36,760 nucleotides of DNA from IMG/VR virus record IMGVR_UViG_3300036805_000152, positions 1-36,760 of that record. One strand, 5' to 3'. The position numbers and the translations under genes were made by a program. Source of the stretch: a virus (lineage: Duplodnaviria > Caudoviricetes). The notes beneath the pieces were generated by a model that saw nothing but the letters and a program-made list of their open reading frames with translations, was not told the DNA's origin and did no database searches. Shown one piece after another: positions 1-36,760 of the stretch (positions are counted from its first letter, which is position 1; each line of letters begins with the position of its first letter).

Positions 1-127
1 GCCCTCGCTTCGGGCAACGTTGTAGGCGTAGCTGGAACCTCTCCCGGAACCGGCGCGACTGCGCAGGCAGCGCTTGCCATTTATGGCAATGCAGCGGCTT
101 TGCTCGATTCCAACGCTTGCCCGCGCG
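1..127 (+). repeat. 127-nt terminal direct repeat (copy 1), circular assembly overlap
   Basis: Identical to 36634-36760. Confidence 0.95.
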
Positions 128-900
128 ATACCCGGCGTGCAGTCGTATTCGATGAGTACGCGCAGGCTGCCACGGTTCCGGCCCTGGCTGGTTTGCTAAG
201 CCCGACAAATGACATTGCCGATCAATATCGGAATGGCCAGATCGGGCGCGCGCTCGGCTTCAAGTTCGGTATGTCGCAGAACACTGCGGCATTCACCACG
301 GGCGCATTCGGTGGAACTCCGCAGGTTGCGACTCAGCCGACACCGCAGAGCGGCCCGAGCGGAACCACGCTCTCCACATCAACCGGCACCTTCGCCGTAG
401 CGACGAAGGGCTGGACCTCTTCGGCTGTCATCGGCAACGCTGGCGACGTGGTGTACTTCGCCACTTGCTACCTGGTCAACCCGGTTGGCAAGCAGCAGAA
501 GAAGGGTCTGAAGGGCTTCGTCCTCGCTCAGACCGCCACGGCTGACGGCTCCGGACTCTGCACCTTGCAGCTCACTGAGCCGATGATCACGACTGGCGCA
601 TGGCAGAACGTTTCAAACGTTCCCGCTGTGAACGCTGCCATTACGTTTGCTGGACCGGCCTCGACCGTCTCGACCCAGAACCTCGCGTTCCACCAGGATG
701 CGATCACTCTGGCTTGCGTCGATCTGCCGTTGCCCGCAGGTGTGCATATGGCGGCGCGCAAGAGCGATAGCCAGTTGAACATCTCCATGCGGTTCATCGC
801 GGCCTACAACATCTCGACCGATCAGTTCATTGGACGTTTCGACGTTCTCTGCGGTTGGGCTGTGTTGCGTCCGGAATGGGTCACCCGCATCCTCGGCTAG
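1..900 (+). CDS. P22-type major capsid protein, 3' part
   Basis: Frame-1 ORF ending NLAFHQDAITLA...RFDVLCGWAVLRPEW, typical P22 gp5-family C-terminus. Confidence 0.9.
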   Translation, partial: ALASGNVVGVAGTSPGTGATAQAALAIYGNAAALLDSNACPRDTRRAVVFDEYAQAATVPALAGLLSPTNDIADQYRNGQIGRALGFKFGMSQNTAAFTTGAFGGTPQVATQPTPQSGPSGTTLSTSTGTFAVATKGWTSSAVIGNAGDVVYFATCYLVNPVGKQQKKGLKGFVLAQTATADGSGLCTLQLTEPMITTGAWQNVSNVPAVNAAITFAGPASTVSTQNLAFHQDAITLACVDLPLPAGVHMAARKSDSQLNISMRFIAAYNISTDQFIGRFDVLCGWAVLRPEWVTRILG

Positions 901-907
901 TTTCCAC

Positions 908-945
908 GGAGGGGCGCAGCTTCGGCGCGCTCCTCCTTTCTTTTT
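908..945 (+). terminator. Intrinsic terminator after coat gene
   Basis: GGAGGGGCGC-AGCTTCGGC-GCGCTCCTCC stem with cUUCGg loop, then TTTCTTTTT. Confidence 0.8.
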
Positions 946-957
946 AGGACTTTCAAA

Positions 958-2316
958 ATGAAAATGATTCGTGCGGCTCTAGCCGTGATTCTCTTCGCGG
1001 GCCTGGCGCTCGCACAAATCAAGACGGGCGGGAATGTCACGGTACCGGCTTCCGGCGCTCCGCTTTCCCTCTCGCTGACGGCTGTTACTCCTGCTGGCAC
1101 TTGCGCACTGGGACAACCGAACCAGTTCAACTACCTCACTGGCCACACGTGGGCCTGCACGGGCGCGCCTGGTGCGCAGGTTTTGACTGATATCACGGCG
1201 CAGCGCAGCGGCAATCGCGTGTGTTCACTCGGCGATTCGCTAAGCGGCCTCAACGCTACCGATACGCGATGGGCACCCACGTTCCTGACTTACGCAGTAC
1301 TCGTGTCCAAGGGACAAATGCAGTTTGTGCACAACGGCGGCATAAGCGGGCAGACCTCCGATCAGATCCTCGCGCGCATTGTCGAAGTGACCGGCGCAGC
1401 TTGCGACAAGGTGTACGTCGAGGCGGGCAGCAACGATATCGCGGCAGGTTCCACGGCTGCCGTGGTCGAAGCCAATCTGACCCAGATGTACGCGCAGATC
1501 CTTGCAGCGGGCGAATTGCCGATTGCGACTACCATTCCTCCTCGCGGGACCTTCTATGCGCAAGTCAACACGCTCAATGCGTGGATTCGGCGCACTGCGC
1601 TGAAGCTCGAAATACCGCTGTTCGATATGTACGCTCCAGTGACGGATGCGACGACGGGCGGCTACAAAACCGGGTATTCCGGCGATGCGATCCATCCACA
1701 AGGTGTAGCGGTTCGCCTGGTTGGGACGCAAGCATTCGCCGATGTGCAAAGCGTGCTGCCTGCCGCGCACACGCTGTTACCGGCCAGCAATTCGGACCCC
1801 ACGAACATCGTCACGAACGCGCTGATGATCACATCGAGCGGCGGCGTGCCTGCTGGCTGGACTACCTCGTCTCCTGCCGCGCATACGGCGTTCAGCGTGT
1901 CGACGGACACGAATCTCGCGGGAAATGCGTTTGTAATGACCAAAACGGTCGCTGGCACGTCCGACAACGATTCCGCCTCGTTCACCCTCGTCAACAATGC
2001 GGCAGTGATCCCTGGCCACACTTATGCGTTTACGGGCCGCATCGTCACGTCGGGCAATGAAACCGGAAACCTGATTCTGCAAGTGTCGCTCGACACGTAT
2101 ACGAGTGGCTTCGCCACAAACCCGTTGAGCATCTACCCGGTGTACGCCTATAATCCCGGCGTCGACATTCCGGCTGGTCAGTGGTACATGGAATTTGTCA
2201 TGCCGGCGAACGTCACTATCTTCGACGTGTCGGTCGCGCTCGGAAACGGGACGGGCGTCGTGAAGGTCGGACAAATCGGTCTCTACGATCTAACTGCGCT
2301 CGGCCTTTCCAACTAA
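958..2316 (+). CDS. SGNH/GDSL hydrolase with N-terminal signal peptide and C-terminal beta-sandwich (CBM-like) region
   Basis: GDSLS, GISG, GSND and DAIHP blocks; MKMIRAALAVILFAGLALA|Q leader. Confidence 0.85.
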   Translation: MKMIRAALAVILFAGLALAQIKTGGNVTVPASGAPLSLSLTAVTPAGTCALGQPNQFNYLTGHTWACTGAPGAQVLTDITAQRSGNRVCSLGDSLSGLNATDTRWAPTFLTYAVLVSKGQMQFVHNGGISGQTSDQILARIVEVTGAACDKVYVEAGSNDIAAGSTAAVVEANLTQMYAQILAAGELPIATTIPPRGTFYAQVNTLNAWIRRTALKLEIPLFDMYAPVTDATTGGYKTGYSGDAIHPQGVAVRLVGTQAFADVQSVLPAAHTLLPASNSDPTNIVTNALMITSSGGVPAGWTTSSPAAHTAFSVSTDTNLAGNAFVMTKTVAGTSDNDSASFTLVNNAAVIPGHTYAFTGRIVTSGNETGNLILQVSLDTYTSGFATNPLSIYPVYAYNPGVDIPAGQWYMEFVMPANVTIFDVSVALGNGTGVVKVGQIGLYDLTALGLSN

Positions 2317-2349
2317 GTTTCTTCTCTCTTCTTTTCCCTCATTCCCAAC

Positions 2350-3084
2350 ATGACAGTCCTGGATCTCATCAAGCGCAGCTTGCGCTTACTCGGCACGTAC
2401 AACGTTGGCGACGACGACCCCGAAGCAGCGGAAGCGCAAGCGGGACTCGTGGCACTCAATGCACTCGTAGACGCGTGGGGCTTGCAACGTCTCTCGATGT
2501 TCACGAGTTCCGGGACTGTCTATAACCTCCAGGCGGGCAAGGCTTCCTACACGATCGGGCCGAGCGGAGCGGATTGGACCGCACCCCGGCCCCTGTACCT
2601 CGACACTGCAACGGTAGTGATCCCTGGCACGCCCGACAACTATGAGCGGCCCCTGAAGGTCATCCCTGACGATCAGGCGTGGGCACGGCTGCGCATCAAG
2701 TCCCTGGCATCCACTCTGGTCACGGCAATGTACCTGCAGCCGGATTTCCCGAACGCCACGGTATTCCCCTGGCCCGTTCCGCAGAGCGCGCAGCAGATCA
2801 TCCTTTACACGCCAACGGCAATCTCCCAGTTCAGCGGCCTCACGCAAGCGATTTCACTGCCACCGGGCTATGCGCGCGCACTGCCGTACAACCTGGCGGT
2901 AGACCTCGCACCGGAGTTTGACAAAGAAGCTCCTCCCACCGTGCAGCGCATTGCAATCGACTCGATGGAAGCCGTGCGGCGCTGGAACATCACCCGCGCA
3001 ATGGGGCGCTTGCGCTGTGATCCCGCTTTGACCGTCACGGATCACGGCGGCCATTTTGACTGGACGATCGGGGAGACCCGCTAG
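2350..3084 (+). CDS. Head-to-tail adaptor, P22 gp4-like
   Basis: MTVLDLIKRSLRLLG...ALNALVDAW...YNLAVDLAPEF; position before gp10-like gene. Confidence 0.8.
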   Translation: MTVLDLIKRSLRLLGTYNVGDDDPEAAEAQAGLVALNALVDAWGLQRLSMFTSSGTVYNLQAGKASYTIGPSGADWTAPRPLYLDTATVVIPGTPDNYERPLKVIPDDQAWARLRIKSLASTLVTAMYLQPDFPNATVFPWPVPQSAQQIILYTPTAISQFSGLTQAISLPPGYARALPYNLAVDLAPEFDKEAPPTVQRIAIDSMEAVRRWNITRAMGRLRCDPALTVTDHGGHFDWTIGETR

Positions 3085-4523
3085 TGGCGCAGTTTCAGGG
3101 TTTTTGCGGCGGCACCTACACGGGGCGCGCTCTCGCGATTGACGGCGAGAGGGCCATCAACTTCTACCCGGAGCGGATGGAATCGCAGGGTGCGGTAGAG
3201 AAAACGCAATACGCCTTATTCAGTAAGCCTGGACTGCAGCAGTTCGCCACGTTTCCCAATGCGGATAGCGTTCAGGCGCTCTGGTCCGAAAACGGCCGGC
3301 TCTTCGCTGTCGCAGGCGGCGTGTTCTATGAAGTGCTGCCGGATGGCAGCCACACGGGCTACGGCAGTGTGGGCACGGGACGCGTGCAGATGTGCGCCTC
3401 GCAGTCTCAGGTACTCATCCTTGCAACGAACAAGGGCTACATCTTCGATCTGATTCTGAAGACGCTGACCCAGATCACGGCAACCGGCTTTCCGGCAGGC
3501 GCTTCGAAATGCGGCTTCTCCGATGGCTACTTCGTTGTGCTCGAACCGGCAAGCCAGGTGTTTGCTATCTCGGCGCTGAACGATGGAACCCAGTGGGACG
3601 CGCTCGATTTCGGAGACGCGGAGGGCGAACCCGGCAACGTGGTTTCCTTCATCGTTGACCACCGGCAGATGTGGTTCCTTTGCACGACGCACGGCGAGGT
3701 TTACTACAACTCCGGCAACGCGAATTTCCCCTACGCGCGGCTGGAAGGCGCGTTCATGGAGCAGGGCACGTCCGCAATCGACTCGCCCGCGAAGTGCGAC
3801 AACACGATCTTCTGGCTCGGCGGCAACCGCGACGGCGCCGGAATCGTTTGGCGTGCCAACGGGTACACCCCGCAGCGTGTTTCGAACCACGCGATCGAAG
3901 CACTGATTGAAAGCTTCGGCGATATCAGCGATGCAACGGCCTACTGCTATCAGGAGGGCGGCCACACCTTCTACCGTCTCGATTTCCCGAGCGCGAACGA
4001 AGGGCTTGGCGCAACGCTCCTGTACGACGTGGCAAGCGGGTTTTGGCATGAGCGGACCTATCTGGTCAACGGAATCGAGCAAGCGGACCTGGCACGGTGC
4101 CATGCCTATTGCTTCGGCCTGCACATCGTCGGCGACTATCAGAGCGGAACGCTCTATATCCAGTCGATGAGCTACAACACGGATGCTGGCGCTCCCATCC
4201 GTCGCTTGCGTGCGGCCCCGGATATTTCAGATGGCGGCCTGTTCCGCTTCTACAGTGAGCTGCGCTTACTCATGCAAGTGGGCATGGGTTTGGATGGCAC
4301 CGGCCAAGGCACGGACCCGCAGATTATCTTGCAGTGCTCGAATGACGGCGGCTTCACCTGGGGCAACGAACGCTCGAAGAGCTGCGGGAAAATCGGGCAG
4401 TTTAAGAAGCTGGTCCGCTGGAAGCAGCTCGGGCGCTCGCAGAACCGCTGTTTCCGCATCATCATCACGGAACCGATCTTCGTAGCCATCATCTCAGCAG
4501 ATCTGGACAGCAGCAATGGCTAA
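3084..4523 (+). CDS. Packaged DNA stabilization / tail hub protein, P22 gp10-like
   Basis: 479 aa beta-rich; INFYPE, DGYFV, SNDGGFTW, WKQLG motifs; position. Confidence 0.85.
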   Translation: MAQFQGFCGGTYTGRALAIDGERAINFYPERMESQGAVEKTQYALFSKPGLQQFATFPNADSVQALWSENGRLFAVAGGVFYEVLPDGSHTGYGSVGTGRVQMCASQSQVLILATNKGYIFDLILKTLTQITATGFPAGASKCGFSDGYFVVLEPASQVFAISALNDGTQWDALDFGDAEGEPGNVVSFIVDHRQMWFLCTTHGEVYYNSGNANFPYARLEGAFMEQGTSAIDSPAKCDNTIFWLGGNRDGAGIVWRANGYTPQRVSNHAIEALIESFGDISDATAYCYQEGGHTFYRLDFPSANEGLGATLLYDVASGFWHERTYLVNGIEQADLARCHAYCFGLHIVGDYQSGTLYIQSMSYNTDAGAPIRRLRAAPDISDGGLFRFYSELRLLMQVGMGLDGTGQGTDPQIILQCSNDGGFTWGNERSKSCGKIGQFKKLVRWKQLGRSQNRCFRIIITEPIFVAIISADLDSSNG

Positions 4524-5016
4524 TAGTGAGACGGTCACGCTGCAACCGGCCCCGCTTCGTGCTCCGATGTTTCGCAACGGAGTGATGACGGAAGCGTGGT
4601 TGCGCTACTTCCAACAGCTTTTCTATGTGGGCGGGCAAGTTACCACGAACTCGGAGCACATTCTGGACCTCCAGGAAAGCGAACCGAGCTTTGATGACCG
4701 CACCCCACGCGACTTCACCCCGGCGATCGAAGCGGCGGTAGTCCGTTCGTCTTCGGATGCCCCACGCGACTTCACCCCGGCGATCGAAGCGGCGGTAGTC
4801 CGTTCGTCTTCGGATGCCCCACGCGACTTCACCCCGGCGATCGAAGCGGCCCAAGTGTTCCACCAGGGCGATGCTTCCGCGCGTGTGGATGTAGACGAGC
4901 TGCGCGCACTCGCTTTATTCGCTACCCCACCGGGCGGCGCTTCCGGCACCTTCACCACGGCAGACGGCAAGACCGTCACCGTGCAGGGCGGACAAATCAC
5001 TTCCATCGTTTTTTAA
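4516..5016 (+). CDS. Putative tail needle/plug-type protein (gp26 position) with 19-aa repeats
   Basis: Follows gp10-like gene; WLRYFQQL N-terminal motif; internal repeats. Confidence 0.55.
   Translation: MANSETVTLQPAPLRAPMFRNGVMTEAWLRYFQQLFYVGGQVTTNSEHILDLQESEPSFDDRTPRDFTPAIEAAVVRSSSDAPRDFTPAIEAAVVRSSSDAPRDFTPAIEAAQVFHQGDASARVDVDELRALALFATPPGGASGTFTTADGKTVTVQGGQITSIVF
4703..4850 (+). repeat. 57-bp tandem repeat x2.6 (PRDFTPAIEAAVVRSSSDA)
   Basis: Identical units starting at 4703, 4760, 4817. Confidence 0.95.
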
Positions 5017-5028
5017 GGATGTTCCAAA

Positions 5029-5373
5029 ATGGCTTTGACTTCTAAGTGTCTCTGTGAAGGGACGCAGCTCGGCACCGCTGCCAGCACGCTCTACACTGCC
5101 CCGGCTAACACCATCGCAACCCTGAAGAAGGTAACGCTCACGAACACGAGCGCGGGCGCTCTGACGTACACGCTGTACGCGGTACCAACTGGCGGCACCG
5201 CTGGCCCAAGCAACACCATTGCCAGCGCGCGGAACATCGCGGCAGGGCAAACGGTTGAAGTGTACGACCTGTGCAACCACGTGCTCAACACGGGCGATAG
5301 CGTCCAGGGCCTTGCAAGCGGCGCAACTGCCGTGTCGATTCGTATCTCGGGGTTCGAGCAGGTACTTCAGTAA
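5029..5373 (+). CDS. Small virion structural protein (beta-rich)
   Basis: AAGGA SD; TLYTAPANT...LNTGDSVQG pattern common in podovirus tail modules. Confidence 0.7.
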   Translation: MALTSKCLCEGTQLGTAASTLYTAPANTIATLKKVTLTNTSAGALTYTLYAVPTGGTAGPSNTIASARNIAAGQTVEVYDLCNHVLNTGDSVQGLASGATAVSIRISGFEQVLQ

Positions 5374-5549
5374 TGCTGTACCTGGCGGGCGTGCCCGTTG
5401 AACCCGTGTCGCATGCTTTCGGCGCGCTGACCGTGACTGTGCAAACGGAGACCGGCAAGCAGCAGACTGTTCAGATTTCAGATCTAACCGCAGATGGCGG
5501 CCGCGCGGAGATCCAGGCCGCAATTACGACCGTGAGAACGGGCGGATGA
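5373..5549 (+). CDS. Hypothetical 58-aa protein (not in ORF track)
   Basis: MLYLAGVPVEP...VRTGG; TAATG and ATGA overlaps with both neighbours. Confidence 0.7.
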   Translation: MLYLAGVPVEPVSHAFGALTVTVQTETGKQQTVQISDLTADGGRAEIQAAITTVRTGG

Positions 5550-6013
5550 TCGAGTTCGAACGCACCACCGACTACGCTCTGGTGCGCGCGATTCTCACGC
5601 ATCCGGCCATCTATCCGCACATCACAGACGACGGCTGCCCCGCAGCGGACCAGTTCCAGGTGCTCGAACATCCGAGTATCTGGTACGTTCTGGTCCGAGA
5701 CGGCGCGGAAGTGCTTGGACTCTGGATGTTCGCACCGCAGGGTGCGGCGTGTTGGGAAGTACACACGTGCTTATTGCCGTGCGCCTATGGCGATCGAGCA
5801 AAGCAAGCTTCTCGCGCGATGGCTGAGTGGATCTTCACACACACCCCTTGCCAGCGCATCGTTACCACCGTACCCGCATATAACCGTCTCGCTCTCCGGT
5901 TTGCTGAACGCGCAGGCATGACCCGCTTCGGCACAAATGAGCGCAGCTACCTGAAGGGCAATACCCTTCACAACCAAATTCTCTTAGGACTTTCAAAGTG
6001 CCAGCAGCAATAG
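5546..6013 (+). CDS. GNAT-fold protein, P22 gp14-like
   Basis: WEVHTCLLP, NRLALRFAERAGM; position just before gp7-like gene. Confidence 0.78.
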   Translation: MIEFERTTDYALVRAILTHPAIYPHITDDGCPAADQFQVLEHPSIWYVLVRDGAEVLGLWMFAPQGAACWEVHTCLLPCAYGDRAKQASRAMAEWIFTHTPCQRIVTTVPAYNRLALRFAERAGMTRFGTNERSYLKGNTLHNQILLGLSKCQQQ

Positions 6014-6762
6014 CAATTCCGGCCATCATGGGCGCAGTCGGTATCGGCAGCTCCATAGCCAGCGGCGTGATGGGATCGAATGCGGCGAGTGACGCGGCAG
6101 ACGCGCAAGCGAGTGCCGCCAAATACGCAGCAGACAAACAGGCGCAATCAGCAGCCGATTCACTCGCGTTCCAAAAAGACGTTTTCAGTGTCGACCAGAC
6201 GAACCTGAAGCCTTATCTGGCAGCGGGCGCTACGTCGCTTTCGCAGCTCACCGCTGGTACAGCACCTGGCGGCGAGTTCAATTCTTCCCCCACGGCTGAC
6301 CAGATCCTCGCGCAAGATCCCGGCTATGCGTTCCGGCTCCAACAGGGCAGCCTGGCGCTCGAACGAGCGGAGTCGGCGGGCGGCAGCGTGGGATCGGGCG
6401 GCGCGCTCAAAGCGGCGGCGGCATACGGGCAAGACTACGCTTCGGGCGAGTTCAGCAACGCTTACAGCCGTTACATGACCACCCGGCAGAGCAATTACAA
6501 CAACCTGGCGAGTATCGCTGGTTTGGGGCAAACGGCCACGGGACAGGATGCCAGCGCAGGCCAAAGCGCGGCCTCGAACATCTCGAACATCAATACAACC
6601 TCGGCCAATATCGAAGGTCAAGACCTGATGGCGGCTGGAAATGCAACCGCTTCCGGGTATGTCGGGGCAGCGAACGCTTGGGGCGGCGCACTCAAGGGAG
6701 CGACAAACATCGGACTTTCGACACTCTCTCAAATAGGCAAGGCTTTACAGGACCAGGGATAA
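5998..6762 (+). CDS. DNA transfer/ejection protein, P22 gp7-like
   Basis: Ala/Gly/Ser-rich; LKPYLAAG, DPGYAFRLQQG, SGGALKA motifs. Confidence 0.82.
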   Translation: MPAAIAIPAIMGAVGIGSSIASGVMGSNAASDAADAQASAAKYAADKQAQSAADSLAFQKDVFSVDQTNLKPYLAAGATSLSQLTAGTAPGGEFNSSPTADQILAQDPGYAFRLQQGSLALERAESAGGSVGSGGALKAAAAYGQDYASGEFSNAYSRYMTTRQSNYNNLASIAGLGQTATGQDASAGQSAASNISNINTTSANIEGQDLMAAGNATASGYVGAANAWGGALKGATNIGLSTLSQIGKALQDQG

Positions 6763-6764
6763 CC

Positions 6765-8075
6765 ATGATCGACCCCAATATTGCGCTCTCGTACCGTCCG
6801 ACCGACCTCGGCATCGACACCCCGACACAGGTGATGACGTCCACGCAGCAACTCTCGAACCTGCAACAGGTTGGAAAAATGGAGCAGGCACAGACCACGG
6901 GCTTGACCCAGGAGAATGACGCCCGTGCGCTCCAGATGAAGACGGCGGCCGCGACGAACGCGGCGATTGCTGCCAATGCAAAACCGGATGCCAACGGCAA
7001 CGTAGTAATTGACCACGCGGGAGTGGTGAAGACACTCTCGCAGAACGGCATGGGGCTTGCCGCGCAGCAGTATCAGGATGCGCAGACAAAGCGCGACCAG
7101 GATTTAGCGAAGCTCACCGGTGACCAGCTCACCAATGCGGCCAAGCAACATCAAATGATCGAATCCGCACTTGGATCTGTGATCGGTTTGAAAGATCCGG
7201 CAGCGCGTCAAAAGGCATGGGACGAACAAGTCAAATTTGCCTACGACAACAAACTCGCAGCGAAGGGCACACTATCTCCGACTCCCCCAGACGACGCCAC
7301 GCTGCAAACAATGTTGTGGTCCTCGATGGATGGCCAGCAACAAATCCAGGAACGGCTTGCACAACAGAATGCAGCGTCAGCCGAGAAGCGGGCCGATGCA
7401 GCGGAAACCAAATCCGACGCTTACATGGATTACGTCACAGGGAAGAACCAGCCTAAACAGGCAGTGTTCACCAAGCAGTACGACAAAGACAATCACCCGA
7501 TCATGCAAGGTCCGGACGGCAAGCTGTATGTGGACACGTCCGTTACAGGCGCTCCGTATACCGATTCAACTACCGGTAAGGACCGCAAAGTAACACCGGA
7601 CGCAATGCTCGCGGACCGGCGCGCCAACGAGAAGGATTACGAAACCCAGGCGGGCGCGGAAATCAAAGCGCGGCAGGAAGCACAAGCCCTGCAAACGGCG
7701 CTGTCAGACGGACGCGGCTACGTCGATGAGAAGGGCAAGTACAAATCGTTTAGCTCGATGAAGCGCACGGATGGGCAAGACCTCACCGATGACGACAAGG
7801 CCGCCTACGTCCAGGACATGAAGCAGCGTCTTGCTGTTTCGCAGAACGCCATCGAAACCGCAGTCTCGAACAAGAACAACGCCATGCAGCGCAACGGCGT
7901 AACGCCGCAGGTTTCGACTCAGCAAGCGATCAACGCGTATCGCGGGCAGGGTGCACAGCAGAAGCCACCCGCCAACGTCATCGCGCAAATGCAGGTGGGC
8001 AAGGTCACCACTTTCAAAAACGGACAGAAGTGGATGAAGAACCAAGACGGTTCGGTTAAGCAAGTCACTCAGTAA
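6765..8075 (+). CDS. Ejection protein, gp20 position
   Basis: ATG 6765 (MIDPNIAL); Gln/Ala-rich helical protein between gp7-like and giant protein; TAATG coupling. Confidence 0.7.
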   Translation: MIDPNIALSYRPTDLGIDTPTQVMTSTQQLSNLQQVGKMEQAQTTGLTQENDARALQMKTAAATNAAIAANAKPDANGNVVIDHAGVVKTLSQNGMGLAAQQYQDAQTKRDQDLAKLTGDQLTNAAKQHQMIESALGSVIGLKDPAARQKAWDEQVKFAYDNKLAAKGTLSPTPPDDATLQTMLWSSMDGQQQIQERLAQQNAASAEKRADAAETKSDAYMDYVTGKNQPKQAVFTKQYDKDNHPIMQGPDGKLYVDTSVTGAPYTDSTTGKDRKVTPDAMLADRRANEKDYETQAGAEIKARQEAQALQTALSDGRGYVDEKGKYKSFSSMKRTDGQDLTDDDKAAYVQDMKQRLAVSQNAIETAVSNKNNAMQRNGVTPQVSTQQAINAYRGQGAQQKPPANVIAQMQVGKVTTFKNGQKWMKNQDGSVKQVTQ

Positions 8076-11000
8076 TGCCAAACGATTGGGACATAACCGG
8101 CGTCTCGGACGCACCGGCTAGTACGGGCGCGTCCGGCTGGGACATCGTAGACGGCGGCCAACCGAAGGCGGCAACGCCAGCGGCACCGCAGCCACAGCCA
8201 GCGAAACCCTCGGGACCCGCTCCGGTTCCGGGCGGCATGGCCCTTTCGACCCCGGTTAACTACGATCCGGTTCCCGTTCTGCAGCAAGGCTGGGAAAACC
8301 TCAAGGGCTTCTTCCGTTCGCTCGGCGAAGTGAACGCGAGCAACCCGGAGGCGGGCGGATCCACATTTCGGATGGGGACGAACGGCAAGACCGAAGTTAC
8401 CCCTCCCCCGACCGATGTCGACCTCACCAGGCTCGCGGACGCGGCACAGAAGCCAGCCCTGCCGATCAGCGCAGGCCTGCCGGCGTCTTCCCCGGGTGTG
8501 GTCAAGGGCGCGTTCAAGGGCCTTGAGAGTCTCACCACCCCGGAAAACGCGGAAGTCCTCGCGGCTACCTGGCCCGTTGGCACCGTCGCAAAGCTCACGA
8601 ACGTAGGACTCGATGCGGCAGCGATCCGTGGCGTGAATGCTGCGCTCGGCGGATACTTCGCAGCTTCGATGGCGAAGGGCACGTTTGACGACGTGCGGGA
8701 CGCCTACAACGCTTACAAGGCAGGCGACCTCGACCGCACCGCGGAACTGCTCGGCATGGGTACCGTCCAGGGATTGCTCGCCGGTGTCGGCGCATGGCAT
8801 GGCGTCCGGAACGTACGCGAGATCGGGAAGACCCAGATTCCCGTTACCCCGGCCCCGGAAGGGCCAGCGGCCCCGGAACCCGTGGCACCAGGGCCTCCTC
8901 CGGGTAGTGGGCCCGTGATCGACATTCAGGCGGAACCGGAGTCTCCTGCAGAAGCCCCCGCAGTTGCACCGGAGCCACCGGCACCGGCCCCGAAACCGAA
9001 ACGACAGCGGCCCGCGAAGGCAGTCAACACCCCTAGCGACTACGCGCAACCAGGCGCGCTGTCTACGCCCGCAGCAGCGGCACCACCAGCAGCGGCACCC
9101 GTGGCGGCACCACCAGCAGCGGCACCACCAGCAGCGGCACCACCAGCAGCGGCACCCGTGGCGGCACCACCAGCAGCGGCACCCGTGGCGGCGGCACCCG
9201 TGGCGGCGGCACCCGTGGCAGCGGAATGGGAACCCGTCAAAACGGAGGAACCTGAACCAGCTCCAGCGACACCAGCGGCGGCACCCGTGGCAGCGGAATG
9301 GGAACCCGTCAAAACGGAGGAACCTGAACCAGCTCCAGCGACACCAGCGGCGGCACCCGTGGCGGCGGAATGGGAACCCGTCAAAACGGAAAAATCAGTT
9401 CCACCCGCAGGCCTGCCGCACCCGAAGATGGCCGAACTGGTTGACGCCATTCAGGACCGCATCGCCAACGGCCCGCAGATAAAGGACACTCCTGCACTCG
9501 CGAAGCTTGCTTCTGACGTGCTCGGCGATGGACTGAGCAGCGGCAAGTACGACGTAAAAGATCTGTACGACGCACTCGAAACCGCAGTCAACCGGCACGT
9601 GTCGAGTGATGGCGGAATCATGCGGGCCGCACCTGCTGAAGCGCTGAAGGGTCTCCAGATCCTTACGTCCACTCTGCCCACGCAGACGGCGCGAACCAAG
9701 GAACAGAAGCAGTTCCAGCAATTCTCGACTCCTCCTGCACTGAGTTACGTCGCTGCGAAAGCGGCCAACATTCAACCGGGCGACACCGTGCTTGAACCGA
9801 GCGCAGGCACCGGCAGCTTAGCGGCGTTTGCGCGATCGGCGGGCGCACACGTGGAAACCAACGAGCTATCGCCCTCGCGTACTGCCTTCCTCGAACTCCA
9901 GGGCTACAAGCCCACGAGCGTGAATGCCGAACGCATCCGGGACCACCGGCCCGATCTGAAGCCGGATGTAGTGCTCATGAACCCCCCGTTCAGCGCGGAC
10001 GCGGGACGCACCGGCAAGAACAAGAACGCGATCGGCTACCAGCACGTACTCAGTGCGCTTGACACACTGCCCGCTGGCGGCCGCCTCGTGGCAATTCTCG
10101 GGCGCGGCGCTTCGTTCGATCACGTCACCGCTAACCCCTTCTGGCGAGGGATTAAGGAACGCGGCGCAGTGGTGCGGGCGAATCTCGGCCTTGATGGGTC
10201 TAATTACGCCAAGTACGGCACCACCTTCGACAACCGGCTTATAGTGGTCGATAAGGTTCCTTCAGACGTTCCCCCGCCAATCACAGGGGACTACAAGGAC
10301 CTTGCGGACGCACTCGATGCCCTTCAGCCAGTCATCCACGACCGAAGATCAACTCAACGAAGCGATAGCCAGGAACGGGGCGAAGTTTCTGTGGGATCAG
10401 ATTCTGAGCGCAGTGGCGATAGCCCTCGACCAGAACTACAAGAAGATCCAGGTGGAGATGGAGAGCGCGGGAGTGGACGCGGGGGACCCGGACAACCTGA
10501 TGCACATGTTGAGCCGGTTGGACCCAGAACCATCGCTGAAGGCGATCCAAGACCAGAACTCGAATCTGGACCTGCTGACGCCATCACGCCATCCCCTACC
10601 GATCACGCTGGCGTTGATCGACCTGCTGAGCGACAGCAACCCCTCATTGAGTTAACCACCCGCGATCGTTCGAACGAGACCGTTGAGCGGGAGGGCGCGT
10701 ATCAACAGTACCGGCCCGAAAAGCTTTCCACCGGCGTAAGCCATAAGCAGGCCACCGGGACAGGTTTGGTCGAAACCGGCGCTCTCGCTTCCGTTGAACC
10801 TCCCGATATCGACTACCGGCCCCACATCCCGGCCTCGGTCATCGCCAGCGGCCACATCACGGATGCGCAGCTAGAAGCCATCACCTACGCGGGACAAGCC
10901 AACTCACACGTATTGCCCAACGGCAAGCGCGCGGGCTACATGATCGGCGACGGGACCGGCGTAGGAAAGGGAACCGAAGCCGCAGGTATCGCACTCGACA

Positions 11001-14000
11001 ACTGGAACCAGGGGCGGCGTAAGATCCTTTGGCTCTCGCTGAAGCCCGGACTCATCCGGCAGGCGCAGCGTGATCTCGATTGGGTAGAGGCACCCATCAA
11101 GGCCAAGATGCTCAACGATTGGGGATTCGACGAACCCGTTGACCACGAGGGCGTAGTATTTGCCACTTACTCGATGTTGCATCGCACATCCGCCAAGCAG
11201 GGCGAGGGTTCGCGTCTCGATCAGCTTCTCAAGTGGAGTCCCGACGTAATCCTGATGGACGAATCGCACGCGGCCAAGAATGCCGTAGTTGCGGGCGGCG
11301 GCGATGACGAGGAAGAAAGCGGCGGCAGGGTACGGCTAAAGGGCACGACCAGCAAAGCGGGTGAAGCCGTCCTCGACCTCGATAACAAGCTCCCGAATGC
11401 CCGTGTAACCTACTTCAGCGCCACCGCGTTCACCGACGTTGCAAACCTCGGGTATGCCTCACGGCTCGGGCTGTGGGGACCTGGGACCAGCTTTCCGGCT
11501 GGCTTCAAAGAGTTCATGGTCGAAGTCGACCGTGGCGGCTACGGCGCGATGGAACTCGTCTCGAAAGAGATGAAGGCGCTCGGACGTTACACGGCCCGTC
11601 AGATTTCGTTTGATGGCGTCGAGTACCGGGAAGTCACGGCACATCTGTCAGCCGCACAGCGGCAAATGTACGACGCGGGCGTGAAGGTGTGGCAAGAAAT
11701 CCTGAAGAACATCGACAAAGCCATCGAAGCACTTACAGGCGAAGACGACACCAAGAGCAAGGGCTTAGCCAAGGGGCGCGCCAAAAGCCAGTTCTGGAGC
11801 ACGAACCAACGGTTCTACCGGGCCATCATCACGGCGATGAAGATCCCTACCGTGATCGAGGAAATCGAGGGGGCACTTGAACGCGGTAACAGCATCTTCC
11901 TCGACTTAGTAAGTACGGGTGAAGCGGAAGCGCAGCGCCAGCTAGTCAAGGCGGCGGAAGAAAATCTGAGCTTCGAAGAACTGGATATGTCGGCTAAGTC
12001 GATGGTCATGAACTATCTGGACAACGCTTTCCCGACGCAGATCATGGAGGATTACAAGGACCCGGACACGGGTTCGATTCGATCTCGTCCAGTAATCGAC
12101 GAGCAGGGAAAGCCCGTGCATTCGCAGGAAGCGATTGCGATGCGCGAGGCGCTGAAGAAAGAACTGGACAAGATCCAGCTCCCGCAGTCACCGCTCGACC
12201 AGATCATCGACTACTTCGGCCCGGATGCCGTGGCGGAAATCTCGGGGCGCACGTCTCGCATTGTGCAAGACGAGAAATCCGGGCGGCCCGTCGAAGTCAA
12301 GCGCGTGAAGCCCAAGGGCGCAAGCGCGAAGGACGTGAACGACTGGGAACGCCACAACTTTCAGAGCGGAAAGAAGCGTATCGCGGTAGCTTCGGGCGCG
12401 GGCGGGACCGGCTTTGACTTCCATTCGGACAAGCGCAGCGCCAACCAGCAGCGCAGAACCCACATCGTCCTCGAACCGTCATGGTCGGCTGACCAGCAAA
12501 TGCAGAAGTTCGGGCGCACGCACCGCACGAACCAGGCGAACGCACCTGAGTATGTCCTGGTTGCTTCGGATCTCGGCGGGGAGAAGCGCTTCATTTCGGC
12601 GATTGCCTCGCGCATCGCCTCGCTCGGAGCACTGACCCGTGGCGAACGCAAGGCAGGCGGCGGCGCGGCGGAAATGCTGGCCCGCTACAACCTCGAAGGC
12701 AAGTACGGAGAAGCGGCAAAACAGGCGTGGTTCAAGGCATTGAACGGCGGCCAAGCCATCCTGCAAGACGATGTGACGGTCAATCTGCCGAAGCCACCGG
12801 CAGAACTCGAAGAGATGAACCGAGAGGACCTGGCGCGCATGTTAGGCGTACTACGCGAAGGGCAGAGCGGCAACACGATCAACGACTCACTCAGCCTGAA
12901 GCAGTTTTTGAATCACGTGCTGAACCTGCCGACTGATGTACAGCAGTTGACCTTCAACTACTTCATGGAGCTGTTCGACCGCATCATTGAGACGGTCAAA
13001 CAGGCGGGTGCTTACGACGAAGGCACGCAGGAACTCAAAGCGCTGCGCGCGGAGGTCACAGATAAGGATGTAATCCGGCGCGGGGAAAGCGGCGCCGCGA
13101 CGAACCACTTGTCTATCGACGCTCATTTTCCGCTCGAAAAGAACGACTGGGAAACCGCAGTGCATCACGCGAACCAGGCCCCGGACCCATCGGATTACAA
13201 CCAGCGGCAATATGCAGGGCTGTACCGCAATCTGAAAAGCAGCCAATTGTGGATGGCGCGCAAAGCGGCCAAGGACATTACCGACCAGGCGTCGGGCGCA
13301 GTCATACCGGCGATGGCGCTACTCGGCCCGAAGCAGGGTAGCCGTCAAGTCGTTCCCGTGGCGCAGTTGTCAGACCCCAAGAGGTTCGAGCGCGTCCAGA
13401 ACTACGACGCCAAGAAAACATGGGAACAAGCGCTGAGCGAACTCCCCGACTCCGAACAGCAAGAGCTGCACATTATCAACGGTTCCGTGCTGCCCGTGTG
13501 GAAGCAGCTCGGCGCATCGGGCGACGGCTGGCGCATGAACGTCGTCCAGATCCACACCGAAAACCAGGGCACTGTTTCCGGAGTTCTGATCCCGGCTGAA
13601 CAGATCCAAACGCTGAAGGATTCGCTCGGCGGCGGCGGCGCTTCCTCCCCGGCACTCATCCTCAATCGGATCTGGAGGCAAGGCGAACGTATCCAGCTCC
13701 GTGGCGCTTCCCTTTCCGCAACCCGCGTGATGGGAGAGCGGGCGATCGTCATTCAACCGGCGAAGCAGGCGGGCCGCACTGTGCTCGAAGGACTCGGTAT
13801 TCCGCACATGGAAACCGCATCGAGCGTGCGCTATTACCTGCCCTATGCGGATGATCCTAGCGACGAGCTGCAGACCTCAACCGTCGAGAAGCTAACCAAA
13901 ATCCTCCAGGCGTTCCCGCTTCAGGGCGACACGGCCCCACAATCCGGGGCGCAGACCATCACCAGCGGTCTCACGTTCGGTGATGCGTCCAAGCTGTTCA

Positions 14001-16396
14001 CCGGCCACAAGGTCGGCGAACCGGAACGGACCTATTCAGGGATAGGGGCACTCAAAAGCTACACCGTACGCAATCTGTCTCAGCTCGAAGAAGTTTCACC
14101 AGCGGCGCACCAGGCGGCGGTACGGGCGGCCAGTTCGCGGGCGCAGTCGGCAGCGCTAATGCGCTCGGCCTGGCCTGCCGTGTCGAAGGCGCTCGGGGCA
14201 GTGAAGCCGGATGACTTCCGGCGCGCGCTAATCGAATCCCGCTTGCAGGGCGTGGAACAGCGCTGGAACGAACTCGCCGAAGTGACGCACAACGTTCCAG
14301 CGGACGAACTCCTCGATTGGGTAAGCTCCGGACCGCTGCAAGTGCTCGACTCAATGAGCGAAGACGGGGACATGGCGCAGCAAGCGGCGGCGCTAGCGAG
14401 CAACCTCCAGGTACTTCCGAAACAGAAGTGGAATCGTAAAGCGATTCAGCGGTTGCGGGACCTGGTGGGCGGCGCGTTCGAGGACGCGGCGGGCAGCGTG
14501 CACCACATGATGACTCCGGACGAGTTCCAGGACATCACCCAGGACCCCGGATTCCAGCGCGGCCTCGCCGTCTACAAGCGCGAGATCGAAGAACCCCTGG
14601 CACGCAATCACGAGATGAACGAGGGCGTGTTTTCGAAGGCGCTCGGCCCACTCGACACCTACTACCCGTTGACTCCGATCCGGGCGGAAGACGAAGCGGC
14701 CCGAGTGATGGGCGTGCGGCGGGGCTTTAAGAAGCCCTCGAACATCGCGAACAAGTTCACAACCGGCCTAGCGGATGACTACGATCACACGTTACCGGCG
14801 TTCAAGGACAAGGCGGAAGCCGCGATCCGGGTGAACGACAAGGCGGCGCTGATCGAGGAATTGCACAACGCCGGCATCTTGCGGAAGCTGAAGCCGGATC
14901 AGCGCGCGGATACGGTTCACTTCGAAGGGCGCGAGTTCGCGGCCAAGGTGGTGAGTGTCGGACCAGCTCGCGTGATTGCCGGGGACGACGGCAAGGTGAT
15001 CCGTATCCCGGAGCAACGGGCCGCGATTCCGGAGCCGTTCTATCACGAGCTAAAGCCGATGCTCGAACCGGACGCTAAGCTTCCACCGGGCCTATTCCAG
15101 CGTTTGCTGCACGTGGTCAATGAGGCGACGCTGGCAGGACCAGCGGAAGCGGTGATCCACTCGCACAACCTGGTGGGCGCGCTGATTGCCAATACCCCAT
15201 TTCTCGGGGCGGACTGGGCAACGCAGACGATCGGCAACACGCCGGTAACAAAGACATTCACCGCACTGTTCAAGCTGGCGGCCACCGATCCAATGAGCGA
15301 TAACGCGGCGCGTGATCTGCGCGAGATGGCGAAACTCGGCCTGCTGCCCGAGCGCTTTGGCGCGGAAACCTACAGCCAGAAGTACGCCACGATGACGGGC
15401 GCGGAAAAGAAAACGCCTCTCCTCAATTGGGGACCTGTCCTTTATGGTCCGAAGGGCGTCGACGTTCGGGCGCGTTTGTTGATGTACCGGCTGGCGCGTG
15501 AAATCAATCCTGGTGCGACACCGCTGGAGACTTACAAATTCGTCAACCAGCTCGGGAACTATACGGAAGCCTTGCAGGGACACTTGGAACGCTCGCTGAA
15601 GCGCACCGGCTTATCGCGATTTGTGACGGCGGGCTCCACGATGTTGCGGAACGGCGTGGACGCGTGGCTTGGCACAGGCAGCGGATCGGGACCTGGCGGC
15701 GGGGCAAAGAACCGCATCAGGCAAATGCTTTCGGGCGGCGCGATCGGGCTGCTCGCCGCGTGGGTCTTCGCTTACAAGGCATCCACTGGCAAATGGCCCT
15801 GGCAGGACAAACGCTCGAAGCTCCTGAAGATTCCCGTCAGTGAGGAAATCCGGCGCTCGAAGCTCGGCCTCGCGATCTGGGGACACGATACCCGCAAAGT
15901 GGGGTACGTCAACTTCGGCGTGTTCAGTCCGCTGGTTGCGCGCGGCGCTCGCGGCCTCGGAATCGACGGAAGCTACAACACCGCCGTCGAGGGCGGCAAT
16001 CTGGCACAGATCGGCGAGGCAGCTAAGCGCGATGTCGCAAACTCGGCCATGCACCCGGTTGCAGGACCAGCGGCGCGCGTGCTCCTGGTTGGAGTCACGG
16101 GCAAACAGCCGTACTTAGTCGATGACAGCGACCAGGGCGGCAGCAAGTTCCTATCGGCACTGCCGAAGAAAGCACCCATCGGCAGCGAGGTACTGAGCGC
16201 GGCCAAGCAGCTCAATAGCTTCTATGGCAACGTAGGCGCGGCCACGGGTATGGGCGGACCTGGCGAGGACAAACACGCCACGGCAACCGACCAGATCGTT
16301 AAAGCCGTGATCGACATGACCGGCATCTCGGGCGGCGCAAGCGACCCCTACGCAGCACAGCAAGCGCTCGCGAAAGAGCGCAGGACACACAGGTAA
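8075..16396 (+). CDS. Giant ejection/polyvalent (DarB-like) protein: N6-adenine DNA methyltransferase plus Strawberry-notch SF2 helicase
   Basis: VLEPSAGTG and MNPPFS MTase motifs; IGDGTGVGKG, MDESH, SAT, QKFGRTHRTNQ helicase motifs; third ejection-protein slot. Confidence 0.88.
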   Translation: MPNDWDITGVSDAPASTGASGWDIVDGGQPKAATPAAPQPQPAKPSGPAPVPGGMALSTPVNYDPVPVLQQGWENLKGFFRSLGEVNASNPEAGGSTFRMGTNGKTEVTPPPTDVDLTRLADAAQKPALPISAGLPASSPGVVKGAFKGLESLTTPENAEVLAATWPVGTVAKLTNVGLDAAAIRGVNAALGGYFAASMAKGTFDDVRDAYNAYKAGDLDRTAELLGMGTVQGLLAGVGAWHGVRNVREIGKTQIPVTPAPEGPAAPEPVAPGPPPGSGPVIDIQAEPESPAEAPAVAPEPPAPAPKPKRQRPAKAVNTPSDYAQPGALSTPAAAAPPAAAPVAAPPAAAPPAAAPPAAAPVAAPPAAAPVAAAPVAAAPVAAEWEPVKTEEPEPAPATPAAAPVAAEWEPVKTEEPEPAPATPAAAPVAAEWEPVKTEKSVPPAGLPHPKMAELVDAIQDRIANGPQIKDTPALAKLASDVLGDGLSSGKYDVKDLYDALETAVNRHVSSDGGIMRAAPAEALKGLQILTSTLPTQTARTKEQKQFQQFSTPPALSYVAAKAANIQPGDTVLEPSAGTGSLAAFARSAGAHVETNELSPSRTAFLELQGYKPTSVNAERIRDHRPDLKPDVVLMNPPFSADAGRTGKNKNAIGYQHVLSALDTLPAGGRLVAILGRGASFDHVTANPFWRGIKERGAVVRANLGLDGSNYAKYGTTFDNRLIVVDKVPSDVPPPITGDYKDLADALDALQPVIHDRRSTQRSDSQERGEVSVGSDSERSGDSPRPELQEDPGGDGERGSGRGGPGQPDAHVEPVGPRTIAEGDPRPELESGPADAITPSPTDHAGVDRPAERQQPLIELTTRDRSNETVEREGAYQQYRPEKLSTGVSHKQATGTGLVETGALASVEPPDIDYRPHIPASVIASGHITDAQLEAITYAGQANSHVLPNGKRAGYMIGDGTGVGKGTEAAGIALDNWNQGRRKILWLSLKPGLIRQAQRDLDWVEAPIKAKMLNDWGFDEPVDHEGVVFATYSMLHRTSAKQGEGSRLDQLLKWSPDVILMDESHAAKNAVVAGGGDDEEESGGRVRLKGTTSKAGEAVLDLDNKLPNARVTYFSATAFTDVANLGYASRLGLWGPGTSFPAGFKEFMVEVDRGGYGAMELVSKEMKALGRYTARQISFDGVEYREVTAHLSAAQRQMYDAGVKVWQEILKNIDKAIEALTGEDDTKSKGLAKGRAKSQFWSTNQRFYRAIITAMKIPTVIEEIEGALERGNSIFLDLVSTGEAEAQRQLVKAAEENLSFEELDMSAKSMVMNYLDNAFPTQIMEDYKDPDTGSIRSRPVIDEQGKPVHSQEAIAMREALKKELDKIQLPQSPLDQIIDYFGPDAVAEISGRTSRIVQDEKSGRPVEVKRVKPKGASAKDVNDWERHNFQSGKKRIAVASGAGGTGFDFHSDKRSANQQRRTHIVLEPSWSADQQMQKFGRTHRTNQANAPEYVLVASDLGGEKRFISAIASRIASLGALTRGERKAGGGAAEMLARYNLEGKYGEAAKQAWFKALNGGQAILQDDVTVNLPKPPAELEEMNREDLARMLGVLREGQSGNTINDSLSLKQFLNHVLNLPTDVQQLTFNYFMELFDRIIETVKQAGAYDEGTQELKALRAEVTDKDVIRRGESGAATNHLSIDAHFPLEKNDWETAVHHANQAPDPSDYNQRQYAGLYRNLKSSQLWMARKAAKDITDQASGAVIPAMALLGPKQGSRQVVPVAQLSDPKRFERVQNYDAKKTWEQALSELPDSEQQELHIINGSVLPVWKQLGASGDGWRMNVVQIHTENQGTVSGVLIPAEQIQTLKDSLGGGGASSPALILNRIWRQGERIQLRGASLSATRVMGERAIVIQPAKQAGRTVLEGLGIPHMETASSVRYYLPYADDPSDELQTSTVEKLTKILQAFPLQGDTAPQSGAQTITSGLTFGDASKLFTGHKVGEPERTYSGIGALKSYTVRNLSQLEEVSPAAHQAAVRAASSRAQSAALMRSAWPAVSKALGAVKPDDFRRALIESRLQGVEQRWNELAEVTHNVPADELLDWVSSGPLQVLDSMSEDGDMAQQAAALASNLQVLPKQKWNRKAIQRLRDLVGGAFEDAAGSVHHMMTPDEFQDITQDPGFQRGLAVYKREIEEPLARNHEMNEGVFSKALGPLDTYYPLTPIRAEDEAARVMGVRRGFKKPSNIANKFTTGLADDYDHTLPAFKDKAEAAIRVNDKAALIEELHNAGILRKLKPDQRADTVHFEGREFAAKVVSVGPARVIAGDDGKVIRIPEQRAAIPEPFYHELKPMLEPDAKLPPGLFQRLLHVVNEATLAGPAEAVIHSHNLVGALIANTPFLGADWATQTIGNTPVTKTFTALFKLAATDPMSDNAARDLREMAKLGLLPERFGAETYSQKYATMTGAEKKTPLLNWGPVLYGPKGVDVRARLLMYRLAREINPGATPLETYKFVNQLGNYTEALQGHLERSLKRTGLSRFVTAGSTMLRNGVDAWLGTGSGSGPGGGAKNRIRQMLSGGAIGLLAAWVFAYKASTGKWPWQDKRSKLLKIPVSEEIRRSKLGLAIWGHDTRKVGYVNFGVFSPLVARGARGLGIDGSYNTAVEGGNLAQIGEAAKRDVANSAMHPVAGPAARVLLVGVTGKQPYLVDDSDQGGSKFLSALPKKAPIGSEVLSAAKQLNSFYGNVGAATGMGGPGEDKHATATDQIVKAVIDMTGISGGASDPYAAQQALAKERRTHR
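9070..9390 (+). repeat. Compound coding repeat: 15-bp (AAAPP/AAAPV) units and 72-bp (AAPVAAEWEPVKTEEPEPAPATPA) units
   Basis: GAATGGGAACCCGTCAAAACGGA at 9224, 9296, 9368. Confidence 0.92.
10317..10655 (+). CDS. Putative overprinted gene nested in another frame of the giant protein
   Basis: ATG 10317 (TTG 10302 alternative); G/C-ending codons and helical-protein composition in this frame while the host frame is low complexity. Confidence 0.6.
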   Translation: MPFSQSSTTEDQLNEAIARNGAKFLWDQILSAVAIALDQNYKKIQVEMESAGVDAGDPDNLMHMLSRLDPEPSLKAIQDQNSNLDLLTPSRHPLPITLALIDLLSDSNPSLS

Positions 16397-16404
16397 CGAA
16401 ACAA

Positions 16405-18762
16405 ATGAAACGACTTCTCTTACTCGCACTGGCGGGCGTGGCGGCTTTTGCCCAAAACGCGGCTTTGATGCCGATGCCGAAGCTCCAGTTCTTCGACGGG
16501 AACGGCGTCCCACTCGCGGGCGGCTCCATCTACACCTACGCGGCGGGCACCAACAACCCGCTGGCGACCTTCACGGATTCAACCGGGGGCACCCCGAACC
16601 AGAACCCGGTTCCACTCGATTCAGCGGGACGCGCATCCATCTGGATTGGCAGCAGCTCCTACAAGGTCATCGCGCAGGATCAGTACGGCGTGATCCAGTG
16701 GACGCAAGACAACGTATCGAGCACTGCAATTGCTACCGGCGTGAGTCTCACGTCTAACGGCGCATCGCTGATCAAGTGGACCGCCCCTAACGGCACGGCG
16801 CGGACCGTCGCGGCCAAGCTTGGGGATTACATCTCTTTGCTCGATTACGGGGCACTCTGCGATGGCGTCACCGATGACACTGCGGCGTTCCAGCGGGCGC
16901 TCGCGGCCGCGCAAGCGGCGGGAAAACCGCTGTACACCCCGGATGGCTTGACCTGTCTGATCGGGCCAACGACTACCAGCGGCAATCTGTTCTTGCGAGG
17001 CTTCGGAACGCTGAAGCTCTACAGCACTTCGATTTATCCGAGCAACTTCGCGCTCCTCACGGTCAACGGCGGAACCGTCAACGTGGCTGATGTGACCTTC
17101 GACCAGAACATGACTTCCGGCACCGCGACGGGAAGCTGGACGGACGGCACGGAACCCGTGGCGACCAACGGCTACTTTTACTTGCGGGTGAATAACTCCA
17201 CGAACGTCGAACTGGGCGATGTGGTGTTCCAGAACATGAAGCGCGGCGTGCTGCTCAATAGTTCGTCGCACGTGTCCATTCATGACTGCACCGGCATGTT
17301 GCAGGGCAGTGCGACCACCAACCTGATTGCGCTCGACAACGTAACCGATATCGAGATGCACGCGAACCGCTTTTACGGTGACACCTGGGACGTGAACCCC
17401 ACGACCTACTCGGTTAACGGGCTTCTCGGCTGGAACGTGAACAGCGGCCATATCTCGGGCAATATCTGGAAGGGCTTTCAGATCGTGCTGCGCAGCGTGA
17501 ACCCTTATGTGCTGCCAGCGGGCCAAGCCACAGACCTGACGTTCTCGGACAACGTTGTGGACACCCCCGTGGCGGACACGGCGCTTGTGGGCTTTTACAA
17601 AGTCGTCGCGATCGGCAACCGCATCCGGCAATCGGGCGATATGGGTCTGACTTTCGACAATTCCAGTTATGTGACCTCGGGCAACAACTTCATCGAATCT
17701 CCGCACACCGGCTGCATGAACATCTCGGGTGCTGTCAGCGTCACGGCCACCGGCAATATCTGCAGGAATCCGGCAAGAGCTTACGCGCAGTGGAATGCGA
17801 TTCGTGCTCCAAGCTTTGGCGGTTCGTGGATGTCTTGTATGACGGTCAGCTTGAACACGGGTGCGCTCGGCGTTTCGAGTGGCGTCACCATCACCGGCAA
17901 TTCCTGCTGGATGGATGTGCTGCCTCCTGTCACCGATGGCCTTGGCCAAGTGCGCAGCAGAGTGGGCGGGATCATGGTGGATCCCACCACGTCTACACCC
18001 TCGCAGGTAGTCATTTCAAACAACTTCGTTTACGCGGATGAGACGAATATGCCGAATTTTTTCATTGCGGCTCCCACGGCGGCCATCACGTACTCAGCCG
18101 TCACCGGCACCCCACGGGCGGGCGAACTGTTCAAGAGCACGGCGGGTAACCAGTTCCGTCTCGTAACAGCAGTTAACAATTTCATCTGGATGCGCGACTA
18201 TATCGGCTTCCCGCTCGGCAACGAGGTTTACACCGGCCAGTCGAGCAGCGCGACATTGACGATTGCGGCGGCCATTCAACCCGGCTTCCAGGGTGTGTAC
18301 TTCGACCACCAGAACCATGACTACATAACGGCTGCCGTAGACAGCTACCGGGGCAGCAACGTTTTGGTTCCGAATGCGTTCAACACGGCGGCTCCCACCG
18401 TTGCGTTCGGTGACCCGAACACGGGAATTTCCAGCGAGAGTTCCGGCGCGCTCGACTTCTGGACGAAGACCAGGGGCGGCACGATCAAGCTCTGGGGCAA
18501 TGTGATCGACCGCGCTAGCGGTGCTGGATACGGCGGCGGCGGTTCGCTGCATGATCTCGCGTTCGATGCGCCCAAGGGCGGAAGCTGGTACTACCTTCGG
18601 GGAATATCGAGCTATCTGGGAAGCCAGTCAATTGATTTCTGGTTCGACTCGAACGGTGTGCTGAGTATGCCTGCCCTCAAGTCCAACACGGGTGTGCGGT
18701 ACGCATGTTTCGACACTACGGGCAAACTGGTTTCGCAAACGTCCGCTTGCTCGGGAACCTAA
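16405..18762 (+). CDS. Tailspike/depolymerase (right-handed beta-helix) with N-terminal signal peptide
   Basis: PKLQFFDGNGVPLAGGSIYTYAAGT anchor-type domain; LDYGALCDGVTDDTAAFQRA pectate-lyase-3-like start; Asn/Gly-rich rungs; MKRLLLLALAGVAAFA|Q leader. Confidence 0.85.
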   Translation: MKRLLLLALAGVAAFAQNAALMPMPKLQFFDGNGVPLAGGSIYTYAAGTNNPLATFTDSTGGTPNQNPVPLDSAGRASIWIGSSSYKVIAQDQYGVIQWTQDNVSSTAIATGVSLTSNGASLIKWTAPNGTARTVAAKLGDYISLLDYGALCDGVTDDTAAFQRALAAAQAAGKPLYTPDGLTCLIGPTTTSGNLFLRGFGTLKLYSTSIYPSNFALLTVNGGTVNVADVTFDQNMTSGTATGSWTDGTEPVATNGYFYLRVNNSTNVELGDVVFQNMKRGVLLNSSSHVSIHDCTGMLQGSATTNLIALDNVTDIEMHANRFYGDTWDVNPTTYSVNGLLGWNVNSGHISGNIWKGFQIVLRSVNPYVLPAGQATDLTFSDNVVDTPVADTALVGFYKVVAIGNRIRQSGDMGLTFDNSSYVTSGNNFIESPHTGCMNISGAVSVTATGNICRNPARAYAQWNAIRAPSFGGSWMSCMTVSLNTGALGVSSGVTITGNSCWMDVLPPVTDGLGQVRSRVGGIMVDPTTSTPSQVVISNNFVYADETNMPNFFIAAPTAAITYSAVTGTPRAGELFKSTAGNQFRLVTAVNNFIWMRDYIGFPLGNEVYTGQSSSATLTIAAAIQPGFQGVYFDHQNHDYITAAVDSYRGSNVLVPNAFNTAAPTVAFGDPNTGISSESSGALDFWTKTRGGTIKLWGNVIDRASGAGYGGGGSLHDLAFDAPKGGSWYYLRGISSYLGSQSIDFWFDSNGVLSMPALKSNTGVRYACFDTTGKLVSQTSACSGT

Positions 18763-18848
18763 TCCCGCGTTCGACGGCGGAACCCGGCGCGCAGGTACGC
18801 GATCAGCACCACGCTAAGCACCAGCCAACCTAAGATCCACCACCACAC
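18759..18848 (-). CDS. Possible 29-aa single-TM peptide
   Basis: GTG-WWWILGWLVLSVVLIAYLRAGFRRRTRD; start uncertain. Confidence 0.4.
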   Translation of the reverse strand: MWWWILGWLVLSVVLIAYLRAGFRRRTRD

Positions 18849-18909
18849 AACCAAACAATAACGCCCGCGCGTGACCAGGCTTTCTGGCACTCGCGGGCGC
18901 TTTTTGCGT

Positions 18910-19194
18910 TTATGGAAGACTTTCACTCGACCGAAGAAGACACCCTTTCGATTCCGGCGCTGAGCTGGCTCTCGAATTGAATGCTTGCACGATGACAACG
19001 GCCAGTTCTTTGACAGGGCGGGAAGGAGAATACCCGATAAGCGCTCCCCGTTCTAAGATCTGGTCACAGCGGCGAATGTCGATTTCCGGGCCGCCTTCTA
19101 AGAGTCCGTACATCTTGCAATCAGCTATGGCGCGAAGCCCCGCAGCAAGGTCCACGGCTTCCTGCCATTGCTTCGACCCGCGCGGATCTTTCAT
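18910..19194 (-). CDS. Hypothetical protein
   Basis: 94-aa ORF, ATGA overlap with upstream gene. Confidence 0.7.
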   Translation of the reverse strand: MKDPRGSKQWQEAVDLAAGLRAIADCKMYGLLEGGPEIDIRRCDQILERGALIGYSPSRPVKELAVVIVQAFNSRASSAPESKGCLLRSSESLP

Positions 19195-19784
19195 CCCCGG
19201 TACTCCTCAAGGCTGGCCCGATTGACCAGCAACCGGCCCTTCGGCCCCAGGTGATCGGCCACAATCTTCTCCTCCGTGATGGCGGCAAGCAGCGCGGGAC
19301 GCGGCAGACCGGAATAGCGGGCCGCCTGGCGCAGCGTCAGCCAGAGCTTCGTCCGCGCCTCTTCGAGTTTGACCCGGCTTTCCTCGTGAGCGGCCGTTTT
19401 TTCGGAGGCGGCGGCCAGCAGGCGAGTTGTTTCCTCCTGGGCGCGCTGACCCCGTTGCGCGAACTCCATGAAAGCCTGCCACCACACGTCTGCGTCTCTG
19501 GCCGGCACGATGCCATTCTCCCGACGCGGTTCCGGTTTTTTGTTGAGGATTCCGCTGTTTTTCACCCGTTCCAGGGATGCCAGCGAGATGACTCGAATGT
19601 CCGGACCACCGGAACGCGGCACTAGGCGAGATTCGACCTTTTCGCGTTCGATCAACCGATCCAGGGTGTTTTTTGAGGTTTTCAGGTACTGGAGGGCTTC
19701 GGGCTTGCGGACATAGCCCGGAGGGATCACATCGCTTTTTGGCGGCATAACCCCATGTTCTGAGGTTGTGACCCTACGGGGCAA
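19191..19784 (-). CDS. DNA-binding protein with two MerR/excisionase-type HTH domains
   Basis: KPEALQYLKTSKNTLDRLI and LTLRQAARYSGLPRPALLAAI separated by a helical linker; start may be ATG 19749 region. Confidence 0.7.
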   Translation of the reverse strand: MPRRVTTSEHGVMPPKSDVIPPGYVRKPEALQYLKTSKNTLDRLIEREKVESRLVPRSGGPDIRVISLASLERVKNSGILNKKPEPRRENGIVPARDADVWWQAFMEFAQRGQRAQEETTRLLAAASEKTAAHEESRVKLEEARTKLWLTLRQAARYSGLPRPALLAAITEEKIVADHLGPKGRLLVNRASLEEYRG

Positions 19785-20331
19785 CGGCTGGAGGTACTGG
19801 AGCGAGGGCGCGCAATTGTTCGGCGAGCGATTCGCACTCGGCCTTTACGTAGGGAAGGTCGCGATAGTGCTCCCGCATCCCAAGCCTATCGCGCATTTCC
19901 TCCACCATTTGCGGCCACTTGGGAATGTCAAGAAACGGCGACGACAACGGTTTCAGCTTCTTCATTCGGGCTTCCATCGCGGGCGCCAAATCGAAAGCAT
20001 GGGCGCACTCGAACCCAAGCCACCACACGTCGTCGGGCATTCCGGGTTCCGGAACGTGGCAGATGTGGCCCCGACACTTCGCGGAGTAGTTCACCCCGCC
20101 GTGGACTTCAAGATCGTCGATGGGGCTTCCTTCCGCGTCCCATTCCTGTCCATACAGCGGGTGCGCGCGATCGACGCCCACGTATGCGCAGAGGCTTCCA
20201 AAACTCGGATGACGGGTAATCAGGCACGCATAGCCCGCATGCTGCCACTGCACGCGATCGGGTTCAGTCTGCCAAGGGCCTTCACCCCAATCGCTTTTGT
20301 CGTACTGCAATTCAATCGGTTGCTCGCTCAT
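19774..20331 (-). CDS. Conserved phage hypothetical protein
   Basis: GGGAGGAG SD; LCAYVGV..HPLYG, VHGGVNY, WWLGFECAH motifs. Confidence 0.8.
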   Translation of the reverse strand: MSEQPIELQYDKSDWGEGPWQTEPDRVQWQHAGYACLITRHPSFGSLCAYVGVDRAHPLYGQEWDAEGSPIDDLEVHGGVNYSAKCRGHICHVPEPGMPDDVWWLGFECAHAFDLAPAMEARMKKLKPLSSPFLDIPKWPQMVEEMRDRLGMREHYRDLPYVKAECESLAEQLRALAPVPPAVAP

Positions 20332-20530
20332 CGTTCACTCCTCCCTGTTTCGCTAATAGTCCCAGTTTCAACCGTGCCCACGGGTAGCGCTCGATGACGA
20401 GCTGCGCGGCTTCGGCTGCCGTGTAGCCGCGCTCGCGCAGGAACAAGCCGTACAACCCGGCAGCCAGTTCGGGGCGGCGGCCATCCTCGGGATCGATCTC
20501 AGCGCGTTTCCGGTTCATTGCCACCACCAC
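20312..20530 (-). CDS. Hypothetical protein
   Basis: Fills operon slot, overlaps neighbours. Confidence 0.6.
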   Translation of the reverse strand: MVVAMNRKRAEIDPEDGRRPELAAGLYGLFLRERGYTAAEAAQLVIERYPWARLKLGLLAKQGGVNDERATD

Positions 20531-20774
20531 ACAGACGGGCGCGATCGGCCACGTAGCGCGCCACGTGCTCCTTCCACACTTTCAACCAGTCGCTATAGTC
20601 CCGGGCCTCGGTGTGAATCCACCGGATCAGCTCCTCAACTGGCACTTCGTTCTTGCGCGCAATCATGTGCAGTTCGCGCGCGATCGAATCGGCCAGCATG
20701 GGAGACGCATCAGGCCGTTCCTCACCAACGGCTGTGCGAACCCACCTGAGGGCGGCGGCTTCGGGCGAGATCAC
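20499..20774 (-). CDS. Hypothetical protein
   Basis: GTG 20774 with GGAGG SD and GTGA overlap. Confidence 0.65.
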   Translation of the reverse strand: MISPEAAALRWVRTAVGEERPDASPMLADSIARELHMIARKNEVPVEELIRWIHTEARDYSDWLKVWKEHVARYVADRARLCGGGNEPETR

Positions 20775-20929
20775 GGCTTCGCCTCCTCGGGCTTCCCGCT
20801 CACGATAAGGGGCGGCGCGCCCCATTCAAGCGCGATCACGCGGCCGCACGCGGGGCAGGTCGTTTCCCGCTCGTGGCTGCGGATCGTGGCGCCGCAAACG
20901 CAGGGGATTACGTATTCGGAGCGGTTCAT
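20771..20929 (-). CDS. 52-aa Zn-ribbon microprotein (not in ORF track)
   Basis: MNRSEYVIPCVCG...TCPACGRVI; ATGA and GTGA overlaps; AAAGGAG upstream. Confidence 0.72.
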   Translation of the reverse strand: MNRSEYVIPCVCGATIRSHERETTCPACGRVIALEWGAPPLIVSGKPEEAKP

Positions 20930-22170
20930 GCGTGGGCTCCTTTCGCGCGTCCGTCGAGTTGCGCGCGGAGTGCGTCGAGTTCGGCGTGGAAGTCGGATAG
21001 CTGCGGGTGCGTGGGCGGCATTTCGCGGACGAGATTTTCGAGGGTCGCGATTCGTGCGTCGAGCGTCGGCTCGGGCGGGGGCTGCAATGGCTGCTTACGG
21101 GTGAGGGGAAAACACTTCGGCACTACTTCGAGCAGGAAGCCAATCGGATTGAGGACGCGCTTGCGTCCGGCGTGCATGTTCGCGTCGCCCTTCTCGCGGA
21201 CTACCCCGGCGATCTCCTCGGCGGTCGCATCGGCATCCTTTGCCCGGCACTTGGCTAGGAGTTGACGGGCTGCGTCGTCGTCGGCTCTGCCGTAGCAGTC
21301 GAGTGCTTCGCGGACGGGTGCGATGTCGCCGCTCTCTGACGACGTTCTCTGTAAAACCTCTGAAGAACTAAATAAGGAGGCGGATTTCTGTGCAGATTTG
21401 ATTTCAGATCTGTACGGATCGGCTTTCAGATTTTGTACAGAATGGATCTGTACAGATATATCCGGGATGCTAACTACGGTCAACTGGACCGCTGACTGGC
21501 CCCGTTCTTCCCTCGGGCGGCCCCGCTTCTTGGCCGTCTCCGCAGACGCAAAACCGATCGATTTCAGATACTCATCCTCGACCCCCTGACCGGCGTCGCG
21601 GGCCGCTGCAATCGCGTCCGCTTCGAGCTTTTTGCGATAGGCCAAAACCCGTTTATACTCGCCCACCCTCTGCGCGCGCTCCGAATCCGGAAGTTGTTGA
21701 AAATAAAGACGGAGGGCTTCGTTTTTGATATCTGTACAGATATCGGCGATCTCGCCTTCGATATTTGTACAGATATCTGCCGCACGTTGGCGGACGGGGT
21801 TAGGCGCGTTCCCGTGAGGGCAGATTTTCCCGTCCGATTTGACATGGATCAGTCCCTTTTCGGCGGCTCGCTTTAGAGCATCGCGAGCGTTCGAAAGCTC
21901 CATCGCTAAGTCGGCTGCGACCTGTTTCACGTCGAGTTGGCCGCGCTCGTCATGCGCGTAGTAGGTGCGTGACTTCTTTACTGGCCCATGCTCGCCCTGT
22001 GGGTCCTTGTCGATCGTCCGCCAAAGCACCCAGGCGAGGATGCGAACCTCCTCGGGGAATCGATGATCGAGCAAGATTCGGTGGGAACGCGGCGCAATGG
22101 GATTGAAGCCGTCCTGATGGGGTGCACCCATCTGGCGCATTAGGGCGGTGAGTTTCGACGCGGCGCTCAT
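20926..22170 (-). CDS. Putative replication initiator (N-terminal winged HTH)
   Basis: VKQVAADLAMELSNARDALKRAAEKGLI wHTH; internal iterons; C-terminal NPIGFL motif; GAGGTG SD. Confidence 0.7.
   Translation of the reverse strand: MSAASKLTALMRQMGAPHQDGFNPIAPRSHRILLDHRFPEEVRILAWVLWRTIDKDPQGEHGPVKKSRTYYAHDERGQLDVKQVAADLAMELSNARDALKRAAEKGLIHVKSDGKICPHGNAPNPVRQRAADICTNIEGEIADICTDIKNEALRLYFQQLPDSERAQRVGEYKRVLAYRKKLEADAIAAARDAGQGVEDEYLKSIGFASAETAKKRGRPREERGQSAVQLTVVSIPDISVQIHSVQNLKADPYRSEIKSAQKSASLFSSSEVLQRTSSESGDIAPVREALDCYGRADDDAARQLLAKCRAKDADATAEEIAGVVREKGDANMHAGRKRVLNPIGFLLEVVPKCFPLTRKQPLQPPPEPTLDARIATLENLVREMPPTHPQLSDFHAELDALRAQLDGRAKGAHA
21383..21778. promoter_or_regulatory. Probable replication origin: six palindromic iterons (ATCTGTACAGAT-like)
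   Basis: Cores at 21389, 21411, 21434, 21449, 21733, 21766; perfect 18-bp GATATCTGTACAGATATC at 21727-21744. Confidence 0.7.
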
Positions 22171-22642
22171 GCCCGCACCTCGCGAACGTGCGCCTGCAAA
22201 CGCAGGGCGGATTCTCCGGACACGGCAACGCGTGGGCGGAAATCAGATGTATCCCCATTTGCTGCTAGGGAGTAAGTGGTTTGTAACTTGACTAAGATCA
22301 CTTTTCGGTTCCAGTACTCACAAATGTGAAGAAAACTCGCCCCGTACGCAGCGTGCGGGCTAGTATGGACCGAAAACTTCCCGTAGAATAAAGGAAGCCT
22401 CCGATGTATCCCGCTTGGCCGCGTCAGTGGCCCGGTGTATTGCTAAATTGCGTTCTCGAAGCTTTTGAAACTTGGCGGTAACTGGGCTTTTGGAACGCGC
22501 TGGTTATGTCGGAGCAAGGATCCAGAGGGACAAAGCTTGGTCTACAATAGAGCTTTGTTCGACTTAGTCCTTGGGTAATATCCCCGTCGATCAGTCCTGC
22601 ATAAGTTAGTCCCCCTATTCATCGACATTTTTGATTGTAAGC

Positions 22643-22669
22643 GTTACTGTCCGAGTTTCGGACAGTAAC
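22643..22669. promoter_or_regulatory. 12-bp perfect inverted repeat (operator or hairpin)
   Basis: GTTACTGTCCGA-GTT-TCGGACAGTAAC next to a leftward TACAAT at 22634-22639. Confidence 0.5.
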
Positions 22670-22875
22670 CTTATTTCCCCAAGCGCGCCCTGGAGCGGAT
22701 TGGGACCGAACCCGAAGAGTACGCCGCCCACTCATTACGTGCAGGTATGGCGACCGCCGAAGCTGGCGCTTCCGTCATCGCGATTCAAATGCGCACGCGT
22801 CACCGGAATATTGAGTCTGTGATGCGCTACGTACGGCCTGCTCAGGCATTCCAGGGCGATCCGCTCGCGGGAGTT

Positions 22876-23289
22876 CTATAGCTCGAAAAATTTGATTTGT
22901 TCCGCACGTTCCGGCTCGCCGATCGGAAGCGGCCGCTGTTCCGCCATGCGCGGGTGCAGCTCGCGCCAGAGGGTGCGCCGGAACGGAAGAGACACGAACC
23001 CGAATCCGGGACGCAGAGTGAAGTGAACCCGCACGTGGCACGCGCGGCAAAGCGTAACGAGGTACTTTGCCCTGTTGTGGCCTGGTCTGCGATGATGCAC
23101 GACCAGGTTGCGCGGATCCGGTTCTCCGCAGAGCTGGCACTGACACCCATCGCGGCGCAGCACCAGTTCCCGTTGACCAGCGAAGTGCTCCCGGTTCAGA
23201 CGGGCGCGGCGGGCGCAGTAGCGACATTCCACGTCACCGCCGCACCCGCAGAGCAGGGCTATTTGCCCTTTTTGGCGCGCGTGCCCCAT
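22876..23289 (-). CDS. HNH endonuclease
   Basis: RRDGCQCQLCG...VVHH...N...LVTLCRACHVRVH; start set at ATG 23289. Confidence 0.85.
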   Translation of the reverse strand: MGHARQKGQIALLCGCGGDVECRYCARRARLNREHFAGQRELVLRRDGCQCQLCGEPDPRNLVVHHRRPGHNRAKYLVTLCRACHVRVHFTLRPGFGFVSLPFRRTLWRELHPRMAEQRPLPIGEPERAEQIKFFEL

Positions 23290-23432
23290 CTCGCCTGGTG
23301 CGCCTGCTTGCTGCGCTCCTTCATTTGTTTCGGGCTGAGCATTGCGAAGCCCTTGGGCACTTTCGCCTGTCCACCCATCCGGCCCGCTTCGGCGCACGTC
23401 ATCGAGTTATCTTTCGGTTTTGGTTTAGGCAT
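23259..23432 (-). CDS. 57-aa basic KGG-like protein (not in ORF track)
   Basis: MPKPKPKDNSMTCAEAGRMGG...LSPKQMKERSKQAHQARW; first gene of leftward operon. Confidence 0.72.
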   Translation of the reverse strand: MPKPKPKDNSMTCAEAGRMGGQAKVPKGFAMLSPKQMKERSKQAHQARWGTRAKKGK

Positions 23433-23484
23433 TTAGTAAGAGCTTATCGTACCTAAGCTAAAGATGGGGTATGTTGCTGTGTCT

Positions 23485-23513
23485 TTGCATGCAGTAAGCC
23501 TTTATGGTAAAGT
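23485..23513 (+). promoter_or_regulatory. Sigma70-type rightward early promoter
   Basis: TTGCAT-17 nt-TAAAGT with TG extension, in AT-rich divergent gap. Confidence 0.65.
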
Positions 23514-23539
23514 GCTAACTGTCCCTACTTGGGGCAGTG

Positions 23540-23581
23540 AAAAGGAAAAGGGAGTCAAGCGTTTAGGCGCGCTTGACTCCC
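23540..23581 (-). terminator. Minus-strand intrinsic terminator / leader hairpin
   Basis: GGGAGTCAAGCG...CGCTTGACTCCC 12-bp stem with AAAAGGAAAA on its left. Confidence 0.6.
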
Positions 23582-23655
23582 CGATGGGAAACACCAATGT
23601 CAATGTCAATGACCACACTGGGCGGCCCCACCGCACCAGCATATCGGAGGGCAGC

Positions 23656-24234
23656 GTGACGCAATCCGAAATCAAATTCGACCCCAATAAAGCGGTCCAT
23701 GTCCGTCTCGACCGCAACCCCGAAGAGGCGAAAGAAGCAAAGAGCACATTCAACGAATCCATCCGACACCGGCACAGTTGCAACCTCAACAAGAACTACT
23801 TCTATTTGTCGAGCACGGCGCAGAAGCAACTGCTTCGCACCCAAGCGCAAGCTGGCGACACGATCGAGATCGTCAAAAGCGTAGCGGGCGATTCAACCGC
23901 GTGGCAGATCAGCGTGATTGCTGAGTCCGAACGGATGCCAGCGGCCCCGGCCCCGGCCCCGGCCCCGGCCCCGGCCCCTGGCCCGCGCATGGTGGGACCC
24001 CGCACGCAAGGCGCTACGGCGCTTGCTCCTCAACCGGCACCCACACCTATCCACGTGGGCCAACTGAGCAACCAGGACCTACTCGCGCGCTTCTACGTGC
24101 TCAATGGGCGGGCTTTGGCACTCGCCCACAAGCAACTTATCGCGGAAGGGTTCGAGATCGAATCCTTTAATTGGGAGGATGTTCGCGCGGGCGGCATCAG
24201 CTTATTCATCGAGCACAACAGGGGGACCCGCTAA
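23656..24234 (+). CDS. Hypothetical early protein with Ala-Pro linker
   Basis: GTG 23656 with GGAGG SD; two domains joined by (CCGGCC)n. Confidence 0.7.
   Translation: MTQSEIKFDPNKAVHVRLDRNPEEAKEAKSTFNESIRHRHSCNLNKNYFYLSSTAQKQLLRTQAQAGDTIEIVKSVAGDSTAWQISVIAESERMPAAPAPAPAPAPAPGPRMVGPRTQGATALAPQPAPTPIHVGQLSNQDLLARFYVLNGRALALAHKQLIAEGFEIESFNWEDVRAGGISLFIEHNRGTR
23943..23984 (+). repeat. 6-bp microsatellite (GGCCCC)n encoding Ala-Pro
   Basis: About 7 units; shorter copy near 24942-24961. Confidence 0.9.
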
Positions 24235-24474
24235 ATGTCGCTCCTCATCTACCTGAAGCTCCAGAAGGCGCTCGCGGCCCGCGTGGTCTATCTCACCACG
24301 CGGCGCGACAAAGCGCGCGCAGACAAGCGCGGCTACTGGGAAAACGAACTGCAAGATATGGACACGGTGCTGCGCTGGTTCGACGCGCAGCAACCCACCG
24401 ATATCCTGCCAGTTGATCCGAGCGTATTGCTCGGCAACGTCATAGAAGCTCACTTTCCGGGGGTGACTCGATGA
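24235..24474 (+). CDS. Hypothetical protein
   Basis: Abuts upstream stop; ATGA overlap downstream. Confidence 0.7.
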   Translation: MSLLIYLKLQKALAARVVYLTTRRDKARADKRGYWENELQDMDTVLRWFDAQQPTDILPVDPSVLLGNVIEAHFPGVTR

Positions 24475-24671
24475 AGACACTCAACACCAAAGCATTCAAG
24501 GCGGCGAAGCGTCGGCTTCGACCCTTGGGGGTAAGGCTCTCGATTACGGATTGCGAGGAGTATCGCGTTTCGATTGGCCGCGAAGCCTCAGCGTATTACA
24601 CGACCGATCTAGGCGATGCAGTTGGCACCGCAGTCAAAATGATCCGGTGCGCCAAGGAGACCAGCAAGTGA
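24471..24671 (+). CDS. Hypothetical protein
   Basis: Coupled ORF; EYRV...AYYTTDLGDAVGTA. Confidence 0.72.
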   Translation: MKTLNTKAFKAAKRRLRPLGVRLSITDCEEYRVSIGREASAYYTTDLGDAVGTAVKMIRCAKETSK

Positions 24672-24871
24672 GTATCGAGCAACTGGCCCAACTATTCCGG
24701 GGCAAGGCAGTATCTGTGAACTTCGGCGATAGCCGTGTCGATTGCCATGTCTTACAGGTGAAGCAGTCGTACGGATGCGACCGGCTCTTTGTGCGTCCGA
24801 TCGCAGGAAGCGGTGCGACGTGGGTAGAGACTTCCAGCGTCCGAATCCAGGAGGAGAAGCAAAATGGCTAG
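24668..24871 (+). CDS. Hypothetical small beta protein
   Basis: GTG 24668 with AAGGAG SD and GTGA overlap. Confidence 0.7.
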   Translation: MSIEQLAQLFRGKAVSVNFGDSRVDCHVLQVKQSYGCDRLFVRPIAGSGATWVETSSVRIQEEKQNG

Positions 24872-25367
24872 TCCCGCACGTGTGCCTCATATCCCAATCC
24901 ACAAGTACGCGAACGTGCCGGCCTACACCCCGGTTGCGAAACCGGCCCCGGCCCCGGCCCCGAAAGCGGAGCGGGAACGCGAACAGCGGCAAGCCCGCAA
25001 GATCGACCAAGCGAATGATGTGCTGAATGCACTTAACGCACTGAGCGCCAGAATCAGCGTGCGTATCCGCGAACTCCAAAGACGGAAGGCGGCAGTTGAG
25101 GCACGCTACGAACGCATCGAGGACCGCATCATCTCGGAAATGCAAGACAACGGCTACGAGAAGTGCCACGGCGTGCGCATCGAGTTCGCGCTGCGGAACG
25201 CACCCGCAGCGCTGAAAGTTACGGATGAATCGCTGATACCGGACGACTTCAAGCGCGAGTCCCTCATTGTCAGTGTGGACAAGACAGCGGTTAAAAAGGC
25301 CCTTGTAAATGGCGCGGAAATTGACGGGTGTGAACTCACACAGAAAGTGACACTGGTACGGAAATGA
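24864..25367 (+). CDS. Siphovirus Gp157-family protein
   Basis: Coiled coil then DESLIPDDF...VDKTAVKKALVNGAEIDGCEL; GGAGGAG SD. Confidence 0.85.
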   Translation: MASPARVPHIPIHKYANVPAYTPVAKPAPAPAPKAEREREQRQARKIDQANDVLNALNALSARISVRIRELQRRKAAVEARYERIEDRIISEMQDNGYEKCHGVRIEFALRNAPAALKVTDESLIPDDFKRESLIVSVDKTAVKKALVNGAEIDGCELTQKVTLVRK

Positions 25368-25400
25368 GCAAAGTGCAAAAGGGAAGGCACTAAGCAATAT

Positions 25401-25616
25401 ATGGAACGCACCCCTGTATCATCCAGCTCCATCGCGTCAGTCGGCCACGACCCTGGCACCGATACGCTTCACGTGGAGTTTGCCAATTCAGGCAAGGTCT
25501 ACGCATATCAAGGCGTCGATGCGGAAACGCACGAGAAGCTGATGGGCGCGCAGTCGATCGGCGCGCACTTCGGTAAGCATATACGGCCACACTATGAGGG
25601 GAGAGCTATAAGCTAA
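25401..25616 (+). CDS. KTSC domain protein
   Basis: VSSSSIASVGHD...LHVEF..GKVYAY.GV...SIGAHF..HIR. Confidence 0.92.
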   Translation: MERTPVSSSSIASVGHDPGTDTLHVEFANSGKVYAYQGVDAETHEKLMGAQSIGAHFGKHIRPHYEGRAIS

Positions 25617-25657
25617 AGACAACCGCACCTTGCAAAACACAAAGAAAGGGACACCCG

Positions 25658-25694
25658 GCCCCGGAGATTTTGATCTCCGGGGCTTTCCCCTTTT
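25658..25694 (+). terminator. Intrinsic terminator
   Basis: GCCCCGGAGAT-TTTG-ATCTCCGGGGC then TTTCCCCTTTT. Confidence 0.75.
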
Positions 25695-25742
25695 AGGAAC
25701 GGGGTATTGTGCGCATGCAGGGAACGCGGGTAAGATCAGCGC

Positions 25743-25970
25743 ATGAAAACAGGACAGATATGGAATGTGGGTGAAACGCGCAGGGGTAAAGGTGATCCAG
25801 GTCATCGGTTCGCCGTAAAAGGGCAAACGAATGAGTGGTCCAGGTTCGAGTACTACGTGGTTAGCATTGCGTATGACTCGCACGTCGAGATGGTTGCATC
25901 CGGCCCCTACAACACTTTCGGGCTGGCGCGGCAGGCAGCGCAGGCTGAGTGCGATGTGTTGTACAAATGA
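25743..25970 (+). CDS. Hypothetical protein, probably leaderless
   Basis: TTGTGC-18-TAAGAT lies 6 nt before ATG. Confidence 0.6.
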   Translation: MKTGQIWNVGETRRGKGDPGHRFAVKGQTNEWSRFEYYVVSIAYDSHVEMVASGPYNTFGLARQAAQAECDVLYK

Positions 25971-26013
25971 GCGGGGCGCGCCCTTAAATGGGACCAACCG
26001 CAAGCGCAGCGCG

Positions 26014-26748
26014 CTAATTACCACCTACCCTAAATGATCCAGGCCCGGAGAGCTTCGGCTTTTCCGGGCACTCTGCCGTTTTAAGCGCTGCGCGCACGCT
26101 CGATGCGTACCAAGCGGCCCCGGATGGTGTGGTGAGTCCCAGTTCGTTCAGCGCGCCTGCAATTGCACGGAGCGATTTACCTTGGGCGTGCATTCCGTGC
26201 ATAACCGCATCGACCTGGGAGGCGGCGCGCTTCGGCCAGCGTGCGGCTAGAGCCTTCCCAATCGACTCCTGCCAGCGTGGGTTACCGAGGGCCACCCCGC
26301 GCGCCTTGACCTGCTCCAGGGCCGCTACAGTGCGCTGAGAGATCATCTCTCGCTCATGCTCTGCCATTGCAGCCATGATGTGTATGGTGAGCTTGTTGGC
26401 GTGCGGCATATCGCACGCGACGAAATCGGCCGCGCTCTCCATCAACCCCGAAATGAAGTGGACCTTGCGCGCCAGTCGATCGAGCTTGGCAATCACCAGT
26501 GTTGCCCTATGGCGCTTCGCGGCGGCTATGGCAAGGGCGAGCTGCGGACGGTTCTTGTGGTCCTTGCCGCTTTCGATCTCAGTGAACTCCTCGATTAAGG
26601 TTCCTTTGACTCCCGCGAGGTAGCGGGCGACACTCGCCCGTTGCGCTTCGAGTCCGAGACCTGATTCTCCCTGCTTGACGTCGCTCACCCGGTAATAGGC
26701 CACGAATTGACCAGGGGTATCTGTTGCTGTTTTGCGTGTTCTGGGCAC
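26014..26748 (-). CDS. Serine recombinase (resolvase domain plus short C-terminal DNA-binding region)
   Basis: YYRVS, ESG, RPQL, AKLDRLAR, EREMISQRT; SLRAIAGALN...W. Confidence 0.93.
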   Translation of the reverse strand: MPRTRKTATDTPGQFVAYYRVSDVKQGESGLGLEAQRASVARYLAGVKGTLIEEFTEIESGKDHKNRPQLALAIAAAKRHRATLVIAKLDRLARKVHFISGLMESAADFVACDMPHANKLTIHIMAAMAEHEREMISQRTVAALEQVKARGVALGNPRWQESIGKALAARWPKRAASQVDAVMHGMHAQGKSLRAIAGALNELGLTTPSGAAWYASSVRAALKTAECPEKPKLSGPGSFRVGGN

Positions 26749-26758
26749 GCGTCTAGAA

Positions 26759-26787
26759 GAAACGATCGTTTCGGATTAGTACATCCG
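26759..26787. promoter_or_regulatory. Candidate recombinase binding/crossover site
   Basis: Palindrome GAAACGATCGTTTC followed by CGGAT-TAGTAC-ATCCG just upstream of recombinase. Confidence 0.5.
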
Positions 26788-26821
26788 CGAAAAAAGCTAA
26801 ATGATTGAGTTTTCGAGCACT

Positions 26822-27034
26822 TCAGGCGGCGCGCACTTCTGTGACTGAGAGCGGGGCGCGTCGGTATCGTCCGAACTGGGCACGGATGTAGGCGTCGACG
26901 TGGCCTTGAGTGGTGCGCCACAAGCGCGGCCCCACGCGAAAACTCGGAATTTTCGCGTCGCTCATGAGGCGGCGCGCGGTTCGATCACTGATGCCGAGCT
27001 GCGCAGCGAGTTCTTTGGGGCAAAGGTAATTCAC
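26822..27034 (-). CDS. Excisionase-like HTH protein
   Basis: YLCPKELAAQLGISDRTARRLM...IPSFRVG..LWR. Confidence 0.85.
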   Translation of the reverse strand: MNYLCPKELAAQLGISDRTARRLMSDAKIPSFRVGPRLWRTTQGHVDAYIRAQFGRYRRAPLSVTEVRAA

Positions 27035-27369
27035 GAGGGTGAGTTTCGTTCGGCCCGTACGAGGGTGTGCGGCGGCGGGCGGCTAACTCCACAGAACTAC
27101 ACACATGAGGCACTGGTTCATCTTCTGTGATCGGCCACAACGGACACGTACGCAAACAACGGCCAAATTCTGAGAGACGGCCCAGTTCCGGGGCACACTG
27201 CTATTGCAAGTGGGCGTAATCATCCTGGTGCGGATCCGCTTCTGCTGAATCCGCACCGGGCTCCTTTCGCTCCCGCCGTTCACCCGCAGCGTCAAGCGGC
27301 CCGCAGCGCTCACTTGAGAGCTTGCCCCCCTTACGACCACTGGATGTAAGTACGTCCAGATTTCGCCGA

Positions 27370-27858
27370 ATGACCGTCAAGATTCCGACATACGCAAGCG
27401 ATGGCCGACGCATCCGGGCTTACAGCCTGGACGCGATCGAACACTTGCTTTCGTTGAGCTTGATCGTGGTCAAACGCAATCGGCACGGCAAGATTCTTGC
27501 TGCACACTTCCGGCCCCAAGACGGTTCGAACCCACTACGGGCGACGGCCAGCATGGGCCAGCGGTACAGCTTCCACGCGCCCGTCGGCAACGATGGCATG
27601 CGCGCCTGGACGCACAAGCAACTGATACAACGACAGGACCTCGAAGCATTGCTCGGCCTTCCCCTCGACAACGACAAAGAACTAGACCTCTACATCCGGG
27701 GAATCTTCCGGAGCGTGGCGCTTAGCGTCATGCAGCGCGGCCCCGAACCAGATCCACCGGCACCGGCACCAGCCAAGGCCAAAGTAGTTTCGATCGACAG
27801 CGGACGGCGCAAGCCAGCTCGACCGATCGAGTTCGATTCCCAACGGCGGGCAGCTTGA
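27370..27858 (+). CDS. Hypothetical protein
   Basis: ATG 27370 (TTG 27322 alternative); first ORF of rightward late region. Confidence 0.7.
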   Translation: MTVKIPTYASDGRRIRAYSLDAIEHLLSLSLIVVKRNRHGKILAAHFRPQDGSNPLRATASMGQRYSFHAPVGNDGMRAWTHKQLIQRQDLEALLGLPLDNDKELDLYIRGIFRSVALSVMQRGPEPDPPAPAPAKAKVVSIDSGRRKPARPIEFDSQRRAA

Positions 27859-28205
27859 TCGGTTGGCACTCCCTGCCGATGCTGCGCAACTTCGCAGTGC
27901 GCTGGACGCATGGCGGCTTCTGTTCCCGTGTGCGAGACGAGAGCGGGGCACTGCGCAACTGTGAGCTGGAGTTCCGGCCCGGTAAACCGTTCCGGTTCAG
28001 ATTCATCGAGGACGAGCACCTTACCTATCAACCACACGAGATCGAGCGCGGCGCGTTCGCTTACGAAGCGTTCCGGCGTGCCAACGTTGGTATGCCGCTG
28101 TACGACGCGCTTGTGTTGGATTTCGTGAAACTCCCTGCCTCGCTGAAAGTGGCTTGGATTCTCGTGGCGGATGCCGTGTCCGCGAGATACGGAGCGAGTA
28201 ATTAA
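27855..28205 (+). CDS. Hypothetical protein
   Basis: TTGA overlap with upstream gene. Confidence 0.55.
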   Translation: MIGWHSLPMLRNFAVRWTHGGFCSRVRDESGALRNCELEFRPGKPFRFRFIEDEHLTYQPHEIERGAFAYEAFRRANVGMPLYDALVLDFVKLPASLKVAWILVADAVSARYGASN

Positions 28206-28334
28206 ATGAAGATCTATCTTTGGGCCGCTGCCTGCCTGTTGGCGATTGCCACGTTGAGCACGATCATCGCGATTGACGCGTATGAATTGATTCGCAACAG
28301 TCCTGTGCACTGCGATGTGGAGTTTGCGCAGTAG
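28206..28334 (+). CDS. 42-aa membrane-anchored peptide
   Basis: MKIYLWAAACLLAIATLSTIIAI...; GGAG upstream; abuts previous stop. Confidence 0.5.
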   Translation: MKIYLWAAACLLAIATLSTIIAIDAYELIRNSPVHCDVEFAQ

Positions 28335-28426
28335 ATGCCTCGCTTCTACATCCATGTTTTCCGCAGCCGCAACGCGGCGTACTTCGTCGGCGCGTTCCCA
28401 TGGCCCTGCATTTTGGGGATGAACTG

Positions 28427-29038
28427 ATGAACAGCGGCCAAGCCCTCGCCCTCGCTTCGCAGAGCTGCACACACTGCTACGGTCTCGGCACCCGCTTGGG
28501 ACGCAACGGCAAACGGCCCACGTGTAATTGCGTTTGGCGCGCGGTTTTCCGTGCCTGCTATGCGCGCTTCCGCAGGTGCGCGCAAACCGAGAAGCACGTG
28601 AGTCGCGTCAATCTCGGATCCGTGACGGCCCGTCAACGCAAACAAGTGTGGGAAATGCCCAACGAAGAGTTCGCGGCAGACTTCACACTCATCGCGCGGC
28701 GCGAGCTGCACGGCGACGAATGGCGGCTGTTCAACTATCACTTCCTGCTCGGAGCTGACTGGAAGCTGTGCTGCCGCAAGCTCGGCATCGAGCGCGGCGC
28801 GTTCTTCCATGAGGTTTACCGCATTCAGCAAAAGCTTGGATGCGCTTACGCGGAGATGCAGCCGTATGCGCTGTTCCCGCTGGATGAGTACTTTGGGGGC
28901 ACGGTGCGCGGCGCGCTTCGGCCCCTGCCGATTTCGGCGGGCGAGTGTGACACCCTTTCCACTTCCCACGCTGATCGTGGAGGGGCAACGGCGGCAAGAC
29001 GGCCCCTCCGCGCTCCAATAGCCCTAGCTGCCGCATAA
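28427..29038 (+). CDS. Zn-finger plus C-terminal HTH protein, candidate late regulator (Q/sigma-r4-like)
   Basis: CTHCYGLG...CNC; EWRLFNYHFLLGADWKLCCRKLGIERGAFFHEVYRIQQKL; ATG 28400 alternative start. Confidence 0.65.
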   Translation: MNSGQALALASQSCTHCYGLGTRLGRNGKRPTCNCVWRAVFRACYARFRRCAQTEKHVSRVNLGSVTARQRKQVWEMPNEEFAADFTLIARRELHGDEWRLFNYHFLLGADWKLCCRKLGIERGAFFHEVYRIQQKLGCAYAEMQPYALFPLDEYFGGTVRGALRPLPISAGECDTLSTSHADRGGATAARRPLRAPIALAAA

Positions 29039-29049
29039 AGGACCCCCAG

Positions 29050-29238
29050 ATGAAATTGAAAGAAATCCTCGACGCGATCACCGCTGGAGAAGAGAAGCTC
29101 CTCCCAGTCCTCATCACGAACCCGCAAACGCAAGCGATTGCGGGCCTCGCGTTCGTAGCCGAACAGACCTTGTTCAGCATCATCGAGAAGCTGCACGCAC
29201 CGATGACGGCCGCCACGACGACACCGGCAGCGGCCTAA
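29050..29238 (+). CDS. Small hypothetical protein
   Basis: AAAGGA SD; 62 aa. Confidence 0.72.
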   Translation: MKLKEILDAITAGEEKLLPVLITNPQTQAIAGLAFVAEQTLFSIIEKLHAPMTAATTTPAAA

Positions 29239-29244
29239 AGGAAA

Positions 29245-29466
29245 ATGGCAGGCACTTCCGCATCCACGCAGGCACCGATCGACCTGACGAACTCGCGCCT
29301 ACTGGCGGCCACACCAGGCGGCCAGATCGTTGCGGGAAACCCGTACTTCGTGAACCCGACGACGGCGGACCAGGCGCTTGTGCTCGCGGCCTGGCTGGTG
29401 CGTGTGGCGCAGCCGCACACGGCGAACACGTTCTCGACGATTCAGACGGCGGTAAACAACAGCTAG
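29245..29466 (+). CDS. Small hypothetical protein
   Basis: AAAGGA SD; 73 aa. Confidence 0.72.
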   Translation: MAGTSASTQAPIDLTNSRLLAATPGGQIVAGNPYFVNPTTADQALVLAAWLVRVAQPHTANTFSTIQTAVNNS

Positions 29467-29726
29467 GTTTTGACCTCGCGCAGACCGCCGTGGTCCGCGA
29501 ACCAGGCTTCCAGCTCTTCGTAGGAGAGAAGCCGGTACGTGGGCGGCAGCGCGGAATGTGACCGGGGCGGAATCTCGATAGCAAGCATCTCGAAGTCGCA
29601 GGTATGACCGGATGCCTTGACGATACGAACGACCTTCCGGCAAGCGCCGACGTCGTTGGCTGCATCCAACACCACGGCCCCGAGAAAGCCCGCCTGTTCC
29701 GATTTCACGCTCACGTAGAAGTACAC
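29463..29726 (-). CDS. Antisense hypothetical protein
   Basis: Exactly fills the gap between + genes; protein-like composition. Confidence 0.62.
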   Translation of the reverse strand: MYFYVSVKSEQAGFLGAVVLDAANDVGACRKVVRIVKASGHTCDFEMLAIEIPPRSHSALPPTYRLLSYEELEAWFADHGGLREVKT

Positions 29727-29735
29727 ACCTAAATC

Positions 29736-29957
29736 ATGGAATGGACCGCTATTGCAGGCGGACTCGTCGCAGTGTTGACGGGGCTGAACCTGCTTGTATC
29801 GCTGCGCACCCGCGCGGACGTCGCTGAAGTCAAGCTCGAAGTGAGCGAGAAGATGGTGGAGCGCGACGACAAAACCCGCGAGTGGGCGGAACGCGAGTTT
29901 GAGCGGAAAGACGTAGTTACTGCGAAGATTGACGCTTTGCGGGCTGCACGCGGGTAG
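29736..29957 (+). CDS. Single-TM plus coiled-coil protein (holin-like candidate)
   Basis: Hydrophobic N-terminal 22 aa then charged helix. Confidence 0.6.
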   Translation: MEWTAIAGGLVAVLTGLNLLVSLRTRADVAEVKLEVSEKMVERDDKTREWAEREFERKDVVTAKIDALRAARG

Positions 29958-30099
29958 ATTCCGCGCGGCCTGGAGGCTTGCGATCGGGCGGGAACGTTTC
30001 CATCACCAGATCCTTCAGCGCAAGCGCCTCGACGTGATTCTGTGCCGTTATGGACAGCTTCACGGTTCCATCCCTTTTGACGCGCTTAGTTACCCTCAT
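29917..30099 (-). CDS. Antisense hypothetical protein
   Basis: ATGA-coupled to upstream Zn-ribbon gene. Confidence 0.55.
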   Translation of the reverse strand: MRVTKRVKRDGTVKLSITAQNHVEALALKDLVMETFPPDRKPPGRAESTRVQPAKRQSSQ

Positions 30100-30293
30100 T
30101 TGCGCAGCTCGGGATCGTTCTCGGCTTCTTCGAGGCGCTTCAGCGGCAGCGAATCAAGCGGGCAAATTGGCGCTTGCTTGATCGACTGCGCTTTGATGGC
30201 AAGAATCGGGTAAACGTGCCCGCAGCGCGAACAGTAGAACATCTCGACCGCTGACGGCGCGGCATCCAGGATCGGGTTAATAGGCGTGCTCAA
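30096..30293 (-). CDS. Zn-ribbon microprotein
   Basis: TTG 30293 with GGAGG SD, TTGA overlap; MFYCSRCG...PICPLD. Confidence 0.65.
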   Translation of the reverse strand: MSTPINPILDAAPSAVEMFYCSRCGHVYPILAIKAQSIKQAPICPLDSLPLKRLEEAENDPELRK

Positions 30294-30487
30294 ACGGATT
30301 CCTCCAGGGGGATCATATCGGTCCCGTGTGTTGGACACGTGGGACGCTGCGCCATGTTTCCCCTTATCTGACGGAAGTAGCTCAGTATAAGTCCGCAACC
30401 GGGACAGCAGAACATAACGAACGGCGGCGGGATAGCGTCCTTAGTTTCCTGATCGTCTTCGGGCGGCGCGTTCTTATTCGTTGGCAT
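30290..30487 (-). CDS. Zn-ribbon microprotein
   Basis: MFCCPGCG...PTCPTHG. Confidence 0.62.
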   Translation of the reverse strand: MPTNKNAPPEDDQETKDAIPPPFVMFCCPGCGLILSYFRQIRGNMAQRPTCPTHGTDMIPLEESV

Positions 30488-31073
30488 GTTTGACCAAATA
30501 ACACATCCTGTACAGCGGGCTTTCCTCGCGGCCTACGTTGCCAAGCCCTCGATCGTGGCTGCGGCGCAAGCGGCGGGCTGTTCGAGGGAAGCTCATTACG
30601 ACTGGAAGCGCGACCCCGAGTACGCGCGCGCGTTTGCCGAAGCCGTTATCGCGGCGGGCGACACGATCGAAGCCGAAGCGGTACAGCGCGCGACTGAGGG
30701 CCTCTGGGAACCCGTGCTCTACAAGGGAGAACCCGTCATGGTCGACGGCGTACCACTGATGAAGCGCAAGGTCTCCGACCGGCTGATGAACACGTTGCTG
30801 GTGGGCTTCAAGCGCGAGAAGTACGGCAAGCTGGTCACCCACACCGGCACCGTCACGCACGCGCACAGCGTGGACCTATCCGAACTCGAAGAAGAAGAAC
30901 TCGAAGCGCTTGAACGAATCCTTGGTAAAGCTCGCGTCAATGAGTCCGCGTCTTCTCAGCGCGACGAAGACGCTGGAGAAGATCACACCGGAAGCGATCC
31001 AAGCGGAGCGGATCCGCAGAGCGGGCCGGATGATGGACCGGATGTTCCCGACGACGGGGACTCTGAGGCGTGA
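30486..31073 (+). CDS. terS: Terminase small subunit
   Basis: QRAFLAAY...AAQAAGCSREAHYDWKRDPEY HTH; EAEAVQRATEG; SDRLM; REKY; directly upstream of terL. Confidence 0.85.
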   Translation: MFDQITHPVQRAFLAAYVAKPSIVAAAQAAGCSREAHYDWKRDPEYARAFAEAVIAAGDTIEAEAVQRATEGLWEPVLYKGEPVMVDGVPLMKRKVSDRLMNTLLVGFKREKYGKLVTHTGTVTHAHSVDLSELEEEELEALERILGKARVNESASSQRDEDAGEDHTGSDPSGADPQSGPDDGPDVPDDGDSEA

Positions 31074-31779
31074 GCTTTACACCAAGCACCTTGAGTTCTT
31101 TGCAGCGGGCGCGGCGCACAAAGAGCGTGCCTTTATCGCCGGTAACCGAGTCGGTAAGACTCGCACCGGCTGCTACGAAGACACGCTGCACCTAACCGGG
31201 CAGTATCCAGACTGGTGGGAAGGCCGGCGCTACAAATGCCCCACGGACGGATGGGTTGCAGGCGATACCGGCAAAACGACACGCGACATTCTCCAGCTTG
31301 AACTGCTCGGAAGATGGGGCGATTTCGGCACCGGCTTACTCCCGCGTGATTGCATCCTCGACTGGACCCCAAAGGGTTCGGGCGTTCCGCGTGCCGTCGA
31401 TCAGCTCATGGTCCGACACGTCTCGGGAGGGGTTAGCGTGCTCGGGTTCAAGAGCTACGCCGAAGGACGCGAGAATTTCCAGGGGACTGCCAAGCACTTC
31501 GTTCACTTCGATGAGGAATGTTCGCTCGAAGTGTGGACCGAAGCGCTCATGCGAACGATGATCGTGCCCGGAGATGCGGACGGCGGAATCGCCTATCTCA
31601 CGTTCACACCGCTGCTTGGATGGTCCGAAGTGGTCACGTCATTTTTGGACACGATCGAACCCCCGCGTAAACTGAACTCCAAAGGAGAATCAGATGCCGA
31701 CACCAGTGAAGGCACCGCTAAAGAAGTCCGCAGCGAAAGCGGCCACGGACGCGAAGGCAGTAGAGCCAGCGAAACGTGA
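30940..31779 (+). CDS. terL: Terminase large subunit, ATPase part (P22 gp2-like)
   Basis: AGNRVGKT Walker A, FQG, HFDEE Walker B, LTFTPLLG coupling motif; ends before the nuclease domain. Confidence 0.9.
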   Translation: MSPRLLSATKTLEKITPEAIQAERIRRAGRMMDRMFPTTGTLRRELYTKHLEFFAAGAAHKERAFIAGNRVGKTRTGCYEDTLHLTGQYPDWWEGRRYKCPTDGWVAGDTGKTTRDILQLELLGRWGDFGTGLLPRDCILDWTPKGSGVPRAVDQLMVRHVSGGVSVLGFKSYAEGRENFQGTAKHFVHFDEECSLEVWTEALMRTMIVPGDADGGIAYLTFTPLLGWSEVVTSFLDTIEPPRKLNSKGESDADTSEGTAKEVRSESGHGREGSRASET

Positions 31780-31816
31780 ACCCCCGTCCATGGGGCTAGG
31801 CAAAGTGAAGAAGTAA
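31694..31816 (+). CDS. 40-aa Lys/Ala/Pro-rich peptide (not in ORF track)
   Basis: AAAGGAG SD; MPTPVKAPLKKSAAKAATDAKAVEPAKREPPSMGLGKVKK; followed by terminator. Confidence 0.62.
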   Translation: MPTPVKAPLKKSAAKAATDAKAVEPAKREPPSMGLGKVKK

Positions 31817-31852
31817 AAGAACCTTCTCTCATCTCCCAGATTGCTCAATTTC

Positions 31853-31881
31853 GGGCGCAGCTTCGGCTGTGCCCTTTTTTT
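31853..31881 (+). terminator. Intrinsic terminator between the terL halves
   Basis: GGGCGCAGC-TTCG-GCTGTGCCC then a T7 tract. Confidence 0.82.
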
Positions 31882-32079
31882 ATGTCCAACACACCCAATC
31901 CGAACCGCAAGCCCGCACAGAAGACCACACCCGTCATCGAAATGTTCAAGCTGTACCGCGATGACGACGGCCACGTGCTGCTGAAACACGGCACGATCCA
32001 CGCTGACGACTACGAGCGTATGCGTGAGGCGCATCCGGAGCTGGCGCTTCCCGAAGTGCAAGCGATTCCGTTCGCCTAG
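31882..32079 (+). CDS. Hypothetical 65-aa protein
   Basis: ORF with G/C-ending codons between the terL halves. Confidence 0.62.
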   Translation: MSNTPNPNRKPAQKTTPVIEMFKLYRDDDGHVLLKHGTIHADDYERMREAHPELALPEVQAIPFA

Positions 32080-32120
32080 TGGACTGGGCGGGCATCCCGC
32101 GTTCTCACCACACCCAGATT

Positions 32121-32840
32121 ATGAGCAAGTACGTCGTGCAAGCCGGTTGGGATCACGCACCGCACCTGTCCGAAGAATCGAAAGCCGAACTGCTTTCAGC
32201 GATTCCGCCGCACGAACGCGAGGCGCGCAGGAACGGCGAACCGACACTAGGCGCGGGGAAGATCTACGAGATCCCTGAAGCCGATTTCGTCATCGAACCG
32301 TTCGAAGTCCCTACCTTCTGGTTCAAGAGCTACGGCCTCGATGTGGGCTGGAACCGCACCGCTTGTATCTGGCAGGCGCACAACCGCGAAACCGACATTG
32401 TTTATTTCGTTGACGAGCACTACGGCGCAGAGCAAGCCCCGGAGCTGCACGCTGTCAGCATCAAGGCGCGCGGCGAGTGGATACCCGGCGTAATCGACCC
32501 GGCAGCACGCGGACGGCAGCAAGGCGACGGCAAGCGGCTGATCGAGCAGTACATCGCGGCGGGCCTCAACCTCGAGGCGGCGGATAACAGCGTCGAAGCT
32601 GGCATTTACGAGATTCGCCAGCGCTTACTCGGCGGGCGCTTGAAGGTTTTCAAGTCGCTGGCGAACTGGCTGAAAGAGTACCGGCTGTATCGCAGAGACG
32701 AGAAGGGCAAAGTGCACAAGAGCAACGATCACGCGCAAGACGCGGGCCGCTACAACATCATGAGCGGTTTGGCGATTGCGAAGCAACCACCGATCAAGCG
32801 CACCCCGTATCAAACTGGCGGCCGCGTTTTCACCGGCTGA
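32121..32840 (+). CDS. terL: Terminase large subunit, lid plus nuclease part
   Basis: MSKYVVQAGWDHAPHL...PHEREAR..GEP..GAG; GLDVGW; NSVEAGI; NDHAQDAGRY; GTG 32079 alternative start. Confidence 0.9.
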   Translation: MSKYVVQAGWDHAPHLSEESKAELLSAIPPHEREARRNGEPTLGAGKIYEIPEADFVIEPFEVPTFWFKSYGLDVGWNRTACIWQAHNRETDIVYFVDEHYGAEQAPELHAVSIKARGEWIPGVIDPAARGRQQGDGKRLIEQYIAAGLNLEAADNSVEAGIYEIRQRLLGGRLKVFKSLANWLKEYRLYRRDEKGKVHKSNDHAQDAGRYNIMSGLAIAKQPPIKRTPYQTGGRVFTG

Positions 32841-32907
32841 TTGTTTCAAAGCACTTGCTGACGGTCACACTTGCGAACTCTTCCCACTCGTCGCTGAAGT
32901 AACCCAC

Positions 32908-33105
32908 ATGAACACGGTACGTCAACCGGACCCGACCGAAAAGAAGCGCTGTCCGAAGTGCTTCAACACGCAAGAAATACGAGACGGCGGCCCGTCGCTG
33001 CGCGGCTTTCGCGCTTATGACCTGATGACTGACACCTGGGGCGTGCTCCGCTGTCCCGCTTGCGGCTTTCGCGGCGGCGCTGCAGAGTTCCGAAAACAAC
33101 GATGA
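32908..33105 (+). CDS. Zn-ribbon microprotein
   Basis: CPKC...CPACG; ATGA overlap with portal. Confidence 0.65.
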   Translation: MNTVRQPDPTEKKRCPKCFNTQEIRDGGPSLRGFRAYDLMTDTWGVLRCPACGFRGGAAEFRKQR

Positions 33106-35102
33106 CCACGACACGAGACGAACAATTCTTCCGCACCATGCGCAGGCGCTTCAAGCAAGCCGAAGAAGCCATCCAAACCATCCACGAGGAAGCGCTACAG
33201 GATTGGAAGTTCCGTCTCGGCGACCAATGGGACCCGAAGATCGAGGCGGCCCGCAAAGCGGACGGGCGGCCCTGCAAGACAATCAACCGTCTCCCGCAAT
33301 TCCTACGGCGAGTGAGTGGCGAACAGCGCAAGAACCGGCCCGGTATCGAAGTCTCGCCCGTGGGCGATGGTGCGGACGTAGAGACCGCCGAGATCATACA
33401 GGGCCTGGTACGGCACGTGCAGCGTATCTCGGACGCGGAAGAAGCGTTCGATACCGCTTTCGATCACATGCTGACGGCTGGCTTCGGCTACATCCGTCTC
33501 ATAGCCGATTACATCGATGATTCTTTCGATCAGGAGATCAAGTTCGAACCGGAAAAGAACCCGTTCGCACACTACCCTGATCCTCGCTGCAAGCGGAAGG
33601 ACTACTCGGACGCGCGGTTCTGGTTCGTGCTCGATTACATGGACCATGACGAGTTCCGCGAGGAGTTCTCGGAGTCCGAGCTGGCGCAGCTATCCGACTT
33701 CTCTTCGAAGGCTGACGAAGCCCCGGATTGGATCAAGCGCGATAGCGTCCGTGTGGCTGAGTACTTCTGGGTAGAGTCCGTCAAGGAAACGATCAAAAAG
33801 GGCAAACGCACCCGCACCAAGGAAAAGCGCATCGTCCACTGGTGCCTCACCAACGGGATCGAGATCCTCGAAGAAACGATCATTCCGGGCGAGTTCATCC
33901 CAATTCTTGCCGTGCTCGGCGAAGACATTACAGTTGACGGCCAGCGCTATCTAATCGGCCTCATCCGGTACGCACGCACCCCGCAGGAACTCTATAACCT
34001 ATGGCAGTCGGCGATGGCGGAAGCAATCGCACTCGCACCGAAAGCCCCGTACATGGTCACGACCAAGCAGGTGGAAGGGTTCGAACACCTGTACGAGCAA
34101 TCGAACAGCGTGAACCTGCCGTACCTGCCCTACAACGCAGACGAGAAAGCTCCCGGCCCGCCACAACGTAACAACGTCGAAGCCCCGATCGAGGCGATCA
34201 CGGTAGCCATTCAGCACGCCGATAACGACCTGCATTCGACAACCGGCCTCTACGATGCGTCACTCGGCGCGCCTGGCCCGGAGCAATCCGGCAAGGCAAT
34301 CTTGCTGCGGCAGAAGCAGGGCGACTCGGCCACGTTCGCGTTTCAGGACGCGCTCCCCACGGCGCTGAAGCACGCGGGCCGCATCATCCTCCAGTGGATT
34401 CCGGTTTACTACGACGCCGAGCGCGTCGTCCGCATCGTGAATCCGGACGGCACCAGTAAGACCGTACCAATCAATCAGCCGTACCAAAACGATCAAGGCT
34501 TCATTCGCGTTTTCGACCTGACGGTTGGGCGTTATGACGTGGCGATCGGCACCGGCCCAAGTTACGACTCGATGCGCGAGGAAGCGGCCCAGTCGATCCT
34601 CCAGCTTGTGCAAGCGCAACCGGAACTGATGAACGTAGTGGGCGACTTACTCGTTGCGTGCTTCGACTGGCCGATGGCGAAGGAAATCAGCGAACGGCTA
34701 AAGAAGATGCTTCCGCCGCAACTGCAAGACCAGCAGGAGGCGAACCCCCAGATCCTCGCCACGAAGTTGCAGCATTCGCAGCAGATGATCGAGCAGCTCA
34801 CGGCTGCCGTGCACAAGCTGAGCGCGCAGGCGGAAGGCAAACAGATCGAGGCGGCCTCACGTGAACGTATCGCGCTCATCAACGCGCGGGCGGGCATTGT
34901 GGAAGCCATCCTCAAAACGCAGAGCGCGGAAGCGATGCGGGCGTTCGAGCTGGAAGTCGAGCAGATCGACCGGCAGCTTGCGCTCATTCCGGACCCGGCA
35001 ATAGATCCGGCAACGGGGCAACCGCAGGCGGCCCCGCAACCGCAGCAACCGGCGCAGCAACCGCAGCAGGCGGCGCAGCAACCGATGCCGCTGGCGGCCT
35101 AG
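33102..35102 (+). CDS. Portal protein, P22 gp1-like
   Basis: GDQW, RPCKTINRL, SGKAILLRQKQG, GRYDV...GPSYDSMR; long C-terminal coiled coil. Confidence 0.92.
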   Translation: MTTTRDEQFFRTMRRRFKQAEEAIQTIHEEALQDWKFRLGDQWDPKIEAARKADGRPCKTINRLPQFLRRVSGEQRKNRPGIEVSPVGDGADVETAEIIQGLVRHVQRISDAEEAFDTAFDHMLTAGFGYIRLIADYIDDSFDQEIKFEPEKNPFAHYPDPRCKRKDYSDARFWFVLDYMDHDEFREEFSESELAQLSDFSSKADEAPDWIKRDSVRVAEYFWVESVKETIKKGKRTRTKEKRIVHWCLTNGIEILEETIIPGEFIPILAVLGEDITVDGQRYLIGLIRYARTPQELYNLWQSAMAEAIALAPKAPYMVTTKQVEGFEHLYEQSNSVNLPYLPYNADEKAPGPPQRNNVEAPIEAITVAIQHADNDLHSTTGLYDASLGAPGPEQSGKAILLRQKQGDSATFAFQDALPTALKHAGRIILQWIPVYYDAERVVRIVNPDGTSKTVPINQPYQNDQGFIRVFDLTVGRYDVAIGTGPSYDSMREEAAQSILQLVQAQPELMNVVGDLLVACFDWPMAKEISERLKKMLPPQLQDQQEANPQILATKLQHSQQMIEQLTAAVHKLSAQAEGKQIEAASRERIALINARAGIVEAILKTQSAEAMRAFELEVEQIDRQLALIPDPAIDPATGQPQAAPQPQQPAQQPQQAAQQPMPLAA

Positions 35103-35232
35103 TAACCGCATCGGCGGCGGCTTTGCCGAAGTAGTCCTCAATCATTTTCAGCAACGAACACCCGCGTGCGTGCTTGGTTGCTCCTCCCATGAGGTACGCA
35201 CCACAGCCGAAGCAGTAAGCCGGTAAGTCCAC
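34984..35232 (-). CDS. Antisense Cys/His microprotein between portal and scaffold
   Basis: YCFGCG...H...C; TAAAAT 6 nt upstream of GTG; tail overlaps portal end. Confidence 0.5.
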   Translation of the reverse strand: MDLPAYCFGCGAYLMGGATKHARGCSLLKMIEDYFGKAAADAVTRPPAASVAAPPAAVAAPVAAVAGPPAVAPLPDLLPGPE

Positions 35233-35291
35233 ACACGAATTTTAGCGACCTTCTCCGCTGGCGCTTCGGCGCTTGGGCGGAGCTGTACCCA

Positions 35292-36218
35292 ATGAACGAA
35301 CAAACCAACACGGTTGAGCAATCAACCCCTGAAGTAGCCATCGCGGACATGAGCCTGGCGGAGTATCGCGCAACGCGCACTCCCGCTGAGGCCAAACCCG
35401 AAGCACCGAAGGAAGAAGCCCCCGCTGGCGCAGATGACGCTGCTGGCGAAGACGACGCGCAAGAGGGCGGCGCGGATGACACGGAGCATAGCGGCGAAGC
35501 CGTAACCGAAGACGGGAGACCGGCCCAGAAGAAAAAGGGCGGATTCCAGCGCAAGATCGAGCAGAAAGACCGAGAGATCGAAGATCTGAGGCGGCAACTG
35601 GCGGACAAATCCGCTGCGAACCCCGCTGAAGAACAGCCGAAGCCGGAAGCAGTGAAACTCCCTGAGTTCACGAAGCCGAAGCCGAAGCTCGAAGATTTCG
35701 ATTCAGTCGAAGAGCACACAGACGCTCTGACCGATTGGAAGCTCGAAAAGCGTGACTTCGAGGCAGACGCCCGCAAGGTCCAAGAGAAAGCAAGGTCTGA
35801 AGCCCAGACACTCATCGACGCGTGGAACACGCGGCAAGCGGCGGCGAAAGAAACGCACGCCGACTACGACGATGTGCTGAAGACGGTCGAACAGATCAAA
35901 ATCTCTCCTGCCCATCAGCGGCTGATCCTCGAAAGCGAGCACGGGCCGGAATTGGCTTACCAATTGGCGCAGAAGCCGGACGAACTGAAGAAGTTCGCTG
36001 GTATGCAGTCAACGGCAGCTGCCAAATTCATCGGCAGGCTGGAAGCCTCGCTCGGTACGGCACAAGCAGCAGCTCCAAACGAAGAAACCAAAGTCAGCAA
36101 CGCACCGAAGCCGATGCGCACCCTTAGCGGACGCACCAGCGGCGCGGCAGCGAAACTCGACCCCGCGAAATTGAGCAACGCGGAATACCGCAAGGCTCGA
36201 CAAGCGGGCAAGATCTGA
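35292..36218 (+). CDS. Scaffolding protein
   Basis: Acidic coiled coil between portal and coat; GPELAYQLA, IGRLEA, EYRKAR. Confidence 0.85.
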   Translation: MNEQTNTVEQSTPEVAIADMSLAEYRATRTPAEAKPEAPKEEAPAGADDAAGEDDAQEGGADDTEHSGEAVTEDGRPAQKKKGGFQRKIEQKDREIEDLRRQLADKSAANPAEEQPKPEAVKLPEFTKPKPKLEDFDSVEEHTDALTDWKLEKRDFEADARKVQEKARSEAQTLIDAWNTRQAAAKETHADYDDVLKTVEQIKISPAHQRLILESEHGPELAYQLAQKPDELKKFAGMQSTAAAKFIGRLEASLGTAQAAAPNEETKVSNAPKPMRTLSGRTSGAAAKLDPAKLSNAEYRKARQAGKI

Positions 36219-36267
36219 CGCTCCACCAAACGCGCGGCACTGACCGCGCTTCCCGCAGGAATTTCAA

Positions 36268-36760
36268 GTGAACAACCTTCTAACCGATCAGCACATTACT
36301 GCTGAAGCGCTGATGATCCTCGAAAACGAACTCGTTTTCACCAAACAGGTCAATCGGCAATACGAAAAAGAATTTAAGGGACCGGCCAAGCGCGGCGCGA
36401 CAGTGTTCGCCAAGAAGCCACCCAAGTACACGGTTCGTGACGGCCAAAACGTTGCGATCCAAGACACGACCATCACGCAGGTTCCCGTCACACTGAACCA
36501 CCAGTTCGGTGTGGACGTTGAGTTCACAAGCTCAGACCTCGCACTCGATATCGAGGCATTCGGACGTGACGTTCTGCAACCGCAGATCGTGCAGATTGCC
36601 AACGCGATCGACCTCGCGGGCCTCCAGATGGCGGCCCTCGCTTCGGGCAACGTTGTAGGCGTAGCTGGAACCTCTCCCGGAACCGGCGCGACTGCGCAGG
36701 CAGCGCTTGCCATTTATGGCAATGCAGCGGCTTTGCTCGATTCCAACGCTTGCCCGCGCG
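36268..36760 (+). CDS. P22-type major capsid protein, 5' part (continues at position 1; ~421 aa total)
   Basis: GTG 36268 after AGGA; MNNLLTDQHITAEALMILENELVFTKQVNRQYEKEF... resembles P22 coat family N-terminus; follows scaffold; in frame across junction. Confidence 0.88.
   Translation, partial: MNNLLTDQHITAEALMILENELVFTKQVNRQYEKEFKGPAKRGATVFAKKPPKYTVRDGQNVAIQDTTITQVPVTLNHQFGVDVEFTSSDLALDIEAFGRDVLQPQIVQIANAIDLAGLQMAALASGNVVGVAGTSPGTGATAQAALAIYGNAAALLDSNACPR
36634..36760 (+). repeat. 127-nt terminal direct repeat (copy 2)
   Basis: Identical to 1-127. Confidence 0.95.

Follow-up and report, generated by a model that had tools for sequence, protein, structure and literature searches.

The window analyzed here, a whole virus record of 36,760 bases, has a P22-like layout, whose module genes are those for the terminase, a P22-type portal, a scaffold, a P22-type coat, head closure, a GNAT protein and a DNA-ejection protein. 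A GDSL-type acylhydrolase gene lies directly 3' of the coat gene, at 958-2316. The giant gene in Table 1 encodes, in order, a Pro/Ala-rich N-terminus, an adenine methyltransferase (MTase), a linker, a strawberry-notch SF2 ATPase and an uncharacterized C-terminus. The MTase carries FQQFSTP at aa 547 and NPPF at aa 636, both before the linker, in line with the TP plus NPP(Y/F) motifs by which section 14 of PMC5512222 defines an adenine MTase; C-terminal to it lie Pfam matches to AAA_34 (E 2e-93) and Helicase_C_4 (E 1e-77). A general Pfam search at E 0.001, with no dedicated profile, gave no LPD36 match at the N-terminus. Pro/Ala tandem repeats with strongly A-ending codons occupy 9035-9400. Judged by synteny, namely its position after the DNA-ejection gene, the giant methylase-helicase is a putative ejected virion protein.

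Wholly inside the giant gene, an open reading frame (ORF) in the +1 frame begins at the C-terminal end of the MTase domain and is co-extensive with the linker of the main frame. Its product is acidic (net charge -9, pI 4.3) and has no Cys. The first-pass annotation had placed this ORF at 10302..10655; the frame is indeed open over that stretch, but the ATG at 10317 is a likelier start than the TTG at 10302, because the nested ORF of the homologous locus L170 starts in the same register. The Shine-Dalgarno (SD)-like site of the window consists of GGA only, and the stricter GGAG/GAGG/AGGA pattern seen in homologs is absent here. No promoter or terminator-like site was found at 9800-11000, and no Rfam match anywhere in the window. 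Contigs placed on the window added no independent coverage of the nested stretch.

Table 1. Features of the giant methylase-helicase gene and its upstream context
Feature	Position	Strand	Remarks
Giant host gene	8075..16396	+	2773 aa; last of the putative ejection-protein genes
N6-adenine methyltransferase domain	9674..10318	+	aa about 534-748; TP motif, NPPF; PHROG matches
Weak Shine-Dalgarno-like site	10305..10308	+	GGA core, 8 nt 5' of nested ATG
Main-frame linker, R/S/G/D/P/E-rich	10316..10660	+	aa 748-862; co-extensive with nested ORF
Nested +1-frame ORF	10317..10655	+	ATG to TAA, 112 aa, wholly inside 8075-16396
Strawberry-notch ATPase/helicase lobes	10763..13027	+	AAA_34 aa 897-1201, Helicase_C_4 aa 1373-1651
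Upstream context, head-morphogenesis GNAT gene	5546-6013	+	family match
Upstream context, DNA-ejection gene	5998-6762	+	family match
Upstream context, 465-aa gene	6678-8075	+	without family match

Codon signature of the nested frame

The open +1 stretch runs from 10245 to 10655 (136 codons, 24 of them 5' of the ATG) and is the second longest of 98 such stretches in the giant gene, after the repeat region. The stretch in the repeat region, at 8919-9482 (187 open codons), was rejected as a gene, since it is a shadow of the repeats and translates to Q/H/R repeats. From the sequence alone, the first-pass annotation had described a low-complexity main frame between the MTase and helicase domains facing a +1 frame with mostly G/C-ending codons. 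Both descriptions hold: the linker is R/S/G/D/P/E-rich over aa 748-862, and per-frame GC3 is 0.79 in the +1 frame against 0.33-0.38 in the main frame over aa 761-840. Only one other 40-codon main-frame window has GC3 below 0.5, in the Pro/Ala repeat (0.42, A-ending codons).

How much of this could arise by chance? In a null model that fixed the main-frame residues and resampled synonymous codons in 20,000 draws, the +1 frame of the window was still open in 3.3% of draws; the main-frame GC3 of 0.38, set against a null of 0.70 +/- 0.04, was reached in 0 of them. The open +1 frame by itself is modest evidence, and the codon shift is far beyond chance. Among the 8 window genes scanned, the linker ORF is the sole one with the codon signature of a nested ORF.

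The same shifted-frame signature had been claimed where the small terminase gene overlaps the large one (30940-31073). It is present there in a weaker form, terS GC3 falling from 0.72 to 0.57 with terL, in the +1 frame, at 0.80, but the arrangement is an ordinary end overlap. The large terminase itself is spread over two ORFs within 30940-32840, an ATPase part at 30940-31779 (Terminase_6N) and a nuclease part that starts at an ATG near 32122 (Terminase_6C). Two small ORFs lie between these parts, as does a hairpin, near 31856-31882, that includes a T run and has no Rfam match; the ATPase ORF has an S/G/E/R-rich tail overlapping a small basic ORF in another frame.

Homologous loci and the nested protein family

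Viral, metagenome and genome collections yielded 168 loci, 169 with the window; 7 without an MTase anchor and 14 duplicates were left out, and 148 were kept. A nested ORF, defined as a +1 ORF of at least 90 codons starting 15 to 45 codons after the MTase anchor, was found in 135 of these 148 loci, which span many phyla and are related, their counts thus not being independent events. One of the 135, the 242-codon ORF of L125, shows no GC3 shift and was dropped as a false positive. The remaining 134 nested ORFs encode 103 to 160 aa, and 123 of their products are net negative. They start with ATG in all but two cases (132/134), and 112/134 have an SD motif (GGAG/GAGG/AGGA) 5' of the start, which lies at codon 27 after the anchor in 90/135 loci. 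The distance from the end of the nested ORF to the helicase Walker A is about 99 codons (median). Where the host frame is intact (138 loci), the nested ORF is present in 130/131 long-linker loci, the window included, and in 0/7 short-linker loci; the sole long-linker exception, L075, carries another insert there. Negatives among the 148 loci also include five that end at contig edges and L066, which lacks the helicase.

Stops in the +1 frame of homologs and a lack of frame-specific codon bias had been named beforehand as findings that would speak against a gene. The frame proved open in all but that one of the intact long-linker loci, where the synonymous null expects about 34/130 open frames by chance (median null probability 0.20 across loci), and among 3357 control windows from the flanking domains only 101 contain a +1 ATG followed by 90 open codons. 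The +1 GC3 exceeds the main-frame GC3 in 134/134 nested ORFs, and main-frame GC3 falls at the linker with z below -2 in 121/130 loci. Selection in both frames was also to be checked: in 25 disjoint pairs (2888 codons), chosen and aligned by +1 protein identity and hence biased toward the +1 frame, differences by +1 codon position number 574/471/951, the third position varying most, and identity is 72% for the +1 protein, 56% for the main-frame linker and 85% for the MTase. The homologs, together with +1 protein homology, strongly support the first-pass proposal of a real nested gene, and we regard the gene as very likely real.

The nested ORF of the window belongs to a small divergent group (group B), whose members were grouped by eye and BLAST, consistent with the host-protein tree. 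A leave-one-out profile of 8 other group-B ORFs scored it at 35.1 bits (E 1.1e-9), and the best of 200 shuffles at 6.8 bits. Its five closest host proteins (P0002-P0006) are 55-79% identical to the window protein; a protein-only back-coding test on these relatives showed an excess in one and was flat in four. Profile comparison gave no link between group B and the main family (family A), with an hhalign probability of 0.7%. Nested proteins of family A have a mean column identity of 18%, compared with 56% for the MTase and 50% for the ATPase. The family-A profile matched 1249 clusters at 50% identity (E <= 0.001), and the 9 matches looked up, all unnamed or "hypothetical," lie on contigs of 0.6-7 kb; this is what one would expect if gene callers chose the +1 frame only where the host gene is truncated. 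Two database proteins are unusual and may be artifacts of assembly or gene calling: P0146 (252 aa) has a tandem duplication of the nested domain, and P0255 (554 aa) has a family-A domain in frame at its C-terminus, after another low-complexity stretch.

The first-pass reading of the +1 product as a helical protein agrees with AlphaFold, which predicts six helices both for the window ORF (pLDDT 81.2, pTM 0.68, 8 alignment rows) and for a family-A member (pLDDT 93.3, pTM 0.86, 80 alignment rows). Searches with the window ORF alone gave no match in viral contigs, a protein search, ESM Atlas, Pfam, NCBIfam, PHROGs or an exact look-up, and P0122 had none in ESM Atlas. The 80 family-A members share no Pfam match (10 single-member matches, best E 0.007) and have none in PHROGs; the best E against PDB sequences was 0.16, and Foldseek of the family-A model against PDB and BFVD returned nothing at E <= 0.001. 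The best VIA structure search Z scores, 3.5 for family A and 5.3 for the window (rmsd 3.1, 75 aligned), are below the meaningful level. The VIA top-50 lists of the two models have 11 entries in common, most with similar chain ranges, a hint from predicted models that groups A and B may have one fold.

The losses of the nested gene were placed on a FastTree phylogeny computed from 130 host proteins after removal of the linker (midpoint root, with a long-branch warning for the window). Five Acidobacteriota copies that lack the nested ORF group as one clade within group B (local support 97 and 99), and L125 and L075 fall inside family A, suggesting that the nested gene was lost at least three times. 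The four nested-less Acidobacteriota copies examined encode 1479-1627 aa, with element cargo or conjugation genes near 3/4 of them and no virion genes among the neighboring ORFs of at least 170 aa. Two of these copies (L243 and L245) adjoin Prok-E2/ThiF (PRTRC-like) genes and a DNA polymerase III beta clamp gene. No group-B copy was found elsewhere in the 5 genomes without the nested ORF, a search of incomplete genomes with no positive control. The nested ORF is also absent from three more distant plasmid strawberry-notch genes, from P1 darB and from two distant MTase-bearing phage giants with no helicase Walker motif behind the MTase. In L066, from 3360, the MTase is followed by unrelated domains in place of the helicase, and its nested ORF keeps the start and about the first 30 family-like codons, then breaks off. 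Loci selected by the helicase, many of which overlap other loci, have the MTase upstream in 56/57 cases, the remaining one ending at a contig edge.

Two carriers of the layout come from cultured sources. In the cultured Bacteroides phage BS-TP4 (L247, PQ571277.1), a +1 ORF of about 119 aa, at about 10032-10391 and missing from the annotation, lies between the MTase and Walker A in the 5391-codon gp3; it matches neither the group A nor the group B profile. The Methylotuvimicrobium plasmid MEALZ_p (L171, NC_016108.1), with an IncP-like tra operon, has an unannotated family-A nested ORF within 12223-19866, inside MEALZ_RS20390.

Probable translation and possible role of the nested protein

How would the small protein be made, and what might it do? 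The 112-codon +1 ORF is very likely translated, starting at its own ATG. Ribosomes would initiate internally on the mRNA of the giant gene, and both products would thereby be linked in time and place. The acidic protein, predicted to be helical, may act as a chaperone or inhibitor that binds the helicase, or the MTase and helicase together, during synthesis of the giant enzyme and its loading for delivery, a delivery suggested by the ejection-module position and, in plasmid relatives, by the tra operon. In that case, the R/G/S/D/P-rich linker would be what it costs to translate across a small gene in another frame; since the linker and the nested gene are present or absent together, the low complexity of the linker is likely a by-product of the hidden gene. 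The term "overprinted," applied to this ORF at the outset, probably points the wrong way, the +1 frame appearing to be the conserved, foldable one to which the linker accommodates.

A role as chaperone or inhibitor of the giant host enzyme in the producing cell, as the first-pass annotation had suggested, is the reading that we prefer, with a probability of roughly 0.5. It is based on the strict linkage, the co-loss with the helicase in one locus, the acidity and three precedents in which a nested and a host product are paired. The partner role is weakened by two observations. Nested proteins diverge much faster than the MTase and ATPase, unlike an active-site plug, and the enzyme stays intact without the nested gene in the 7 short-linker loci, L075, the three plasmid genes and P1 darB. 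A mutual-information screen of MTase, ATPase and nested protein over 65 paired rows gave top z scores of 6.1 and 5.8, versus 7.4 for the MTase-by-ATPase control, hence no coevolution signal of the nested protein above that control.

Fast divergence with kept length and acidity would suit a variable target, and a real nested protein with another target is possible, if not the reading that we would choose. Such a protein could be an acidic, DNA-mimic-like inhibitor of a host defense or restriction enzyme, or a loading adaptor that acts on a capsid, portal or secretion component, in the manner of P1 Ulx, which aids DarB localization and is encoded by a separate small gene beside darB (PMC9024508); nesting would only keep the protein linked to the cassette. 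The gene-less clade, which sits in element cargo regions and not in virion modules, is in keeping with this. However, members of one family are found both in phage modules and in an IncP-like tra operon, whose loading machines differ, and no copy of the nested family was found away from the linker among the loci examined.

The first-pass annotation had also offered an alternative C-terminus reached by frameshift. A +1 ribosomal frameshift near the MTase end would fuse the MTase to the helical domain, without the helicase, and the 24 open codons 5' of the ATG in the window would allow it; P0255, with its family-A domain in frame, shows such a fusion to be imaginable, though not after an MTase. 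Against it stand the nearly invariant ATG and the frequent SD motif, a +1 stop at most 5 codons upstream of the start in 45/134 loci, and a slippery-like motif in 27/134 only. Independent initiation is favored over frameshifting, which now appears quite unlikely. About as unlikely is a mainly regulatory use of the nested ORF, its product being incidental, in which ribosome traffic would tune the synthesis of the helicase part or its co-translational folding: the ORF always starts at the MTase end and ends about 99 codons (median) before Walker A, but family A shows a conserved residue pattern and a fold predicted with confidence, both needless for a mere spacer. That there is no gene at all, a hydrophilic linker poor in Leu/Ile/Val/Met leaving the +1 frame open by composition, is scarcely credible, since composition does ease openness (null probability 0.033 in the window) but leaves unexplained the fixed ATG position and SD, the main-frame GC3 fall, the +1 protein homology and the confident predicted folds.

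The methylase-helicase cassette is thought to be delivered by phages and conjugative elements against host restriction, and a nested partner protein would add a missing subunit to it. The hidden gene would explain the odd composition of the MTase-helicase linker, and it represents a widespread protein family hidden from annotation inside full-length genes. To our knowledge, few examples have been worked out of a long bacterial or phage gene that lies entirely within another on the same strand, with both frames under selection. The layout is present in a cultured phage and in a plasmid of a cultured methanotroph, which makes a direct test possible. In its widest and rather doubtful form, our proposal is that the cassette is a two-protein system. 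Its small subunit would have a fold not yet described and would serve its client, within whose gene it is encoded, as a dedicated inhibitor or loading chaperone; the giant gene would have arisen by reading through the small one, and the low-complexity linkers found in giant phage and plasmid proteins that are delivered would be shadows of hidden genes.

Comparison with known nested genes and methylase-helicase proteins

The layout resembles traH/traI of the IncP plasmids RP4 and R751, where TraH is a small acidic protein encoded in another frame inside traI and the nested and host products act together (PMC7314908). In both cases, a small acidic protein is nested in a large DNA-processing gene of a mobile element. 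The tra operon of MEALZ_p has two unannotated nested genes, the family-A ORF in the methylase-helicase gene and traH in traI (6404-6760), the latter a 119-aa +1 ORF with an SD and raised +1 GC3 that matches a record annotated traH; the RefSeq record of the plasmid lists neither. However, the host gene of traH encodes a relaxase and that of the window ORF an MTase-helicase, the TraH homolog is rich in Cys whereas the window ORF has none, and the profiles of A and B show no sequence likeness to the alternative frames of one traI (E > 0.5).

Rz1 in Rz, of the two-component spanins, is likewise a +1 embedded phage gene, whose product forms a complex with that of its host gene and which gene callers often miss (PMC6139136). 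Unlike the soluble-looking, Cys-less window ORF, Rz1 is a lysis lipoprotein, and here it is the embedded frame that appears structured and the host frame that is of low complexity. TnpV inside ICE helicases is a further lead. In Synechocystis, internal out-of-frame ORFs of slr0489, slr1079 and slr1082 are translated and their products interact with the host protein (bioRxiv 10.64898/2025.12.20.695498); these are other genes, and the words "helicase" and "methylase" are absent from that text.

For the host protein, the closest description is the polyvalent MTase-helicase dyad of the P1 DarB type, an adenine MTase with TP/NPPF followed by an SF2 ATPase, in some cases of the strawberry-notch kind (PMC5512222). 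The window protein likewise has a TP plus NPPF MTase and then an SF2 helicase, but P1 darB shows no nested ORF, and by word search neither a nested gene nor the linker is mentioned in the main text of that article. A literature search at the abstract level, with subscription journals thinly covered, found no description of a nested ORF in an MTase-helicase linker. Set beside these systems, the ORF is very likely a real nested gene, of a family apparently not yet described, in an arrangement for which there are precedents.

What the first reader, a model, noticed from the sequence alone, without database searches (positions are those of the whole stretch)
16405..18762. Tailspike with a Sec-type signal peptide ahead of its virion-anchor domain
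Seen: MKR + LLLLALAGVA + AFA|Q precedes the PKLQFFDGNGVPLAGG domain and a beta-helix, with in-frame Met codons at 16468 and 16474 just after the predicted cleavage site, and a C-terminal Cys pair. Known: tailed-phage virions assemble in the cytoplasm and tailspikes normally lack export signals. Inference: the spike is exported and added to particles in the periplasm or at lysis, is secreted as a free depolymerase, or is made in two forms from dual starts. With the second signal-peptide protein (958-2316) this suggests an undescribed envelope-linked maturation or egress route.
Basis: partly seen in the sequence, partly recalled or inferred. Interest (0 to 1): 0.82.

Follow-up and report, generated by a model that had tools for sequence, protein, structure and literature searches.

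The report
Exported tailspike of Acidobacteria phage
A P22-like phage, likely of soil Acidobacteria, and many relatives start their particle-docking tailspike with a predicted bacterial secretion signal and carry paired cysteines in it, so this host-recognition part likely folds in the periplasm and would join the virus only when the cell bursts, a route my literature searches did not find described for tailed phages.

Summary
Confirmed. ORF 16405-18762 has a 16-residue Sec-type leader (AFA|Q) directly before a tailspike head-binding domain (Pam1 7EEQ, P22 1LKT fold) and a beta-helix. It is the only such gene in a circular 36.6-kb P22-like podophage, whose nearest relative is a Bryobacteraceae prophage. 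The leader is a lineage trait: 62 of 203 non-redundant homologues have it, 60 with Gln at +1, and 15 of 17 Acidobacteriota genome loci. Cysteines occur in pairs in 30 of 62 leader-bearing anchor domains against 2 of 141 leaderless ones; a leaderless sister phage with the same upstream DNA lacks 3 of 4. Dual starts are not needed: 7 of 24 loci have no second start codon. Best reading: Sec export, oxidative folding in the periplasm, docking on spikeless particles at lysis (0.6; P22 spikes dock in vitro). Export, disulfides and docking are inferred; SignalP was unavailable. A new egress route is unsupported, though no endolysin was recognised here. Cultured Tunturi 1/2 show similar leaders and Tunturi 3 (same host) does not, so it is testable. 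This scan noted the same trait before in at least 20 other genomes.

The parts
16405..16452 (+). Predicted Sec/SPI signal peptide, residues 1-16, cleavage AFA|Q
   Evidence: Sequence; same pattern in 62 of 203 non-redundant homologues, Gln at +1 in 60; ATG 8 nt after upstream stop
16462..16731 (+). Tailspike head-binding (virion-anchor) domain, residues 20-109; the only copy in the genome
   Evidence: Profile hits 7EEQ 'Tailspike head-binding domain' E 5.5e-12 and 9VYG/9VYH; model pLDDT 90 matches Pan3, Pam1, P22 1LKT/2VKY, Sf6 gp14N at TM 0.7-0.8; one match in G000
16468..16476 (+). In-frame Met codons M22 and M24; not conserved family-wide
   Evidence: Met near the domain start in 33 of 62 leader-bearing homologues; no ATG in 14 of 24 and no ATG/GTG/TTG in 7 of 24 DNA loci
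16831..18039 (+). Right-handed beta-helix body (predicted polysaccharide-binding or -cutting), with candidate Cys pairs 152/184, 437/453, 478/501
   Evidence: PF12708 at 143-181; Atlas structure neighbours; against P0007 (63% identical) every Cys difference comes in twos; end point read from a low-confidence model
18706..18750 (+). C-terminal Cys768/Cys782 pair
   Evidence: Conserved in P0007; Cys in the last 30 residues in 47 of 62 leader-bearing vs 37 of 141 leaderless homologues
958..2316 (+). Second leader-bearing protein, right after the coat gene: leader (958-1014), Cys49/Cys67 module, SGNH/GDSL esterase, C-terminal domain
   Evidence: PF13472, phrog_6102; N-module 50% identical to the leader-bearing post-coat protein of prophage G001; post-coat gene has a leader in 3 of 6 leader-bearing vs 2 of 74 leaderless loci
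3084..4523 (+). Tail hub / head closure (P22 gp10-like), no leader; presumed docking site
   Evidence: phrog_578; no leader in 13 of 13 labelled hub ORFs of leader-bearing loci
2350..3084 (+). Head-tail adaptor (by position), no leader
   Evidence: phrog_12985 and synteny
33060..35102 (+). P22-like portal, no leader
   Evidence: PF16510 E 6e-168
36268..36760 (+). P22-type coat gene, continuing across the circular junction into 1-900
   Evidence: PF11651 on both halves; 127-nt terminal overlap
8075..16396 (+). Giant ejection-position protein with methylase and Strawberry-notch helicase domains; its stop lies 8 nt before the tailspike ATG
   Evidence: PF13872, PF13871, PHROG methyltransferase hits

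Best explanation
The gene encodes the phage's only P22-type tailspike, with a predicted Sec signal peptide ahead of its head-binding domain, so the spike is likely exported, cleaved and folded with disulfides in the host periplasm and would dock on spikeless particles when the inner membrane fails at lysis. Shown: leader, head-binding fold, single copy, leaderless core particle genes, host link, paired cysteines in the family. Inferred: cleavage at AFA|Q; pyroglutamate cap by the host glutaminyl cyclase; oxidation through a VKOR-type relay; trimer formation outside the cytoplasm; docking on the gp10-like hub as a last, spontaneous step, as in P22. The esterase at 958-2316 likely follows the same route, as a head appendage or as an envelope-modifying enzyme. 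Surplus exported spike may also loosen the capsule.
For: Domain identity: 7EEQ, 9VYG, P22 and Sf6 head-binding domains. Sole copy in the genome. In the prophage of the 4.7-Mb contig G891 the single match has a leader and no other start codon (L163). Leader in 62 of 203 non-redundant homologues; the predicted mature end is in register with the start of leaderless ones. Two or more Cys in the anchor: 30 of 62 vs 2 of 141; 30 of 31 Cys-bearing leader anchors have them in pairs, at about five different column pairs, whereas 11 of 13 leaderless ones have a single Cys. Beta-helix cap Cys with a partner: 9 of 18 vs 0 of 52. Within-clade contrasts: L018 shares 30 identical upstream nt and the ATG with L012 but is leaderless and lacks 3 of the 4 anchor Cys; L014's leaderless anchor has 0 Cys in 324 aa and is followed by Cys-rich leader-bearing genes. 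Hub, ejection, coat and portal ORFs of leader-bearing loci lack leaders (0 of 13, 0 of 15, 0 of 5, 0 of 2). Hosts: leader in 7 of 7 Acidobacteriota vs 1 of 10 other GTDB loci and in 8 of 10 further loci from genome samples; glutaminyl cyclase in 4 of 5 and VKOR in 3 of 5 host genomes. P22 heads plus purified tailspike give infective phage in vitro (bioRxiv 10.1101/2021.09.20.461090).
Against: No direct evidence of export, cleavage, disulfides or presence in the virion. This window's own anchor domain has no Cys and the protein has an odd total (9). The Cys contrast is not phylogenetically independent: only 2 supported independent pairs, sign test not significant; beta-helices also stack free Cys, and native P22 tailspike has eight reduced Cys (PMC3357383). 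DsbB was found in 0 of 5 host genomes, and neither DsbB nor VKOR in 2 of 5 (genomes may be incomplete). Export is not required for Acidobacteriota phages: Tunturi 3 (0 of 23 genes examined) and two genome loci (L156, L166) are leaderless. P22 tailspike tolerates a 43-residue N-terminal extension, so uncleaved precursor could dock in the cytoplasm. Three leader-bearing copies sit in chromosomes without recognised particle genes nearby (L061, L169, L175).
Confidence: 0.6

Rival explanations
1. The protein is exported but works only as a free or envelope-held depolymerase (capsule thinning for release, or receptor removal against superinfection); the head-binding domain is a relic or a trimerisation module.
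For: Exported beta-helix glycanases are common in bacteria (Atlas neighbours). Leader-bearing copies persist outside intact prophages (L061, L169, L175). PBR31 has a leader-bearing SGNH esterase in its lysis block (PMC10975493).
Against: It is the only head-binding-domain gene and the only recognised receptor-binding candidate in the genome. It sits at the tailspike position after the ejection genes. The anchor is the best-conserved part while the bodies are exchanged (29% mean identity over full length).
Confidence: 0.17
2. Two forms are made: a cytoplasmic one for the virion (internal start at 16468/16474, or precursor that escapes Sec during heavy late expression) and an exported one.
For: Two in-frame ATGs here and in the closest prophage. 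Met near the domain start in 33 of 62. P22 spike docks with a 43-residue N-terminal extension.
Against: 7 of 24 loci have no alternative start codon. No SD-like motif before the internal ATGs. Paired Cys inside the docking domain of 30 of 62 leader-bearing homologues suggest that the docking form itself is oxidised.
Confidence: 0.15
3. Particles are finished and released by an envelope-linked route without a classical endolysin.
For: No endolysin was recognised among the window ORFs scanned (77 in PHROGs, 5 of them from other loci) or among 37 selected ORFs of prophages G001 and G411 (plus 3 G001 ORFs).
Against: Leader-bearing prophage L170 has a phrog_938 endolysin, and Tunturi 1/2 have annotated endolysins and were isolated as virus particles on their host (PMC11924767). 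Small holin-like genes are present (29736-29957). Most small ORFs have no family at all, so a divergent endolysin may have been missed. No transport route for a capsid across the inner membrane is known to me.
Confidence: 0.06
4. The leader is not translated or not functional (mis-called start).
For: No strong SD ahead of 16405; SignalP not run.
Against: Independent leaders with the same n/h/c pattern in 62 of 203 clusters. The leader ATG lies within -4 to +14 nt of the upstream stop in 9 of 21 loci. L012 and L018 use the same ATG after identical DNA for a leader-bearing and a leaderless spike.
Confidence: 0.02

Closest known systems
P22 gp9 / Sf6 gp14 tailspikes (1LKT, 2VKY, 7SG7, 8TVR)
   Same: Head-binding fold (TM 0.72-0.75), beta-helix body, P22-type portal, coat, hub and ejection genes; the spike is added last and docks on heads in vitro.
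   Different: P22 gp9 folds in the cytosol and its native Cys are reduced (PMC3357383); it has no export leader (recalled). Here the leader and paired Cys point to periplasmic folding.
Cyanophage Pam1 (7EEQ) and Pan3 (9VYG/9VYH) tail spikes; PBR31, VvAW1, BA3, P26218 tailspikes
   Same: Closest sequence family of the anchor domain (E 5.5e-12; 38-51% identity).
   Different: Of 203 sampled family members, 141 begin at the domain with no leader. The N-termini of these named phages were not read one by one.
Tunturiibacter phages Tunturi 1 and 2 (PP887698, PP885685; PMC11924767)
   Same: Cultured Acidobacteriota podoviruses whose large Cys-rich gp12, gp13, gp14 ('tail spike', from an internal start), gp16 and gp17 carry leaders while portal, capsid and tail core genes do not.
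   Different: Other phage lineage; no significant match to this anchor profile (best E 0.04). The paper's main text never mentions signal peptides.
Xanthomonas phage PBR31 gp40 (PMC10975493)
   Same: Phage SGNH esterase with an N-terminal signal peptide, like 958-2316.
   Different: Lies in the lysis block and is proposed to aid lysis; here the gene follows the coat gene and has an extra Cys module.
Bdellovibrio MAT fibres (PMC10769870) and Pantoea WceF (PMC7949094)
   Same: Phage-fibre- or tailspike-like trimers made by bacteria; MATs have a signal peptide, so such folds can mature after export.
   Different: Bacterial surface or biofilm proteins, not parts of a virion. WceF seen only as a search listing and a weak fold hit.

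Membership tests
P22-type podophage tailspike | N-terminal head-binding domain | tested here: met
P22-type podophage tailspike | Right-handed beta-helix body | tested here: met
   PF12708, Atlas neighbours TM 0.5-0.57; own model weak
P22-type podophage tailspike | Encoded in a P22-like module, after hub and ejection genes | tested here: met
P22-type podophage tailspike | Trimer bound to the tail hub of the virion | not testable with these tools
   Needs virion proteomics or cryo-EM
P22-type podophage tailspike | Glycanase activity on a host surface polysaccharide | not testable with these tools
   Only one homologue of the body was found; no catalytic residues assigned
P22-type podophage tailspike | Leaderless protein made and folded in the cytoplasm | tested here: not met
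   Predicted leader in this protein and 62 of 203 clusters: it works like a P22 spike but is a variant
Sec/SPase I substrate | Basic n-region, hydrophobic h-region, small-x-small cleavage motif | tested here: met
   46 of 46 with basic n-region, 42 of 46 with x-x-small|Q by a strict pattern; heuristic, not SignalP
Sec/SPase I substrate | Export and cleavage in vivo | not testable with these tools
   Needs a reporter fusion or N-terminal proteomics
Lipoprotein or Tat substrate | Lipobox Cys or twin-arginine motif | tested here: not met
   No Cys in this leader; twin-arginine pattern in 0 of 46, lipobox-like in 3 of 46, all followed by a Gln site
Disulfide-bonded protein | Cys occur and co-vary in pairs | tested here: met
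Disulfide-bonded protein | Association independent of ancestry | tested here: inconclusive
   Only 2 supported independent pairs

The most novel reading that the evidence does not exclude
Acidobacteriota podophages build their virion in two compartments: capsid, portal and hub in the cytoplasm, all outer appendages in the periplasm through the host's Sec, disulfide and pyroglutamate machinery. In this Bryobacteraceae lineage, which shows no recognisable endolysin, the exported spike and esterase also do the envelope-opening work, so maturation and exit are one coupled, undescribed step.
Probability: 0.1. Interest if true: 0.92.

Novelty: new variant of a known kind. Interest (0 to 1): 0.72.

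Why it matters
Tailed phages are taken to assemble fully in the cytoplasm. If a docking tailspike matures in the periplasm, virions become infective only at lysis, and phages can use disulfide-stabilised receptor-binding proteins. The host's Sec and oxidative-folding systems then become steps, and possible defence points, in phage assembly. It also affects annotation: leader-bearing beta-helix genes in soil viromes are easily filed as secreted auxiliary carbohydrate enzymes when they may be virion parts. Cultured Tunturi 1/2 (leaders) and Tunturi 3 (none, same host strain) make the question testable now.

Tried and rejected
Complex prediction of the hub (alignment A2) with three copies of the anchor (A1): no verdict, score 0.00, controls not folded; counted neither way. 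Full-length model from a 2-row alignment: pLDDT 43; its fold hits (Sf6, HK620, Det7-type spikes, TM about 0.2) are weak, and no coordinates were available to measure Cys distances. The anchor-domain tree (quick search, 101 columns, 58 of 105 inner branches unresolved) could not fix the number of origins. Independent-pairs tests had 2 supported pairs and were not significant. Phylum-wide sample: only the seed genome matched, 1 of 401. Homologue searches of the spike body found one relative, and of the esterase N-terminus none besides itself. Tunturi 1 gp12 N-terminus against the anchor profile and the PDB: not significant. Rfam: no match in the window, so no known intron explains the split terminase. 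NCBIfam gave nothing for the spike. Rejected: carboxypeptidase-regulatory/transthyretin-like host domain (those hits rank far below head-binding domains); lipoprotein or Tat export; a mis-called start.

Full report
The window. It is a circularly permuted P22-like podophage: the ends overlap by 127 nt and the coat gene reads across the junction; portal PF16510, coat PF11651, hub phrog_578 and ejection genes are present. The record is classed as having direct terminal repeats, though CheckV estimates 56% completeness; a prophage of about 33 kb with the same particle-gene order argues that it is whole. That prophage lies between host genes on a 111-kb contig titled Bryobacteraceae (G001/L057; portal 66%, terminase halves 68-69%, coat 62%, hub 60%, serine recombinase 63%) and is the nearest row on the hub tree. 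The host is therefore likely a Bryobacteraceae; this is inferred.

ORF 16405-18762 starts with a 16-residue leader ending AFA|Q, has ATGs at 16468 and 16474, and ends in Cys768/Cys782. My n/h/c-region rule (not SignalP) flags 3 of 36 window genes: this one, 958-2316 and a 42-aa membrane peptide.

The anchor is a real head-binding domain. A 20-row profile hits PDB 7EEQ (Pam1 'Tailspike head-binding domain', E 5.5e-12) and 9VYG/9VYH. Its model (pLDDT 90) matches Pan3, Pam1, P22 and Sf6 head-binding domains at TM 0.7-0.8. It is the N-terminus of tailspikes of PBR31, VvAW1, BA3 and P26218; the PBR31 paper calls it apparently the virion-binding domain (PMC10975493, passages). The family is large (31,372 clusters at E 0.001), and the window has one copy. 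The body is a beta-helix by Pfam and Atlas neighbours; my own full-length model was poor.

The leader is a lineage trait. It is present in 45 of 119 listed homologues (best 120 of 255 hits, query included) and in 21 of 127 new representatives (105 leaderless, 1 with another layout and dropped). After dereplication at 50% it is 62 of 203, with Gln at +1 in 60. These sets are ranked by likeness to the query, so they overstate the family-wide share. Leaderless members start about 6 residues before the domain, in register with the predicted mature end. In the GTDB scan 7 of 7 Acidobacteriota loci and 1 of 10 others had it; the exception is a 29-kb MAG contig labelled Betaproteobacteria. Samples of 401 genomes each gave 4 matches (family of G001) and 9 (order of G004), 13 loci, 3 of them seen before; 8 of the 10 new ones have leaders and 2 do not. 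A phylum-wide sample matched only the seed. On a FastTree of 133 hub proteins, 14 of 16 leader-bearing rows (two are the same prophage) fall in one clade of 16 (support 99) with two leaderless members; two others lie elsewhere, and long branches make the count of origins unsure.

Start site. The leader ATG lies within -4 to +14 nt of the upstream gene's stop in 9 of 21 loci. Among 24 leader-bearing DNA loci (of 244 unique anchors), 14 have no ATG and 7 no ATG/GTG/TTG between the cleavage site and the start of the domain. L012 and L018 are sisters on the hub tree and share 30 identical bases and the ATG; L012 continues into a leader, L018 directly into the domain. Dual starts may occur in this phage but cannot be the family's mechanism.

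Cysteines point to an oxidising compartment. Cys per 100 aa are 1.59 vs 1.01, even:odd totals 44:17 vs 61:67, and two or more Cys in the anchor 30 of 62 vs 2 of 141. In leader-bearing anchors 30 of 31 with Cys have them in pairs, at about five column pairs; 11 of 13 leaderless ones have one. A Cys in the beta-helix cap, with a partner downstream, occurs in 9 of 18 vs 0 of 52. Between this protein and P0007 (63% identical) all Cys differences come in twos. L018 lacks 3 of the 4 anchor Cys of L012/L013, though it has 9 Cys further along its truncated body; L014's leaderless anchor has none in 324 aa. Against: the window's own anchor has no Cys and its total is 9; the ancestry-corrected test had only 2 pairs and was not significant; native P22 tailspike holds eight reduced Cys (PMC3357383, passages). 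Of five host genomes, 4 have a glutaminyl cyclase, 3 VKOR, 0 DsbB.

Only outer parts carry leaders. In 19 leader-bearing loci the rule flagged 0 of 13 hubs, 0 of 15 ejection proteins, 0 of 5 coats and 0 of 2 portals; it also flagged 1 of 9 adaptors and 1 of 2 gp5029 homologues, which I did not resolve. Further leader|Gln proteins over 150 aa occur in 7 of 12 leader-bearing vs 5 of 116 leaderless loci. The gene after the coat has a leader in 3 of 6 vs 2 of 74, so 958-2316 belongs to the same pattern; its Cys49/Cys67 module is shared with the post-coat protein of G001. An exported phage SGNH esterase is already in print for PBR31.

Cultured comparators. A note of this scan mentioned cultured Acidobacteria viruses, and I checked them. 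In the first 50 kb of Tunturi 1, 6 of 28 genes examined have leaders: gp12, gp13, gp14 ('tail spike', from a start inside the annotated ORF), gp16, gp17 and a 44-aa peptide; Tunturi 2 is alike. Tunturi 3, on the same host strain, has 0 of 23, so export is a phage-lineage choice, not a host demand. These proteins do not match this anchor significantly. The Tunturi paper's main text has no 'signal peptide' (PMC11924767, passages; its supplements were not read and may bear on this).

Mechanism. Inferred chain: Sec export, cleavage at AFA|Q, pyroglutamate cap, disulfide formation and trimerisation in the periplasm, docking on the hub when lysis mixes the compartments. The last step is plausible because P22 heads and purified tailspike form infective phage on mixing (bioRxiv 10.1101/2021.09.20.461090, passages and section 3.6.1). 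The same text shows that a 43-residue N-terminal extension does not block docking, which keeps the leaky-export rival alive. The strongest argument for virion use is by exclusion: a P22-like particle needs spikes, this is the only head-binding gene, and in G891's prophage the single copy has no leaderless start. I put export at about 0.9 and export plus docking at lysis at 0.6. The free-enzyme rival gains from three copies outside intact prophages (L061, L169, L175). A non-lytic exit rests only on my failure to recognise an endolysin here and in G001/G411; L170 and Tunturi 1/2 have one.

Literature. [quoted passage not shown] Subscription papers, including the Pam1 structure paper, were not seen. 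This scan's notes hold the same idea for at least 20 other genomes and none for this one; they are not independent support.

Verdict. A real, conserved feature: a P22-type tailspike that works like gp9 by anatomy but fails the 'cytoplasmic, leaderless' feature. New variant of a known kind, interest 0.72. What this window adds is the clean case: a single spike with an unambiguous head-binding domain, an integrated host link, and a sister pair showing loss of leader and cysteines together.

Noticed in passing
window 30910-32840: Large terminase is split into an ATPase ORF and a nuclease ORF with a 65-aa ORF (31882-32079) between; the same split occurs in prophage G001 (L179 16545-18882), so it is not an assembly error. 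No Rfam match in the gap.
   Followed up: partly
window 18760-30500; prophages G001 and G411: No endolysin or spanin recognised; only small hydrophobic holin-like ORFs (29050-29238, 29245-29466, 29736-29957, the last with a homologue after the G001 tailspike).
   Followed up: partly
window 8075-16396: 2773-aa protein at the ejection position with DNA methylase and Strawberry-notch helicase domains (DarB-like, label recalled); G001 has an unrelated 2338-aa protein at this position.
   Followed up: no
L014 9968-14303; L054: Leaderless, Cys-free anchor protein followed by Cys-rich leader-bearing genes: a possible cytoplasmic adaptor for exported fibres. L054, in another hub clade, has three such leader-bearing neighbours.
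   Followed up: partly
L018 9971 vs L012 9923: Sister phages with identical upstream DNA: one tailspike with leader and four anchor Cys, the other leaderless with one.
   Followed up: yes
L061 (G003), L169 (G835), L175 (G842): Leader-bearing head-binding-domain genes in Acidobacteriota chromosomes without recognised particle genes nearby; remnants or host-kept copies. L169 keeps a 1216-aa, 26-Cys leader-bearing neighbour.
   Followed up: partly
L170 9040-17462 (G891): Intact prophage with four consecutive leader-bearing genes (316, 1335, 135, 698 aa) followed by an endolysin.
   Followed up: partly
window 26014-26748 (-): Serine recombinase beside an excisionase-like gene (26822-27034); 63% identical to the one at the left end of prophage G001, so the phage is likely temperate.
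   Followed up: partly
L073 (G005): Only non-Acidobacteriota genome locus with a leader; 29-kb MAG contig grouping with an Acidobacteria locus on the hub tree, possibly mis-binned.
   Followed up: no
L176/L178 gp14: The annotated start of the Tunturi 1/2 tail spike hides its leader, which begins about 11 codons downstream at a TTG.
   Followed up: partly
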